DNA from: an uncultured delta proteobacterium
GTDB taxonomy: Bacteria > Myxococcota_A > Polyangia > Fen-1088
Direction of reading: 5' to 3'
NCBI GenBank assembly: GCA_963767925.1
Contig: CAVYGB010000002.1
Location: 2,192,761 to 2,256,760 of the forward strand
DNA: 64,000 bases
Both the position numbers and the translations under genes were made by a program. The first letter of the stretch is position 1, and each line of letters begins with the position of its first letter. Under the pieces are notes generated by a model. It was not told where the DNA came from and made no database searches. It was given only the letters and a program-made list of their open reading frames with translations. Positions 1-64,000 of this stretch are shown here, piece after piece.

Positions 1-212
1 GCGTGGGTGGCCTGGGGGAGCGCGCGGGGCCTCGACTCGCGCCTTGGCAACCGCCGCAGACGGCGGTGCAGGGGCTCCACGCCCCCGGGAAACCCATCCC
101 CACCTCCCCCCACCCCGTGAAGGCCTACATTTTCTCCGCTGCGCGGCGGGTGGAGAGCGATCAGATCCCGTTCAGGCGAGGTCACGTCTCCCGCGGGGCC
201 CTGGGCCATTCA

Positions 213-242
213 CCTCTCCCCGCGGTCTGCCGTGGGGAGAGG
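213..242. repeat. REP-like palindrome (CCTCTCCCCGCGG..CCGTGGGGAGAGG)
   Basis: Intergenic stem-loop; same family as copies at 16835-16873 and 21569-21607. Confidence 0.65.
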
Positions 243-424
243 TCGACGCGTCTGCGCGGCGGGTGAGGGGGGGAGCAATAGGCAACTGCGGTCGTTGGCG
301 GGAGGATGGGGAGGTTGTGGTGGGGGCCGTCGGGTGATCGGCCGACGTCGCAGCGGAGCTTCATCGTGCCGGCGCGTTCGAGGGTAGTCGGGAGCCTCTG
401 GCCTTTGAAGGGCATGGCGAGGTT

Positions 425-575
425 GAAGACTGCCGCGGGCGGCGATCACCCGCACCGCCCGCCAGCGGCAATACGCCCAGAGCGCGCCGTAGCGCCGGCA
501 GATCGAGCAAGTGCAGGCGGTGAGGTGCCGCGGCACCCGGGCGACCTCGAGGCGGACGGCGCCGCAGTGGCAGAG
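425..575 (-). pseudogene. GFA/CENP-V family protein remnant (N-terminal part)
   Basis: CHCGAVRLEV...CTCSICRRYGALWAY inside ORF 210..692; no good start and no C-terminal CxxCG; boundaries approximate. Confidence 0.6.
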
Positions 576-694
576 GCGCGGATCATCAAAACGTGGCCTC
601 CCGGCACATCTTGTCGCCCTCGACGCGATGGGGACTACGCCAGATCGGCATCTCGGGGGCCGGTTCTGTGCGATGCTGGCTGAGCAGGCCAATC

Positions 695-1885
695 ATGCGG
701 TGGTTCTCGTTCACGCTTCTCATCAGCGGCGGCGCGCTGCTCGGGCATCTCTATCTCTACCGGCGGCTGGTGCGGCCGTTGCGGCTGCGCCGGTCGATCC
801 GCCTGGCCCTGGGCGCCTTGCTGCTCTTCATGACGGTGTTTCTGCTCTTCCGGGGGCCCGTGCGCGACCTCGGCCCCGCGGTGAAAAACGCCCATGACCT
901 GGTGGCGTTTGGCTGGATGGCGCTCGCGCTGAGCTTCATCGTCGCCACCGCGCTGGGCGACGCCATCCGGCTCGGCGAGGCGCTGGCCAGCAGGCTCCGC
1001 CGCAGGCGGGCCGGGCCGCCGGCCGATCCGGCGACCGTGTCGGGCGAGATCGATCCGGGCCGGCGCGCGTTCGTGCGCTGCTTGCCGGTGTCGGTGCTCG
1101 CGGGCGGCGGCATCACGGCCGCGTACTCCAGCGGGCGCGCCTTCGGCCCGGCGGAGATCAGCGAGGTGCCGGTGCGCTTGCCGCGGCTGCCCCGCACGCT
1201 CGATGGGTTGACCATCGTCCAGCTCACGGACGTGCACGTGGGCCCGTACATCGGGCGGCGCTTCGTCGAGCGGCTCGTCGCCCAGGCGAACGCGCTGGCA
1301 CCCGACCTGGTGGTCATCACCGGCGACCTGGTCGACGGCAACGTCGCCACCCTCGGCCAGGCGGTCTCGGCCCTGGGCGGCCTGCACGCCCGCTTCGGGC
1401 GCTACTTCGTCACCGGCAACCACGAGTACTACTCCGGCGTGACGCCCTGGACGCAGTTCCTGGAACAGATCGGCATCCCGGTCTTGCGCAATCGCCACCT
1501 GCCGATCGGAGACGGCGGCGGCACGTTCGATCTCGTCGGGGTCGACGACTGGAGCGGCGCCCGCCGGCGCGGCGGCCAGGGCTACGACCTGAAAGCGGCG
1601 CTGCGCGGCCGGGATAGCGATCGCGCCGCGGTCCTGCTCGCGCATCAGCCGCGCAACTTCGAGGCCGCGGCCCCGGGCGGCATCGGCCTGCAGATCTCCG
1701 GTCACACCCACGGCGGCCAGGTCTTCCCCATGACGATGCTCGTCGGCCTGGACTTCCCCTACACCCGAGGCCTGTACCGCCACCAGGACAGCCACCTCTA
1801 CGTCAGCCGCGGCTGCGGCTTCTGGGGCCCCCCCTCCCGCCTGGGCAGCCCGCCCGAGATCGCCAAGCTGGTGTTGACCGTCTGA
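695..1885 (+). CDS. Membrane-bound metallophosphoesterase (YkuE-like)
   Basis: Three N-terminal TM segments; motifs DVH, GDLVD, GNHE, LAHQP, GHTHGGQ; ATG 695 chosen as start. Confidence 0.92.
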   Translation: MRWFSFTLLISGGALLGHLYLYRRLVRPLRLRRSIRLALGALLLFMTVFLLFRGPVRDLGPAVKNAHDLVAFGWMALALSFIVATALGDAIRLGEALASRLRRRRAGPPADPATVSGEIDPGRRAFVRCLPVSVLAGGGITAAYSSGRAFGPAEISEVPVRLPRLPRTLDGLTIVQLTDVHVGPYIGRRFVERLVAQANALAPDLVVITGDLVDGNVATLGQAVSALGGLHARFGRYFVTGNHEYYSGVTPWTQFLEQIGIPVLRNRHLPIGDGGGTFDLVGVDDWSGARRRGGQGYDLKAALRGRDSDRAAVLLAHQPRNFEAAAPGGIGLQISGHTHGGQVFPMTMLVGLDFPYTRGLYRHQDSHLYVSRGCGFWGPPSRLGSPPEIAKLVLTV

Positions 1886-2111
1886 ACGTTGGTGGTGGTT
1901 CGAGTCCGACCAGTGCTCTGGGTTGGTAGCGGGCGGCGCCGACGGAAGGTACGCGGAGCTCGCTCCGCCCACCGGCCACATCCCCGGCAGAGCGAGGCGC
2001 TACCCCGTCTCCGAACGCCGGCGGGCGTCGACGAGCAGGTCGTCGCGCCGCTGGTACGTCGCGGCAGGGAGGCTCAAACATCGGGGCCTTCTTGCCGATG
2101 ATGAGCAGCGC

Positions 2112-3302
2112 ATGCTCGTGGCGCGCGCATCCTCCACCCCGACGGACGCGGCGGCCAACGGGCGGTCGGTGCTGCTGGTGGACGACGGCCCGCAGAACCG
2201 GGTGCTGTTCCAGGCCATCCTCGAGTTTGCCGGGTATCGGGTGCTGGTGGCCGAGGAGGGCGCCGCGGCGCTCGAGCTGCTGGCGCGCGAGCCGGTCGAC
2301 CTGATGGTGCTCGACTACATGATGCCGGGAATGGACGGGGCGGAGGTGGCTCGGCGCGTTCGGCTCGACCCCGAGCGCAGCGACCTGCCAATCGTCATGT
2401 TGACCGCGTCGCACGAGGAGAACCACATCGAGGCCGCCTTCGCAGCCGGGGCCAACGACTACCTCACCAAGCCGGTCGACCGGCGCATCCTGCTGGCCCG
2501 GGTGGCGTCCATGATCAAGGCGGCCGACGATGGCCGCCAGGCCCAGCAGGTGGTGGTGCTCGAGGGGGAGCGCCGCACCCTGCTCACCGAGATCGAGGAG
2601 GCCGCGCGCATCCAGCAGGGGCGCTTGCCGCGGCTGCCGATCACCTCGGGGGGCTGGACGCTCGCCGGGGCGCTGGTCCCCTGCCGGCACGTCGGCGGCG
2701 ACCTGCTCGACGTGATCGTGGATGGGGAGGGGGGCCTGGTGCTGGTGCTGCTCGACGTCTCGGGGCACGGGCTGGGCGCCGCCCTGGTGGCGGCGTCCAT
2801 CAGCGCCCAGGTGCGCGAGCTGGTCGCCCGGCACCCGGTGGACGAGACCGTCTACCAGCTCAACAACCTGCTGTGCCGGGAGAGCGACGACAAATACGCC
2901 TGCGTGGCCGTGCTCTCGCTGCAGGAGCGGCGCGCGGTGGTAGTGAACGCCGGCCTGCCCCCGGTCTGCCTGATCCGCGGCGGCGCCTGCATCGCGCGCT
3001 TCGACCGCGCCGGCTTCCCGCCCGGGCTGGCCGCCGACACGCGCTACGATGCCCAGACCTGCGACATCCAGCCTGGCGACCGCCTGGTGCTGATGAGCGA
3101 CGGCCTCACCGAGCCCTTCGGCCACGCGACCTCGGTCGACCCCGTCCTGCACCACCTCGGCTTGCTGTCCCCCGACCTGCACCTCGACGGGCTGAGCCCC
3201 ACCGTCCTCGGCGACCGCATGATGGCCCTCCTCCGCGAGGGCCACCCCGTCGATGTCGACGACGTCACCCTCCTGGTCGCCGAGCGCCTCCCCGCCCACT
3301 GA
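2112..3302 (+). CDS. Response regulator receiver + PP2C/SpoIIE phosphatase (RsbU-like)
   Basis: LLVDD..LDYMMP..KP receiver; GGD, DVSGHG, SDGL, DDVT phosphatase motifs. Confidence 0.9.
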   Translation: MLVARASSTPTDAAANGRSVLLVDDGPQNRVLFQAILEFAGYRVLVAEEGAAALELLAREPVDLMVLDYMMPGMDGAEVARRVRLDPERSDLPIVMLTASHEENHIEAAFAAGANDYLTKPVDRRILLARVASMIKAADDGRQAQQVVVLEGERRTLLTEIEEAARIQQGRLPRLPITSGGWTLAGALVPCRHVGGDLLDVIVDGEGGLVLVLLDVSGHGLGAALVAASISAQVRELVARHPVDETVYQLNNLLCRESDDKYACVAVLSLQERRAVVVNAGLPPVCLIRGGACIARFDRAGFPPGLAADTRYDAQTCDIQPGDRLVLMSDGLTEPFGHATSVDPVLHHLGLLSPDLHLDGLSPTVLGDRMMALLREGHPVDVDDVTLLVAERLPAH

Positions 3303-3438
3303 CCAGACCCCCGGGACGGCCCGCCAGCGCGCGCCGGGTGGGGGCGACCTCACGCTCGCGGGCCGATCTTTTCCACCGGCGGCTTTGCGGTCGACCGCCA
3401 GGGTGACGCGGGCAGCCGGGCGCGGCATACTCCGGCGC

Positions 3439-4017
3439 ATGCGCGCATACCTGCTTCCCTTGTCGCTGTCGCTCGCCGTCGGCTGCTCGTCCACGCAGCG
3501 GCCCGATGGCGGCAAGGGGCTGCTCGCGGCGGGGGCGCAGGCGCCGGATCTGAAGGCGCCGGATCACCGCGGGGCCGAGGTGGCGTTGCGCGACGGGCGG
3601 GCCTCGCTGGTGTTCTTCTATCCGAAGGACGACACGCCTGGCTGTACCCGCGAGGCGTGCGCCTTCCGGGACACCTGGCAGCGGTACGAGGCGGCGGGGC
3701 TGCGCGTGATCGGGGTATCGACCGACAGCGACGCCTCTCACCGCGCGTTCGCCGAGAAGCACCGGCTGCCCTTCCCGCTCATCGCCGACGGCGAACGGGT
3801 ATGGGCCCAGAGCTTCGGGGTGGGCCCGTTCTTCGGCATGACCCGGCGGGTGAGCTTCCTGATCGGGAGCGACGGCCGCATCCACAAGGTTTACCCGAAG
3901 ATCGATCCCGGCCAGCACGCCGCCGAGGTCCTGAGCGACGCCGGCGCCCTCGGGGTGACGAACCCGACCGGCAGCCGCGCCGACGCTCGGTCCACCAAGA
4001 CCGAGGCCGGCCGGTGA
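3439..4017 (+). CDS. bcp: Peroxiredoxin, BCP/PrxQ family, lipoprotein signal
   Basis: FYPKDDTPGCTREAC motif; LAVGC lipobox. Confidence 0.9.
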   Translation: MRAYLLPLSLSLAVGCSSTQRPDGGKGLLAAGAQAPDLKAPDHRGAEVALRDGRASLVFFYPKDDTPGCTREACAFRDTWQRYEAAGLRVIGVSTDSDASHRAFAEKHRLPFPLIADGERVWAQSFGVGPFFGMTRRVSFLIGSDGRIHKVYPKIDPGQHAAEVLSDAGALGVTNPTGSRADARSTKTEAGR

Positions 4018-4862
4018 CGTCCCGGCGAACAGCGGCAACCGCGCTGGTGGCGGCCAGCGCGCTGGGGATCGCCTGCAGCGAGGAAGGACCGGAGCTGATG
4101 GCCAGCGCGCCGGAGGGGCTGCGGATCCTCGCCTACAACATCCACCACGGCGAGGGCACCGACGATCAGATCGACCTTCCGCGCCTCGCCAGCGTGATCC
4201 TGGAACAGGACCCTGACCTCGTCGCCCTGCAGGAGGTGGACCGCGGCGCCGCGCGGACCGGTGGCGTGGATCAGGCCGCCGTGCTCGGCGAGCTGACCGG
4301 CCTCACGCCCCTTTATGGTCCCTTCATGGACTTCGACGGCGGCAGCTACGGGATGGCGCTGCTCACCCGCTGGGAGGTGGTGCGATCCCGGAACATCGAG
4401 CTGCCCGGCGCCTGCCTCGACTGCCCATGCAACCCCTTCCCCTGCCCCGAGGGCCGCACATCGATGATGGCCGTGGTCCGCTCCCCCCGAGACGGGAAGA
4501 CCGTCACCTTCGCCGGCGTCCACCTCTACGGCTCGGAGGCCGAACGCCTCGCCCAGGCCAGCGCCCTCACCACCGAGCTGGCGACCGAACCCACCCCGGC
4601 CATCCTGGCCGGCGACTTCAACGCGCAACCCGGCACCCCCGTGATGACCCTCCTCGATCCCACCTGGCACATCCTGGAAAAGGAAGGCCCCCCCGCCACC
4701 TTCCCCGCCCCCGCCCCCACCCGCGAGATCGACTACATCCTCCTCCGCAAGGACAGCGACGTCGAGGTAACCCGCCACATCGTCCTCGAAGAAGCCGCAG
4801 CCTCCGACCACCGCCCCATCCTGTCCGACCTGCTCCTCACCCGCCCCGCCAACGCGCGGTAG
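4014..4862 (+). CDS. Endonuclease/exonuclease/phosphatase family lipoprotein
   Basis: YNIH, LQEVD, GDFN, IDYI, SDH motifs; GTG start overlaps the bcp stop; LGIAC lipobox. Confidence 0.88.
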   Translation: MTSRRTAATALVAASALGIACSEEGPELMASAPEGLRILAYNIHHGEGTDDQIDLPRLASVILEQDPDLVALQEVDRGAARTGGVDQAAVLGELTGLTPLYGPFMDFDGGSYGMALLTRWEVVRSRNIELPGACLDCPCNPFPCPEGRTSMMAVVRSPRDGKTVTFAGVHLYGSEAERLAQASALTTELATEPTPAILAGDFNAQPGTPVMTLLDPTWHILEKEGPPATFPAPAPTREIDYILLRKDSDVEVTRHIVLEEAAASDHRPILSDLLLTRPANAR

Positions 4863-5154
4863 AGCAGCGACCGGTTTGCCCGGAGGGTCCCCGGCGTTCG
4901 TTGATCAAACCGTCCGGTGATCCAGACGCTGCAGCCCAGCGGCTCCGAGCCTGGATCGCCGGGTTTCAACCGCAACCCCGCAGGCGCGCGTACAGCCGCG
5001 GACGCCCGCCACGTCCAGCCGCTCATGGCGGCGCCGCACTCCCTGCGTGCACCCGACTGCTGCTTGTAGCAAAACGGCACTCAGGTTAGAGCCAGCCGCT
5101 GAAACCTGTGGAGAATTTGCGCCGATGGGCGAAACGAGGTGTCGAGGCCGGGAC

Positions 5155-5340
5155 GCGTGCTCGTGGGCGTGTTCGAGCGCGTGTTCGTGTTCGTGTTCGA
5201 GTTCGTGTGGGGCGAGCGTTGAGCGGCCAGGCGGCTCTCGGTGCGCGTAAATCACGCGAGCCGAGGCCCGCGGGCCGAACACGCTCACCACACACGGACA
5301 CGAACTCGAACACGCGCTCGCACACGAGCACGACCACGAC
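5155..5340. repeat. Long imperfect inverted repeat made of GTGTTC/GAACAC-type hexamer arrays
   Basis: 5155-5228 is approximately the reverse complement of 5272-5340. Confidence 0.7.
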
Positions 5341-5610
5341 AGCCGCGGCAGTCATCAGGGTTGGTGGCGGTGCATGCCGGCGAGCCGAGTGAGCATCGCG
5401 CACAGCCGGTCGAGCAGAGACATCACCGCTTCGATCTCGGTATCGGGAGCAAGTCCCAGGATTGCAACGCCTCCAAGGCGGCTGCCGCCTCGGACGCTTC
5501 GCCTCTGGCGGTGCGGAACCGTGAGATCCGGTCGGCGCCCGTTCGGCTGGATGCCTCGGCGATGCCCAGGTATGCCGACAACAGCGCGCCGAAGCTGGTC
5601 CTGCAACAAG

Positions 5611-6305
5611 CTCAAGACCGGGTGCCAATGGGATGCCATCCCCCGCGAGTTCGGCAGCGGCAGCGTGTGCTACCAGCGGTTCCAGCAGTGGCGAGCGGCC
5701 GGCGTGTTCCACATGATGCACGTGGAGATGGTCCTCTACTACGACCAGCATGTTGGCGTCGACCTGAGCTGGTGCTCGCTCGACAGCGCCACTGTCAAGG
5801 CACCAAAAGGGGGGACCTCACCGGCCCCAGTCCGACCGATCGGGCCAAACTCGGGACCAAGCGCCACATCCTGACCGACGCCGACGGCGTGCCCCTGGCC
5901 GTCACCATCACAGGGGCGAACGTGCACGACAAGTGGATGGTGGGCCAGACCCTGGATGCCATGGTCCTGCGGGGCCCTCGTGGTCCACGTCGCCCCAAGA
6001 GCTTGTGCCTCGACAAAGGCTACGACTACGACTACGCCGACTGTGAGCAGGAGGTTCGCCGCCGTCGAATCGTTCCTCACATCCGCCGGCGAGGCGAACC
6101 ACCACTGGTCGGCTGTGTTCACGGTAGGCCGCGACGCTGGGTGGTCGAGCGCACCAACAGCTGGCACAACCGATATCGAGGTCTTCTCATCCGCTGGGAA
6201 CGCAAAGCCGAGAATTACTTAGCCTTCGTTCGGCTCGCCTGTCCGCTGATTGCCTTCAACGCTGCCTCTCGTGCGTAATTCACAGGTTCCAGCGGCTCAC
6301 TCTTA
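5611..6305 (+). mobile_element. IS5-family transposase, 5'-truncated; two ORFs joined by a -1 frameshift
   Basis: OrfA LKTGCQW..CYQRFQQW..LDSATVKAPKGG; AAAAGGGGGG slippery site at 5805-5814; OrfB GTKRHILTD, DKGYD, RWVVERTNSW ending 6278; N-terminus and left end absent. Confidence 0.85.
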
Positions 6306-6846
6306 AGGCCAATGCCGGTGGGTGGGGACGCGGACCAGGGTCACGACTCGGGCGACCTCATTCCCTGCATCACGCACCCGCAACGTGAGGTAGGTCCCCA
6401 CCCGACCGTCGAGCGCGCGCGAAGTGTTGAGACCGGACGCTTGCACGTCGTTGCCGTCGATCGACAGGATCATGGCGCCGGGACGAATGCCGGCCCTTTC
6501 CGCCGATGATCCGGGGGCGACCGTGAGAACCTCGACTTCCGCCCGCGCCCGGATCGACAGTTCCACCCAACCGTGCTTCCGGCGATCCAGGAGCCCGAAG
6601 GTGCCGAGGTCGAGCACCATACTGGTCGGGGGCACTTCGAACCACCGCCGGTCTCCCGCGTGGCGCCGGGACGGGTCGGTGATGTGGAGCTGTATCAGCT
6701 GTCCCGGGGGCACCGCCGGGATGGAGAATTTGCCGGCGGCGTCGCCGCGGCCTTCCAGCGCGTGGCTCAGGCGAGAGCGAGCGCCGCCACCGCCGACTGC
6801 CCCTGAGGTGTTCTCTTTGGAGACATATCTCGCCGTCTGACCGTTC
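6303..6846 (-). pseudogene. C-terminal fragment of a PDZ-domain protein
   Basis: VAPGSSAERAGIRPGAMILSIDG PDZ motif; frame open to a TAG near 6848 without a convincing start. Confidence 0.55.
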
Positions 6847-6891
6847 TAGACTGACCACCGTTCGTGGGTTCATCGTTTCAGGAGGAACAGC

Positions 6892-7188
6892 ATGAAAAAC
6901 GCACGCGCGCTACTGACGGCAGCAGCCGTGGGCCTTCTCGCCTTCCATGGGTCACCGTTCACTGCGGATAGCGCTCGGGGTTCGCCGGCCTGCCAGCGCC
7001 CCATGGGCTTTCATATCGATTGCTCATGTCCATCGGGAGTCGGGCGGGGCTGCATATGTGCGCCCTGCCAGGTACCCGGTGGGATCTGGTGCCAGGAGCG
7101 AGACTCGGAGACCTGCAATGCCTGCGGCCTCGAATACACGCAAGGGTGCGACCAGTTCGGATCGTGCAACTGTCGGGGCGAATCGTAG
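6892..7188 (+). CDS. Small secreted Cys-rich peptide (12 Cys)
   Basis: AGGAGG RBS, N-terminal signal peptide, 12 Cys in the mature part, ends CDQFGSCNCRGES. Confidence 0.8.
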   Translation: MKNARALLTAAAVGLLAFHGSPFTADSARGSPACQRPMGFHIDCSCPSGVGRGCICAPCQVPGGIWCQERDSETCNACGLEYTQGCDQFGSCNCRGES

Positions 7189-7262
7189 TGCCGGGGAGTG
7201 GCAGCGCGGCCGCCCGGCCAGGGAGCATTCGGGGACGATGGAGATCGCGCCTCCCGCTGACC

Positions 7263-7961
7263 ATGGCCGCCGTGGCATGTGGTCTGACGGCTTTTGTCCT
7301 CTGGCGGATCTTCTCTCCGGCTTCCATGGCCAACTCGCGATCTGTCGCCGCCGAGCGATCGGCAGCTTCCACGGCACGAAGGCCCACCCACGGGTCCGAT
7401 CGCAGGATCCCGGGGTTCGCTCAGGGAGTGCCGACTTTCACGCGCTCGCAGAGCGGCCAACCAGCCATACAGGATGTGCCGGGGGCGCCCGGATACGATC
7501 CGACGAATTTTTCCGGCCTGGTCTCGATGAGCAAGGTGTTCGAGGCCGAGCCCAGGGACGAGCAATGGGCCGGTCGGATCGAAGCCTGGATCAGTGCCAG
7601 GCTGGTAGAGGATCTGCGTTCGATCGCACCCCTGGTGAAAGCTACCGTTGAATGCCGAACGACGGCCTGCCGGTGGCGTTGGTCCGCACCGCAGGAAGCA
7701 CAACCGAACACCGAAGAGGTCATGCGCTGGGTTCAGCGAACCTTGTACATGGGCTCAATCACCGAGAACACGGGGCGAGACGAGATCACGACTGCATATT
7801 TTGGGGGAGGGAGGGGCTTCACGGGTTTGCAGATGGGCGATGCCGCCGCGTTGATAGAGCGGCTGAAACACCGCCGAGCATCAATCTTGCGCAGCATCCA
7901 CGAGGGCCGCCGGTCGCATCTGGACGCGCATATCCCGCGAGCGGCGTGGCCGAAGCTCTGA
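7263..7961 (+). CDS. Membrane-anchored hypothetical protein with YDP..EPR..W..E..ECRxxxC motif
   Basis: N-terminal TM helix; clearly similar to 60324..60956; start uncertain (frame opens at 7020). Confidence 0.7.
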   Translation: MAAVACGLTAFVLWRIFSPASMANSRSVAAERSAASTARRPTHGSDRRIPGFAQGVPTFTRSQSGQPAIQDVPGAPGYDPTNFSGLVSMSKVFEAEPRDEQWAGRIEAWISARLVEDLRSIAPLVKATVECRTTACRWRWSAPQEAQPNTEEVMRWVQRTLYMGSITENTGRDEITTAYFGGGRGFTGLQMGDAAALIERLKHRRASILRSIHEGRRSHLDAHIPRAAWPKL

Positions 7962-7984
7962 GCAGGGCCTCAGGAGGATCTCGA

Positions 7985-8656
7985 ATGACTGCGTTCGCAC
8001 GCTGGTTGCCGGAAGTGGCGTGGTTCGGATTGGTGGCAGCCGGGACGTTTGGCGTAGCTGCCGCCGTTGCGACCGGTTTCGGCGAGGGCGACAGCTCGCG
8101 CCCGCTGAGCCAGGTGGCGCCTGACCACGTAGCACCCGGGCGGTCAGAAGTGGCGAGGGAGCAAGCACCGGCGTCTGCCCGCAGAGCCGCGGCTGGTGAA
8201 AACCTGGGGCGGCTCACCGAGTCCGTCCCCAGCCGGGTTCCGGTGCCCCCGCTCACGGCCCTCGATCGCGCGGCGGTGCACTCGGCGGAGGCCAGCGCGT
8301 TGCGAGGCGCCCTGGTCCAGGCCATCAACCCCTATGTCTTTCGCTCACCGGGATGTCTGCCCGCGGATCATCCCGAGCTGACCGTGGCTCAGTTCGACCT
8401 TCAGGTGCAGTCATCGAGACAAGAGGCCACGGTGACGGGAACCAGGAGCCTCCGTGTGATCGATGGCCCCGCCCTCGACCCGAAGATCCTCGACTGCTTC
8501 CTGTCCAGGGTTCCGGAGCCCCTCTTCGTGACCCCGCCATCGGGCACTGCCTTTCCCGAATTCCAGGGAGACGCCGCCGTCCGGATGTTCCTGAGCGGCA
8601 CCCCCGGCTGCAAGCCCGACGGACAGCCTCCGGCCGCTTCGTCTGACTCTCTCTAG
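7985..8656 (+). CDS. Membrane-anchored hypothetical protein with a two-Cys C-terminal domain (possibly AgmX/PglI C-terminal-like)
   Basis: AGGAGG RBS; N-terminal TM helix, low-complexity linker, C-terminal domain with a Cys pair. Confidence 0.65.
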   Translation: MTAFARWLPEVAWFGLVAAGTFGVAAAVATGFGEGDSSRPLSQVAPDHVAPGRSEVAREQAPASARRAAAGENLGRLTESVPSRVPVPPLTALDRAAVHSAEASALRGALVQAINPYVFRSPGCLPADHPELTVAQFDLQVQSSRQEATVTGTRSLRVIDGPALDPKILDCFLSRVPEPLFVTPPSGTAFPEFQGDAAVRMFLSGTPGCKPDGQPPAASSDSL

Positions 8657-9198
8657 CAGCGCCACCACCCAAGTTTTGACTTCGATGTTGCTCAGCGATC
8701 GAGGCAGACACGATCCGCCCGGAAGATCCGCCGCGGCCGTCCACGACATTCCGTCCAGGGACGCGAGACGGTCGCCGGTACGAATCCCCCGATTGAACCG
8801 TCGAAGCTCGCTCCCGTCCTCGGTCAGGTAGACCAGGCCTTCCAAAAAGGCTCTGGTTGGATCCGGTCAGAGCTCCGCTTCTCCTTTGAAGCGGCGGTCC
8901 CGGCATGCCATTCGGAAATGCTGGACCTGCTCAGGGGGCGGCTCGCCCGGCCGGCGTCATGGGGTCGTGCCCTTTCAGAGCTGACACCACTCCCCGCCGT
9001 CGGAGAGTTGCACTCCTGGCATTCGTCCGGGATGTCGACCAGGTCGCGCGCCTCCGTCGTATCGGAGACGCGTCGAGCGCCAAATCGGTTCTATGGGGCC
9101 GTATCGAAGGCCGCACGACCAATCATCGAGTGACATATACCATCGAGTCATATAAAAATGTCCCCACAACTGCGGAGGCTGGCAACAGGAGGCGACCC

Positions 9199-9747
9199 GT
9201 GACCGAGTCAGTTTCGACGGTGGTCCTCATCGATGACGATGTCTCATTCACCCATCGTCTTTCCCGGCTGCTGCGTTCGGATGGTCATTCCGTCGCGGTG
9301 GCCAGCACCGGAGCTGCTGGCATCGAATTGCTGCGAGCGGCATCGAGACCTGGAGCGATCGTTTTAGAGCCGAATCTCGCGGGGGCGGCCTGGTATCAGC
9401 TCCTCCGGCTGGCCGCCCAGCGGGTCGGCTCCTCACGGCTGCTGGTCATCACCGCCTTCTGGTCAGTGGCGCTGGCCCAGGAGGCGCAGACGTCCGGGGC
9501 AGAGGTCTGTCTGCGAAAGCCGATCAGTGATAGCGAAATGAGGAGCCTGGTGAGGAGAGCACCCGCCGATCGGGCGTTCCAGGCACCCCGGGCCGGCGAC
9601 CCGCCGAGCCTCGCGGGGGTGGAGTGGGAATACGTGAACCAGGTCATCCGCGATTGTCGGGGAAATATGAGCCAGGCGGCTCGACTGCTCGGGATCCATC
9701 GGCCGTCCCTCTACAAGAAGCTGCGCAAACATCCTCCGATCCGATGA
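9199..9747 (+). CDS. RegA/PrrA-type response regulator (receiver + Fis HTH), atypical receiver
   Basis: AGGAGG RBS + GTG; VLIDDD...KP; C-terminal SLAGVEWEYVNQV..GNMSQAARLLGIHRPSLYKKL. Confidence 0.85.
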   Translation: MTESVSTVVLIDDDVSFTHRLSRLLRSDGHSVAVASTGAAGIELLRAASRPGAIVLEPNLAGAAWYQLLRLAAQRVGSSRLLVITAFWSVALAQEAQTSGAEVCLRKPISDSEMRSLVRRAPADRAFQAPRAGDPPSLAGVEWEYVNQVIRDCRGNMSQAARLLGIHRPSLYKKLRKHPPIR

Positions 9748-9757
9748 ACCTCGCTCG

Positions 9758-10162
9758 CTACTTCCAGACTTCGACTTTTAGGCCGGGGACCTTGGGGAAG
9801 CTGCGGGGGTCTCGGGTGGCGATTGACCAGGCGCGGCCCAGGGCGGTTGCCGCGATCAGGAGATCGTGAGGGCCGATGTTGGTTCCTCTTGCGGCCAGGG
9901 TCGCCCAGAGGCGTGCGTGGACGCGCGCGGTGACCTCGTCGAAAGGCAGAACCACCAGGGTGGCCAGGATGCGTTCCACGAATGCTTCGCGGCGGGCTCT
10001 CACGGCTACCGGGGCTGCGCGGTGCACGCCATGGAGCAACTCGGAAGCGGTGATGGCCGAGAGTGCGGCCCCCTCACCCGCGCGCTGGGCGAGCTTTGCC
10101 GGAAGGTCGAAGGCGCCGCGCTCCGAAGCGATGAACACACTGGAGTCGATCAGGACTCCCAG
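9758..10162 (-). CDS. vapC: PIN-domain toxin (VapC-like)
   Basis: VLIDSS, SELLHG, PHDLLIAATAL, TRD; start appears to be CTG at 10162. Confidence 0.85.
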   Translation of the reverse strand: MGVLIDSSVFIASERGAFDLPAKLAQRAGEGAALSAITASELLHGVHRAAPVAVRARREAFVERILATLVVLPFDEVTARVHARLWATLAARGTNIGPHDLLIAATALGRAWSIATRDPRSFPKVPGLKVEVWK

Positions 10163-10431
10163 GGCGACCTCGGCAGCTTGCCTTGCCGGCGCGTCAGCGC
10201 GCGGATGGTTTTGCGGTACCCGTCGTCCACCGGGGGGAGCTCCTCCAGGAGCCGCAAGAAGTCGCCGATCGTGCTCTTCGCGGCGCGGCTGCTTGCGACC
10301 GGGATTATCCGGCACACCGCTTCCCCTCCCTTTTCGACGATGAATTCCTCGCCGCGGTAGCGTACACGTGACACGACGTCCGAAAAGGATCGGGCGGCCT
10401 CCGTGGCGGAGATCTTCTTCGGCGCAGCCAT
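10150..10431 (-). CDS. Phd/YefM-family antitoxin
   Basis: ISATEAARSFSDVVSRVRYRGEEFIVEKGG; overlaps the toxin start. Confidence 0.85.
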   Translation of the reverse strand: MAAPKKISATEAARSFSDVVSRVRYRGEEFIVEKGGEAVCRIIPVASSRAAKSTIGDFLRLLEELPPVDDGYRKTIRALTRRQGKLPRSPWES

Positions 10432-10718
10432 GACAATCAGATTATCAGATTCGGGCAAGCGAACCACCCTGTGGCGACCAGGTGCGCGGGCTGGTGAGCA
10501 CGTCCCGCTGTGAATCCCGTATACAACCAGGCGGTCGCGCTCGTGCGCCCTCGCGATGTACCGGCGGGGCTGCGGGCCCGCCCGCCGAGCGCGAGGCCAT
10601 CCGCCGGGCGATCGGACGGGGCACCGACGCCCCCAGAGGGGCGGGGCTCTTGCCATCGTAGTCGGGTTCCCCCCGGCGAGCGCGGGGGGGTGTATATTTG
10701 GGGGCGGATGGTGGGGTG

Positions 10719-13700
10719 ATGCTCAGCGAAGAGGAGGCTCGGGCGCCCGCTGAGAGGGGGCCAGCGGGGCGGCAGCGGCTCGATCGGTGGCTGCACCGGC
10801 GGGCGCTGTCCCTGGACGTCTTTCTCGAGCTCGCGATCGGCCTGGCCGAGGGGCTGGATCGCCTGCACACCCGGAAGCTGCTGCACCGGCACCTTCATCC
10901 CGGCAACGTGCTGGTGGACGAGGACGGCGTTCCGGCGCTCCTGGACCCTCAGGGCGCCGAGCTGGGCGCCGATGAGCTGGCCTACATGGCTCCCGAACAG
11001 ACGGGGCGCATGGATCGGGTGGCGGACGAGCGGGCGGACCTGTATTCGCTGGGGGCGATCTACCATCGGCTGCTGACCGGGGCGCCTCCTTTTGCCGGCA
11101 CCGATCCCATCGATCTGGTGCACGCCCACCTGGCCCGCCCGCCCACGGCGCCCGAGCAGCTCAATCCGCTGGTCCCGCCCGTCCTCTCGCAGCTCGTCTT
11201 GCGGCTGCTCGCCAAGATGCCGGAGCAGCGCTACCAGAGCGCGCAGACCCTGCTGACCGACCTTTACCACGCGCGGGCACGCCTCCGTCACGACGGCACC
11301 ATCACCCCCTTCGAGCTCGGCCGTGCCGACCTGGTTTCCGAGCTGCCGCTGCCGGCGACGCTGTTCGGCCGCGAGGGCGAGCTGCAGGCGCTGCAGGCGA
11401 GCTGGGCGACGGTCGCGGCCGGTGGGTCCCGGATCGTCCTTCTGGCCGGGGCCGCGGGCGCCGGCAAGTCCCGGCTGGCCCGGGCCCTGGAGACGCAGGT
11501 GACCGCCGAGGGTCAGGGCCGTTCCCTTTCGGGAACGTTCCCCCGCCGCCAGAACGCTTCCCCCTATGCCCCGGTGGTGGAGGCGCTGAGCGGCCTGTTG
11601 CGCCGTCTCCTGGCCGAACCGGAGCCGGTGCGCGCGGCCTGGGCGCGCGGGGTCCGGCTGGCCCTGGGCCGCAACGCCGCCGTCATCACCGGGCTGATCC
11701 CCGAGCTGGCCCGCCTGATCGGCCAGCCGCGGCCGGTGCGTGCCCTGGACCCGTCGGGGAACCGGAATCGATTCCAGCAGGCGTTCCTGGCGTTCATGCG
11801 GGCCCTCCTGGAACAGCAGCCGCTGCTGCTCTTTCTCGACGATCTGCAGTGGGCGGACGCGGAGTCCCTGCGCCTGGTGCAGACGCTGGCGAGCGCGCCC
11901 GACCTGTCGCGCTTGCTGCTCCTCGGGGCCTACCGCAGCGAGGGCGTCGAGCCCGAGCATCCCCTCCTGGCGACCATCGGCGCCCTCCGCGACGGGGAGG
12001 CCCGGCTCACCATCCTCGCCTTGCCGCCTCTCGAGGTGGCGAGCATCGCCGAGCTGTGCGCCGCCGCCCTGGATGCCGCGCCCGATCGGGTCTACCCGCT
12101 GGCCCAGGTGTTGCGGCGCAAGACCGCCGGCAACCCGTTCTTCGTCGAGCAGCTCCTTCGGTTTTTGCAGAAGACCGGACTGCTCCGCCGGGTCTCCGAC
12201 CGGGACGGGTGGGACTGGGAGCTGGCAGAGGTCGAGCGGGTGAACGTCACCGACAACGTGGCCGACCTGCTGATCGCCGCGCTTCACCACGTGCCCCAGC
12301 CGGTTCGCGCCGTGCTGGGTGCGGCCGCCTCCATCGGGCGGACGATCCCCCTGTCCTGGCTGGCCGTCGCCAGCGGCCAGCGCCCCGAGGAGATCGCCGC
12401 GGCGGTCCGCAGCGCGATCAGCGAGGGGTACCTGGTCGGCCTGCCCGGCGAGGCCAACGGACTCGATCCTGACGAGCAGCAGCGCTTTCAGTTCGCCCAC
12501 GACTGGTTGCAGCAGGCCTGCTTGCCGCTGCTCGCTGCCTCCGAGCAGCGGCGCCTGCACCTCGCCCTGGGGCGGCACCTGCTGTCGTCGGACCTCGAGG
12601 AGGGTCCGGCGGATGACCTGCTGCTGGCTGGGCTCGCGCACCTCGATCTCGTCCACGACGACCTCGGAACCCCGGAGGAACGGCTGCGCGTCTGCAGGCT
12701 GAACGGCCGGGCGGCCCGGCTGGCGCGGGCCACCTCGGCGTACGCCCAGGCGCTGGCGCACCTCCAGCGCGCCATCGCGCTTTTGCCGGCGGACCCCTGG
12801 ATGTACGAGCGGCCGCTCACCTTCTCGCTCTATCGCGACGCGCTCGAGTGCGCGCTGGTGTGCGACGCGCGGCCGCTGGCGGACACCCTGTTCCGGACCG
12901 CGCTCGAGGGACTGCCCCGGCCCCGCGACGCCAGCGATCTCTATCGGATCCGCAGCGACGCCGCCATGACTGGCGGCGCCATGGCGGAGGCGATCGAGTG
13001 GGCCCGCCGCGGGCTCCAGATCCTGGGGCTGGACCTGCCCGCGGCGGAGGCGGCCGCGGCGGGCGCGGAGGAGCTGCAGACCGCGCGCGCGAACCTGGCC
13101 CGGGTCACCTTCGAAGAGATCGCCAGCCGGCCCGCCCTCACCGACCCGGAGGTCGCATCCGCCATGGTGTTGCTGCGGGGGCTGCTGGCGCCCACCTACG
13201 TGACCGGCTCGGCGCTCTTCCCGTTCGTGCTGGGACGCCTGCTCAACCTGTCACTGGCGGGTGGACCTTCGGCCTCGTCGGCGACGGCCTACGCCTTTCA
13301 TGCGATGGTGCTGGCCTGCCAGAGCGGCGAGACCGCCGCCGGCCATCGCTTCGGCGAGCTGGCCCTGGCCCTCGCCGATCGGTTCGGCGACCCGGTGGAG
13401 AGGCTCGGGGCCAGCGCCGCCTTCCTCCACAACCTCGCCCCCTGGCGGACGCCCCTGCGGGCCATCGTTCCCCGCCTGTACCAGGTCCAGGCCCAAGGTC
13501 TGGAGTCGGGGGACATCCACCACGCCATGGCCTGCGCCGGCGGCGCGGCCATGATCCTCTTTCACCAGGGCGTCGAGCTCCACCGGGTGGTGCCGGCGCT
13601 CGAGGCGGTTATGGCCAGCTCGCGTCACGCCCACGTCCTGGGCAACGCCACGACCCTGGCCATCTACCGCCAGCACGCCGCCCGTCTGCAGGGCCTCGGC

Positions 13701-16187
13701 CGCGAGCCACCCTCCGTTCCGGGCGTCGATTCGACGGGCGAGACGATCACCCTGCCTGCTGCCTCGCTGCAGGAGGCGGCTTTCGTCCGGCAGCTCACCC
13801 CCCAGCAGCTCGGGACCTATCACTCCCTGCGCTTGCAGCTCTGCTACCTGCTGGGAGACCTGACCGGCGCCAGCGCGGCCAGCGCGGCTGCCCGGCCCCT
13901 GCTGACCCAGCCCCGGCTCTCGGTCTTGCTCTCGGAGCAGGTGTTTTACACGGCCCTGTGCCTGGCGGCTGGCGACGCGGGTCCGCCGGTCGCGGCGCTC
14001 GCCGATCTGGTCGAGCGGCTCCGGGTCTGGGCGGAGGACTGTCCCGAAAACTTCCGGCACAAGCACCTGCTGCTCGCCGCCGAGCTGGCCCGCATCGAGG
14101 GGCGAACGCTCGATGCCCAGCGGGGGTACGACGAGGCGATCCAGGCGGCCGCGCGCGAGCAGTTCCTGCAGGACGAGGCCCTCGCGCACGAGCTGGCCGC
14201 GCGCTTTCACCGCGCCGACGGCCGGCGGCGGTTCGCCGGGCTCTACCTTCGCGGCGCGCGCGAGCTGTACCGCAAGTGGGGAGCGGCGGCCAAGGTCGAG
14301 GCCCTGCAGGAGGAGTTTCCCGAAGAGGACAGCGACCCCGCGCCGGCGGATGGGCGCCGTCCCGGCCCGGAGGCCCACCTCCCCGCGGAGGTCTCGCTCG
14401 ACGTGAACACGCTCGTGCGGGCGGCGGAGGCAATCTCGCAGGAGGTCGCCCTCGCCCGCGTCCTGGACAAGCTGATGGAGGTCTGCCTGGCGACCACCGG
14501 CGCCGAGCGGGGGGCGGTGTTGCTGGTGGAGGAGGAGGGTCTGGTGCTGCGGGCGCGCCGCTCGCTCTCCGAGGCGACCTCGCTGCACCGGGAGCCGCTG
14601 GCCCGGACCGGGCACCTGCCGCGGATGATGGTGGAGAAGGTCGAGGAGTCGGGGGAGGTGCTCGTGCTGGCCGATGCCTCCGCGCACGTCGTCTTTGGCC
14701 AAGATCCTCACGTTCGCGCCCAGCGCGTGCGCTCCGCCCTGGTCCTGCCCATCTTTCGGCAAGGCCGCCTGACGGGCGTGCTCTATCTCGAGAACAACCT
14801 CGCCACCCGCGTCTTCAAGCCGGAGCGGGTGCGGCTCCTGCAGCTCCTCTCCTCCCAGATCGCGGGCGCGCTGGAGAACGGCCGCCTCTTCGAGCGGCTC
14901 GCCCGGGAGGAGCAGGCGCTGCGCTTTCTGGCCGAGGCGAGCGCCGCCCTCGGCGAGTCCCTGGACTACCAGCGGGCGCCGCGCCGGGTGGCGGAGCTGG
15001 CGGTGTCCTGGCTGGCGGACGCCTGCACGGTCTACCTCGTGGAGGGCGAGGAGGTGCGCGGGATGGCCTCGGCCAGCGCGGATCCCACCCGGCAGCCCGG
15101 CCTGGATCAGATGAACCGCCGCCTGACCGAGAACGGGTTGCCCCCCTTCGTCAGGCAGGTGCTGCGGTCGGGCGCCCCGATCTTCCTGCCCGAGGTCGGG
15201 CGCGATGACCTCGCCCACTACGCCCAGGACGAGCAGGTGATCCAGCTCCTCGAGGCGATGGGGATGCGGAGCGCGATGGTGCTGCCGCTGTCCGCCCGCG
15301 GTCGCATCGTCGGGGTCATCAGCCTGGTGGCCACCGATCCCAGCCGCCGCTGGAACGACGGGGACCTGGCGGTGGCGACCGAGCTGGCCCGCCGGGCGGC
15401 AGCGGCCATCGACAACGCCCGCCTCTACCATCAGAAGGAAGAGGCGGTGCGCCTGCGCGACGAGTTTCTCTCCATCGCCTCCCACGAGCTCCGGACCCCC
15501 ATCGCCTCACTGCGCTTGATGACCGACATGATCGGGGCGAGCGGCAGCGGCCGGCCCGGATCGTCAGAGCCCGAGCCCGCCGAGGCGGCGCTGACCGGCC
15601 CCGAGCTCACCCGGGCGGTGGCGCTGATCGGGCGGCAGGCCCGCCGGCTCCAGACGCTGGTGGGCGACCTGCTGGACGTGGAGCAGATCCGCACCGGCGC
15701 GCTGCGGATCCACCTCGAGCCGGTCGAACTGGTCGAGGTCGCGCAGAACGCCGTCCGCACCTACCGCCTGGAGGCGGAGCGTGCCGGCTGCCAGGTGGAG
15801 GTCGCCGCCGCCGCGCCCGTCGTGGGCCGCTGGGACCGCCTGCGGCTCGAGCAGGTCCTGGCCAACCTGCTCTCCAACGCCTTCAAGTTCGCCCCCGGCG
15901 CCCCGGTCGAGATCGCCGTCTCCGCGCTCCCCGGGGCGGCCCGCCTGGTGGTCAGCGACCGCGGCATCGGCATCCCCGCCGAGCGCCTCCCCCACCTCTT
16001 CCGCCGCTTCGAGCGCGCCGTCCCCGCCGACAACTACGGCGGCCTGGGCCTGGGCCTCTACATCGTCAAGAGCATCGTGGAAAGCCTGCGCGGCGAGGTC
16101 TCGGTGGAGAGCGTCCCCCAGCGATCCACCCGCTTCATCGTCACCCTCCCGCTGGACCCCCACGCCGGCGTCCTCACCGGCGCCTGA
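10719..16187 (+). CDS. Degenerate Ser/Thr kinase - AAA/STAND ATPase - two GAF - HisKA/HATPase sensor kinase
   Basis: YMAPEQTGR, GAAGAGKS, LDDLQWAD, YLENN GAF, SHELRTP, NAFKF, DRGIG, GLGLGL. Confidence 0.93.
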   Translation: MLSEEEARAPAERGPAGRQRLDRWLHRRALSLDVFLELAIGLAEGLDRLHTRKLLHRHLHPGNVLVDEDGVPALLDPQGAELGADELAYMAPEQTGRMDRVADERADLYSLGAIYHRLLTGAPPFAGTDPIDLVHAHLARPPTAPEQLNPLVPPVLSQLVLRLLAKMPEQRYQSAQTLLTDLYHARARLRHDGTITPFELGRADLVSELPLPATLFGREGELQALQASWATVAAGGSRIVLLAGAAGAGKSRLARALETQVTAEGQGRSLSGTFPRRQNASPYAPVVEALSGLLRRLLAEPEPVRAAWARGVRLALGRNAAVITGLIPELARLIGQPRPVRALDPSGNRNRFQQAFLAFMRALLEQQPLLLFLDDLQWADAESLRLVQTLASAPDLSRLLLLGAYRSEGVEPEHPLLATIGALRDGEARLTILALPPLEVASIAELCAAALDAAPDRVYPLAQVLRRKTAGNPFFVEQLLRFLQKTGLLRRVSDRDGWDWELAEVERVNVTDNVADLLIAALHHVPQPVRAVLGAAASIGRTIPLSWLAVASGQRPEEIAAAVRSAISEGYLVGLPGEANGLDPDEQQRFQFAHDWLQQACLPLLAASEQRRLHLALGRHLLSSDLEEGPADDLLLAGLAHLDLVHDDLGTPEERLRVCRLNGRAARLARATSAYAQALAHLQRAIALLPADPWMYERPLTFSLYRDALECALVCDARPLADTLFRTALEGLPRPRDASDLYRIRSDAAMTGGAMAEAIEWARRGLQILGLDLPAAEAAAAGAEELQTARANLARVTFEEIASRPALTDPEVASAMVLLRGLLAPTYVTGSALFPFVLGRLLNLSLAGGPSASSATAYAFHAMVLACQSGETAAGHRFGELALALADRFGDPVERLGASAAFLHNLAPWRTPLRAIVPRLYQVQAQGLESGDIHHAMACAGGAAMILFHQGVELHRVVPALEAVMASSRHAHVLGNATTLAIYRQHAARLQGLGREPPSVPGVDSTGETITLPAASLQEAAFVRQLTPQQLGTYHSLRLQLCYLLGDLTGASAASAAARPLLTQPRLSVLLSEQVFYTALCLAAGDAGPPVAALADLVERLRVWAEDCPENFRHKHLLLAAELARIEGRTLDAQRGYDEAIQAAAREQFLQDEALAHELAARFHRADGRRRFAGLYLRGARELYRKWGAAAKVEALQEEFPEEDSDPAPADGRRPGPEAHLPAEVSLDVNTLVRAAEAISQEVALARVLDKLMEVCLATTGAERGAVLLVEEEGLVLRARRSLSEATSLHREPLARTGHLPRMMVEKVEESGEVLVLADASAHVVFGQDPHVRAQRVRSALVLPIFRQGRLTGVLYLENNLATRVFKPERVRLLQLLSSQIAGALENGRLFERLAREEQALRFLAEASAALGESLDYQRAPRRVAELAVSWLADACTVYLVEGEEVRGMASASADPTRQPGLDQMNRRLTENGLPPFVRQVLRSGAPIFLPEVGRDDLAHYAQDEQVIQLLEAMGMRSAMVLPLSARGRIVGVISLVATDPSRRWNDGDLAVATELARRAAAAIDNARLYHQKEEAVRLRDEFLSIASHELRTPIASLRLMTDMIGASGSGRPGSSEPEPAEAALTGPELTRAVALIGRQARRLQTLVGDLLDVEQIRTGALRIHLEPVELVEVAQNAVRTYRLEAERAGCQVEVAAAAPVVGRWDRLRLEQVLANLLSNAFKFAPGAPVEIAVSALPGAARLVVSDRGIGIPAERLPHLFRRFERAVPADNYGGLGLGLYIVKSIVESLRGEVSVESVPQRSTRFIVTLPLDPHAGVLTGA

Positions 16188-16234
16188 GCGAGAGCCGGCG
16201 GGCCAACTTCCGCCATTCGAAGAACGGCTACGCG

Positions 16235-16557
16235 GTGGCGGGCGTGCTGCACCACGAGCTGATCGCCGACAAGTTCAACTTCGCGTCGGGCACCGCGGAT
16301 CCGAAGATCTGGGATGAGATCTCCCGCGAGGACGTCTGGACCTTGTGGGTCTTCAACCTGAAGACGGGGACCGCGAAGGAGTTCCTGGCCTCCCCGGCGG
16401 GTACTTCCAGACCGCCGTGCTGGAAGGCCGCGCCTTCGTGATCGCCTACTCCGACACCACGGGCAAGAGCACCGTCTACGAGCTGGCCGACGACGGCGCC
16501 CTCGACCAGCGCTTCACCGTCCCGGGCGACTTCGTCAAGTGGCAGCGCGTGCGCTGA
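16235..16557 (+). pseudogene. Frameshifted C-terminal remnant of a myxobacterial beta-rich lipoprotein (possibly MxcI-like)
   Basis: Two overlapping short frames with coding-like composition ending ..STVYEL..RFTVPGDFVKWQRVR. Confidence 0.45.
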
Positions 16558-16570
16558 GCCGCGGCCAGCG

Positions 16571-16875
16571 GACCCCTCACCCCTCCCTGTACCCGCTGCC
16601 GCGGGGCGCGGGCCAACAGCCGGCGAGGTGTCCCCGGTGGCGCGGACTCGGCGAGATTTTCGCTCTCCTCTGAGCCGGCGAGGTGTCCCCGATTCTCATT
16701 CAGGGGGGTACATATGGCACGGACTCGGCGAGATTTTCGCTCTCCTCTGAGCCGGCGAGGTGTCCCCGATTCTCATTCAGGGGGGTACATATGGCACGGA
16801 CTCGGCGAGATTTTCGCTCCCCCTGACCCGTTCGCCCTCGCCCCGCGGAGCGGGGAGAGGGAGGGGTGAGGGGTC
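16571..16875. repeat. Composite repeat: inverted REP-like palindromes enclosing ~2.5 copies of a 77-bp tandem repeat
   Basis: GACCCCTCACCCCTCCCT (16571) vs AGGGAGGGGTGAGGGGTC (16858); GGACTCGGCGAGATTTTCGCTC at 16644, 16721, 16798. Confidence 0.85.
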
Positions 16876-16941
16876 TCCGGGCAATCGTTACGTGCTCCGG
16901 GCCGGTGCAGGGATCCGCACCAGGCGCGGGCACATACGCGT

Positions 16942-17427
16942 TCAGTTCGAGCCGGGGGCCGGCGGGGGCGGGGGCGTCGGCGGGGTCGCGGCCGGGGGGC
17001 AGGCTTCGAATGCGGCTTCGAAGCGATCGGCGCAGGCCTCGCGCTGGCCGGGGTTCGCGCGCAGGCACTGGGCGAAGGCCGTGCGCGCGGCCCGCGCGCA
17101 CTGGGCGTCACGGGCCGGTGGCGGCGGTGGGGGTGGGGGCGCCCCGGTGCACGCTCGGGCGGCGGCCTCGGCGCGATCGCTGCAAGCCTCGCGCTGGTCG
17201 GGGTTCGCGCGCAGGCACTCGGCGAAAGCCTCGCGCACATCGATCAGGCACTGCCGCTGCGCCGGGTCCCGCGCCGGGGGGGGCGGTGGGGCCGGCCGGG
17301 CGAGAGAGGAGATCGCCTCGGGCTCGGGGGACGAAAGGTCGGCGCCGTCCTCCTCCGGCCCGGCGCAGGCGGCGAAGAGGCAGGCGATCGCGAGCGTCGA
17401 GCTGGCGCATGCAGTTCGTAGGGTCAT
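16942..17427 (-). CDS. Lipoprotein with two Cys-rich helical repeats
   Basis: AGGAG RBS, LFAAC lipobox, repeat C..AFAxCLRANPxQREACxDRxEAAxxAC twice, proline linkers. Confidence 0.8.
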   Translation of the reverse strand: MTLRTACASSTLAIACLFAACAGPEEDGADLSSPEPEAISSLARPAPPPPPARDPAQRQCLIDVREAFAECLRANPDQREACSDRAEAAARACTGAPPPPPPPPARDAQCARAARTAFAQCLRANPGQREACADRFEAAFEACPPAATPPTPPPPPAPGSN

Positions 17428-17516
17428 GAGGTGGTCTCCTTGATCGTGCGGTTGACTCGCCGACGTGAATGGCGCGAGCCCGCCGTCCCTTCGAAAAAAG
17501 CGACGGCGCAGCGCGA

Positions 17517-18050
17517 TCAGGGCGCCGGCGGAGGCGGCGGGGGCGGGGGGAGGCCGGCGTCCGCCGCTGCCCCCGGGTCCACGCGCAGGACCTGGAAGGC
17601 GACGAGCCGATCGATGTCTGCCTCGGCCGTCCCGGAGTCGGGTCTCAGGGTCGAGGCCAGCCGCGCGCGGCGGCCGTCGCTGTCCTCTTCCTCGATGAAC
17701 AGGCGGTCGGTCGGCGTCCCGGGCGTCACCGGCAGGCGCAGGCGGGCGGGGATCGCGAGGGTCGTCCCGGCCGGCTGCACGATCACCGCGGGGCCGGCGG
17801 GCAGGGTCGCCGCGCCGGCAAGGTTCCGGCCGCCACGCTCGATCCGGATCTCGAGATCGTGGGGGAGCGACCCGGGCGGGATGCGTAGCCAGACGCCGGC
17901 CAGCACCGGGTCCTCCTCGGCGGTGACGGTGATCAGGGCCCCGCGGGCCGCCAGCACCAGCACCCCCTTCCCCGCGACCGACCCGACGACCTCCCGGTCC
18001 TGACAGCCGGCCGCGGCGAGCGCGAGGAGGAGGGCGACGCGGCCGCTCAT
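17517..18050 (-). CDS. Lipoprotein with a ZU5-like domain
   Basis: AAAGC lipobox; GVWLRIPPGSL..GPAVIVQPAGTTLAIPARLRLP; ATGA overlap with upstream gene. Confidence 0.7.
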   Translation of the reverse strand: MSGRVALLLALAAAGCQDREVVGSVAGKGVLVLAARGALITVTAEEDPVLAGVWLRIPPGSLPHDLEIRIERGGRNLAGAATLPAGPAVIVQPAGTTLAIPARLRLPVTPGTPTDRLFIEEEDSDGRRARLASTLRPDSGTAEADIDRLVAFQVLRVDPGAAADAGLPPPPPPPPAP

Positions 18051-19738
18051 CGGTCGGCCCCGAGCGCCTGCTCGACGTCGCCGCGGTGTCGCCCGGAGGG
18101 GAAGCGGCGCAGGTACTCGCGCAGGCGGGCGCGCGCGCCCGCCGGGTCGCCGAGCTGGCGGCGGCAATAGGCCGAGGCGTGCAGGGCCTCCTCGGCGAGC
18201 GGGCCCGTCCCGCCGGCCAGCGCCCCGTACTCCCGCTCGGCGCGGGCGCAGTCGCCGCCGTCGCGGGCCAGGTTCGCGCGCAACAGGCGCAGCTCGTCGC
18301 GCCGCTCGTTCGCCGGATACCGGGCGACGAAGGCGTCGATCTCGCGCGCGGCGTCGGTCAGCGCCCGGGCCCGCAGCGCGGCCTCGATCAGCGACAGGTC
18401 GACCTCGGGCCCGAGCCCGCTCTCCGGGAAGCGGCGCCGGTGCTCGAGGAACACCCGCCGCGCCTTCTCCGGCTCGTCGAGCTTCTTGAGCAGCAGCAGC
18501 CCCCGCTCGTAGAGCGCCAGCTCGGCCCGGGGGCCCTCGGCCGAAAGCCGCGCGAAGGAGGCGGCTGCCTGCGCGTAGCGACCGCGGGATGCGAGGGCCT
18601 GGGCCTCCCGGTAGGGATCTCGCCCGGCGGGCGCCGGCGGGTCGGGAGATGCGGGCGGGGCTGCCGCGGGAGCGGGCGAGACCTCCGTGGGCGGGGCCGA
18701 GGCCGCAACCGGAGCGGCGGGGGTCGGGGCGGGTGGCGGGATCGGTGAAGGCGGAGGGACTGGCGGCGCCGGGCTCCGGGAGGGGGAGGGGCGGGCGGCC
18801 GGGAGGGGAAGGGATGGCGGAGGCGCCGCCGCGAGCCGGCGGGCGGGAAGGTGGCGCGCCCGCTTCTCGCGCGCGATTGCCAGTCGCTTCGCGTGCTGCT
18901 GGCTGTGCGACCGCGGCGACGCGGTGGGGGTGATCGGCGGCGACGCGGCGGAGGCGATCGGCGCAGGCGCGATCGGCGCGGATGCAACCGGCGCCACGGC
19001 GGTTGAAACACCCGGGGAGGGAGAGTCGGGAACGGCGGCGCTCGCGCGCGACGACCAGACTTGCCCCGGGCCGACCAGCCGCTCCACCCCGGGGCCCGTC
19101 ACCCGCACGCGCCCCTCGGTGACCGTGACGTCGACCGCGCCGTCGGCGGTAGCCCGCACCGCGAACACCGTGCCCACCACGACGACGGAGTAGCCGGCCG
19201 CGCCCACCACCACCGGGCGGTCGGGCGGGCGGCGTCGGACGGTGAGGGCGACCTCGCCGCGCTCGAGCTGGATCGCGACGCCGCCCGACCCGCGCCGGCT
19301 CAGCTTCGCGCCCGTGGCCCGGCCGAGGCGCAGCTCGAGGTCGGCAAAGCGTACGACGGCGCCACCACGGGCCCCGGTCGCCACCCTGGCGCCGTCGCCG
19401 ACGGCGGCCCCCGCTCCGGCCGCGGCGGCCGACTGCCCGCGCGCCTCGATCCGCAGCTCGCCGTCGCTCGAGGCGATCCGGGCCAGGGGCTCGGCGGTCC
19501 CGCTCCCCCGGACCGCCCACCACACGAACAGCGCCGCGGCCGCGCCGGCGACCGCGACCAGGTGCCAGCCGCGCCTCCCCTCCTGCCAGCGGGAGAGCCC
19601 CCCCGCGATCACCCGCTGGCGCGCCCCGGGCGGCACCGCCACCGGCCGGGCGACCGAAGCGATGAGGCGCGCCGCCTCCGACCCGCTCCGCTGCTCGACC
19701 ATCCGGCGCGGCCCCCGTCCGTCCCGCTCGTCGCCCAT
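18047..19738 (-). CDS. FecR-domain anti-sigma factor with proline linker and C-terminal TPR-like repeats
   Basis: TM helix; LERGEV, VVVVGTVFAV, VTEGRVRV FecR motifs; YLRRFPSG TPR-like end; coupled to the sigma gene. Confidence 0.85.
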   Translation of the reverse strand: MGDERDGRGPRRMVEQRSGSEAARLIASVARPVAVPPGARQRVIAGGLSRWQEGRRGWHLVAVAGAAAALFVWWAVRGSGTAEPLARIASSDGELRIEARGQSAAAAGAGAAVGDGARVATGARGGAVVRFADLELRLGRATGAKLSRRGSGGVAIQLERGEVALTVRRRPPDRPVVVGAAGYSVVVVGTVFAVRATADGAVDVTVTEGRVRVTGPGVERLVGPGQVWSSRASAAVPDSPSPGVSTAVAPVASAPIAPAPIASAASPPITPTASPRSHSQQHAKRLAIAREKRARHLPARRLAAAPPPSLPLPAARPSPSRSPAPPVPPPSPIPPPAPTPAAPVAASAPPTEVSPAPAAAPPASPDPPAPAGRDPYREAQALASRGRYAQAAASFARLSAEGPRAELALYERGLLLLKKLDEPEKARRVFLEHRRRFPESGLGPEVDLSLIEAALRARALTDAAREIDAFVARYPANERRDELRLLRANLARDGGDCARAEREYGALAGGTGPLAEEALHASAYCRRQLGDPAGARARLREYLRRFPSGRHRGDVEQALGADR

Positions 19739-20319
19739 CACCGCGTGTACCCCAGCTTTCTCAGGATGCGCTCGAAGTCCCGGCGCGCGTAGTGGAGGCG
19801 CGACCAGACCGTCTCGACCTTGCAGCCCACCAGCTCGGCGACCTCCTCGCAGGCCAGGCCCTCGATCTCGAAGAGCACCAGCACCTCGCGCTTGCGCGCC
19901 CCCATGCGCCGGAGGACGGCGTCGACGACCGCTTTGTCCTCGCGCGCCTCGAAGGCGCGGTCGGGCCGCAGCGGCGGCGGCGCGACGGTGGGCTCGCGTC
20001 CGAACAGCCGGCGCAGCCCCTCGCGGAAGCGGCGCTGGCGGTGGCGGTCCGCGACGATGTTGGCCACCATCCGGTACAGCCAGGTCGAAAATCGCCCCTC
20101 CAGGAACGAGGAGAGCTTGCGGAAGGCGACCACGAAGACCTCCTGGCAGATGTCCTCGACCTCCGATGCGTCCGCGCCCAGCCGCCAGGCCGAGCGGTAG
20201 ACGAAGTCGAAGTGCGCCGCATAAAGCTCGTTCCAGGCACGCTCCTCCCCCTGCCGGCACCGCGCCAGCACCTCGCTGTCCCAGGAGGACAGCGCCGAGT
20301 GGGCCACTTTCTCGACCAC
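19738..20319 (-). CDS. ECF RNA polymerase sigma factor
   Basis: EDICQEVF, FSTWLYR, VLFEIEGL, VWSRLHYAR; start approximate. Confidence 0.9.
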   Translation of the reverse strand: MVEKVAHSALSSWDSEVLARCRQGEERAWNELYAAHFDFVYRSAWRLGADASEVEDICQEVFVVAFRKLSSFLEGRFSTWLYRMVANIVADRHRQRRFREGLRRLFGREPTVAPPPLRPDRAFEAREDKAVVDAVLRRMGARKREVLVLFEIEGLACEEVAELVGCKVETVWSRLHYARRDFERILRKLGYTR

Positions 20320-20399
20320 GGCGATCTCGTCCCCGGTTCCCGCCGTGGATTGCGCGAGGTCGGTCCCCCCTTCAAAAAAAGATCGCGCCCGCCAGCCGA

Positions 20400-21317
20400 T
20401 CACGGCAGCCGCCACCCGAGCCGCCCGCACAGCAGGCCCTGGACGCGGGGCGACCGCGCCGCGACCCCGCTGCCCGCCACCTCCAGAGCGGCGCGCCCGA
20501 GCGGCGCGGCGACGATCGCCTCGACGCCCAGCTCGAAGCCCCCCGGCAGCCCCCACGCCGCCCGCCCGAACCCGCCCAGCGCCGGCAGGGCCGTCCAGGC
20601 CCGGCGGCCACCCACCAGCCCCGCGCCCTCGGCGCCCCCCGCCGTCAGGCTCGCCGCGACCAGCCCGCCCCCGCACAGCCCCGTGCTCCCGAGGTGGCCA
20701 CACCCGCCCAGCGAGCCGCCGGCGAGGAACCGGCGCGCAACGAGCGTGCCTCGCGGATCGCCCGCGACGACAACGGCCTGTTGCTCGCGGTCGGTCGACG
20801 CGCCCCAAAGCGCCACGAGCAGCCGGCCCGTTCGCAGCGACAGGTCCAGCGCGAACGCCGGCGCCGCGGCGGCCGGCAGCTCGGCCCAGGCCGCCACCCC
20901 TGCCGCCAGGGCCACCCCCGCCAGCCTGGGCTCCGGCGCCACCCGCAGCTCGCGCCCGGACCAAACGATCCCGGACAGGTACCGATCGACGATCAGCGCG
21001 CTCGTCTCGACAACCGCCGCACAGGCAGGGTCGGCCGGTCGCACCTCGCGCAGCAGCACCACCTCGCCCGCGGGCCTCTCCACGCGCAGCCGCCAGGGCG
21101 CGTCCCCCGGCCCCGCGGGCTCGAGCGTGACGCTAAGGTCGCCCGCCGCCGCGGCTGGTCCCACCCCGACGCGCCTCCCCGGCAGCCGGCGCTGGAGCGC
21201 GAGCGCCAGCCCCTGCGCCGCCGGACAGGGCGCGCCGGAATCGCTCGCGGCGCTCACCATCAGCGTGCCGGTGACCTCACCGGCGACGAGGAGGCCGAGA
21301 ACAACCCCGGTGAACAT
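20400..21317 (-). CDS. Exported hypothetical protein with beta-strand-rich C-terminus (possible outer-membrane protein)
   Basis: Hydrophobic N-terminus, CP..C pair, alternating beta-strand C-terminus ending GRLGWRLP; head of the ECF operon. Confidence 0.65.
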   Translation of the reverse strand: MFTGVVLGLLVAGEVTGTLMVSAASDSGAPCPAAQGLALALQRRLPGRRVGVGPAAAAGDLSVTLEPAGPGDAPWRLRVERPAGEVVLLREVRPADPACAAVVETSALIVDRYLSGIVWSGRELRVAPEPRLAGVALAAGVAAWAELPAAAAPAFALDLSLRTGRLLVALWGASTDREQQAVVVAGDPRGTLVARRFLAGGSLGGCGHLGSTGLCGGGLVAASLTAGGAEGAGLVGGRRAWTALPALGGFGRAAWGLPGGFELGVEAIVAAPLGRAALEVAGSGVAARSPRVQGLLCGRLGWRLP

Positions 21318-21568
21318 GGCGATCGACGTTCAGGCGGTCGCGATCGCCGCCAGCAACAGGGTCACGCGCCCCGCCGCGCTCTCCTTGCGGTCGCCGGTGA
21401 CGAGGTGCTTGTCTGCTTCACGCATCCGGACGCGTCCTCTCGAGCCGCTGGCATCCTAGGCCGATCGCGGCCCCGCTGGAAAGCCGCTGGCGGATCGACG
21501 GCCGACGTCAGAGCAGCGCCCCGCGTCGGTCACAGCGTCGCGAACGGCGGTCGGCGTGCCCACCTTTG

Positions 21569-21607
21569 CCCTCTCCCCGCGGCCGTCTGCGGCCGTGGGG
21601 AGAGGGA
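21569..21607. repeat. REP-like palindrome
   Basis: CCCTCTCCCCGCGGCCG-TCTG-CGGCCGTGGGGAGAGGG. Confidence 0.7.
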
Positions 21608-22612
21608 ACGTTCCGGCATGATGGCGCGCATCTCGGCCTCTTCTTTGGTGCCTTTGACGTTCATGTAGATGACCATCGCCTCGGCAAAGTCCTCGTGAAG
21701 CGAATTCTTGGCGTACTGGGAGGGAAAGATTCCGTCGGCCTTGCCGGCGGCCTTCCATGGGTCCCAGCGGGATCGTTTTCGTCCGGTCCCCAGTTCTTCT
21801 GGCTGAAGATGTGTCCGGTCTCGTGGATGAGCGATTGGTCCATGGACCACTGGGGCGGCTTGAACCAAGCGTGAGCTTCTGTGCCGCTCAGAGCAGTCAG
21901 CCGGCGGCTCTCTGCCTTGTTCTCGACCGGATAGAGGCTGACGATCCCCGCCTCACCGGCCGTCATGTACGACTGGAAATCTGGATTTTTGTACTTCTTT
22001 GCCCAGAATGAATCGGAGGGGTTCGGGTTGGGCTCGACCACCACCTCCTTGATTGCCAGGAGCGCGGACCGCGGCAGGGCGGCCAGGGCGGCCGACACCT
22101 CCTCGATGGTGTGCAGGTGCGCGGGGGCATCTCGGAGGCGCGTCTGGCCGCATGGTGACCTTCACGGTCACGTCGCCGACCTTCACCTCATGGGTCACAG
22201 CCTCTGCTTTGCCCGAGGTGAAGGCATGCTCCCCGATGTCCTTGGCCGGTGTGAATGAGTGCGGTTCCCTTCTGGTCGACGTCTGATACGCGGTCTTGTC
22301 GTGGGGGTGTTTGCCAAGCTGCTCGGCGGCGAGCGTCTGGACAGCAGCGGGCAACGCGCGGAAGGTGAAGTCCTTGGCCAGATCTTGATAGTTCCGGGCC
22401 AGCGGACGTGGCGACGCCTCGGCCGCTGCCAGCATCGCGCTCAAGGTCTCGCAGCACGTCGCCTTCGCCGTGTTCTCCGCCGGGATCGTCGGCCCGGAGA
22501 TGCCGCTCTGGTTCGCGGCGTTCCTGGCCGCTGCGATCGCCGTGGCCTGGTCCCGCGTCGCCCTCCGCCGCCACAGCTTGCTCGAGGTCGGCGTGGGCGC
22601 CGCCGTCGGCAC
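21608..22612 (-). pseudogene. Zinc metallopeptidase-like pseudogene split over three frames
   Basis: LIHETGH in frame 21661..22098; SQYAKNSLHEDFAEA in frame 21530..21868; upstream part in 21953..22612; 3' end runs into a REP. Confidence 0.75.
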
Positions 22613-22810
22613 TGTGGGCGCCGTCGTCGCCCGCGCCTTCTTCTAACTCACGTCCGACGGGCCTCGGAGGCACCTGGGTGTACGCCAGGTACTCGGAAAC
22701 GGGCCGCCAGGCTCGGGCGTAGGAGATGACGACTATGTGACGCGTGTCGGTTAGACTCGGCTTGATGCGGTCGGGCGGCTGAGTCCCGTGCTCGTGGTAA
22801 CCTCAAACTC

Positions 22811-23380
22811 ATGAGCGCTCCGAGGCACTTCGCAGACATCGCGCCCGAGCGGGTCCGACCCTTGCGGCGCGTAGAGTACGAAGCGCTGGTGGCTCAAGGC
22901 CTATTTACCGACGAGCGGATCGAGCTTCTGGAGGGAGTGATCGTCGAGATGAGCCCACAGAATCCTCGCCACGCCGCAGTGGTCGAACGTCTAACCAACC
23001 GGCTCGTCCGGGCCGTCGGCGATCGCGCCAGCGTGCGCGTCCAGCTCCCTCTCGCCGTTTCTGACGAGTCGATGCCGGAGCCGGACCTGGCCGTCGTGCC
23101 GGTGGCGGACCACGATCGCGAGCATCCCACAACGGCCTGGCTCGTGATCGAGGTCGCCGATGCGTCGTTGCGAAAGGACCGGCGGGTCAAGAGCGAGGTC
23201 TACGCGCGAGGCGGTGCTCTGGAGTACTGGATCGTCAACCTGATCGACGGCTGCATCGAGGTCCACACCGACGCAGTCGACCTGGCCTACAAAACCGTCA
23301 CCACTGTGCGCGCTGGTGAGTCCCTCTGTCTGCGTCGGTTCCCCGACGTGGAACTCGCGGTGGCGGACATCCTTCGCTGA
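22811..23380 (+). CDS. Uma2 family endonuclease
   Basis: RIELLEGVIVEM, PEPDLAV, IEVADASL..DR..K..YA..EYWIVNL. Confidence 0.92.
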   Translation: MSAPRHFADIAPERVRPLRRVEYEALVAQGLFTDERIELLEGVIVEMSPQNPRHAAVVERLTNRLVRAVGDRASVRVQLPLAVSDESMPEPDLAVVPVADHDREHPTTAWLVIEVADASLRKDRRVKSEVYARGGALEYWIVNLIDGCIEVHTDAVDLAYKTVTTVRAGESLCLRRFPDVELAVADILR

Positions 23381-23461
23381 CCGCTTCGACCTTACGAGCT
23401 GGATCGCCGCGCGCATGCGCACTTCGGAGACCCGGCCCCCCGCTGCAACCCGACCCTGCGG

Positions 23462-23565
23462 TCACCGCTCCCAGAGCCCGGCCAGGTCGATCTCCGGGGC
23501 GTCGAACGGGCTCAGGCGCACGACCACATCACCGTCGTGCCGGCCGAAGAGGTGCCAACACCCCG
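23462..23565 (-). pseudogene. C-terminal remnant of a second Uma2-type nuclease
   Basis: WHLFGRHDGDVVVRLSPFDAPEIDLAGLW resembles Uma2 C-termini; cut next to the island-flanking repeat. Confidence 0.5.
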
Positions 23566-23577
23566 GACCCGCGCGGT

Positions 23578-23614
23578 CACTCGGGGCGTCGGTCGTCGAG
23601 CGCTGATTCGACAG
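23578..23614 (+). repeat. Left copy of 37-bp direct repeat (att-like)
   Basis: CACTCGGGGCGTCGGTCGTCGAGCGCTGATTCGACAG; 2 mismatches to 33958-33994. Confidence 0.85.
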
Positions 23615-23660
23615 ACCTCGTTGACCGATGAGGACGCCCTTCACGGGTGCGTGAGCGAAT

Positions 23661-24281
23661 TCACCACGGGTCCGGCTCAGGTTGGACCTTGGTGAGACGA
23701 CTCTCCAGGTGACGACGGATCTGCTGACGGGCGCGGTAGATGCGGGTCCCCACCGTCGACCGCGGGATGTCGAGCGCGCGACCGATGGCGTCGTAAGACC
23801 TCCCGGCTGCGGAAAGCAGGAAAGCCCGCCGAAGCGACTCACTCAACCTGGGAAGTACGTCGAACACCGCTTGCCTGTCCAGCCCCTGCCACGGGGCCTC
23901 CGGCTCAGCCGGGAGGTAGGGGACTTGTTCGATGACGTCATCCGCGTCGAGCGAAATGCGGTTCCTGGGGGAACGCACCCGGTCCAGAAACAGGTTCTGC
24001 ATGATAATCAGCAGCCAGGCGCGAGTTCCGGCCGGTCCGATGCGGATGCTCCAGCGCTTCAGCGCGCGTTCGACGGTATCGTGCAGCAGGTCCTCGGCAT
24101 CCGAGCGATTACGGGTCAGGAGGACTGCACGTTTCTCGAGGACTGCAAGATGAGACATCAGAAAGCCACTGTCTGTTCCGCTTGTGCGCGTGGCTTTTGG
24201 CGTCGCCGCTGAGCGCCCCGGACCCTCCCCTCCGAGGTCGAAATGAAACCCATACCGTTGCGCAACAGACGTCGGTTCCAT
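23661..24281 (-). CDS. ECF RNA polymerase sigma factor
   Basis: GGAGG RBS; AEDLLHDT, RAWLLIIMQNLFLD, SYDAIG..IPRSTVGTRIYRAR. Confidence 0.88.
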   Translation of the reverse strand: MEPTSVAQRYGFHFDLGGEGPGRSAATPKATRTSGTDSGFLMSHLAVLEKRAVLLTRNRSDAEDLLHDTVERALKRWSIRIGPAGTRAWLLIIMQNLFLDRVRSPRNRISLDADDVIEQVPYLPAEPEAPWQGLDRQAVFDVLPRLSESLRRAFLLSAAGRSYDAIGRALDIPRSTVGTRIYRARQQIRRHLESRLTKVQPEPDPW

Positions 24282-24301
24282 TGGCTTCCTCCGCTGCCCG
24301 A

Positions 24302-24372
24302 ACGCTAGGGTTTGCGCTCTCCCGACCCAAGCCCCCAACCGACGGACGGTCGATCGGGCCGATAAGCGGTCG
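24302..24372 (-). promoter_or_regulatory. Putative LytTR-activated promoter of the ECF sigma gene
   Basis: Minus strand CGACCGCTTA-N10-CGACCGTCCG, 35 nt, then -10 TAGCGT; same geometry as the dyp promoter. Confidence 0.55.
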
Positions 24373-24420
24373 CCTTTTGCTGGCGGGTGGGCCCGAGGGG
24401 TCTTTGCCCCTGCCTGCGAA

Positions 24421-24627
24421 TCAGCGCCTTGGGCCCGGCTCCATCCCTTCAACGACCACTGGCCAGCGACCGACCACCACTGGCAGCGCCCGCCTGGCCT
24501 GCGCGCTCGAAACGAACACGGTGATACAGGGCCTCCCGTCGACAAGTCCCTCCGCGACGCCTTCGACGCCTTCGATCCGATCCACCCAGGTCTCGGCGTG
24601 TTCGAGGGCTTCTATGAACGTCATCAT
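24421..24627 (-). CDS. Small hypothetical protein (68 aa)
   Basis: Directly after the kinase stop; IEGVEGVAEG..PCITVFV..GRWPVVVE pattern reminiscent of protease propeptide-like small domains. Confidence 0.65.
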   Translation of the reverse strand: MMTFIEALEHAETWVDRIEGVEGVAEGLVDGRPCITVFVSSAQARRALPVVVGRWPVVVEGMEPGPRR

Positions 24628-24634
24628 TGGCAGC

Positions 24635-27600
24635 TCAGGTGGGTTGGCTTTCGACGACGGGGTTCCGAACTGGCAGAGTGATAGTCACGCTGACGCCGTC
24701 TCCGCGTTCGATCTCCAGGCTGTAACCGTCGCTCCCGAAAAGATATGACAACCGCTGGCGCACGCTCTTGAGCCCCGTGCCTGTGCCGCGAATGCCACCC
24801 TTGCCCCAGCCGAGACCGTTGTCTTCAATGCGGATGGTGCACTCCGAAGCGCCGACTGTCACGACAACCTGAATTCGCCCTCCGTCGAGCTTGGGCGAGA
24901 TGCCGTGCTTCACAGAGTTCTCGACCAGGGGCTGAACCGTCAGCGCCGGAAGGCGCACCCGAGCGAGGTCGCCCGTCGAAGAGATGTCGTAGTTCAGCTT
25001 GTCGCCGAATCTTAGCTGTTCGAGGAGGAGATAGGTGCTGGTGATGCGAAGCTCTTCGTCGAGGCCCACGGTGTGGTCCGCGCTCACGGTGAGCATGTAG
25101 CGATAGAGTTGGGCGAGCTTCAGCACTGCCATCTCCGCCTTCGCGGCGTCGGTCACGATCAGCTGCGCGATCGTGCTCAGGGCATTGTAGAGGAGGTGGG
25201 GGTTGACCTTGGCCTGGAGGGCCTCAAGCTGGGAGCGGTGCAGGTCGGCATTGTTGAGGGCAATCGCCGCCTGGTGACCCAGAAGCGCGACCAGCTTCCT
25301 CTGGCGTTCGCCGAACGCCGAGATCGTCAGCCCGTTCTCCAGATACAAGACGCCTACCAGCGTTCCACGCGCCATCAGCGGCAGGCAGAAGATGGATCCC
25401 GGCCGATTCTCCCGCACATGTGGATCGCCCTTGAATCGGCTGTCCGTGCCCACGTCGGGGATGTGGAGCGCCTCCCGGACCCGAGCGACGAATAGCACGA
25501 CGCTCTCGGCGAGCAATCGAGTCCCTCGAAGGGGCTCCATGCCGACCTGCTGGGCCCTGTCGTTCACGTCCCATCCCGCTGCGATCAACAGATCGCCGTC
25601 GCTCTCCTTGACCAGGAGGGCCCGCTCGGCACCAGCCGTGGTGGCCAGTACCCTCAGGAGCCGCTCGGTCAGCCGGTCGCTCCGGGTCTCGGCGGCGATG
25701 GCATACGATGCACGCATGACCGCCTCGGCGTCGATGTCGTCTTGTTCGCTCGGCGCGACAGCTCCGTCGGTGTTGGTGACGGCCGACCTTCCGGGGTAGG
25801 TGGCGGTGAGCTGCGCTACCTTCGCCGACGCGCCCCAGCGCTCGTAACTATAGGCAGCTATCCGCATCTGCTGGCTCACCAGGGCTAGTTCGCCGCGGGT
25901 CTCGTACAGGCTTGCCAGGCGCTCGCAGGCCAGGGCGTGGGTCAGGTAGTGGTCGAACGCGCCGGCCTGCTCTATGGCATTGCGATAGGTCGCGACCGCG
26001 GCGTCCGATCGGCCCTGGAAACGGGCGACCTCAGCTTCTGCAAGCAGCTGGGTCGGCTGGAAGTTCTCGGGCATCAGCAGGGAGAGCTTGCGCAGGCGCT
26101 TCAAACTGGTCGCGACGAACGCGGGCGGGCGCCTCCTGGAAGCGCCCGACGTGGTTGCACCTCGACACCCTGCCAGGATGCGAAACAGGTCGAAAAACGC
26201 CGTGTGCAAGGGGTTTCCCTGCACTACCCGGTTCGAGCGGAGGCCACGCGCAAGGTCGAGCACGGAGCCGTCCTCTCCCCACAGGTAGTGCAGGCTCATC
26301 CGCAGGAGCGCGAAAACACCGCTATATGCCTCGTGCTCGAGCTTCGGAGCGGTGGGCGCATCGACGAGCGCTTCCGGCCCACGGGACAGAGCGTCGCACC
26401 AGGTCCGGACCATCGTAGTCAACACGGCGCTCGCATCCCCTCCGATACGGCGCGCTTGAACTTCACAGTCATCGAGGCGTCGTCGAATCTCCGCGATCTT
26501 GAAGCCGCACATGGGAAGAGACGTCGAGATGCCATCGAGGAAGTTGGCCGCCACCATGTGCTCCCCGGTCTGCAGGCAACGCTCGAGCTCGGATTCGTAG
26601 CGAGTGACGTTGTCCTGGTTCGAACGTTGGAAGGGGCCGAAGAACGTGAGCATGAGGAATGACACCCGGCAGGCTACGAACGGCGGCGATCGCTCGTCCG
26701 CAAGGCGGCTGGCGATGGTGGCGACCTCGACGGCCCGCTCATATCGGCCGAAGAGGACGCGATAGAGGACGGCGAGAGAGATGTACGCCATCGGCGACTG
26801 CGGCGCGTTGCCGAGGCGAAATGTCAGCGCAATGAGCTTCAAGCAAACCAGCCCATTCAGCGGTTGGTTGGTCCAGTAGGTCGGCGCCCAGAGCAGGATG
26901 AGCAGCTCCAGCACGGTCCGGTCGCGCTCGCTGGACTGGTCCGGGCGGGCCAGCAGGACCGATCCGGAGAGGTGGCGGGCACGCGTCATCACCAGGGCCA
27001 AGGCCACCATCAGCCTGGGCAGCGAAGGCCGGGATGGTAACTTGACGCCCAGCTTGGCGAGCGCCAGCAGGCCCGCTTCGATGACGTCCTTGTATCGCTG
27101 CAGATGCAGGTAGAGAAGCATTCTGGTCCGCTGCAACGCTATCGCCTGGCGCTCGTCGCAGCCGTGCGCGGCGAGCTCCTCGAAAAGCCGCTCGGCTTCG
27201 GAAAACTCGGCCGACAGGTAGCTCGACTCCGCCAGCCGAAGCTTGATCGAGAACGCCAGATCGGGCCGCGAGCTCCCCGAGTCAGCGAGCGCCTCGAGCG
27301 CCGCGCCGAAGAGAGCCCGGGCGGTGCGGTAGGCCACCGATACGCGAGCGGCGTCGGCCGCGCCCAGGTTGAGCTCGACGAGACAGCGGCATTGCTCGGG
27401 AGTGAGACGGCGGCGCACCCGATTGAGGTGGTCGACTATCTCGAAGGCATCGCCGGGGGCCGGGGCGGGGGAGGCCGCGAGGAGGGCCAGCCCGATCTCG
27501 TAGTCGAAGCGGGCGACCTCCTCGGCATCGCACAGCGAACGAGCGGCCTGAGCAACCCGATCGTGAACGAACCGATAGAGCAGGTCGTCCCGGTTGGCCT

Positions 27601-29575
27601 CATTGGGGACGTGAGCGCCGGGCCGTCGCTCGCGGCGGAGGAACCCCTCTCCACAAAGCGCCAGGAGGGCTTCGCGCAGTTCGACGGGTTCGAGCGCCGC
27701 CACCGTGGCCAGGATGGGCTCCGAGATGTCACCCCCGAAGCAGGACGCCGCTTTCAGCAAGCCGCGACAGGTGGGCGTGAGGTCATCCATGCGCGCTACG
27801 ATGAGACTCAGGAGGTTGTCCCCCACCGGCGCCTGGAAGCCGGGCGGGGGGATGAACTCCCAGCGAAACTCGCAATCGCTGCGGAGTCGCCGCAGCACGC
27901 CCTTACCCTGGAAGCTCCGGATGAGCTCGAGCACGAAGAGCGGGTTGCCTCGTGACTCCTGGAACAGGAAGGCGGCCAGCTCCGCCCCGTTGCGGCATCC
28001 CTCGAGGACGCTCTCGGAGAGCTCGTTGGTCTCGGGAAGCGAGAGGTTCGCCAGGTTGACGGTTCCGGCGAGGCCGGATTCCGCGAGCTGGCTCAGGGCC
28101 CTTTCGGTTTGCGACTGGCCCCCGTCAGGGCCGCGGTGGGAGAGCACCAGGAGCCAGTGTGGACGGGGCAGCGCCAGAAATAGCCGATGCATGAGCGCCA
28201 GTGAGGCAAGGTCGGCCCACTGGCAATCGTCGAAGATGAGCACGATTGGTCGGCTCCCATCGCCCAGAGCATCCGCGAAGGCATCGATCGCGCTGTGGAA
28301 GCGATTCTCGGTTTCGGTGGGACCAAGTTGGGGCACCTGTCCCGGTGCTCCCATCAGGAGCTGCAGGCGAGGGACCCGCTCGGCCAGCACGGCCCGCAGG
28401 TTCTCGGCGATCAGCGCAAAGCGCCGCCGCCAGAACCGCACGTTCGCCTCGCTCCCAGTGAGCACATGGTCGACGAAGCCGTACAGCGCCGAGAGGATCG
28501 CGCCATAGGGAGCCTGTCGGTACTGCTCGAACTTACCGCCGAGAATCAGACGCGGCGGTGAAGCAAGCTGGCCCACGAACTCGGAGAGCAACCGCGACTT
28601 GCCGCTTCCTGCAGGACCGATGATACGCAGGATGCGCGTGCCTCCTTGCAGCGCCTCTTCGGCGGCATGGCGGAGAGCGGAGAGCTCCAGCACACGGCCG
28701 CACAGCGCCGGCGCCTTCAACCGCAACGGTGCCTTCCCGCGGCCGCCCGGGGGCGGGGCTCTCTGGTCGAAAAACAGGTGCTCAAGCTCCTCGAAGACTT
28801 CCAGCGCGGATGACGGGCGCTGGGAGGGGTCCTTGGCCAGCAGCCTGCCGACGAGGTCCTCGAGCGCGCCGGGAACTTCCGGCCGGTGCCGAGCGAGAGG
28901 CTCCGGCCGCGTCGCAAGGAGGCGATAGAGCAGCTCGTGCCGCTCGTCTGCCTCGAACGGGAACTGCCCACTGAGCAGGTAATACAGGGTGCATCCCAGA
29001 GCGTAGAGGTCGGCGCGATGGTCCACCGGGTGGTCGACGCGCCCGGTCTGTTCGGGCGCGCTACAAAGGGTCAACCGATCCACGGGGGTAGTGCCCCCCG
29101 TCGGCCCCCCCGCGATGGTGGCGTGCCCGAAGTGGGTGAGCCGGACCTCTCCGCTGGCGCGATCCCAGAGGATCGAGCCGGGGGTAAGTCGCAGGTGCGC
29201 GATGCCGTGCCGGTGGCAAGTGTCGAGAGCGCGGCAGAGCCGGCGTCCGATCGCGAGGACCTGGGGAATGGCCAGACCCTGGGCTCGCTGAACGAAGACC
29301 GGCCGGCCGTTGAAGTGCTCGAGAATGAGGTAGCTGGTCCGGTCCTGGTCCACCCGCGCGATGGGCTGCAAGGTCCCGGGCAGCCGTTGGGGCGAGGCCG
29401 CAAGGACCTGTAGCTCGTGGTCGAGCCTGAGCACCTCCTGAAGGGGAGGAAACTCCTCGCCGGGGGTCTTGGCCAGGAAGGGCGCTCCATCGCCCACACG
29501 GAGCGCCCGGTGAACCAGGTAGCCCTCGATGTCGTATTCGATACCCTGGAGCGTGTAGCCCCCAATGCGTTCCAT
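24635..29575 (-). CDS. Pseudokinase - AAA/STAND ATPase - GAF - LytS-type histidine kinase
   Basis: SAPEQTGR, GPAGSGKS, FDDCQWAD, YLEN GAF, LQAKVNPHLLYNAL (LytS/His_kinase H-box), QPLVENSVKHG, DNGLG, GTGL. Confidence 0.92.
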   Translation of the reverse strand: MERIGGYTLQGIEYDIEGYLVHRALRVGDGAPFLAKTPGEEFPPLQEVLRLDHELQVLAASPQRLPGTLQPIARVDQDRTSYLILEHFNGRPVFVQRAQGLAIPQVLAIGRRLCRALDTCHRHGIAHLRLTPGSILWDRASGEVRLTHFGHATIAGGPTGGTTPVDRLTLCSAPEQTGRVDHPVDHRADLYALGCTLYYLLSGQFPFEADERHELLYRLLATRPEPLARHRPEVPGALEDLVGRLLAKDPSQRPSSALEVFEELEHLFFDQRAPPPGGRGKAPLRLKAPALCGRVLELSALRHAAEEALQGGTRILRIIGPAGSGKSRLLSEFVGQLASPPRLILGGKFEQYRQAPYGAILSALYGFVDHVLTGSEANVRFWRRRFALIAENLRAVLAERVPRLQLLMGAPGQVPQLGPTETENRFHSAIDAFADALGDGSRPIVLIFDDCQWADLASLALMHRLFLALPRPHWLLVLSHRGPDGGQSQTERALSQLAESGLAGTVNLANLSLPETNELSESVLEGCRNGAELAAFLFQESRGNPLFVLELIRSFQGKGVLRRLRSDCEFRWEFIPPPGFQAPVGDNLLSLIVARMDDLTPTCRGLLKAASCFGGDISEPILATVAALEPVELREALLALCGEGFLRRERRPGAHVPNEANRDDLLYRFVHDRVAQAARSLCDAEEVARFDYEIGLALLAASPAPAPGDAFEIVDHLNRVRRRLTPEQCRCLVELNLGAADAARVSVAYRTARALFGAALEALADSGSSRPDLAFSIKLRLAESSYLSAEFSEAERLFEELAAHGCDERQAIALQRTRMLLYLHLQRYKDVIEAGLLALAKLGVKLPSRPSLPRLMVALALVMTRARHLSGSVLLARPDQSSERDRTVLELLILLWAPTYWTNQPLNGLVCLKLIALTFRLGNAPQSPMAYISLAVLYRVLFGRYERAVEVATIASRLADERSPPFVACRVSFLMLTFFGPFQRSNQDNVTRYESELERCLQTGEHMVAANFLDGISTSLPMCGFKIAEIRRRLDDCEVQARRIGGDASAVLTTMVRTWCDALSRGPEALVDAPTAPKLEHEAYSGVFALLRMSLHYLWGEDGSVLDLARGLRSNRVVQGNPLHTAFFDLFRILAGCRGATTSGASRRRPPAFVATSLKRLRKLSLLMPENFQPTQLLAEAEVARFQGRSDAAVATYRNAIEQAGAFDHYLTHALACERLASLYETRGELALVSQQMRIAAYSYERWGASAKVAQLTATYPGRSAVTNTDGAVAPSEQDDIDAEAVMRASYAIAAETRSDRLTERLLRVLATTAGAERALLVKESDGDLLIAAGWDVNDRAQQVGMEPLRGTRLLAESVVLFVARVREALHIPDVGTDSRFKGDPHVRENRPGSIFCLPLMARGTLVGVLYLENGLTISAFGERQRKLVALLGHQAAIALNNADLHRSQLEALQAKVNPHLLYNALSTIAQLIVTDAAKAEMAVLKLAQLYRYMLTVSADHTVGLDEELRITSTYLLLEQLRFGDKLNYDISSTGDLARVRLPALTVQPLVENSVKHGISPKLDGGRIQVVVTVGASECTIRIEDNGLGWGKGGIRGTGTGLKSVRQRLSYLFGSDGYSLEIERGDGVSVTITLPVRNPVVESQPT

Positions 29576-29599
29576 GGCCGGCCCTTTCGCTAGACCATC

Positions 29600-29764
29600 C
29601 TAGTTCCCTGGAACGGTGATTTCTTGCATATCTCGCCGGCCCTCTTCGTCCCTGGCTGCGTTGCTCGTCGGTCAAATACGCCAGGTATTCACCCTCTTCG
29701 CGCCTTGCCAGGAACGAAGATGCCTCGCCGACATATGCAAGACTTCACTGTTCCAGGGGACTAG
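29600..29764. mobile_element. Putative MITE (~165 bp) with ~40-bp imperfect terminal inverted repeats and CTAG at both ends
   Basis: CCTAGTTCCCTGGAACGGTGATTTCTTGCATATCTCGCCG vs reverse complement CCTAGTCCCCTGGAACAGTGAAGTCTTGCATATGTCGGCG (34/40). Confidence 0.7.
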
Positions 29765-30792
29765 GCGAAAGGCGGAGGCAGCGTCGGCATGAACCCGAGA
29801 TACGCCTTGTAAGTGACCGCGCCGCGCTCGTCGATCACCAGCTTGATGTCCAGCCAGCGATAGACCCAGGTTCGCAACCCATCGAGGCGGCTCACCGTGA
29901 CACCCCACCACGTCCTGAGCGCCTCCCTCTTCGAAGGTGAAACTTTGTCACGCGCGCCTTCTTCCCAGGCCGAATCGGGCGCCAGGGTTCCTTTGCCGTT
30001 GAACTGCGAGAAGGCCAGCCCCAGTCGGGGTCCGACAGCATCTCCCACCGTGATGTCCAGAAACGCGGTCTCTCCGCTGGGCCGGTAGCGGCGGGCCAGG
30101 ACGTCGCCGATGATCCCCATCGATCCGGGCCAGCCGATTCGTCCAAGGTAGTCGACCACGCTCCCTCTCGGTACGGCAACGTAGAACTTGGTGGTGCAGG
30201 GAGTCCGGGCCAGCATGGCCGAGACGTGAATGAGCGATCCTTCGGGCGGGAGGCAGCGGAGGCAGTGTTGCAACGCCACCAAGGAGGAGCAGTCGACACC
30301 AGAGCGGACGAGGAGCGCGAGGCCGGCCTGGCCGATGTCCCAGGCCAGGTCGCTATTGACCGCAGGCGTCCGCTCGCAGCGGGTCAGATAGTCCGGCTCG
30401 AGGCAAAAGCCCGGGCTGGCCAGCGGGGCGGAGCGCTGAAAGTGGTGGTCGAGATCGTATTCGAGCCAGAAGAAGGGTGTTCTGGAGAAGGCTGGGTCGG
30501 AGTTCCACAACCGGAACAATTCGAGCGTTGCCCGCCATGCGGGAGCCGAGGCTTGGCCGCCGAGACGGCTCTCGAAGCGGTCGGCGGCCTCCCGGTCTCG
30601 CACCATGGTCAGGAAATCAACCTGATCCTCCCCGTCCTCGAGACGGCACTCCAAGTAATACGACACCGTCGAAGGTGGCAGCGAGGCGGCGATCGAACGG
30701 CAGTCCTCCAGTCGCCGGGCGGAGACCAGAGCCTCCGGCAGCGTCGGGCGGATGACATCGAAAACCGCGACCGGATCCCAGAAGGTGGCCAT
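29761..30792 (-). CDS. Hypothetical protein, possibly ABBA/prenyltransferase-barrel-like
   Basis: YLECRL..QVDF, WLEYD, GPRLGL, terminal KLV..YKAYLGF; fold call is inference. Confidence 0.65.
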   Translation of the reverse strand: MATFWDPVAVFDVIRPTLPEALVSARRLEDCRSIAASLPPSTVSYYLECRLEDGEDQVDFLTMVRDREAADRFESRLGGQASAPAWRATLELFRLWNSDPAFSRTPFFWLEYDLDHHFQRSAPLASPGFCLEPDYLTRCERTPAVNSDLAWDIGQAGLALLVRSGVDCSSLVALQHCLRCLPPEGSLIHVSAMLARTPCTTKFYVAVPRGSVVDYLGRIGWPGSMGIIGDVLARRYRPSGETAFLDITVGDAVGPRLGLAFSQFNGKGTLAPDSAWEEGARDKVSPSKREALRTWWGVTVSRLDGLRTWVYRWLDIKLVIDERGAVTYKAYLGFMPTLPPPFA

Positions 30793-30797
30793 GGTCC

Positions 30798-31475
30798 CTA
30801 CCAGCCGTTCAGCCAGCCCCGAGCGCGGTATTCGCAGTCCAGGACCCGGCAAAGGACCTCGGCTTGCTCGCGTGCGCTGGTCGGATCCTGCGGCCCCGGA
30901 TGCTCTCCGGCCTTCCGGATGAACTCTAGAGTCCTGCTGAAGTCGCTTCCTGGAGCGAGTTGGCTCCAGCGGACCGCGAGCTCGGCGCACAAGGGCTGAT
31001 CGTTGATCACCTGGGTGGCAAACCCTTTCAGATAGAAGGAAAAGTAGATGAGATCGAGGAAGAGCCCGTCTCCACGTCTCCAGAGGTCGGGGGTGACTCT
31101 CTCCACGTGACACTTGCCAAGGGCGCGGCGAGATTCCTGGGGGTTGGTGAGGAAATGCTCGAAATCATCCCTCAGCAGGGCAAAGAGCCGCCCGGTCCAG
31201 AACTGCAGATCTTGCTGGGCCTTGGCGTAGGCCGTAGGGTCGCCCTGAATGGAGCCCGCTTGGGGCGTGGGAGCCTGGCCGTGAGGATTGCCCGACGAGA
31301 CCCGCAGATCGTAGGAAGCGTTCTCGATGCCGATACACGCCAAACGCATGTTGGCGTCGTTGATGTTGAACCGGGCAAAGCTGGTCCGTAGATCTTCGTG
31401 GGACTCGCGGCGATACGCTGACACCGAGGTGGTATGGAAGACGAACGAGAGCGGGGTACGCGGCGGATGATTCAT
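30798..31475 (-). CDS. Hypothetical protein (225 aa)
   Basis: ATGA overlap with the dyp stop, ends 5 nt before next gene; globular composition. Confidence 0.75.
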   Translation of the reverse strand: MNHPPRTPLSFVFHTTSVSAYRRESHEDLRTSFARFNINDANMRLACIGIENASYDLRVSSGNPHGQAPTPQAGSIQGDPTAYAKAQQDLQFWTGRLFALLRDDFEHFLTNPQESRRALGKCHVERVTPDLWRRGDGLFLDLIYFSFYLKGFATQVINDQPLCAELAVRWSQLAPGSDFSRTLEFIRKAGEHPGPQDPTSAREQAEVLCRVLDCEYRARGWLNGW

Positions 31476-32953
31476 GGCCGACCTTCCGTCAGGAGAACGT
31501 CGAGACCGGGCAAGCTCGGCGCGAAGAGGTATTCGCTCCCCCGAAGCGTGACCAGGTCATAAAAGTCGAAGTCCAGCTCGATGGTCTCGCTGATCTTCCG
31601 GTGGCGGTCCTCGGTGTAGAAGCTCTCCCGGTCGCGAGGCCTCTGGGCGATCAGAGAGTCTCCGCCCGGAGTGGGCCAGGCGTGCAGGTCGACAGAGCGA
31701 GCATTGGCCCAGTTTTTCTGGACGAACTCGAACTGCTCCCGAATCGACCCCTGCATACAAAGAAACAGCAGGCCACGAGAGCCGTCGTCCTGTTGCGAAC
31801 GGTCTTGCAAGGGTGAGCCGTAAGGAATTCCGCGACGGGTTAGAGTACGCCTTTGTTCCTGGTCGAGATCTCCGGTGGTGCCTCGCGGGTTCATCTTGCG
31901 GACGTGCGCGGAGAACGGGCAGGTCCGACCGGAAGGGTCCCGATCGAAGTTGAAGTTGTTCTGGGCAGTTGGGTCGATGGTCGAGGGGGCCAGCCAGCTG
32001 GGCCAGGGGGTACCGTCGACGTCACGACCCAGGAGCCGGCGCTTGATGAACCGGTCGATCTCCAAAATGGTCGGTTGCGCGTTCCCGAAGGGCTCATAGC
32101 CAGCGCCGCGATTCTTTTCTTGCCAGAGTTGGGCCAGGAACGGCCCCCGCCGCTCGAGCCGCTCGGCGTACTCTGCAACCCTCCGGTGAAAGCCCCCGAC
32201 ATCCTGGGACAGCTTTCGGTAGACGACGTAGGAGCCGCAGCTCTCCGGGGCGAGCGGATCCCTGGCGAGCACGACGGAGAGGCGGCGCCGAGGATCGATC
32301 GTAGGATCGGGGTCGCCTTTCCCGTACTGTTTGTCGCCGATGGCTTGCCAGTGCGCATCCAGGTAAATCGGTTGGCTGGAGCCATCTCGAAAGCCGAAGT
32401 GTTCGTGTCGCTCACCTTCCGGGCTTTTCAGCGGATGGCCCGTCTGGTCGAGCGCCAGACCCCACTCCAGATGAATTTCTGCGCGCGAGTCGGCGCGGAG
32501 GACCTCCACGAGGTCGTCGAGGCGATGCTGGTTGTCGCAGGCGAGCATGGCCATGCCGTGCCAGGGTCGCCGGTAGCTGTCCTGCCACTGCTCGGGAGGC
32601 AGGTCGTCGAGGAGATCGGAGGTCTCCGGGTGTCGACTGCCCAGGATGAAGGCTCGATCCATCTGCGCGACGTCGTGGCCGAGGTGGGCCAGACCCGCGG
32701 CGGTAAAGAAGAGGTTCACCAGGGGCGCCTCCCGAGCCGCTTCGTCGTGAGCCTTGGCGCTGGTTACCGGCATTCGCGCCAGGTGACCGTGGAAGAACTC
32801 CCGGAGCCAGGCACGCGGAGCCTCCGCTCTGGTACGAAACCGGAAAAAGACGTGCGCCGCCTTCAGTTTTCCAAAGCCCCGCAGGATGTTGCCTTGCAAG
32901 TCCTGGTACAGGCGATCGTCCGGAACCTCAACGTCGTTGTGACAAAACCTCAT
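31472..32953 (-). CDS. Dyp-type heme peroxidase
   Basis: LQGNIL, HFGFRDGSSQP, YVVYRKL, CPFSAHVRKMNPR, RRGIPYG, QFEFVQ. Confidence 0.93.
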   Translation of the reverse strand: MRFCHNDVEVPDDRLYQDLQGNILRGFGKLKAAHVFFRFRTRAEAPRAWLREFFHGHLARMPVTSAKAHDEAAREAPLVNLFFTAAGLAHLGHDVAQMDRAFILGSRHPETSDLLDDLPPEQWQDSYRRPWHGMAMLACDNQHRLDDLVEVLRADSRAEIHLEWGLALDQTGHPLKSPEGERHEHFGFRDGSSQPIYLDAHWQAIGDKQYGKGDPDPTIDPRRRLSVVLARDPLAPESCGSYVVYRKLSQDVGGFHRRVAEYAERLERRGPFLAQLWQEKNRGAGYEPFGNAQPTILEIDRFIKRRLLGRDVDGTPWPSWLAPSTIDPTAQNNFNFDRDPSGRTCPFSAHVRKMNPRGTTGDLDQEQRRTLTRRGIPYGSPLQDRSQQDDGSRGLLFLCMQGSIREQFEFVQKNWANARSVDLHAWPTPGGDSLIAQRPRDRESFYTEDRHRKISETIELDFDFYDLVTLRGSEYLFAPSLPGLDVLLTEGRP

Positions 32954-32975
32954 GCCGAACCCCCCTTCGACCCCG

Positions 32976-33047
32976 ACAGTAAGCTGCGGTTCTGCGGGGC
33001 CGCAATCCGCTACCCTTGAGCGGTCGATTCGAGAGGATGAGCGGTCG
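32976..33047 (-). promoter_or_regulatory. Putative LytTR binding site plus sigma70-type promoter of the dyp operon
   Basis: Perfect CGACCGCTCA direct repeat with 21-bp period (33047-33038, 33026-33017); -35 TTGCGG, 18 nt, -10 TACTGT. Confidence 0.7.
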
Positions 33048-33062
33048 GTAGGCGGTTCCGGA

Positions 33063-33806
33063 CTACGACCAACGACGAAGATTGTCGGAATAGCGTCGGC
33101 TGGACTCGATCTCGCTGCCTTCGTCCAGAATCACTTTGATCCGGCCGTCCGTGAGCCGCTTGAGTGAAGCGACGTGTTGCATGTTCACGATGCTGTTGCG
33201 GTGAATGCGGACGAAGTCTTCTGGATCGAGCCGGTTCTCCAGCTCCACCAGCGGTGTGTCGATCAGGTACTCACGGCTGCTGGTCCTCACGGTTGTGTAG
33301 CCCTGTTCAGCCCGAAACAACAGCACTTCGTCGAGAGTCACAAAGAAGGTCGAGTCGCCCACGCGGCAGGCCAGACGCCGAGGGCCAATTTGGCGGGAGG
33401 ATCTAAGCACCGAGAGCATCTGGTCCAGCGGAGGAGCCGGACCTCGTTGTTGTGCCTGGCTCACACGCGCGACCGCCGCTGCCAGTTCCTGGGGCTCGAT
33501 GGGCTTGAGCAGATAGTCGACGGCGCTCGCTCGGATCGCCTGGACAGCGTACTTGTCGAAGGCAGTGGTAAAGATCACCGCCGCGCCGTGGTTTCCGGCC
33601 TTGAGAACCTCGAAGCCATCGAAACCGGGCAATGAGACATCGAGGAAGACGAGATCCGGCTCCTCAGCGGCGATGAGGCGGACCGCTTCGGGCCCGTTAT
33701 CCGCTTCTGCGATGACCTGCAAGGTCCCCGCATGCGCCTCCAGGAGCCGACGCAGGCGCTCGCGCGAAGCAGCCTCGTCTTCAACGATTATCGTGCGCAG
33801 GGCCAT
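33063..33806 (-). CDS. LytTR-family response regulator
   Basis: IVEDE, FLDVSLP, FTTAFD, YLLKP; FVRIHRNSIVN, SSRRY. Confidence 0.95.
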   Translation of the reverse strand: MALRTIIVEDEAASRERLRRLLEAHAGTLQVIAEADNGPEAVRLIAAEEPDLVFLDVSLPGFDGFEVLKAGNHGAAVIFTTAFDKYAVQAIRASAVDYLLKPIEPQELAAAVARVSQAQQRGPAPPLDQMLSVLRSSRQIGPRRLACRVGDSTFFVTLDEVLLFRAEQGYTTVRTSSREYLIDTPLVELENRLDPEDFVRIHRNSIVNMQHVASLKRLTDGRIKVILDEGSEIESSRRYSDNLRRWS

Positions 33807-33957
33807 CTGCGACCTCGGCCGGCGAAGCTACACGATGCGCCATTTTATGACAAGGGCTACTCCCAGGTCTCGATGTCGATCCCTACTCTGGTAGCCAGCG
33901 ATACCAGGCGCGCCGCTGCGGGACGACCTGCCTCGCGGGCCGCAGCCGAGGGGTAGC

Positions 33958-33994
33958 CACTCGAGGCGCCGGTCGTCGAGCGCTGATTCGACAG
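33958..33994 (+). repeat. Right copy of 37-bp direct repeat (att-like)
   Basis: CACTCGAGGCGCCGGTCGTCGAGCGCTGATTCGACAG. Confidence 0.85.
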
Positions 33995-34049
33995 CCTTCA
34001 CGTATTCAACGTACGCGGGCGGAAAATCCGTGGGCTTCGTGTCCCTGGC

Positions 34050-35237
34050 TCACGGATCCCCGGCGGCCAGCGCCGCGATCTCGCTGGCGGTGAGGACGCG
34101 GTTGTAGATGCGGAGGTCGTCGATGCGGCCGGGCCAGCGCTCCTCTTCGCCGCGGTCGGGCTCGAAGGCGCCCAGGATGACCTGGGTGATGGCGGCGCCG
34201 GTCCGGTAGTTGTTGGTGCCGCTGTCGGCGAGGGTGCCGTCGACGTGAAGAGCGTGGGATCCCGCCCGGTGGGTGTAGACCAGGTGGGTCCAGCCGCCCG
34301 GGGCGGCGGCGCTGGCCTGCACCACCGAGGTGTCGGCAGCGCTGTTCCAGAGCCAGACCGCGGGGAACCCGCGCTGCAGCCCCACCTGAACGCCCAGGTC
34401 GGTCGAGTTGTTGAAGGACAGCAGCGTCCTCCGGAAGTCGCCGATGGGCGCGGGCAGCCAGAACCAGAGGGAGATCGACCGCTCGACCGACACCTCCGGG
34501 ATCAACGAGGCCGGCAGCATGACGTAACCGGAGCTCCCGTCGAGCGCCAGGGCGCCGCCGTTGCTGAACTGGTCCGTGGGAAATCCATCCGGCCAGGTGA
34601 CGGCGCCGGCCGCGATCCCGAGCTGCGTGCCGCTGTCGTCGGGGACCGAGGTGCCGCTGACAGGGTCCAGGCGGTAGCGGGCGAGGAGCCCCGCGGATAG
34701 AGACGAGTCGGTCTGAACGTCGACGGGTGCGTCGCGGGCGGCGCCGTCCGGCTCCGCCCTCGAGTCGAGAGCGGCTCCGCTGTCACTCGGAACATCGGCG
34801 GTCGCCCCGGCGTCTTCGGGCGCGCCATCGACCGCCCGGTCCGGCGGCCGGGCCGTGTCCGATCCCAGGCTCGGACCGTCCGTCCCGCCGGAGAGGTAAG
34901 CCGGGTTGGCTCCCGTGCAGGCCAGCGCCCCGAGGCAGACCAGGGCGGCGGTAGCGCGCGGGATGGCCGCCCGGAATGGGCGCCGCCTGCACCCGGCCCG
35001 GCCAGGGCTCGGGGTGCCGGGCGGGCGACCGGGGGCATCGCGGGTGAGCTGGAAGGCACCCACCAGCACGGTGAAGGTCATCGCCCGCAGCAGCACGCCC
35101 ACGAACACCGAGAGCACCACATCGAGGCGGAGGCCGGAGGGGAGCTGTCCGCGCGCGTCGCGGACGGCGTTCACCTGGACATCCGTGTCATGGGACCGGC
35201 GCCTTGCCAGTCCGCTGGCGTTTCCGAACGGGACCAC
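34050..35237 (-). CDS. LamG-like jellyroll domain lipoprotein (start uncertain)
   Basis: ALAC lipobox + NPAY, low-complexity linker, ALDG, SISLW, WTHLV, GRIDDLRIYNRVLTASEI. Confidence 0.75.
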   Translation of the reverse strand: MVPFGNASGLARRRSHDTDVQVNAVRDARGQLPSGLRLDVVLSVFVGVLLRAMTFTVLVGAFQLTRDAPGRPPGTPSPGRAGCRRRPFRAAIPRATAALVCLGALACTGANPAYLSGGTDGPSLGSDTARPPDRAVDGAPEDAGATADVPSDSGAALDSRAEPDGAARDAPVDVQTDSSLSAGLLARYRLDPVSGTSVPDDSGTQLGIAAGAVTWPDGFPTDQFSNGGALALDGSSGYVMLPASLIPEVSVERSISLWFWLPAPIGDFRRTLLSFNNSTDLGVQVGLQRGFPAVWLWNSAADTSVVQASAAAPGGWTHLVYTHRAGSHALHVDGTLADSGTNNYRTGAAITQVILGAFEPDRGEEERWPGRIDDLRIYNRVLTASEIAALAAGDP

Positions 35238-35360
35238 ACCCCTCCTTCGGATCGGGTCTCCCGGTCCCAGGCTTTAGGTTCTCCAGCAGAATCAGTGGGT
35301 CATCTGAGCGCCAGGAGCTGATAACATCGGCGCGGGGCGCAGCATGACCGGCGAGATCTC

Positions 35361-36554
35361 GTGAAGGCCGGGAGAGGTATTTCCTGGCGGCGGTGGGTCT
35401 GGCGGGCCTTCCAGGCCCTCGGAGCGCTGCTGGTGCTGGTCATCGCCGTGGCGCTGTTCCAGGGTTGCGCCGCCTTCGGCAAGCGGGCGAGCGGCGATCG
35501 GCTGGCGCGCATGTCGCGCTCTCCGCAGTGGGGCGACGGCAAGTTCGTCAACCCCCAGCCGCTGGTCAACCACTTCTGGGAGATGTTCTCCGGGGCCACC
35601 GGCGCCAGCCTGCACGGGCGCCCCACCGAGACGCTGCCCGTCCAGCGGCCGCCGCGCGCCCGCTTCGAGACGCCGCCCGGCAGCGGCCTGCGTGTCACCT
35701 GGATGGGGCACTCGTCGCTGCTGGTCGAGATCGACGGCCATCGTGTGCTGACCGACCCGGTCTGGAGCCACCGGGTTTCGCCCCTGGGATGGGTGGGGCC
35801 CGAGCGCTGGCACGGCCCCCTCATCGCCCTCGAGGAGCTGCCGGCGATCGACGCGGTGGTGGTGTCCCACGATCACTACGACCACCTCGACCACGACACC
35901 ATCACGGCGATGGCGACGGCGCCGGGGTGGGAACGCACGATCTTCGTCGTGCCGCTGGGGATCGGGGCCAACCTGGCCTACTGGGGCGTGCCGGAGGCGC
36001 GCATCGTCGAGCTGGACTGGTGGCAGGAGACGCGGGTCCGCCGCCTCACCATCGTCTGCACGCCCGCCCGGCACGCCTCCGGCCGCATGCTGATCGACAA
36101 CGACGCCAAGCTCTGGGCCGGCTACGCGCTCATCGGCTCGCAGCGCCGGGTCTACTTCTCGGGGGACACGGGCCTGTTCCCCGCGATGAAGGAGATCGGC
36201 GCGAAGCTGGGTCCCTTCGATCTCACGATGATCGAGGTGGGCGAATACAACCGGGCCTGGCCCGACTGGCACATCGGCCCCGAGCAGGCGGTGCGCGCCC
36301 ACCAGATGGTGCGCGGCGGCCTCATGCTCCCGATCCACTGGGGCCTCTTTCGCCTCGCCTACCACACCTGGACCGAGCCCATCGAACGCGTGCTGGTGGC
36401 GGCGCGCGCCGCCGGCGTCACGCTGGCGATTCCCCGCCCCGGTCAGAGCTTCGAGCCGGACGCCCCGCCCCCGGTCGAGCGCTGGTGGCCGGAGCTACCG
36501 TGGCAGACGGCCCAGGAGCACCCGGTGGTCTCCACCCAGGTGGACGGGCGTTGA
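35361..36554 (+). CDS. MBL-fold metallo-hydrolase (RomA/NAPE-PLD-like)
   Basis: WMGHSS, TDPVWS, SHDHYDHLD, PARHASGR, GDTG, PIHWG. Confidence 0.92.
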   Translation: MKAGRGISWRRWVWRAFQALGALLVLVIAVALFQGCAAFGKRASGDRLARMSRSPQWGDGKFVNPQPLVNHFWEMFSGATGASLHGRPTETLPVQRPPRARFETPPGSGLRVTWMGHSSLLVEIDGHRVLTDPVWSHRVSPLGWVGPERWHGPLIALEELPAIDAVVVSHDHYDHLDHDTITAMATAPGWERTIFVVPLGIGANLAYWGVPEARIVELDWWQETRVRRLTIVCTPARHASGRMLIDNDAKLWAGYALIGSQRRVYFSGDTGLFPAMKEIGAKLGPFDLTMIEVGEYNRAWPDWHIGPEQAVRAHQMVRGGLMLPIHWGLFRLAYHTWTEPIERVLVAARAAGVTLAIPRPGQSFEPDAPPPVERWWPELPWQTAQEHPVVSTQVDGR

Positions 36555-36588
36555 GACCTCCGCCGAGCGCCACCCGCGGGTCGGGGGG

Positions 36589-37533
36589 TTACCTGGTGCC
36601 GATGCTCAGGTTGCTGATGTAGACGGTTCGCGTGCGGTTGTTGGAGATGCCGAGCTCGGTGTTGTAGATGCCGCCGTCCCAGTGGGCGGCTCCCGTCTTG
36701 GGCGGCTGGAAGCCGAGGTTGTCGCGGCGCTGGTAGACCTCCTCGCCGTCGATGAACACCTGGACGTAGCCGTCCGCGCGGTAGTCGACCTCGACGCGGA
36801 AGTCGTACCAGCGCATCGGCTCGAGCCTCTTGCTGAGCTGGGTGGTGCCCCCGCACCGGACGATGAGATCGCCGTTGTTGTGACCTTCGAGCATCCACAT
36901 GGGACCGCCGGGCCGGATGTGCTGGGCGAAGGTCGCGTTGATGTCGATGCTCGTGATCATGTAGCCCCAGGCGTAGCTGACCTTGCTGCCGAAGGGGAAC
37001 GCGTAGGTCGTGTTCGAGACGGCGCTCCTGGGCTTGTTGTTCGGCGAGGTGCGGAAGTTGTCACCCGCCTCCCAGACCACGCGCATGACCTTGCCCCGCG
37101 CGCCGAGCGGATCGTCCACGCGCTGATAGCGGCTCGGCGGAATGCTGGTCGGGGAGGGCGTCAACCCGGCGGCGTCCTGCTCGAAGTCCTGGGAAAAGAC
37201 GATGGCGCCCCCGGCGATCGGTCCCTGGGAGCTCGGCGAGCCCCCGCCTTCTCCGGCCCCCGCGATGCCGCTGGCGTCCCCGCCGGCGTCGGGCAGGGCG
37301 CCGTCCTCCGCGGCGGCGTCCTCCGCGCCGCTCCCGCCCGCCTGGCTTGCGGCGTCGGGATCCCCGGTCGCGCCGCCGTCCGGACCGGCGCTGGGAACCC
37401 CGGCCCGCCGACCACCCGAACCGCCCGTGCCAGGACCGGGTTCGGGGGGGCCGGGCTGGCTTCTGCCGGCAGAGCCGCACGCCAGGGTGAAGAGGGGCAA
37501 CCAGACGAGGGAGCGCAACAACGGTTTCATCAC
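36589..37533 (-). CDS. Lipoprotein with polysaccharide-lyase-like jellyroll domain
   Basis: TLAC lipobox; PRS, FAQH, WYDFRV, GYVQVFIDG, GGIY pattern. Confidence 0.6.
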   Translation of the reverse strand: MMKPLLRSLVWLPLFTLACGSAGRSQPGPPEPGPGTGGSGGRRAGVPSAGPDGGATGDPDAASQAGGSGAEDAAAEDGALPDAGGDASGIAGAGEGGGSPSSQGPIAGGAIVFSQDFEQDAAGLTPSPTSIPPSRYQRVDDPLGARGKVMRVVWEAGDNFRTSPNNKPRSAVSNTTYAFPFGSKVSYAWGYMITSIDINATFAQHIRPGGPMWMLEGHNNGDLIVRCGGTTQLSKRLEPMRWYDFRVEVDYRADGYVQVFIDGEEVYQRRDNLGFQPPKTGAAHWDGGIYNTELGISNNRTRTVYISNLSIGTR

Positions 37534-37827
37534 GCTCTATTGGCGGCAGCGCCCCTTTGTTCCGAAAGAAAGTGACGACGCGATGTGCCGGCCGGCGGTC
37601 CGGGGAGGTTCTTGCGTCTGGCCAGGGCGGGGCGCCCTGGAGGCTCCTCGAACCGCCTTCGGCACGCGACGCCTTTGGCTCGGCATGCACGCGCTGCCCT
37701 CGCGACCTCCGCGGGCCGCGTGTTAGTCTCGGCGTGCGTGTGAGCGATTGTCTCGCTGCGAGCTGCTCAGGGCCCACAGTACCAGGGGTGAAGTCCGTCG
37801 GTTGCGCGCCCCTGCATCAGGAGTCTC

Positions 37828-38832
37828 ATGAACAACATCCCGACTCGGCGAAGGTTCCTGGAACACGCGGCCCTGCTGAGCATCGCGCTGCCGCTCCGGC
37901 GAGCCAGCGCGGCGGTGAGACCCGTCCAGCGTGCCGGTGGATCGCACCTGCGTACCTCGCTCAACGCCTACTCGTTCGCCGACCTGCTGACCGCCAGGAC
38001 CAAGGATCCCAGCAAAGGCCTCGACCTGTTTCAGCTCTGCGACTTCTGCGCCAAGCACGATTTCGACGCCGTGGACCTCACCGGCTACTTCTTTCCGGGC
38101 TATCCGCAAGCCCCCGAGCGCAGCTACCTCATCAAGCTCAAGCGCCACGCCTTCGACCTCGGCCTGGAGATCAGCGGCACCGGCGTGCGCAACGACTTCA
38201 CCGCCGCCGACAAGGCCGTCCGCAGCGAGGGCGTCCAGCGCATCAAGACCTGGATCGAGGTGGCCGCCACGCTGGGCGCACCCACCGTCCGCGCCTTTGC
38301 CGACTCCCAGGCCCCCTTCAAGAACTGGCAGCAGGCCTCGGGCAACGCGAGCCGCCCCGCGGTCGAGACCTGGATGGCCGACTCGCTCCGACAGTGCGCC
38401 GAGCACGGCCAGAAATTTGGCGTCGTGGTGGCGGTGCAGAATCACGGTGACTTCATCGACACGGGCGAGAAGCACCTCAGCCTGCTCAAGCGGGTAGACC
38501 ACGACTGGTGCCGGGCCATGGTGGACACCGGCCAGTACCGGAGCGCCGATCCTTATGCCGACATCGCCACCATGGCCCCCTACGCGGTCAACTGGCAGAT
38601 CAAGGAGACACTCGGCAACACCATGGAATCGCCCCACATCGACATGAAGAAGCTGGTCACGATCATCCGGAAATCCGGCTACCGCGGCTACCTTCCCATC
38701 GAGACCCTGGTGATGAAGCGGACGAGCTACGATCCCTACGTGGAGGCGCCCAAGCTCCTGGCCGAGCTCCGCCAGGCCATGCAAGACACCACGTCGATCG
38801 CTGCCACGCCCAGGGCACAGGCCGCCCGCTGA
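37828..38832 (+). CDS. Sugar phosphate isomerase/epimerase (xylose-isomerase-like TIM barrel) with Tat signal
   Basis: AGGAG RBS; TRRRFL; LNAYSF, QNHG, DTG, GYRGYLPIE. Confidence 0.88.
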   Translation: MNNIPTRRRFLEHAALLSIALPLRRASAAVRPVQRAGGSHLRTSLNAYSFADLLTARTKDPSKGLDLFQLCDFCAKHDFDAVDLTGYFFPGYPQAPERSYLIKLKRHAFDLGLEISGTGVRNDFTAADKAVRSEGVQRIKTWIEVAATLGAPTVRAFADSQAPFKNWQQASGNASRPAVETWMADSLRQCAEHGQKFGVVVAVQNHGDFIDTGEKHLSLLKRVDHDWCRAMVDTGQYRSADPYADIATMAPYAVNWQIKETLGNTMESPHIDMKKLVTIIRKSGYRGYLPIETLVMKRTSYDPYVEAPKLLAELRQAMQDTTSIAATPRAQAAR

Positions 38833-38855
38833 CCGACCTGGCTCCGAGGGTGGGG

Positions 38856-39305
38856 TCAGCCGTTCGAGGCGCTGCTGCCGGTCCCGTCGAGGACCCTCCG
38901 CGCGGCAGCCACCAGATCGGCCGCATCGACCGGCTTGTGAAGGACGTCCAGCCTCGGATATCCCCAGTGTGGTCCGGCCGCCGTGAGGACCAGGACCGGC
39001 ACCTGCGCCAGCCGGGCCGAGGCGCGAAGCTCGTCGAGGAAGGACCATCCATCCATCAACGGCATCATGAGGTCGAGCAGGATGAGGTCCGGCAACCGCT
39101 CCGCGGCGGCCAGGTACTCGAGCGCGCGTGGCGCGTCGTTCAGCCCCACCGTCTCGAACCCGTCGTCCTCGAGCACCTCCCGCACCGCTTCACAGATCTC
39201 CCAGTCGTCATCCAGCACGAGCACCAGCCGCCGCGGCGAGTCCGCCGCCGCCAGCGGGATCTCGGCCGTTTGCTTCAGAGCCTCTGACACCGGCGCGTTG
39301 TCCAT
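38856..39305 (-). CDS. Single-domain response regulator (CheY-like)
   Basis: VLDDD, LLDLMMPLMDG, LTA, KP. Confidence 0.88.
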   Translation of the reverse strand: MDNAPVSEALKQTAEIPLAAADSPRRLVLVLDDDWEICEAVREVLEDDGFETVGLNDAPRALEYLAAAERLPDLILLDLMMPLMDGWSFLDELRASARLAQVPVLVLTAAGPHWGYPRLDVLHKPVDAADLVAAARRVLDGTGSSASNG

Positions 39306-39380
39306 CGGCCCGGAAAGCTGGGTTCGCGGCGGCGCTCGTACAAGATGCGACAACCCGATTGGCCGAGAATCGAGGACACC

Positions 39381-40121
39381 ATGGGCCACGACATCCGCGC
39401 GATCGAGGAACGAGCCTTCGCCGCCTGGCCCGCCGAGCAGGTCCGCGCCCTGGGCCCCTGGCGCTTCCGCAGCACCCGCGGCGTCACCCACCGGGGCAAC
39501 TCCGTCTGGCCCGACGGCCTCGCCGGCATCCCCTCGCTGGACGCCGCCATCGAAGCCGCCGAAGCCTTCTACGCCGACCGCGCCTTGCCCGCGCAGTTCC
39601 AGGTCACCCCCCTGGCCCCACCCGGCCTCGACCGCGCCCTGCAAGCCCGCCGCTACACCCCCGGCGTCTCCGTAGCCGTCCAGGTCGCCGCCGCCAGCGC
39701 CGTGCCCCCGGCGCCCCGGCCCGGATCCTTCAGTCGGACGATGTCCGAGGCCTGGTTCACGGTCTCCGGTCGGCTGGGCCGCTACGCCAAGGTCCCGGAG
39801 ATCTACGCCGCCCTGCTGGCCCGGATCGGCCCCCGCGCCGTCTTCGCCCAGGCCGAGATCGATGGTGAAGTCGCCGCAGTCGGGCTCGGCGTCGTCGACC
39901 GGCCGTGGCTGGGGATTTCCAGCATGCTCACGCTTCCTTCCCACCGGGGCCGCGGTCTGGGCCAGGCCGTGCTCAGCGCCCTCGCCGCCGCCGCCCGACA
40001 GGAGGGTTGCGACCACCTCTACCTGCAGGTCGACCGCGACAACGCCCCCGCCCTGGCCCTGTACGCCCGCTGCGGGTTCGAGGAGGTTTACGGCTACCAC
40101 TATCGCGAGCGGGAAGTCTGA
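39381..40121 (+). CDS. GNAT family N-acetyltransferase
   Basis: HRGRGLG motif A, LYLQV..N..ALALY..GF. Confidence 0.9.
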   Translation: MGHDIRAIEERAFAAWPAEQVRALGPWRFRSTRGVTHRGNSVWPDGLAGIPSLDAAIEAAEAFYADRALPAQFQVTPLAPPGLDRALQARRYTPGVSVAVQVAAASAVPPAPRPGSFSRTMSEAWFTVSGRLGRYAKVPEIYAALLARIGPRAVFAQAEIDGEVAAVGLGVVDRPWLGISSMLTLPSHRGRGLGQAVLSALAAAARQEGCDHLYLQVDRDNAPALALYARCGFEEVYGYHYREREV

Positions 40122-40134
40122 GGCGCGCCGCCCC

Positions 40135-40989
40135 TCAGACCGGTGGGTGGCGCTCGCTGCGGGTCGCCGGAGCCGCCGGCCCATCGGGCGCCCGGTTGTG
40201 GCGCGCCGCCCGCCCCAGCAGCCATCCCCCGCTGATCCGGCTCCCAGCCGTACGCAGCGTGCGCGGCAAGAGCCCGGAGGTCGCGCGCATGGCCCGCTCC
40301 GCCCGCCGGAACCGGCGCTCGGCCCGCCCGTCCCAGTGGACGCCGAGCTGGTCGCGTATCCGCGGGGGCGTCATCCCCAGCGTGAACAGCCGCTGCAGCG
40401 AGAGCAGCGGCCGCAACGGCACGTGCAACGCCAGCGGAAACGTCGGCGCGAGAATGAACCCCGCGAGCTCCCGCCCCACCTCCGTGACGTCGAGCTTGTC
40501 GATCGTCTCGCGGACGTAGGCCTCGAAAGCCGCGAGGGTGGCCGGCTGATCGGCGCGGCGGATGCCGAACACCTCGGCGACCCTGGTCATCTCCTGGTAG
40601 TAGGTCTCCCAATCCGCCGCGGAGAGCGGCCCGACCAGCCGCGTGTAGCAGAGCAGGGCGGTGTCGACCAAGGTGGCGTGGACCCAGAGCAGGTTGGCCG
40701 GGTCGTTGGCCCGGTAGGTCGCCCCGGTGACGTGCTCGTGCATGCGATGAATCCGCGCCCCGACGTTGCGCGCGAGCGTCTCGCTGCCAAAGACCACCCC
40801 GGAGGTCGCCTCCAGGGTGCCGATGAGCCGCCGGAACGGATTGGCTTTGAAGTCGCTGTGGTCTTGCACGGCTTGCGCGACCGGGGCGTGAGCAAGCTGG
40901 AGGAGGAGGGCGCGTCCCGCGCCGATCAGCAAGGCGGGCTCCATGCTGACCCGGCGGATCACGGCGCCTTCGGGGAAGAAGTCGGCCAT
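40135..40989 (-). CDS. MpaB/DUF2236 oxygenase-family protein
   Basis: RALLLQLAH, DHS, RL..T, H..V.G..Y.A.DP..LLWVHATL. Confidence 0.9.
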   Translation of the reverse strand: MADFFPEGAVIRRVSMEPALLIGAGRALLLQLAHAPVAQAVQDHSDFKANPFRRLIGTLEATSGVVFGSETLARNVGARIHRMHEHVTGATYRANDPANLLWVHATLVDTALLCYTRLVGPLSAADWETYYQEMTRVAEVFGIRRADQPATLAAFEAYVRETIDKLDVTEVGRELAGFILAPTFPLALHVPLRPLLSLQRLFTLGMTPPRIRDQLGVHWDGRAERRFRRAERAMRATSGLLPRTLRTAGSRISGGWLLGRAARHNRAPDGPAAPATRSERHPPV

Positions 40990-41185
40990 CGCTGGGCTCG
41001 AGTATGACCCCGCCAGGGGGTGGGGACGAGGCGCGGGGTGTCCGGGCGCTCCTGGCGCGCGGAGACGTCGCTACGGATGGCATCAGCTAGCCCGTGAGAT
41101 CTCAGTACGCGATGGAGGGATGATGATCTGACGGGCGTAGCGCGGCGTGCCGCCCGCCGAAGACTCATCCTGGATGAAGACCGTC

Positions 41186-44100
41186 TCACTCGACCGCTGC
41201 AGCCAGGACGATCGCCCAGCCTGTATCAACCCAGCGGGTGGTCCCCTTTGGCGTTCCCTCCAGGTACCGCACTCGATTCACCAGCGCTTCATCGAGTCGA
41301 CCGCCATCTTCGCTGCTCGCGTCCTTCGCTGCAACCACCCAGGCGACGTCTGTCGTGGTGATCACTCGAGGGCGGAACCCGCCGTCTCCGCCGTCGATGC
41401 GGATGCCACCGCTGGTGCGCTCCAGGATCCGGCAGCGACGCCCGTCTCGTTCTACCCACCCTTGCGGGCCCACCCGCTGAACCACCTCGTCAAGCACGGC
41501 GTCGGCGCGCGCAAGGGTGTCGGGCGGTAGCCGCCGGGAGCTGCCGCGACCCTTTCCCAGGGAACGCCAGGTCGCATGGTCAAGCGCGGGCACGGCCCAT
41601 TGTTCGTCTTCGGCGAGCCAACGGGCTACGCCACAGTACCGCCAGCGGTCTTCGGCTTGTCGGGCCAGGACGAACGCGGTCTCCCCCGGCTGGCGGTCGA
41701 TCACCGGTCTCTCCAGACGGTCCGGCTCGGTGAAGGCGCCCCTCTCGGTCACAACTATGAACAAATGTCCCTCGAAGCGGCCCGTCTTGATCGGAGGCTC
41801 CGAGGCCAGGCCGAAGGCGGTGGCCAACTGGTTCCGGGCGAGGAGTTCGCCGGGTGCGGGGGCGATGCGTTCGGGCGGCACATGGTCTACCAGAAGGGCG
41901 ATGGGGATCATGTCCGCCTTAGCCGGGATGGGCTGATGAGCGGGGTTGTCAGAGCGTAGCTTCCAGCTTCCTTCCTTCTCGACGATGCGCTTGACCTGGT
42001 AAGCATAGCTGCCGTGCTGGTCGGGGGTCTTGACCAGGGCGACGCGGCCGGCGACGGCACCCAGGCCAACGCCGCGGGCCCACCGCATGATCAGCCAGTC
42101 GCCGTCGGCGATGGGATTGGCTCCCCCGGCCATCGAGTCGCCGGCGGCGCGAACCGCAAAGACCTCGTCCTGGACGCCCTCGAAGGGCAGGCTGACTTCC
42201 GCGATGTCCGGTGCGTCGGTCCGGATGCCCTCGGCCCGGCCGGCGGCGACGCGGAGGCTGGGAAACGCGAGGAGGCGGCCGCGCGGCGGCAGGGTGAGTA
42301 CTTTGCCCTTGGGCTCGATCCACCAGCCGTCAGGGGAACGGGAGAGTCGCACTTCGAAAGCGGTGCCGGGCTGGCCGGCGGCCGGGCCGAACCAGCGCCG
42401 CATCAGGTCGGGGAGGCGGTTTGCCGGCGTCCCCGCGGGGCGGGCGACGTTGCAGAACTCCTTGGCGAAGCGAAAGGTCCAGACGGCGCCGTCGGGCAAT
42501 CGGACGTCGGTTTCGCCCGTGGGGATCGTGGGTCGAGCGGCGCGGGCAGGGAGCTTGAGGATCGGGTCGCGCTTGTTCCAGGTGAGACGGCAAGTGAAAC
42601 CGTCACCGGGTTCGGACACGCTGAGTCGGGCGCGGTGGCGGGAGAGTTGATAATCAACGAGCTCTCTGGTCATCGATGTCGCGGCGGCGACCAGGTCCGG
42701 AGGTATTCGAAGGCGGAGTACGACCTTCTCCCCGTCGGTCGCGAACCAGCCTTCGCGAATCCAGTGAGCAATGGCGTGATCACGCCAGAATGAGACCCAC
42801 ACGTCTGGCGAAGGGGTTTGGAGGGTGGGGAGCGCGTGAGTGTCCTGAAGCTCGCGCAGGAGCTCCGGAGACCGCTGGATGAACGCCTGGCTGCGCTCTG
42901 CGAGCTCGGCTACCGCCATTCCGGTAGCAAGGGCCTCCGCTTCCAGGACGGATTCGAGCACGATCATGTTCCAGGATTGGCCCGGAGAGCTTCGATCTAT
43001 CGTGTCCAGCCAATCCCCAAGCGCCTCGAGGACGCGGAGCTCCTCGTCATCGAGATGTCCCTCCTGCCGGACGAACCGGAACCAACCGCCGTGGACTTTG
43101 CGCAGGGACTCCGGACGGTACCCCATTCGGTAGAGCTCGCCCGCCGTGGGTCGGTCGCCCCGGGTGGCAACGAGCTCCCGGTAGACACGCTCGACTTCCA
43201 GGGCCCCGCGAGGCAGGAACACCGCCAGCAGGTCCTTCGCCTCGAGTTCCACGTCGAGCGAGCATCCCGGTGGGAGCTCGGGACGGGCGGCCGACTGCAA
43301 GAAGTCCCGGAGCGACGTGGGTCTGGCGACCAGGGAGAGAAGACGGCGGATCCGGTCGAGAAAGATGCGGTGGTTTCCCACGAAATCGATGACGACGAGC
43401 GAGCGCTTCCCCTCGCTGGTGCGCAGGCCTCGGCCCAACTGCTGCAGGAACACGATGGACGACTCGGTGGGGCGAAGCATCACCACCCGGTCGACCGCCG
43501 GGACGTCTACGCCTTCGTTGAACATGTCGACCACGCAGAGGGCTTCCAGCTCGCCGCTTGCGAGGCGCTCCAGGGAGAGAACGCGATCAGCGGAGCCGGC
43601 GCCGGCGTAAACGGCCTCAACGCGAACCGCCTTGGCGCGCAGCCAGTCCCGGACAAAGCGCGCGTGCTCTATGGAGCAGCAGAAGACCAGTGTCCGCGAG
43701 CCGGGGTGCTTGGCCCAACCCTCCCAGAGTCGGTCCATCCGCCGTTGGGTCTGGACGGCAGCCGCCAGGGCCGCCGGATCGAAACTGCGGTTCCGCCAGG
43801 GAATCTGGGCGTAGTCCACGTCGTCCCGGAGCCCAACGTAGGAGAAGGGCACGAGACGCCCACGGGTTATGCCCGCGCCGAGGTCAGCCCGGTAAGCGAC
43901 GAAGTCGTCGAAGAGACCGAGGATGTCTCCTTCGTCCGCGCGGTCGGGCGTGGCGGTTAGACCGATCAGGAAGGCCGGGTCGAGGTGGTCGAGTACACGG
44001 CGGTAGGTTGGGGCGCTCGCGTGATGGACCTCGTCCACGACGACGTAGTCGAAGGCGTTGCCGAGGAGACGGTCCAGGTTCTCGGGGCGGCTGAGCTTCT

Positions 44101-45418
44101 GGACGGACGCCATGACCACGGGAGCTTCGAGCTGGAGTAGGTCGCCGGCACACCAGCCGATGTTTGCTGGCTGGCCAGAGGCGAGCAGTATGCGTCGGAA
44201 GGTTCGAGCGGCCTGGGTGAGAAGTTCCTCCCGATGAGCCAGGAACAGCACGCGCGGCCACCTCCCTGTTTCGCGCGCCACTCGACCCAGGTCGAAGGCG
44301 GCCAGCCAGGTCTTGCCCAGCCCCGTGGCGAGGACGACCAGTGCCCGTCGGCGACCCTGCGCTCTGGCCGCCGCCAGGGCGGTGAGCGCCTCCTCCTGGA
44401 ATTCGTGGGGATCGGGTGGCGGGGGTGGGTCCTCGACGTCCACATCCCCCGGGGGCGGAGGGCGGGGGTTGGCGAGAACCCGGCGTTCATAGTCGTCTAT
44501 CCATGCTGCGCTGAGATCGATGGCGGCGGTCCAGAGGGACTCGAAGGCGTTGGTGACCGCGTCGTACGCACCCGGGTCGATCGTGCGGTCGACGCGCAAG
44601 TTCCATTCGATGCCGGTCTCCAGTGCGGAGCGCGAGATGTTGCTGCTCCCGACGAAGGCCACCTGGGAGTCGGGACCTTCGAAGCGCCAGGACTTGGGAT
44701 GGAAGGCGCATTCCGAGCCGTCCGGACGGGTGGTCTCGACGACGCGGACCTCCAGTCGGGGAGATTCGGGCGACGACCCACCCTCCACGCGATGGTCCAT
44801 CTGCGACCATGCCAGGAGTTCGCGCAGGGCCGAGACCTGGGTAAAGGCGAGGTAGTCGCCGGTCACGAGTCGTACTCGTGCCCGGCCGTGTAGGGCTGAG
44901 AAGACGCTGGGCTCCAGCACCTCGAGACCGCTCTCGGTGACGAAGGCCGCGACGATGGCGATCTCCCTGGCGGTTGCGAAGAGGGGCCAGAGGTGCCGGC
45001 CGAACGGGTCCGTGCGCCCGCCGGTGGCCAGCGGGGACGGTCTTTCGTGCGGTTGACTGACCCGACCGGCAGTCACCGGGTGGGGCTCGCCCGTTGGGTG
45101 CTCGACACCTCCCGCAAAGCGCGGGATGACGTGCACGTGTAGATGCATCGTGGTTTGGCCGGCTACCAGGCCGGCGCTGAAGCCCACGTTGTAACCAGCC
45201 GGTTGCAGTTCCCGATCGAGCGACGCTTTGACCTCCTCCACCAGCGCCCACAGCGCCCGTTTCTCGGCGTCGGTGGCGTCGAAGTAGCTCGGTACCTCCC
45301 GTCGGGAGACCACCAGGGTGTGGCCCGGTCCGGTCCCGGGACGGTCCCTGACGGCGAAGGCCAGGGCGTTGCTCGCGACCCATTCGGTCTGGGGGATGTC
45401 GAGGAAGCGCGAAGGCAT
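41186..45418 (-). CDS. HIT - PLD nuclease - SF2 helicase - S24 peptidase-like fusion (putative defence protein)
   Basis: [61 protein letters not shown]24. Confidence 0.88.
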   Translation of the reverse strand: MPSRFLDIPQTEWVASNALAFAVRDRPGTGPGHTLVVSRREVPSYFDATDAEKRALWALVEEVKASLDRELQPAGYNVGFSAGLVAGQTTMHLHVHVIPRFAGGVEHPTGEPHPVTAGRVSQPHERPSPLATGGRTDPFGRHLWPLFATAREIAIVAAFVTESGLEVLEPSVFSALHGRARVRLVTGDYLAFTQVSALRELLAWSQMDHRVEGGSSPESPRLEVRVVETTRPDGSECAFHPKSWRFEGPDSQVAFVGSSNISRSALETGIEWNLRVDRTIDPGAYDAVTNAFESLWTAAIDLSAAWIDDYERRVLANPRPPPPGDVDVEDPPPPPDPHEFQEEALTALAAARAQGRRRALVVLATGLGKTWLAAFDLGRVARETGRWPRVLFLAHREELLTQAARTFRRILLASGQPANIGWCAGDLLQLEAPVVMASVQKLSRPENLDRLLGNAFDYVVVDEVHHASAPTYRRVLDHLDPAFLIGLTATPDRADEGDILGLFDDFVAYRADLGAGITRGRLVPFSYVGLRDDVDYAQIPWRNRSFDPAALAAAVQTQRRMDRLWEGWAKHPGSRTLVFCCSIEHARFVRDWLRAKAVRVEAVYAGAGSADRVLSLERLASGELEALCVVDMFNEGVDVPAVDRVVMLRPTESSIVFLQQLGRGLRTSEGKRSLVVIDFVGNHRIFLDRIRRLLSLVARPTSLRDFLQSAARPELPPGCSLDVELEAKDLLAVFLPRGALEVERVYRELVATRGDRPTAGELYRMGYRPESLRKVHGGWFRFVRQEGHLDDEELRVLEALGDWLDTIDRSSPGQSWNMIVLESVLEAEALATGMAVAELAERSQAFIQRSPELLRELQDTHALPTLQTPSPDVWVSFWRDHAIAHWIREGWFATDGEKVVLRLRIPPDLVAAATSMTRELVDYQLSRHRARLSVSEPGDGFTCRLTWNKRDPILKLPARAARPTIPTGETDVRLPDGAVWTFRFAKEFCNVARPAGTPANRLPDLMRRWFGPAAGQPGTAFEVRLSRSPDGWWIEPKGKVLTLPPRGRLLAFPSLRVAAGRAEGIRTDAPDIAEVSLPFEGVQDEVFAVRAAGDSMAGGANPIADGDWLIMRWARGVGLGAVAGRVALVKTPDQHGSYAYQVKRIVEKEGSWKLRSDNPAHQPIPAKADMIPIALLVDHVPPERIAPAPGELLARNQLATAFGLASEPPIKTGRFEGHLFIVVTERGAFTEPDRLERPVIDRQPGETAFVLARQAEDRWRYCGVARWLAEDEQWAVPALDHATWRSLGKGRGSSRRLPPDTLARADAVLDEVVQRVGPQGWVERDGRRCRILERTSGGIRIDGGDGGFRPRVITTTDVAWVVAAKDASSEDGGRLDEALVNRVRYLEGTPKGTTRWVDTGWAIVLAAAVE

Positions 45419-45464
45419 GGCTGGGACCCGCGGTGGCGGCGACAGGTGCCTCGCCCTTCGACCC

Positions 45465-48400
45465 TCAGCCGCTGGCGAGGGTGGCGTACTCCTCGAACAG
45501 GGGGGCGGACATGGGGTGGGTCACCTTCCAGGTGATTGCGATCGGTCGGTCTCCCGTGTGGCTCTCGTAGACGACCGGGCCAAGGAAGGCGTAGGCGTCG
45601 TCGGGCGATGGGCGGACGAAGAGATAGAAGGTCCAGCCGTTGCCTGGGCTCTCGAGGTAGCGTCTCCCGCTTGAGGTGGTGACGCTGGCTGCCCCCTGGG
45701 TCTCCCAGTGGAAGTGGTCCCGGCTGATGGCGAAGTCGCGGTAGCGGGTCGATGGTGAGAAGTCCTTGCCGGTCTTGTCCAGGGTCACGAACAGCAGCTC
45801 GCGCTTTTGCCCTGGCACGGCGAGGATGCCGCCCTGGGGGACGGAGCCCTTCTTGCCGGGGACCACGTAGCCGACGGCGGCCACAATCTCTCTTCGGCCG
45901 TAGTGGCGATGAAGGGCGAGTGGCCACTCCGGAACCGGATAGATGTCCGACGCGAGCCCCACCCGGTCTTCGAGGACCTCTCGCAGCTCCTCGAACTCCT
46001 CCACGAGACCTGGCCTCGCGGCGAGGTACCGGGCGGTCTCCTCGGCGGCACGCAGCACACCCCGATGGCTGAGCTGGAAGTCCAGCATGTGCATGCGTAT
46101 CCGGTCGCGTGGGCCCGGTTCGATGGTCTCGCCGCGGGCGGCGGTCGCAAGCAGGTCACGGTAGGCACGGAGGCGCTGCGGTTCGTCGGTGTGGGTCAGC
46201 CAGCCTAGCCGGCGACTGACCTCCTCGGTCTCCTCGTCGCCGTAACCGGCTGGGAGCAGCCCGGCGATCTTCCGGATGGTGGTCCATCCGAAGTCGTTGC
46301 GGTTGTAGACGTCCTCGAGCTCCCGGCCCGACTCTTCGAGGAAGTGGCGCAACGAGACCTTGCCGCCTGGGGTCGCGGAGGCCACCTGGCGGAGCTCCTG
46401 GGCCAGACGCTTGGAGCCCCCCGCCAGGGACGCGCGAAGGCTGCGGAGGATGGTCTCGCGCGCGACGGCGTCGAGCTGGACGGCGCAACCGCTGGGTAGA
46501 TAGGGGAAGCCCTCCTCGACGGCGCTGCGGACCTTGGCGCGCGGTAGGCCGGTGAGGGCGGAGAGGATGCCGTCGAAGCGAAACTCCTCCCGGTGTTGCC
46601 CGATGAAGTCCAGGACCAGGCAGGTGCTCTTGCCCTTGTGCATCCGCAGCCCCCGCCCAAGTTGCTGCAGGAACAGGGTGGCGCTCATGGTGGGCCGCAG
46701 GAGCAGCAGGGTGTCGACGAAAGGCAGGTCCACGCCCTCGTTGTAGAGGTCGCAGGTGAACAGCACGTTCACGTCTCGGCTCCGCAGTTGACCTGGGGCG
46801 GCCTCCCGCTCCTTGTCGGGGGAGTCACCGTGGAGGGCCAGGGCTGGCACGCCGGCGGCGGTGAATTGGGCCGCCATGAAGCGGGCGTGTTCGATGCTCA
46901 CGCAGAACCCGAGGGCGCGCACGGAGCGGACGTCCCTCACTCGGCGGCCGAGCTGGTGCAGCACGAGTTGCGCGCGGGCCTGGTGGCCGCTGTAGATGCC
47001 GGCCAGCTCGGCCGCGTCGTACCCTTTGCGCGACCAGCGAACCTTGGTCAGATCGACACCGTCGGACACGCCGTAGTACTCAAACGGCACGAGGAGCTGT
47101 CGCTCGAGGGCATGCCACAGCCGCAACTCCGCCGCGATGTGGCCGTCGAAGTCGGGTAGGAGGGACTTCTCGTCGCTCCGCTCGGGGGTGGCGGTGAGCC
47201 CCACCATCAGGTCGGGCCTGAGCCGGGGTACCACCTTCTGGTAGGAGCTTGCCGGGACGTGGTGGCACTCGTCGACGATGACGTGGCGCCAGTGGTCCTC
47301 GCCGAACCGATCCACCAGATCTCCCGCTGCGACGCTCTGGATGGTCGCGAAGAGGTGCTCGAATCGTTCCGGCCCGTCCGCGCCACTGAGGAGCTCGCCG
47401 AACGAAGCGTCCTGGAGCACGTGACGGAAGGTGTCCCGGGCCTGGACCAGGATCTCGCGGCGATGGGCCAGGAAGAGCAAACGCGGTCGGAGACCGGCCT
47501 CATCGCACACGCGGCTGTAGTCGAAGGCGGCGATGACGGTCTTGCCGGTGCCGGTGGCGGCGACCACCAGGTTGCGCCGGCGGCCGTGGAGAGTACGCTC
47601 CGCGGCGAGGCGGTCGAGGATCTCCTCCTGAAAAGGGTAGGGACGGAGGCCAATCAGCGAAAGCGAGGGTGTCGCCGCGTCGTCGGCCTGTGTCGCCAGG
47701 AGGGCAGCGCGCAGGCGGGAACGGGACTGTTCGTCCGCGGGATCGAAATCCTCGAACTCCGGGTCGTTCCAGAGGGTATCGAACGTGCCCTCGAACTTCT
47801 CGATGACGTGTGGCAGGTCGGCGGCGCACACCTTGACGGTCCATTCGTGACCGCTGCTCAGCGCGGTGGCGGTGAAGTTCGCCGAGCCGATGTAGGCGGT
47901 GCTCAGGCCGGTGTCGCGGTGGAAGAGCCACGCCTTGGCGTGCAGGCGGGTGCGCTGGATGTCGTGGGACACCTTGATCCTCACTCCCGGCAGCCGGCCC
48001 AGCATGTCCAGGGCCTCGATCTCGGTCGTTCCGGTGAACGTCGTGGTGAGGAGACGCATGCGCCCGCCGTCTGCGGTCCGCCGGGCCAGTCCCTCGAGCG
48101 CCTCCCGGACGGCTCTCACCCCGCCAACGGTCACGAACGCCAGCACGGCGTCGACGCGATCCGCGGTGGCGATCTCGCGCGCGAGCTCGTGGCCAAGCGC
48201 CGGGTCGTGCCGGTTCCGGGTCAGGAGGGTCGAGAGGGCCAGGGGACTGGCAGGACGGTCGAGCGCGATTCCTCGGTCGATGGCGAGGAGCTGCCGGAGG
48301 GGGCTGGACGGCCGCTGCGCCCGGATGGGCTCCGGTTCGACGCCATGGCTATTGGCCAGCTCGGCCAGTTGCTCCAGGAGCGCAGAGACCAGCAGCCGCG

Positions 48401-48605
48401 CTGCTTCGGCTCTCTCCTCCTTTGGCAGAGCGCCGAGCACCCGCTCGGCCTCGCGTCCGATGTGCCTGGCCAGGATCGTCGGCGCGGTCTCTGCGGTCAC
48501 CGACCGGAAGCCCGGCCGACGGTGCGAGTCCAGCGCCGCGATTGCCGCTTCCAGCTCTTCCGTCACCGGATGTTCGTAAACTCCGTCCGGAAGACTTCGC
48601 GGCAC
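45465..48605 (-). CDS. PLD - SF2 helicase - DUF3427 protein (SauUSI-like type IV restriction enzyme)
   Basis: [54 protein letters not shown]. Confidence 0.9.
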
Positions 48606-48763
48606 GTCCTATCTTCTCACGTCCGTGCGGGTCGGCCCAGCGTGGAGCAAGGTTCAGAGTCGGGCAGTGGCAGACCGACGTACATACGCGCTCGCCCGGC
48701 CCGCCAACCTGGGCCTTTGACAGGCGGCCGCTGTGGACCATGACGCTAGCGTCGTCTCAGAGC

Positions 48764-49306
48764 CTAACCGGTCAGCCAATCCAAGACTGACTTGCCCCCT
48801 TGATACCGCCTGACGGTCAGATGCGGCTTCGCCGTCGGCAGCACCGAAAGGATCACCGAGAACCCAACAAATCGGGGCTCGAAGCTGGAGAAGGCAGTCA
48901 ACCAATTGTGGTCGTGAGCATCGCCCCCGCCGCTCCCGCGACCCCGAACGACCTTCCATTCCAGAACAGTCAGCGGCTTGTTGAGGGGTCGCCAAGAGGC
49001 GTCCCAGCAACTCATCCAGGCCCGTGGCCAGATGACAAGATCCTTCTTGACAGCAGGCTTGATCCCAATCCCCGGTGGCTGAGGGACGGCCACCTCGATC
49101 CCAATCTGCGTGGGATGGTAGAGGAACGACTCCTGCGAACATCTCTGAAGCAGGAACCCGTGCGCGTAGCGATTGATGAAGTCGTTTTCTTTTCCACGCC
49201 AATCGCAGGCGTGGAGACCGCCCAAGAATTCGAGCAGCGTCTCCCGAATGACCGCGTCGACCTGAGAGATCAAGGAGGCCTGGTCAGGCGCGGACGCCGG
49301 AAGCAT
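48764..49306 (-). CDS. Putative PD-(D/E)xK nuclease-like protein
   Basis: E..KKDLVIW..VLEWK spacing; between defence genes; start could be 49375. Confidence 0.6.
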   Translation of the reverse strand: MLPASAPDQASLISQVDAVIRETLLEFLGGLHACDWRGKENDFINRYAHGFLLQRCSQESFLYHPTQIGIEVAVPQPPGIGIKPAVKKDLVIWPRAWMSCWDASWRPLNKPLTVLEWKVVRGRGSGGGDAHDHNWLTAFSSFEPRFVGFSVILSVLPTAKPHLTVRRYQGGKSVLDWLTG

Positions 49307-49393
49307 CGCGTCGCAGGACACCGACACGCTTGTGGAACGGCCGCGTGCTCTTGAGCTCCCGCTCTGCTGCACCATTTTGAAGCTGGATGGTCC

Positions 49394-51256
49394 TCACGTA
49401 TCGCTTTCACCTTCCGCGTCGTCGTCGTCGCCATCATCATCAGGATCATCGTTGGAGGAAGCCGGCGAAGCTGCGGCAGGCGCCTTTCCCATTGCATGCT
49501 CGACGAGTCCCAGCAGCGCCGCCTTGCGAGCAGCATAGAATGCCTCGAACGAATCGGAGCGCAGCAGTGTCGGATCTATCATGTGGCTCTTGAGTATGCC
49601 GTCCATCTGCACATCTGCGACTTGTACCTGTTTGTGCGTCTGGATCTGCGTGAGATATAGAGACGGTGCCTTAGCCCCAATCATTCGGTTTGCTTTGTAG
49701 GATATCGCGGTCTTGTTAACGATCGCGTTGAACACGCGAGGCGGAATGTTGTTGTCCTCGCACCACTTCCTTGGAAAGACATGGTGAATATCGAGCTTAA
49801 CCTCGTCGAGGTCGAGGTCGACCATGCGAGCCGTCCAAAAGAAGTCGCGCGCGCCGTGTCGTTGAAGAAGAACGTACAGACCGCGGTACGCGGCGCTTGT
49901 CCGTGAGCGGAGAGTGTCAAGGCGGTTCGGATTGAATCCCGCCGCCTGAACGGTCGCAGGCTCTGTCTCTGACGCGTTCCCAATCCAGGCGATAAGCTGC
50001 TGCACGTCCAGCGCAATTCGAGTTTCGACCGCTCCTCCATAAAGCTCGCCGAACACACCACACCAAAACCAACGTGCAAGCTTGGCCTTGATCTGCGGTT
50101 CGAGCCATCGATCTTCCAGTCTGGCGAGCACAGCTCCCAAAGGCGTCAGCTGCGTACGATAGGGCAGGAACTTTGGATGATGAAAGCCTTCGCTACGAAG
50201 GAAACGCTCGGTCTGTTCAAATCCCTTGGTGAGCGGCTCCGCCCATTTCTGGTAGGCCGCTAGCGGCATATCTAAGATGTGCTCGCGCTTCGCCGTCACG
50301 GCCGCTGTTTCCTTGCCAGACCGACCGGCTGCCAAGTCCTGCGCGCGACGATCTAAAGAGTGTAGAAGTGATACGCCCTGCAGAAAGTCCGTCGGCTGCA
50401 GATCGCGAAGTAGGGGGCGTTTGCTCAGTCGAGCATGGCGACCCACCCGACCGCGAAGGCCGAACCAGTCGTCGCGCAGATTGAAGCCGTCGGCGGCCCA
50501 TGTCGCCGTGACCAGCTCGAATACCGAAAGGGGGACTCCGCCGGTGTTTACCTTTTCAAACACAAGGCAGACCGCCTCCTTAGATGTCTCCTTCTTGAGA
50601 CTGATCACTGGAAGCATGTAGCTTCGGAACGGGTCGAGCACCTTCTCTCGAAATTGCATGAACCGGACGAATTTTTCAGGTACTGCCTGAACGAGGGTGT
50701 ACTCCCATTTGCTCGAATCTAGAATTTGACTGCAAGGAAAATGAAACTTTTCTAGCTCCTTCTCTCGCGAGCTGAGGTCGAGTTCGATTTTCCGGCCAAA
50801 GTCGCTTCGCAGTGTGCGACTTTCGTCAACGGCAACGATGGCATCGGCCAGGGCTTCGGGGCCTTCGAGAGCCTTCTCGATGTTGAAGTAGTAGTGGAGG
50901 TTTTGGTCCCGCTTTTTCGTGTCCCGGGTCGCAACGGGTTTGTCGAACTTCAGTACTTGAGTCAGCGAGGTGAGGCGCTGCTGTCCATCGAGTATGAGCT
51001 GCTCCGCCAGTCCTCCAGAGTTCGGGGGCAGATCGACGCCTTCGACAGGGCGTACCTGGAGTCGAGTCTCTCCTCCAGTTTCGAGAAGCATAACGGCACC
51101 AATGGGAAAGGATCGTGCGATGCTGACTAGCAACGCCCGAATGTGTTCATCATCCCAAACCCATCCGCGCTGGAAGTCTGGAAGCTGTAGCTTCCCCTCG
51201 ACCACCTGGGAGAGGAGCGTGCTGAGCTGGGTCTTCGTCGAGTCGAACGTGGACAT
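49394..51256 (-). CDS. GmrSD-family (DUF262 + HNH-like) restriction endonuclease
   Basis: PDFQRGWVW, LDGQQRLT, FEKVNTGG, DIHHVFP..N; visibly lower GC. Confidence 0.92.
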   Translation of the reverse strand: MSTFDSTKTQLSTLLSQVVEGKLQLPDFQRGWVWDDEHIRALLVSIARSFPIGAVMLLETGGETRLQVRPVEGVDLPPNSGGLAEQLILDGQQRLTSLTQVLKFDKPVATRDTKKRDQNLHYYFNIEKALEGPEALADAIVAVDESRTLRSDFGRKIELDLSSREKELEKFHFPCSQILDSSKWEYTLVQAVPEKFVRFMQFREKVLDPFRSYMLPVISLKKETSKEAVCLVFEKVNTGGVPLSVFELVTATWAADGFNLRDDWFGLRGRVGRHARLSKRPLLRDLQPTDFLQGVSLLHSLDRRAQDLAAGRSGKETAAVTAKREHILDMPLAAYQKWAEPLTKGFEQTERFLRSEGFHHPKFLPYRTQLTPLGAVLARLEDRWLEPQIKAKLARWFWCGVFGELYGGAVETRIALDVQQLIAWIGNASETEPATVQAAGFNPNRLDTLRSRTSAAYRGLYVLLQRHGARDFFWTARMVDLDLDEVKLDIHHVFPRKWCEDNNIPPRVFNAIVNKTAISYKANRMIGAKAPSLYLTQIQTHKQVQVADVQMDGILKSHMIDPTLLRSDSFEAFYAARKAALLGLVEHAMGKAPAAASPASSNDDPDDDGDDDDAEGESDT

Positions 51257-51415
51257 GATTATCCTCGCATTAAAAGAGATCGGCTGAGGCCGTAGGGCCG
51301 AGTCGTTCGCGCGAACGGTGTCTGGGTTCACATGCTCGGCCCGGCGGGCAGGCTGATGTGGGCCTGCTAGAAGATCGCCATTACCGCCGTTCTCTTGAGG
51401 CTCCGAGGGCGTGAT

Positions 51416-52008
51416 TTAGTTAGCAACTTGAGGGGTCCGCGAGGGGTCTGGCGGCGATCCGCAGACGTCGCGGCGGTCATCGGCCATGGCTGTCCGCGCC
51501 GGCGCGAGCATTGAAGCCATTCGCCGTCGGCCTTTTGCCTCGATGAGGGCGATTTCAGGACGATACGGAGCGTCGCGCACGACGGCGAGTCGCTGGCTGC
51601 GAGGGGGTCGTCTGGACCCGGATGCGACGCCAGCGACCTCCGCCAGGACATCCCCTGGCCCGACGTACTCGAACACCACCCGCTCGACGACGACCGGGCG
51701 GCTGAGCCTGGTCGTGAGGAGCCTTCCGAGCGGACCAGGATCGCCACGGCGGAAGGGCAGAAACAGATTCAGGGCGAAGACCATGAAGGAGTGGATGGCG
51801 CGCACGTGGTCATGCAGTCGAACGCGATCCTCGAGGATCACGCTCTCGGCTGCGCCACGCAGGGCTCGGTGCAGGCCATCGATCCATTTGTCGAACCGAC
51901 AACCCGTGCGCCGTTGATCCGCCGGCAAGCTGGCAAGCTGGCAAGCATTCTGTGGACCAGGGACTCGGCGAACGGGGAAGCTGCGAAACGGCTCTTCACA
52001 GACGACAT
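51416..52008 (-). pseudogene. Remnant of a PGN_0703-like putative restriction endonuclease
   Basis: LHDHV..IHS..FALNLF.PF, VVFEY, LIEAK; N-terminus appears in another frame (MSSVKS at 52008); short C-terminus. Confidence 0.55.
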
Positions 52009-52188
52009 CCTGCGGGTGCCGTCTGACACGCGCCGAGCGCGTGCCGCGTGTCGACACGCTCCAAGCCGGCACCACCATTGGGCCCACCGGCGACCGAAGG
52101 ATCTTCGAGCGACGGCTGGTCAGCACGCAAGCGCGGCGAAAGCCGGGCTCTCAAGCGAGGCCATCCTGGCGTCGATGTAGGAGACGCC

Positions 52189-53250
52189 ATGGCCCCCGCG
52201 GCGCGATCGAGGTCGACCAGGGGCAGGCCCGCCGGACCCGCTGCCGACCAGCGCATCCTCGAGCTCCTGTTGCTGCTGCTGGATGCCCCCGAGCCGCTGT
52301 CGCGCGCGCGGATCTTCGACGCTATCTCCGGCTACCGCACGAAGAGGCCTGCTGCCGGCGAGCGGAAGTTCGAGAGGGACAAGAAGGACCTGCGGGAGCT
52401 GGGTGTGCCGCTGGAGCAGCCCGACCCGGAGACACACACGTACCGGATTGACCGCCGGGGGTATGCGCTGCCGCCGGTGGCGCTCGACGACGAGGAGCGG
52501 TCGGCGCTGCTGCTGGCTGCCGAGGCGGTGCGGGGGGCGGAGGGGCTGGTGTACGGGGAGTTGACCGAGGAGGCGTTGCGGAAGCTGTCGTTCGAGCGGT
52601 CGGCGGGAGGGCCGGGCGGGCGGCCGGCGCACGTTGCCGTGGGCGTGCCGACCCGTCGGGGGCAGCGCGGGCAGCGCAAGCGGCTGGCGGAGCTGGTGCG
52701 CGCGGCGGAGACGCGCAAGCGGGTGCGGCTGACGTACCTGTCGGAGTCGGGGGAGCCGACCGAGCGGGCGGTCGATCCCTATGCGGTGGTGTCGCGGGGA
52801 GGCGACTGGGTGCTGGTGGGGTTTTGCCACCTGCGCGCGGGGGAGCGGACGTTCCGGGTGGACCGCATCCGCGCCGTGCGGGTGGCGGCGCGGCCGGGGC
52901 GGCCGGACTTCGAGCGGCCGGTGGGCTGGAGCGCGGAGGGCCTGCTCCGTCGCTCCCCGTGGGTGTTCCGGGCGGGAGGAACGGAGTCGGTCGAGGTGGT
53001 GCTGGAGGTGGGGCCCGAGCGGGCGTGGATGGCCGAGGAGGAGTTTGGCGACGATGCGCGCCGCGATCCGTTGCCCGGTGGCTGGGTGCGGGTGCGCTTT
53101 CGCTCGGGGAATCCGGAGTACGTGGTCACCCGGGTGCTGGATGGGGGCGGGCACCTCCGGCTGATCCAGCCGGCGAGGCTGCGTGAGCGCGTGCTGCGGG
53201 TTTGCCAGGAGGCGCTCGGGCGCTACGGCCAGGAGGGTGGGGGGCGTTGA
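52189..53250 (+). CDS. pafB: WYL-domain transcriptional regulator, PafB-like
   Basis: AGGAG RBS; ERKFERDKKDLRELGVP, R.VDPY, WVLVG, RTFRVDRI. Confidence 0.82.
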   Translation: MAPAARSRSTRGRPAGPAADQRILELLLLLLDAPEPLSRARIFDAISGYRTKRPAAGERKFERDKKDLRELGVPLEQPDPETHTYRIDRRGYALPPVALDDEERSALLLAAEAVRGAEGLVYGELTEEALRKLSFERSAGGPGGRPAHVAVGVPTRRGQRGQRKRLAELVRAAETRKRVRLTYLSESGEPTERAVDPYAVVSRGGDWVLVGFCHLRAGERTFRVDRIRAVRVAARPGRPDFERPVGWSAEGLLRRSPWVFRAGGTESVEVVLEVGPERAWMAEEEFGDDARRDPLPGGWVRVRFRSGNPEYVVTRVLDGGGHLRLIQPARLRERVLRVCQEALGRYGQEGGGR

Positions 53251-54275
53251 GGGCGACGGTCCGCAGGCTGCGGCGGGCGCTGTTCATCTTGCCCTACGTG
53301 GCCCGCCATCCCCGGGGGGTGCGGCTCGCCGAGCTGGCGCGCATGTTCGAGGTCTCACCGCGCGAGATGGCCGCCGAGGTCGAGCGGCTGATGGTGGTGG
53401 GCCTGCCGGGCGGCGATCCGGCGGACTTCTTCGATGTGTGTGTCGAGGGGACGGGCGCGGCGGCGCGCGTCCTGGCGGTGCCCTCTCGCCTGCTGCGGCG
53501 GCCGCCCCGGTTGACGCCGGATGAGGCCCGCTCGCTCCTGCTGGGCGCGGCGGCGCTTCGCCGCACGGGCCTGCCGGTCTTCGACGAGGCCCTGGCGCGC
53601 GCGACCGAGAAGATCCGGGCCCTGCTCCTGCGCGGGAAGACCACCGCCGAGGCGGTGGCGATCGACGCGGGCGGCCCGGTGCGCGATGAGGTGTTCGCGC
53701 CCCTCGCGCGCGCGAGCCGCGAGCGCCGGACGGTCGAGCTGGACTACGCCTCGCTCTCCAGCCAGCGCCGCCGGAAGATCGTCGTCGAGCCTTACGGTCT
53801 GCTGAACCACGGGGGCGGCTGGTACCTGCTCGGCAAGAGCCGCACGCACCGCGAGGACCGGGTGTTCGTCTTCCGGCTCGAGCGCATCCAGTCGGTCACG
53901 GTGCTGGACGAGAGGTTCGAGCTCCCCGCCGACTTCGATCTGCGCAAGCACCACGGTGACCGGATGTTCATCGCCGGCCTCGCGCCCGTGGAGGTGAAGC
54001 TGCGGCTCCACGGCGCCGCCGCCGGACGTCTCGGGGCCCGCTTCCGGAGGGTCCGGCTCGAACCAGGGGGAGCGATGGTCGTCCGCTTCCGCGACGTCCC
54101 CAACGGCTGGCTGGGCGCCTGGGTGCTCCGGCAGGGCTCCGAGGTCGAGGTGCTGTCGCCCCGCGGCCTCGCCGACTGGGTCCGCGAGGTCGCACGCCGG
54201 GTGTCCGACGCGCACGCCGGGCTGAGGGAATCAGCCGACTCCGCGGAAACGCCAGTGGCCGCGCGTGGTTCGTGA
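53247..54275 (+). CDS. pafC: WYL-domain transcriptional regulator, PafC-like
   Basis: TTGA overlap with pafB; ILPYV..GVRLAELARMF..L..GLPG, PRLT..EA, VEPY..WYL, FRLERI. Confidence 0.82.
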   Translation: MRATVRRLRRALFILPYVARHPRGVRLAELARMFEVSPREMAAEVERLMVVGLPGGDPADFFDVCVEGTGAAARVLAVPSRLLRRPPRLTPDEARSLLLGAAALRRTGLPVFDEALARATEKIRALLLRGKTTAEAVAIDAGGPVRDEVFAPLARASRERRTVELDYASLSSQRRRKIVVEPYGLLNHGGGWYLLGKSRTHREDRVFVFRLERIQSVTVLDERFELPADFDLRKHHGDRMFIAGLAPVEVKLRLHGAAAGRLGARFRRVRLEPGGAMVVRFRDVPNGWLGAWVLRQGSEVEVLSPRGLADWVREVARRVSDAHAGLRESADSAETPVAARGS

Positions 54276-54323
54276 TGCAGCCCGAATCCGTGTCAGAGGC
54301 CGGGGTCACGATGGGGCCAGATC

Positions 54324-55469
54324 ATGGACACGAAGAACGATGATGACCCGGGCGCTCGGGCGTCCGGGGTGGCCGAGCCGGACGGTGGACCATCGGGGGC
54401 GCGGCGGCCCGCCTGCGACCGCTTCGTCGGGTGCCTGCTGGGTGGCGCCATCGGCGATGCGCTCGGATACCCCGTGGAGTTCGTGCCCTCCAGCGCGGAC
54501 ATCCTGAAGGAGCATGGGGCGGAGCCGCCCGCACGCCTGGCCTATGCCGGCGCGGCCCGCGTCTCGGACGACACCCAGATGACCATCTTCACGGCCGAGG
54601 GGGTCATCCGCGGGTGGCAGCGCTTCCACGACCGGGGCATCTGCCACATGGGCGGGTGCCTGGCCCGGGCCTACGCCCGGTGGTATCTGACTCAGCTCGA
54701 TGGGCCACCGCCCAGCAAGGCCACCCACAAGGGCTGGCTGATCCGGGAGCGGGCGCTCTATTCCCGGCGCCACCCCGGTCAAACCTGCCTGTCCGCGCTG
54801 CGGGCGGGAGGTCCGGAGGCGCAGGGCACGGTCGCGGCGCCCCCGAACGACAGCAAGGGCTGCGGCGCGGTGATGCGTTCGGCGCCCATCGGCCTCGCCG
54901 CTCGTGAGCGCTGGGTGGCCTTCGAGTGGGCAAGGGACGGCGCCGTCCTGACCCACGGTCACCCCAGCGGCTACCTGGCCGCCGCCTACTTCGCCGCCGT
55001 CATCTTCGACGTGGCCCGCTCGACGTCGCTCGTCGAGGCGATGGAGCGCGCAGACGAGCTGCTCGTGCGCGAGGCCGGGCACGAGGAGGTCGCCGCCGTG
55101 ATCGCGACCGTGCGCACCCTGGCGGCCGCCGGACCTCCCGGCCCGGCCGCGATCGAGTCGGTGGGTCAAGGATGGGTCGCCGAGGAGGCGCTCGGGATCG
55201 CCCTGCTGTGCGCCCTGACCGTGGCCGACGGGACCCCGGAGGCCTGCGCCCGGGCCCTGTGGCGCTCCGTCGTCCACAAAGGCGACAGCGACAGCACCGG
55301 GAGCCTCACCGGCAATCTGCTGGGCGCCATGTTCGGCACCGCCTGCCTCCCCGACCCCTGGCGCCGCGAAGTGGAGCTGCGCGACCTCGTCCAGCGCATC
55401 GCCCGCGACCTGCACACCGTCAGCGTGGAGGGAAAGACCCTCGACCACGAGGACTACCCCCCGATCTGA
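54324..55469 (+). CDS. ADP-ribosylglycohydrolase
   Basis: GAIGDALG, SDDTQM, GCGAVMR, THGH, GDSDSTG. Confidence 0.93.
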   Translation: MDTKNDDDPGARASGVAEPDGGPSGARRPACDRFVGCLLGGAIGDALGYPVEFVPSSADILKEHGAEPPARLAYAGAARVSDDTQMTIFTAEGVIRGWQRFHDRGICHMGGCLARAYARWYLTQLDGPPPSKATHKGWLIRERALYSRRHPGQTCLSALRAGGPEAQGTVAAPPNDSKGCGAVMRSAPIGLAARERWVAFEWARDGAVLTHGHPSGYLAAAYFAAVIFDVARSTSLVEAMERADELLVREAGHEEVAAVIATVRTLAAAGPPGPAAIESVGQGWVAEEALGIALLCALTVADGTPEACARALWRSVVHKGDSDSTGSLTGNLLGAMFGTACLPDPWRREVELRDLVQRIARDLHTVSVEGKTLDHEDYPPI

Positions 55470-55512
55470 CCGTCCCGAAACAACCAGTTCCGTCAGGAAG
55501 GAGCACCAGCCC

Positions 55513-56676
55513 ATGCCGTCGACGCTCGCCAACGAGGTCTTCACCCTGACCGGCACGTCTCTCCCGGGACCGTCTTACGTGCGGCAGTCCGCGAAGGACC
55601 TGGCGCTCACCGAGGATTGGCTCCAGCGGGCCATCGCCGCGAACCTCGAGCTGGTCCTGTCCCCTTGCCGGGCCGCGGAGCTGATCGAGGAGGACGAGGA
55701 ATGGTACCTGCGTGGGCGGGAGTTCAACCTCCCGGGGATCGGGTCCGTCGACCTGCTCCTCGTCTCGGAGTCCGGGCGAATTGCCCTGGTCGAGACCAAG
55801 ATGTCCTACAACCCCGAAAAGCGCAGGGCGGTGCTGGCCCAGATCCTGGAGTACGCGCTGCGCCTGCAAGACCTCGACGCCGAGGCGCTCCTGCCGTTAC
55901 CCGACGTGCCGGCCACCAGGCAGCCGTCTCCAGCAGACGTGGAAGGGCACCTGAGCGAGGGCGACTTCCTCCTCGTCATCGCCGGGGACCGGATCGATCC
56001 GCGCGTGGCTCGGCTCAGCCGCGGGGTGCTGGGAGACAACCTCACCCTCCCCTGGGACCTCGCCCTGGTCGACGTGGCGCTCTTCGAGCGGGCCAGCCGC
56101 GGCCGGAGCGCCGAGCCCCCGGACCGCCTGCTCGTCCCGACGCTGGTGGGCCGGGTGCAGCCGGAGATCAGGCAGGTGGTTCGCGTGTCGACCGACGAAG
56201 ACGGTGAGACCACGGTCAAGGTCGAGCACGTGACCCCGTCCACTGCCGGGGACGGCACGAGCCGGAGAAAGTGGGATCGGACCCTGTTCGAGGCGCAGAT
56301 AGGGCGCGCCCCGCTCCGCCCCGAGTTCAAGGAGCTCGTCCGATCGATCCTGACGCTCGTCGATCGCTCCAGCGGCGCGCTCACAGCTACGTTTGGCACC
56401 GGCGATCGTGGCTCGGTGACCCTGAAGCGCCACGACAAGGGCCTCCTGGAGCTGCACGCCGACGGCCGCCTCTGGTGGCGCCCGCGGAAGTTTGCCGGCG
56501 CCCTCGGCGAGTCGGTCGCCAAGGACTACGGCGACGCCCTCCTACGCCTCTTCCCCGAGGCCCGCGCCATGGGCGTCCACCCCCACGCCACCGTCGAAAC
56601 CTCCGCCCGCCAGGCAGCCGCGCTGCTCGAAGCAATAAAGACCGTTCTGGCCGCCGCCGACCTCGCCGAAGGCTGA
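55513..56676 (+). CDS. NucS-like PD-(D/E)xK nuclease domain protein
   Basis: AAGGAG RBS; EDWLQ, REF..GSVDLL..LVETK..R..LAQILEYA. Confidence 0.75.
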   Translation: MPSTLANEVFTLTGTSLPGPSYVRQSAKDLALTEDWLQRAIAANLELVLSPCRAAELIEEDEEWYLRGREFNLPGIGSVDLLLVSESGRIALVETKMSYNPEKRRAVLAQILEYALRLQDLDAEALLPLPDVPATRQPSPADVEGHLSEGDFLLVIAGDRIDPRVARLSRGVLGDNLTLPWDLALVDVALFERASRGRSAEPPDRLLVPTLVGRVQPEIRQVVRVSTDEDGETTVKVEHVTPSTAGDGTSRRKWDRTLFEAQIGRAPLRPEFKELVRSILTLVDRSSGALTATFGTGDRGSVTLKRHDKGLLELHADGRLWWRPRKFAGALGESVAKDYGDALLRLFPEARAMGVHPHATVETSARQAAALLEAIKTVLAAADLAEG

Positions 56677-56711
56677 CCTGCATGAAGCCGGCCGCGAATC
56701 TTGACCGACCC

Positions 56712-57015
56712 GCTGAACCACGGGGGCGGCTGGTACGTGCTCGGCAAGAGCCGCACGCACCGCGAGGACCGGCCTCGCGCCCGTGGAGGTGAAGCTGCGC
56801 CTCCACGGCGCCGCCGGACGTCTCGGAGCCCGCTTCCGGAGGGTCCGGCTCGAACCAGGGGGAGCGATGGTCGTCCGCTTCCGCGACGTCCCGAACGGCT
56901 GGCTGGGCGCCTGGGTGCTCCGGCAGGGCCCCGAGGTCGAGGTGCTGTCGCCCCGCGGCCTCGCGGACTGGGTCCGCGAGGTGGCGCGCCGGGTGTCCGA
57001 CGCGCACGCCGGGCT
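56712..57015 (+). pseudogene. Near-identical partial duplicate of the pafC 3' region with an internal deletion
   Basis: Matches 53801-53861 then 53974-54223; junction at CCGG microhomology. Confidence 0.9.
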
Positions 57016-57164
57016 TCTTCACGGCCGAGGGAGTCATCCGCGGTAGGACGGCGAGACGACGCAGCAGAACGCGCCCGCGCGGGCGACCGGACCGCAGGAG
57101 AACGACGAGGGGTGTGTCCCGACTGGACTTCAGATCGCGGCAGGGGCAAGCTTCGCGTGGGACC

Positions 57165-58109
57165 GTGAGCAAAAGGCGGATCATTGATCTCGTCGGGGAA
57201 AGCGCGACCGGACGACGCATATCCGGGCCGCTTTTTCGAGACGTTCTCGACCTCCTGGTCGAGGGCAGTCGACGTGCGCTCAGACTGCGAATGGAGGGCC
57301 GTAGTACGGCCCCCGGCACCCAGCCGGGTTGGCTTGATACGTCGGCCACCTTCGACTTCGTGGGTCTCGAAGAGGGCTCGACCCAGATCGTGACCGAGGC
57401 GCGCCCACTGGCCGAGACACTCCCACCGACCCTGTTGCACGACGACGCCGTCAAAGCACTGTTGAACGGTACGACTTCCTTGGACCTGTTCGAGGAGAGC
57501 CTGCGAGACGCCGCCGAGGGCCGCACGGAGAGCGAGAAGTACGACCCCGCGCTCATAGACATGTTCGCCACTCTTGGCCGCATCGTGAATCCTGAGCGCG
57601 GAATCGAAGCGATGCGCTTCCGAGGCGATGGGGACGTCGTCCTGTTCGAGGTCCGGGATTCGAACGTCGCCACGATCAAGAAGCTCAAGAGACAGACACC
57701 CTCGCCAACGACGGTGATGATAGCCGGCGTTTTGGATGCGATCCGACACAGCGATCGAATGTTCTCGCTCGTGCTCGCGAGCGGACAGACCATCCGCGGG
57801 ATTGCTGCTGAGCCGATCACGCCTGCCGAGATGGCCGGCCTTTTCGGTAGGAGTGCCATCGTCTCGGGGACGGCTTCATATCGTCCCTCGGGATCCCTGC
57901 TGCGAATCGAGGCCTCGCGCATTCAATCTGCTTCCGACGAGGCGCTCGAAATGTTCTCCCAGATCCCTCTCCCGTTCCTGGCGTCAGAAACACTCGGGGA
58001 GTACCGACAGTTCCAGGGGCCGATCGGTGGAATCAGTAACCTCTATGGCCAATGGCCAGGCGATGAGACGGACGAGCAGATCGATCGCGCTCTCTCGGAA
58101 GACGCGTGA
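57165..58109 (+). CDS. Hypothetical protein, possibly a large antitoxin-like partner of the PIN remnant
   Basis: Long globular ORF, EEGS motif, ends GQWPGDETDEQIDRAL. Confidence 0.7.
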   Translation: MSKRRIIDLVGESATGRRISGPLFRDVLDLLVEGSRRALRLRMEGRSTAPGTQPGWLDTSATFDFVGLEEGSTQIVTEARPLAETLPPTLLHDDAVKALLNGTTSLDLFEESLRDAAEGRTESEKYDPALIDMFATLGRIVNPERGIEAMRFRGDGDVVLFEVRDSNVATIKKLKRQTPSPTTVMIAGVLDAIRHSDRMFSLVLASGQTIRGIAAEPITPAEMAGLFGRSAIVSGTASYRPSGSLLRIEASRIQSASDEALEMFSQIPLPFLASETLGEYRQFQGPIGGISNLYGQWPGDETDEQIDRALSEDA

Positions 58110-58199
58110 GAGCTCGGTCGCCGGAGCGCGGGTAAGACGGATTGATCCCGGCTGGCTCCACAATCGTCAGCGACACTACTACAGCCGCGCTGTCTGCCG

Positions 58200-58363
58200 C
58201 GCTGCCGGGCGAGACGTGGTTGCTCACCTGCGACCAAGACTTCGCCCACCTTCACCCGAAATTCATCAGCGTGGAATACGTGCCGCAGGTCCTGTCGCCG
58301 GCCGCCGCCGCCGCCGACTACCTAGCTCCTCGCAGCGCAGGCGTACTCCTGCGCGGCCCTTGA
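58200..58363 (+). pseudogene. C-terminal remnant of a PIN-domain toxin
   Basis: WLLTCDQDFAHL matches the PIN C-terminal T.D.DF..L motif; N-terminal PIN motifs absent. Confidence 0.55.
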
Positions 58364-58415
58364 GCGGGGGCAGGTCAACGCCAAGATCTGGTAACGACCC
58401 GCTTCCCAGAAATCC

Positions 58416-59312
58416 TCACCTCGGCTGGTCCGGCGGCAGGACGAAGAAGGTCGGCACCCTGGCGTGGGCCCGGTGCGCTGGGACGGCGACGCGGGCCGCC
58501 TCCTCCTGGAAACGTTCGACCAGGCAGGTGCCGGCGGCGCTTTCGACCAGCGGTCCGTCGACCGTGAAGCTGATGCCGTTGCTCAGTTCCTCCGTCGCGG
58601 GAGGGGGCTCTTCGTTCTCCGGTCGGCCGATCCAGACCACCAGGTCGAGACGCCCTCGCACGCCATGCTGGGTCCAGCAGGCCTCCCGGGACGGGCCCTG
58701 CCTGAATGCCTGAACCAGGCGAACCAGCGCCGCCTTGCTCTCGCCCCCGCTGGGATCACGGAGGGGGACACGCATGGTCTTGGGGCCGATCTCGGCCTCT
58801 TCACCCACCCGGGCGGCAAACTCGACCGTACGGTAGAGGGTGCGTTGCCATCCCTCCCCGGGCGGCTCGCCGGAGAAGGCCAGATCGCAAACAGCTCCGC
58901 GGCAGGTCACGTCGGGCGGTGCGTGGCCCGTTCCGTTGCCGAGCGCCCGGTCGACAATCGTGCGGAGCTCGGCGGCGGCCTCCGGGTTGGGTGCCCCTCG
59001 GCTGAACCTCTGCTCCAGGGGCTGGTTCCTCTCCACCTCTGTGAGCAGGGCCGATCGCTGCTGCTCCAGCTTCACGATGGCGGCTTCACACGCGAGCCCG
59101 CCCAGCGACCCCCGATCTCCGTGGGCGCCGGGCAGTGGCAGCAAGACGGCCCGTCCATCGTGACCGGGAGGCCTGGCCCGAGCCGAAGCACCGCCGGGCG
59201 AGGTTCGCTCCGGTGCCGTCGCGAGGAGCGCAACGTTGGCCATGAGGCTGGCCAGCAGCAGGATTCCGAACGCGCGCCGAGCTGCGCTGGAACGGCCGGC
59301 GTCAGCGAACAT
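58416..59312 (-). CDS. Membrane-anchored hypothetical protein (CRxxxC domain + two-Cys C-terminal domain)
   Basis: GGAGG RBS; LLASLMANVALL TM, coiled coil, VTCRGAVC; paralogous to 59302..59916. Confidence 0.75.
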   Translation of the reverse strand: MFADAGRSSAARRAFGILLLASLMANVALLATAPERTSPGGASARARPPGHDGRAVLLPLPGAHGDRGSLGGLACEAAIVKLEQQRSALLTEVERNQPLEQRFSRGAPNPEAAAELRTIVDRALGNGTGHAPPDVTCRGAVCDLAFSGEPPGEGWQRTLYRTVEFAARVGEEAEIGPKTMRVPLRDPSGGESKAALVRLVQAFRQGPSREACWTQHGVRGRLDLVVWIGRPENEEPPPATEELSNGISFTVDGPLVESAAGTCLVERFQEEAARVAVPAHRAHARVPTFFVLPPDQPR

Positions 59313-59916
59313 TGGGCCTCCCGGTGTCGTCAGCGCCACCACTCTCGCGGAGCAGGCGCAGGTAGAAATCCCGACGATAGAGGGGCTCCTTGGTCGTCGG
59401 GTCTTTCGTCCAGCCTCCTCCGGTGAACAGCACGTTGGGCGTCGCATGGCGACGCAGCTCCTCCGACTGCTGCACGCGCGCCATCCAGCCGGAGCGCCCC
59501 GACGCCTCCTTGCCCTCGAGCACGGACACCCTGCAAACGAGATCCCGGCACTCGACAAAATGGGCGGCCGCTCCGCCATCGGCGGCAAGGACCCGGGCAA
59601 GAACGCCTGTCATGCTGGCAACAGCGGTCTCGTTCGGTGTCCCGAGCGAGAACAGCCGGTTGGCGGGCAGGAGCTGGCGCAGCTCCCGAGCGGCCTCGTC
59701 AACCGACGCCGCAACCTTGCCCAGGCGTCTCGAACAGTCATCGCCGGACCCGCCAGACGTCGACCGGGAATCGGAGCGACCCCGCGCCAGGTCGCTCTCT
59801 CGACCACGGCCAGCATCCTGAAGCGACGAACCGGTATCCCGATAGATGTGCCGATAGATCAGCGCGATATTCGCAATGAGGCTCGCGGCGAGGACGGCGA
59901 CGGCGAAGCGCTTCAT
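59302..59916 (-). CDS. Membrane-anchored hypothetical protein (ECRxxxC domain)
   Basis: LAASLIANIALI TM, RLFSLGTPN, VECRDLVC, GW. Confidence 0.75.
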   Translation of the reverse strand: MKRFAVAVLAASLIANIALIYRHIYRDTGSSLQDAGRGRESDLARGRSDSRSTSGGSGDDCSRRLGKVAASVDEAARELRQLLPANRLFSLGTPNETAVASMTGVLARVLAADGGAAAHFVECRDLVCRVSVLEGKEASGRSGWMARVQQSEELRRHATPNVLFTGGGWTKDPTTKEPLYRRDFYLRLLRESGGADDTGRPNVR

Positions 59917-60094
59917 GCCAGTGACGTGTCTACCCCCGTCCAACTCCAGTCAGCAAGAGCTCACTTCGCGCCCCGGCTCAGGGCGATCCCCTGGCAGGAA
60001 AATCCCGTCGTGACATACCCCCTTCCGCGATCGAAGCTGATTGTACGGTCTCTGTCGGGTTCGTCTCGCGCCGACCGCAAAGAAGGAGCCTCAC

Positions 60095-60301
60095 ATGTAC
60101 AAGCCGCTCTTGCTTCCAGCTGTCATCCTCGGCGCCGCATTGGGAGCCAGCTACCAGTTGCCTCGCGCCGAGGCGGGCCCGTGCTCCATAAACACCGTGG
60201 ATGTGGACGGGTATTGTCTGTGCGTCACGCCCGGTTCCAGCTATGAATCGTGTGAACACCGCGCCGGCACCTGCAAGACCTCGGGCTTCTGCCAGTGCTG
60301 A
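60095..60301 (+). CDS. Small secreted Cys-rich peptide (7 Cys, C-terminal Cys)
   Basis: AAGGAG RBS; signal peptide ending AEA; mature GPCSINTVDVDGYCLCVTPGSSYESCEHRAGTCKTSGFCQC. Confidence 0.8.
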   Translation: MYKPLLLPAVILGAALGASYQLPRAEAGPCSINTVDVDGYCLCVTPGSSYESCEHRAGTCKTSGFCQC

Positions 60302-60323
60302 GCTCGAAGAGCGTCCAGCGGCC

Positions 60324-60956
60324 GTGAAAGCGCTGGCGACGAAGTGGTCGCTCACCCCGCTCCTGCGCTCCCGGCCGGTCCAGATCGCCCTGTGTCTTCT
60401 GGTCTGTGCCGGGGGCGCGGCGTTCGCCATCCAGTGGGCCGAACGGGCTCCACGTATCCAGACCGATCCCAGGGCGTCAGACTACGACCCGGTCGCAGTT
60501 CACCAGGCGCTGAGCGGGGGTCCTGACGGACTCGCGGACATTCATGGCCGGGAGCCACGTCACGCTGAATGGGGGCCAGCCATGGAATCCGCCCTTGCGC
60601 GGATCCTCGGGAGCGAGCTGGCAGCCAGAGCTCGATACTCGTCCGTCTCGGCTCTCGAGTGTCGAACCTTGACCTGCACGTTCGTCCTGAGCACGCCCGA
60701 GGGGCGCCCGGCCGCGGAGAGCTCGACGGCCATGATAGCGGTCCAGCTACCGGCCATTGCCGACACGATCGTCTTCACATCGGATCCACGGCCGGTTGCG
60801 ACCCGGGTCTACCTCGCCTTTCGTCCAGGCGCCCGTTCGCTGCCGGTCTGGGAGCGTTCCTACCTGCTTCAGCGTTCGCGTCTTGCGGAAAAACTGCGGA
60901 AGACGGGGGTAGCCGACCTCCGGTTCTATCCGAGTGGGACCCAACCGCAACCGTAG
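60324..60956 (+). CDS. Membrane-anchored hypothetical protein with YDP..EPR..W..E..ECRxxxC motif
   Basis: TM helix; similar to 7263..7961; start uncertain. Confidence 0.72.
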   Translation: MKALATKWSLTPLLRSRPVQIALCLLVCAGGAAFAIQWAERAPRIQTDPRASDYDPVAVHQALSGGPDGLADIHGREPRHAEWGPAMESALARILGSELAARARYSSVSALECRTLTCTFVLSTPEGRPAAESSTAMIAVQLPAIADTIVFTSDPRPVATRVYLAFRPGARSLPVWERSYLLQRSRLAEKLRKTGVADLRFYPSGTQPQP

Positions 60957-60975
60957 AGCGGAGTCTCGAGTTGAC

Positions 60976-61755
60976 ATGACCGGTGTTCGCCAGCTTGTCG
61001 TTTCCCTTCTGGTGGCCGCCGGCCTGTTCGCCGGCTCCGCCTTGGTGACCGGCACCGTCATCAGACAGGGGCGGCCGTTCCCCGATCCGGCCTCTATCCG
61101 CAGCTCCGCCAGCCGTGATCGCTACCAGGTTCCAGTTGGCGACTCCTTCGTCCAGGGGGCCCGCTCTCCCACGGTCACCATCGTCATGTTCGTCGACCTG
61201 TTCTGCCGCTCCTGCGGTGAGGCAGCCATCGCCATGGAGAGGATCCTGCAGGCCTATCCCGAAGACGTCGCCCTGGTCGTCAAGCACAGCCCTCGACGAA
61301 CGACCCGGGCAACGTCGCTCGAGGGAGCGATCTTGTGCGAGATCGGAGCGCAGAGGGGGCGTTTCTGGGACGCCTACCAGTCCTTCATGCAGCACGTGAG
61401 AGCCGGGCAGGGTCCCGAGATTGCCCTGGAGGCCACGCGGACACGACTGGGGCTGTCCAGTCCTGAGCTGGAAGAGCTACGAGGTGAGCCCCGATATTCG
61501 AAGCGGATCTTCGACGACCTTCGGCTGGCGCAACGCCTGAACGCCCGGGGAACCCCATTCTTCTTCATCAACGGCCGCGCCCTGCTTGGCAACCAGCCCT
61601 ACGACGTGTTCTCCGGGATAGTCGAGGAAGAGAGGCGACTTTCCCTGAAACGTATCTCGGCCGGGGTTTCCCGATCGCAGCTGTACGCGGAGATCGTGAA
61701 CAGCGGACGCCAGACGATGGTTCTGGAGGCGTCCGCAGCAGCCCCGACGAGATAG
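60976..61755 (+). CDS. dsbA: DsbA-family thioredoxin-fold oxidoreductase
   Basis: N-terminal anchor; VTIVMFVDLFCRSC, GTPFFFING. Confidence 0.88.
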   Translation: MTGVRQLVVSLLVAAGLFAGSALVTGTVIRQGRPFPDPASIRSSASRDRYQVPVGDSFVQGARSPTVTIVMFVDLFCRSCGEAAIAMERILQAYPEDVALVVKHSPRRTTRATSLEGAILCEIGAQRGRFWDAYQSFMQHVRAGQGPEIALEATRTRLGLSSPELEELRGEPRYSKRIFDDLRLAQRLNARGTPFFFINGRALLGNQPYDVFSGIVEEERRLSLKRISAGVSRSQLYAEIVNSGRQTMVLEASAAAPTR

Positions 61756-61779
61756 GCGACCTCACGCCCTTTCGGATTC

Positions 61780-63603
61780 ATGCCGTCACCAGGTTCCGAA
61801 GCAAGCAGGTCGAGCACGGTCGCCCCGGGCCAGTGTTGTCTGGCTCCCTCCTCTCTGATCTCTCTGGTCAGTGACCGCCATTTTCTCTATCGCAAAGGCC
61901 ATGATCCCTTCCCGGTACCGGCCGAGTTGCTGGGAGCTGTTCTGGAGTACCGGACTTTCCGGCACCCGGCCGACCACGCGGCGCGCGTCGCCGCGAAGAT
62001 GGGCCTGGACGGCAAGGGCCAGGCGACGCTGAACGCGCTGCTCGAACGACTTCGGGGCGCTGGACTGCTGCTGAGCCGGGCAGACCTCCACGAAATCGGT
62101 GAAGAATCAGGCGGGGCTGGACCTCTGAAGACCGTCACGGTGATCAGCAAAGACCGCCCGGAGCTCGCCGACCGCTGCGTGCGCTCTTACGCCGCCAACG
62201 CCCTGTCAGCGGGCCGCGCACCGGAGGTCGTGCTCCTCGATGACTCGACCGACGAAGCGATCTCCCGGGAGTACCGCCGGAGGCTGGCGAAGCTCCGCGC
62301 TGATCTCGACGTGGCGGTGAGATATGCGGGAAGGGAGCGCAAGCGCCTGTTTCTGCGGGAGCTTTCGAGCACGGCCGGCGTGAGCGCCGAGACTCTGGAG
62401 ACGGCGATGCTCGGCTGTCCGGGCGTCGCGCACACGCGCGGGGCGAACACGAACTGTGCCCTGCTGGATGCGGCGGGGTCCCGGTTCCTGTGTGTTGATG
62501 ATGACTCGCTCTGCCTGCCAGCCAGGCCACCAGGGACGGAAACCGGCTTGCGGGTAAGCTCGGCTGGCGATCTCGTGCGCGCTCGACTGTATGAGGACGA
62601 GCGGCAGCTGAGAGGAGACTTCTGCGGGGTCGAGGCGGATTTCATCGGAGCCCACGAGGCACTGCTGGGGCGAACCGTCCTGGGCTGCATCGGGGAGACG
62701 GACGGAGAGCTGACCCTGGAACTGGACCATCGCGGAGAGGGCCGAATCGCGGCCAATCGCGCCCGGGTGGTGGTCAGCATGTCGTCCTTCCATGGAGACG
62801 TCGGATTGGAGTTCATGAACAACTTCTTGCTGCTCGCCATGGAGCCGCAGGCGTCGTTCCTGGAGGGACGGGACAGGTATCAGGCTGCCATGGGCGGTCG
62901 CTGGGCCTGGAAAGGCACCACGCGAACGCTCATCTCCGATCGCTGCGGCCTCCAGGGGGTTGCCATGGGCCTCTGCGCCGAACCAGGCGTCCCGCCCCTC
63001 ATGCCGTTCTTTCGCTGTGCCGACAATGTCCTGGGCGCGATGATTGGCCTTTTGCCAGAAGAACCTCAGATCGGATACACGCCCCTGTCGGTGGAACACG
63101 CCCCGGATCCCCCGCGGCCGCGGCAACCGGCGTTGGCCTGGAAGGGAGGATCGGTCTTTCGATTCTCCGATCTGGTCCTCGCTACACCGGCCGCGTGGCG
63201 CGCGCCGGTCGCGGCGACGACCCGGGAGGACGCGATCCGGACACTGGGCCGTCATTTCGTCGAGGTGAGCAGTCTGTCCCGCGCCGACGCCAGCGATCTC
63301 CTCTTTCCCTATCTCCTGGCCGCCGTGCGCGCCGAGGTCGCCGTCGTCGAGGATCTGGCCCGCCTCAGAGGAAAGGAGCCTGATTTCTGGTGGGCAGACG
63401 TGGATCGATTCATCCAGGCACGGATCGATCTCATCCAGACAGGCCGTCTGAGGTTCGCTGACGTCCCCGGCTCGCCGGAAGAGTCTCTCTCCAAGGCACT
63501 GGACCTCCTCCGCCGCTACGGCGAGGTCCTCCTCAGCTGGCCCGACATCATCGGTGCCGCTCGTCGCCTGCGCGAAGTCACGCGCCTGTCCGAGCCGATC
63601 TAG
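61780..63603 (+). CDS. GT-A-fold glycosyltransferase-like protein with possible RRE/winged-helix N-terminus
   Basis: ISKDRPELADRCVRSY, VLLDDS, GANTN..LL, FLCVDDD (DxD); N-terminal LNALLERLRGAGLL helix. Confidence 0.65.
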   Translation: MPSPGSEASRSSTVAPGQCCLAPSSLISLVSDRHFLYRKGHDPFPVPAELLGAVLEYRTFRHPADHAARVAAKMGLDGKGQATLNALLERLRGAGLLLSRADLHEIGEESGGAGPLKTVTVISKDRPELADRCVRSYAANALSAGRAPEVVLLDDSTDEAISREYRRRLAKLRADLDVAVRYAGRERKRLFLRELSSTAGVSAETLETAMLGCPGVAHTRGANTNCALLDAAGSRFLCVDDDSLCLPARPPGTETGLRVSSAGDLVRARLYEDERQLRGDFCGVEADFIGAHEALLGRTVLGCIGETDGELTLELDHRGEGRIAANRARVVVSMSSFHGDVGLEFMNNFLLLAMEPQASFLEGRDRYQAAMGGRWAWKGTTRTLISDRCGLQGVAMGLCAEPGVPPLMPFFRCADNVLGAMIGLLPEEPQIGYTPLSVEHAPDPPRPRQPALAWKGGSVFRFSDLVLATPAAWRAPVAATTREDAIRTLGRHFVEVSSLSRADASDLLFPYLLAAVRAEVAVVEDLARLRGKEPDFWWADVDRFIQARIDLIQTGRLRFADVPGSPEESLSKALDLLRRYGEVLLSWPDIIGAARRLREVTRLSEPI

Positions 63604-63842
63604 CCGGGATCGTCGGTCGCCGCATCGGTCATCAGGATGAACATCGAGACGACCTCCCGCTCCGACCCCGCCCCCGTCTTCTCGTAGATCCGCCGCCAGT
63701 ACCCCTCCACCGTCTTGACGCTGCACCCGATCTCAGCCGCCGTGGCCTTCCTGTTGCACCCCTGCAAGGCCATCCTGACGATCTCCGCCTGCCGGCCGCT
63801 GAGAGCATGGGCGGCACAAAACTTCTCCAGGCGCTTGTCCAT
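63600..63842 (-). CDS. Stand-alone LuxR-type HTH regulator
   Basis: GGAGG RBS; LSGRQAEIV..G..K..AAEIGCSVKTVEGYWRRIYEKTG. Confidence 0.88.
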   Translation of the reverse strand: MDKRLEKFCAAHALSGRQAEIVRMALQGCNRKATAAEIGCSVKTVEGYWRRIYEKTGAGSEREVVSMFILMTDAATDDPG

Positions 63843-64000
63843 CGGACCTCCCTCGGGGCCGAAACGAGAGCAACGTTAGCAGGCATCACGTGCATGGTCA
63901 AAAAAAAATGTCTCATCATCGACGCCCTCGTTTGCCGTGCCTTGAATACGCAGACGCGGTGGTCCTGGCACCTCTTATGGGTGCGATCCGCTCGGCCGTG

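Follow-up and report, generated by a model that had tools for sequence, protein, structure and literature searches.

The window, by which we mean the whole stretch of 64,000 nucleotides analysed, contains two loci in which a gene for a small cysteine-rich peptide precedes genes for membrane-anchored proteins. At locus A (6892-8656, forward strand) the first gene, pepA (6892-7188), encodes 98 amino acids with 12 cysteines past a signal-like N-terminus and the C-terminal sequence CDQFGSCNC. The mature part of about 70 amino acids is acidic, and the ATG is preceded by AGGAGG 6 nt upstream. The pepA stop codon overlaps (TAGTG) the putative GTG start of ECR_A (7188-7961, +; alternative ATG 7263), which encodes a bitopic inner-membrane protein. 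The product of C2_A (7985-8656, +) is likewise bitopic: a TM helix is joined by a long linker, modelled with low confidence, to a C-terminal domain with two Cys. Locus B (60095-61755) consists of pepB, ECR_B and a gene for a DsbA-like protein. The peptide encoded by pepB (60095-60301, +) has 68 amino acids, with 7 cysteines in a mature part of about 41 amino acids, and ends in CKTSGFCQC; its true start is the ATG at 60095, with GAAGGAG 6 nt upstream. ECR_B (60324-60956, +; putative GTG start 60324) encodes a second bitopic ECR-domain protein, a member of the family by HMM (1.1e-50). Its alternative start, ATG 60201, would overlap pepB by 100 nt. Intergenic gaps to the following genes measure about 23 nt at both loci.

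The third gene of locus B (60934-61755, +) either overlaps the end of ECR_B or begins shortly after it. It encodes a membrane-anchored thioredoxin-fold protein with matches to Pfam DSBA (PF01323, E 3.7e-12, above cut-off) and Thioredoxin_4 (E 1.9e-8); with this HMM match and a CxxC active site (CRSC) it is a predicted DsbA-like protein. Divergently from pepB are transcribed m1 (59302-59943, -), whose bitopic product has a divergent ECR-like core (…VECRDLVC…), and its paralogue m2 (58416-59312, -; BLASTP E 9e-9), which carries an extra two-Cys C-terminal domain. Comparison of the ECR profile with the m1 profile (hhalign probability 78%, E 1.9e-5) predicts that m1 and m2 (58416-59943) are distant ECR-domain relatives. 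Both this relationship and the DsbA-like gene had been missed earlier. The earlier note had likened the C-terminus of m2 to the two-Cys domain of C2_A. This similarity is not significant, with a best BLASTP E of 0.44 and a profile-profile E of 0.098 (probability 0.6%), although the two Cys align in register.

A regulator near each locus, also claimed there, is present. Downstream of locus A lies a response regulator with REC and Fis-type HTH domains (8905-9747, +; Response_reg E 1.4e-11, HTH_8 E 3e-12). Its ActR/PrrA/RegA-type NCBIfam match (E 7.9e-19) is below the model cut-off, no kinase lies beside it, and any functional link to the adjoining cassette is putative. A LuxR-type HTH protein (63600-63842) is encoded near locus B.

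Recurrence and linkage of the cassette

A cysteine-rich exported peptide with two inner-membrane-anchored partners is a multi-copy, fast-diverging small operon of this soil myxobacterium. The recurrent module of peptide and ECR protein had been proposed from loci A and B; it occurs in more copies than claimed, as three more full cassettes lie elsewhere in the genome. The diversified multi-copy family that had been suspected comprises 11 ECR genes, ECR_A and ECR_B included, and five peptide cassettes; the ligand/receptor, toxin/immunity and kin-recognition roles suggested for it are all candidates. Small ORFs with an ATG, a signal-like N-terminus, at least 7 cysteines after residue 25 and a length of 50-120 amino acids number only 9 in the whole 9.3-Mb genome, pepA and pepB among them. 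Five of these nine are located directly upstream, on the same strand, of five of the 11 ECR genes, for which the chance is about 1e-14 (binomial by hand). Peptide and ECR are linked far beyond chance. Among 38 ECR loci from several genera a Cys-rich exported ORF adjoins 13, a variant peptide ORF is found at 2 further loci, and C2 is present at 15. An ECR gene adjoins 14 of 15 strong C2 matches, and peptide-less ECR-C2 pairs occur as well (P4, P5, L061). The existence of these genes, their linkage, their architecture and their diversification are matters of observation.

It is hardly credible that the small ORFs are non-genes and their adjacency to ECR incidental. The peptide ORFs do score poorly under a codon model trained on native genes, and pepA is without relatives. 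However, this model scores the whole island poorly, clear genes such as ECR_A included, and codon-usage scoring was set aside because it does not discriminate inside low-GC islands. Adjacency of ECR genes to five of nine genome-wide candidates would be left unaccounted for, as would a cysteine framework that peptides of three genera have in common and the SD-like motif that 11 of the 13 peptide ORFs, as compared to 15.2% of 20000 random ATGs, have at -16 to -7.

Phylum-wide, at least 5 of 401 genomes match at E<=1e-8, an undercount because only 7 candidates per genome were scored. Profile A3 gave nothing in genome contigs or metagenome contigs, nor did P0003 as query in metagenome contigs. For positions 6800-8700 of the window no RNA run is listed; four soil-metagenome DNA runs have small shares. 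A known anti-phage defence system was rejected, with 0 PADLOC families for pepA, ECR_A, C2_A, pepB, ECR_B, m1 and m2. We also rejected a RiPP gene cluster, since the precursor has no adjacent modifying enzyme: the Pfam matches of neighbours at 11 own and 18 related loci include no radical SAM, YcaO, LanM/LanB, P450 or similar enzyme. Literature searched by term (for PMC7826278, its main text) nowhere describes the cassette, the ECR domain or the sigma-DsbA fusions.

The peptides

The likeness of pepA and pepB described in the earlier note stands literally in the hydrophobic, signal-like N-terminus with an A-x-A type site, the early CxC, the SETC and YESC of pepA and pepB, respectively, and the C-terminal ends. 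It does not amount to significant similarity (BLASTP E 0.94), and the common motifs could be chance between two Cys-rich peptides. Pfam and NCBIfam returned zero matches for all 13 peptides; in NCBIfam nothing appeared at E<=0.1, and four unrelated chance rows had E 0.12 to 1.7. A word-indexed homology search of 5.8 billion proteins found only pepA itself, and the best ESM Atlas score for pepA (0.81) was uninformative. Most mature peptides have 8-12 cysteines and they are mostly acidic, with net charges from -11 to +2. The framework common to peptides of three genera comprises 6 cysteines (CxxC…C…GxG…C…C…C). Its profile (A6), searched against 41 genomes, is no independent test because it returned its own four training members and nothing else. 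Judged from their sequences, the peptides are hypervariable orphans.

The first Cys directly follows AEA, AKA, AQA, AVA or TLA, or else lies further in. By eye, the cleavage site is of the signal-peptidase-I type. Lipoprotein identity was rejected, as no lipobox ([LVI][ASTVI][GAS]C) precedes the first Cys. Upstream k-mer counting revealed no promoter motif common to the 13 peptide genes, the regions being merely AT-richer.

According to the available text of PMC11561630, bacterial cis-defensins (CS-alpha-beta) have a signal peptide, are disulfide-rich and common in Myxococcota, and are defined by a CxxxC…CxC helix-to-strand motif. The C-x3-G-x-C-x-C ends of pepA and pepB resemble the GxC gamma-core plus CxC: both have a GxC gamma-core followed by CxC (…GCDQFGSCNC, …TCKTSGFCQC) together with a signal-like N-terminus. 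In contrast to cis-defensins, most cassette peptides have 8-12 cysteines and are acidic. The defining motif is lacking from both: pepA has only CxxC pairs (CAPC, CNAC) before CxC and pepB has no CxxxC. The terms 'gene cluster', 'neighbo…' and 'immunity' are absent from the available text of PMC11561630.

Acidic Cys-rich peptides might also be metallothionein-like and, with ECR and C2 as accessory envelope proteins, handle metals in the periplasm. The abundance of Cys, Asp and Glu and the net charges down to -11 would fit, and downstream of L058 lie genes for a MerR regulator and a weakly MerC-like protein. We nevertheless consider periplasmic metal handling very improbable: nearby metal genes were found at only 1 of 38 loci, the cysteines of such exported peptides are usually disulfide-bonded, and hypervariability and island location would be unexpected.

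The ECR and C2 proteins

The TM-anchored proteins that had been said to follow each peptide are indeed homologous (ECR_A and ECR_B, BLASTP E 2e-6, 27% over 143 amino acids). In ECR_A a short basic tail and a TM helix are joined through a disordered linker to the periplasmic ECR domain, which carries the motifs YDP and EPRD..WA...E and a VECRTTAC hairpin. In its AF2 model (pLDDT 88.0) the TM helix spans residues 2-17 and the domain residues 70-232. The family alignments (A1/A2) show invariant E96, E107, C131 and C136 and a Cx4C hairpin. At E<=1e-3 the family has 2283 representatives, with zero Pfam and zero NCBIfam matches. The expectation that the libraries leave the family unnamed thus holds for ECR, C2 and the 13 peptides alike. 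The word-indexed homology search found only 2 relatives of ECR_A, and its nearest ESM Atlas clusters are unnamed and mostly from Myxococcota. Foldseek returned nothing at E<=1e-3 and the ECR profile 0 matches among PDB sequences. The best VIA matches (Z 5.2) are phage tail-terminator or ring-building-type alpha/beta domains that do not stand above the rest. The modelled ECR domain has no clear solved fold.

C2_A is modelled by AF2 as a helix (residues 9-30), a low-confidence stretch (31-90) and an ordered domain (about 90-205, pLDDT >90); in the C2 alignment (A4) C124 is invariant and C171 near-invariant. TolA/TonB-type C-terminal domains make up 14 of the top 17 VIA rows (Z 6.3 to 3.2). The best match, at Z 6.3, is 4g7x_B, the C-terminal domain of TolA (rmsd 3.6 over 96 aligned residues), and the fold similarity is moderate because Z is below 8. 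For C2, Foldseek gave nothing at E<=1e-3, the profile search of PDB sequences nothing relevant, and Pfam and NCBIfam no match at E<=0.1, TonB_C and TolA models included. C2 resembles TonB/TolA in its N-terminal TM helix, long unstructured spacer and alpha/beta C-terminal domain of about 100 residues. It differs in having a conserved disulfide pair and no TonB_C Pfam match. Moreover, the TM segment of C2_A lacks the conserved His, indeed any His, and no ExbBD/TolQR genes are among the neighbours scanned at the loci. By profile comparison C2 and ECR are unrelated. The one relative of C2_A in the word-indexed search shares a 165-kb contig with an ECR_A relative. G000 has 6 C2-linked copies and G001 has 6 C2 matches, yet of 41 related genomes only 5 yielded C2. 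Complex prediction for the ECR_A domain, the C2_A domain and mature pepA gave a score of 0.01 and a mark of 0.32, the fold of pepA itself being uncertain, a result that is neutral with respect to binding.

Domain fusions and neighbouring regulators

DsbA domains are fused N-terminally to ECR in P1, P8, L044 and L046 and in 11 of 106 scanned members of A2, a set that includes long proteins on purpose. The order sigma(r2,r4)-TM-DsbA-ECR is found in L001:831-5435, L046, P0097, P0119, P0131 and P0144; the last four have one TM segment at about 186-221, and the DsbA-like domains of P0119 and P0144 have lost the CxxC. L010 and L011 carry ECR-like domains of the m1 type fused C-terminally to ECF sigma. 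As the periplasmic end of single-pass ECF sigma (regions 2, 4) proteins, ECR-type domains recall transmembrane anti-sigma/ECF sigma systems, such as FecR-type cell-surface signalling and sigma factors fused to C-terminal extensions; unlike these, ECR proteins of the cassettes lack any sigma or anti-sigma portion. In the main text of the ECF re-classification paper (PMC7826278) the words 'DsbA' and 'thioredoxin' do not occur. The cytoplasmic tails of ECR, m1 and m2 measure about 10-30 residues. A class I anti-sigma factor, for which at least about 50 are required, was rejected; Pfam and NCBIfam gave no zf-HC2 or RskA match in ECR, m1 or m2. Neither the TolA/TonB-like nature of the third component nor the connection with ECF sigma and thiol-disulfide oxidoreductases had been foreseen, and both widen the range of readings.

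A possible, though rather doubtful, reading of the cassettes is peptide signalling: the Cys-rich peptide would be a signal in the periplasm or outside the cell, sensed by the ECR domain. Fused ECR domains sit at the periplasmic tip of transmembrane ECF sigma factors that are single polypeptides. In the cassettes, relaying or buffering the signal to regulators nearby would fall to stand-alone ECR and the TolA/TonB-like protein. Apart from the fusions themselves and the regulators near loci A and B, this reading could draw on an ECF sigma gene beside P8, an ORF with weak sigma-70 region matches beside L059 and a GerE HTH gene directly upstream of the L047 peptide. PP2C (SpoIIE) genes flank L056 and L060, and a REC-PP2C is encoded at 1923-3302 of the window. 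The adjoining regulators, however, vary between loci. Stand-alone ECR and C2 have only a short cytoplasmic tail, and thus neither an output domain nor room for an anti-sigma domain. Extreme divergence, islands and peptide-less pairs are less expected of a housekeeping signal. If the peptides are signals, the sigma-DsbA-ECR fusions would represent a new input route for ECF sigma factors.

More broadly, and in our opinion improbably, ECR might be a general periplasmic sensor/receptor domain for disulfide-rich polypeptides. The cassettes would then be a private 'peptide code', in which each hypervariable peptide is recognised only by the co-encoded ECR and TolA/TonB-like partner, and sigma-TM-DsbA-ECR proteins would convert peptide or disulfide state into transcription. 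Through such a code myxobacteria would gain a combinatorial system for signalling or for self/kin identity.

Cysteine chemistry runs through all ECR contexts, from the Cys-rich peptides at 13 of 38 loci and the invariant Cx4C of ECR itself to the DsbA-ECR fusions, the DsbA-like gene directly 3' of ECR_B and a DsbD gene adjoining ECR in L050. ECR might accordingly hold multi-disulfide polypeptides as its clients and, together with DsbA-type oxidoreductases, serve their dedicated oxidative folding or escort; the cassette ECR would retain its own hypervariable peptide at the membrane until all disulfides have formed. We judge this unlikely on balance. An oxidoreductase link was found at 6 of 38 loci and is hence absent from most, and the CxxC has been lost in some fused DsbA-like domains. 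The obligate TolA/TonB-like partner would be left unexplained, and general DsbA normally has no need of a client-specific helper.

Divergence and island setting

The ECR tree has a median terminal branch of 1.14 changes per site. Its peptide-linked rows are long branches, and in the fast-evolving part of the family 15 of 21 rows have a peptide or variant. The conserved 'housekeeping' clade and the DsbA-fused clade never have a peptide, so that peptide pairing is a property of the fast-evolving part and not of ECR in general. The association of ECR homologues with an adjacent Cys-rich peptide therefore stands for the 13 of 38 loci, plus the two variants, but not for these clades.

The cassettes sit in low-GC islands. 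The five peptide loci and P4 have a GC of 0.59-0.67, as compared to 0.70-0.73 for other ECR loci and contigs. Neighbours of the cassettes include an IS5-type transposase, a PIN/Phd pair, a transposon (rve+AAA_22) and MmeI, and a restriction/WYL/GmrSD island adjoins locus B.

A candidate antagonistic peptide with cognate partners

Our best guess, held tentatively, is a bacteriocin-like exported peptide with cognate periplasmic proteins for protection and handling. A peptide of 40-70 residues with 6-12 cysteines would be Sec-exported, cut by signal peptidase I and oxidised in the periplasm. There the bitopic inner-membrane ECR protein would bind that particular peptide through its periplasmic domain, a predicted alpha/beta fold with the invariant Cx4C hairpin and an E-x-R-x3-W-A-x3-E helix. 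C2, bitopic and TolA/TonB-like, would span the periplasm. AF2 models anchor both proteins in the membrane facing the periplasm, and so place them where a Sec-exported peptide first arrives. The peptide may be an antagonistic or recognition effector and would then be a myxobacterial bacteriocin rich in disulfides, much like fulvocin C. As producer-side cognate partners, ECR and C2 might capture it at the membrane, shield the producer's own envelope from it (immunity) and hand it on in the direction of the outer membrane. Joint diversification of the peptide and its partners would give rise to many distinct cassettes per genome and to peptide-less 'orphan' ECR-C2 pairs. Binding, toxicity, immunity and export of the cassette products are all putative. 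In favour of this guess we count an evolution that looks conflict-like: an orphan pepA, unalignable pepA and pepB, long peptide-linked branches, conserved clades devoid of peptides, patchy C2 and peptide-less pairs. The gene linkage, the operon signs (SD-like motifs, the TAGTG overlap and short gaps), the low-GC island setting, the periplasm-facing anchors and the precedent of the fulvocins count in its favour too.

Several findings count against the bacteriocin reading. Family models detected no toxin domain and no known bacteriocin family in the 13 peptides, whose mostly acidic mature parts are unlike most membrane-active peptides. Among the scanned neighbours there is no outer-membrane export system and no ExbBD/TolQR. 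Repeated fusion of the ECR superfamily to ECF sigma and DsbA, and a conserved non-island ECR clade, fit sensing or folding better than immunity.

Periplasm-acting bacteriocins with membrane-anchored periplasmic immunity proteins, e.g. colicin M with Cmi, are known, and such systems show orphan immunity genes, island location and quick diversification. The cassette resembles the colicin M/Cmi type in that an exported, here candidate, antagonistic polypeptide is found beside a small bitopic periplasm-facing protein. It is unlike this type in that the peptide is tiny, disulfide-rich and has a plain Sec signal, and in having two partners, one of them TolA/TonB-like. Foldseek, VIA and the PDB profile search gave no sequence relation or clear fold relation of ECR to known immunity proteins. 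Fulvocin C is reportedly a 45-residue peptide with 8 cysteines, and we know of no genetic locus or immunity gene described for it. It shares with the cassette peptides that it is a small ribosomal myxobacterial peptide with many cysteines, a likeness of general features. The available text of PMC8708641 counts fulvocins among the few ribosomal peptides known from myxobacteria.

ECR (>2000 sequence clusters, no Pfam or NCBIfam model) and the TolA/TonB-like, two-Cys C2 are two undescribed envelope families. Accompanying them is a hidden class of small, exported peptides rich in disulfides, which automatic annotation would leave hypothetical or could miss. Should the peptides be antagonistic, a family of disulfide-rich myxobacterial bacteriocins would be defined genetically, immunity genes included, and could supply stable peptide scaffolds. 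Either way, cognate and swapped pairs make the cassettes experimental handles. In one cassette, P2, the last gene encodes an HTTM-domain protein.

Peptide, ECR and C2 genes at loci A and B

The source genome comprises 9.34 Mb with 71% GC (completeness 84%, contamination 5%), and the window is the final 64 kb of contig C2. Locus A starts with pepA (6892-7188, plus strand), a 98-aa ORF with 12 cysteines, a basic and hydrophobic N-terminus and an A-x-A-like site, preceded by AGGAGG 6 nt 5' of its ATG. The pepA stop overlaps a GTG at 7188 (TAGTG), in frame with ECR_A on the same strand. In ECR_A a basic tail leads into a single TM helix, which a linker connects to a domain carrying YDP…EPRD..WA…E…VECRTTAC. 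Only 23 nt past its stop lies the ATG of C2_A (7985-8656, plus strand), a bitopic protein with two conserved Cys. No RNA runs turned up for locus A (6800-8700), and searches of genome and metagenome contigs returned no close orthologues with their DNA context. At locus B, pepB (ATG 60095; 68 aa, 7 Cys, GAAGGAG ahead of the ATG), ECR_B (probable start GTG 60324, to 60956) and a DsbA-like protein that is anchored in the membrane and carries a CRSC motif (60934-61755; PF01323, E 3.7e-12) follow each other on the plus strand. Divergent from pepB on the minus strand are two bitopic paralogues (E 9e-9), m1 (59302-59943) and m2 (58416-59312).

The earlier note regarded the two loci as copies of one module. 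Homology of the proteins next to both peptides is confirmed (ECR_A vs ECR_B, E 2e-6, 27% over 143 aa). The peptides themselves do share the literal motifs listed for them, but their similarity is insignificant (E 0.94), and the proposed common domain of C2_A and the m2 C-terminus found no significant similarity. The ECR core (…F..pNP…ECR..vC…) is present in m1/m2 (hhalign probability 78%, E 1.9e-5).

Distribution of the cassette

The three-gene operon type is real and exists in at least five copies in the source genome. Using tblastn and an iterated HMM, 11 ECR genes were found. A screen of all six-frame ORFs for an ATG start, an N-terminus combining K/R with hydrophobic residues, ≥7 Cys beyond residue 25 and a length of 50-120 aa yielded only nine ORFs in 9.3 Mb. 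Five of these each lie directly upstream of a different ECR gene and on its strand (loci A, B, P2, P3 and P6). The probability of this by chance is ~1e-14 (hand-calculated binomial; ~12 kb of qualifying target in 18.7 Mb of strand-specific positions). An SD-like motif at -16 to -7 precedes 11 of 13 peptide ORFs from this genome and its relatives, as compared to 15.2% of 20000 random ATGs, and the 200 nt 5' of the peptide genes have a GC content of 0.42-0.66.

Altogether 38 ECR loci were examined (11 own, 10 from G001 of the same genus, nine refetched from other genera and eight with only 1.5-kb flanks). The expected co-occurrence with a small exported Cys-rich ORF upstream of ECR holds for 13 of them (own 5; G001 L045, L047, L048, L049 and L051; G031 L057 and L058; G281 L060) and in variant form for two more, L015 (Cys-rich fragment at a contig edge) and L056 (399-aa Cys-rich protein); it does not extend to a conserved clade of ECR genes described below. 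C2 adjoins ECR at 15/38 loci, and in the source genome a C2 HMM finds paralogues directly 3' of ECR in P2, P4, P5 and P6. The wider C2 profile A4 gave 15 matches at E≤2e-12 in 41 genomes; 14 adjoin an ECR match and the fifteenth begins 252 nt from a contig end. C2 occurs in 5/41 related genomes, ECR in 14/41. The cassette is conserved across genera, its peptide hypervariable. No description of it was found in the literature searched.

The peptides

A 6-Cys framework, CxxC…C-x5,6-GxG…C…C-x4,5-C, is common to five peptides from three genera; the remaining ones have 7-12 Cys of unrelated spacing. In mature form the peptides are rich in aromatic residues and, for the most part, acidic (net charge -11 to +2). 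None of the 13 (0/13) has a meaningful match to NCBIfam models, and no relatives of pepA were found among 5.8 billion proteins. Fulvocin C is an 8-Cys peptide. Fulvocins are known ribosomal peptides of myxobacteria (cited in PMC8708641), and the parts of the fulvocin literature consulted describe no genetic locus. According to PMC11561630, bacterial cis-defensins are frequent in Myxococcota; the CxxxC…CxC motif by which it defines them is absent from pepA and pepB, while the C-x3-G-x-C-x-C ends of both resemble a gamma-core hairpin.

The ECR and C2 families

ECR and C2 are two undescribed periplasm-facing partner families. With a 13-member ECR profile, 2283 cluster representatives score at E≤1e-3; 577 of them reach E≤1e-10 and 46 reach E≤1e-30. 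Most are 205-260 aa long, and the ECR part is covered by a Pfam domain in 0/106 members scanned. Four residues are invariant (E96, E107, C131, C136) and three nearly so (R98, W102, A103). The AF2 model of ECR_A is confident (pLDDT 88.0, pTM 0.73) and comprises a TM helix (2-17), a disordered linker, helices, a beta-hairpin between the two Cys, a helix, a second hairpin and more helices. Foldseek returned no fold relative at E≤1e-3, the PDB sequence-profile search nothing clear, and VIA-align at best a generic alpha/beta match (Z 5.2), no clear relative.

The C2_A model has a TM helix, a long low-confidence spacer and an ordered domain with pLDDT above 90. TolA or TonB-type C-terminal domains made up 14 of the top 17 rows of its structure scan, led by 4g7x_B (Z 6.3, rmsd 3.6, 96 residues), 2x9a_B (5.7), 1tol_A (5.7) and TonB 5lw8 (4.7). 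This modelled resemblance is consistent but moderate, since Z stays below 8 and Foldseek was not significant. A TonB_C HMM did not match C2, and ExbBD/TolQR genes were not seen among the cassette neighbours scanned.

Fusions, neighbours and possible functions

The ECR domain recurs in association with disulfide enzymes and with ECF sigma factors. P1 (L001:831-5435; G000:C2:216830-221434) is one ORF encoding ECF sigma regions 2 and 4, three DsbA-like domains and a terminal ECR domain; P8 encodes a DsbA-ECR protein adjoined by an ECF sigma gene. G001 has a protein with two DsbA domains and ECR (L044) and a sigma-DsbA-ECR protein (L046:2761-5517), and DsbD adjoins ECR in L050. Among the best 150 representatives 13 exceed 300 aa; ten contain DsbA-like domains, four of them sigma regions also (P0097, P0119, P0131, P0144). 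In each of the four a single TM segment lies at ~186-221; two keep CxxC and two have lost it. P1 and L046 have the same single-polypeptide layout: ECF sigma regions 2 and 4, a single TM segment, between one and three DsbA-like domains in the periplasm, and ECR at the C-terminus. Such proteins look like transmembrane sigma factors with a thiol-oxidoreductase-like sensor end. No description of them was found in the literature searched, and the main text of the ECF re-classification paper (PMC7826278) contains neither DsbA nor thioredoxin. Domains of the m1 type likewise stand in frame behind ECF sigma regions 2 and 4 (L010:1416-3905 and L011:1726-3210, both minus strand), the latter gene adjoined by a weak TonB_C-like ORF (E 0.007).

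Binding of the peptide by ECR and/or C2 is an inference, and so is any role of the peptide. Ranked first, as a tentative possibility, is that an exported peptide acts like a bacteriocin or in recognition and is served by cognate proteins for its handling and for protection, because the cassettes are multi-copy, patchy, island-borne and fast-diverging, with peptide-less "orphan" pairs. This reading is not strong, since the peptides are acidic and lack an export or toxin signature, and since sigma and DsbA fusions occur. The sigma fusions and the varied regulators nearby speak for peptide signalling with ECR as sensor, which we rank second and consider rather improbable. A dedicated oxidative-folding escort, suggested by DsbA fusions and adjacency, comes third and is more doubtful still.

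Beyond peptide, ECR and C2, the P2 cassette goes on to encode an unknown protein of 169 aa and an HTTM-domain protein, which belongs to the vitamin-K-dependent-carboxylase-like family (L002:1003-2001, minus strand; G000:C2:596002-597000; E 1.2e-7). A homologous lipoprotein, X, is encoded between peptide and ECR at three loci, each in a different genus (L045:1610-2647, L058:550-1560, L060:2052-2990; 312-345 aa, lipobox, E 1e-6 to 1e-19, no Pfam match). X is absent from the source genome by tblastn.

Genomic setting and evolution

GC is 0.59-0.67 at the five peptide-bearing loci and P4, and 0.70-0.73 at the other five ECR loci; contigs have 0.70-0.72. Locus B adjoins a defence-island-like stretch (41186-56676) with a HIT-helicase-S24 fusion, a PLD-helicase-DUF3427 protein, GmrSD, two WYL/WCX regulators, an ADP-ribosylglycohydrolase and a PDC-S11 match. 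P4 adjoins rve+AAA_22 and P6 MmeI. Neighbours of locus A include an IS5-type DDE transposase just 5' (5241-6278, plus strand, with 5374-5874) and a toxin-antitoxin pair of a PIN-domain protein and Phd/YefM (9758-10467, minus strand), which immediately follows the locus A regulator. The DDE domain of the transposase lies in one frame and its N-terminal part seemingly in another, which suggests a possible frameshift or programmed slippage.

In a maximum-likelihood tree of 30 ECR domains, the conserved clade without peptides (P7, L052, L054, L053, L055) has a support of 100/100 and three rhaM-linked members; a DsbA-fused clade has 97/98. Another 21 rows are long-branched, 15 of them with an upstream Cys-rich ORF, and the median terminal branch of the tree is 1.14 changes per site. 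In three genera an L-rhamnose mutarotase gene precedes the conserved ECR paralogue of high GC (L007:1936-5285, L052:2070-5496, L054:2583-3997), which in two of them is in turn followed by a DUF3160 protein.

PP2C (SpoIIE) phosphatase genes lie beside two cassettes of other genera (L056:920-2077, L060:243-1403), which may be coincidence, as may a REC-PP2C gene (1923-3302) 3.6 kb upstream of locus A. Elsewhere in the window, two giant Ser/Thr-kinase, AAA_16, GAF and histidine-kinase fusions are encoded (10698-16187, plus strand, 1829 aa; 24635-29575, minus strand, 1646 aa). A 161-aa ORF (16942-17427, minus strand) has borderline matches to eukaryote-type COX6B (E 1.1e-5, 25.9 bits; cut-off 26) and to CHCH twin-Cx9C domains, which is unusual for a bacterium.
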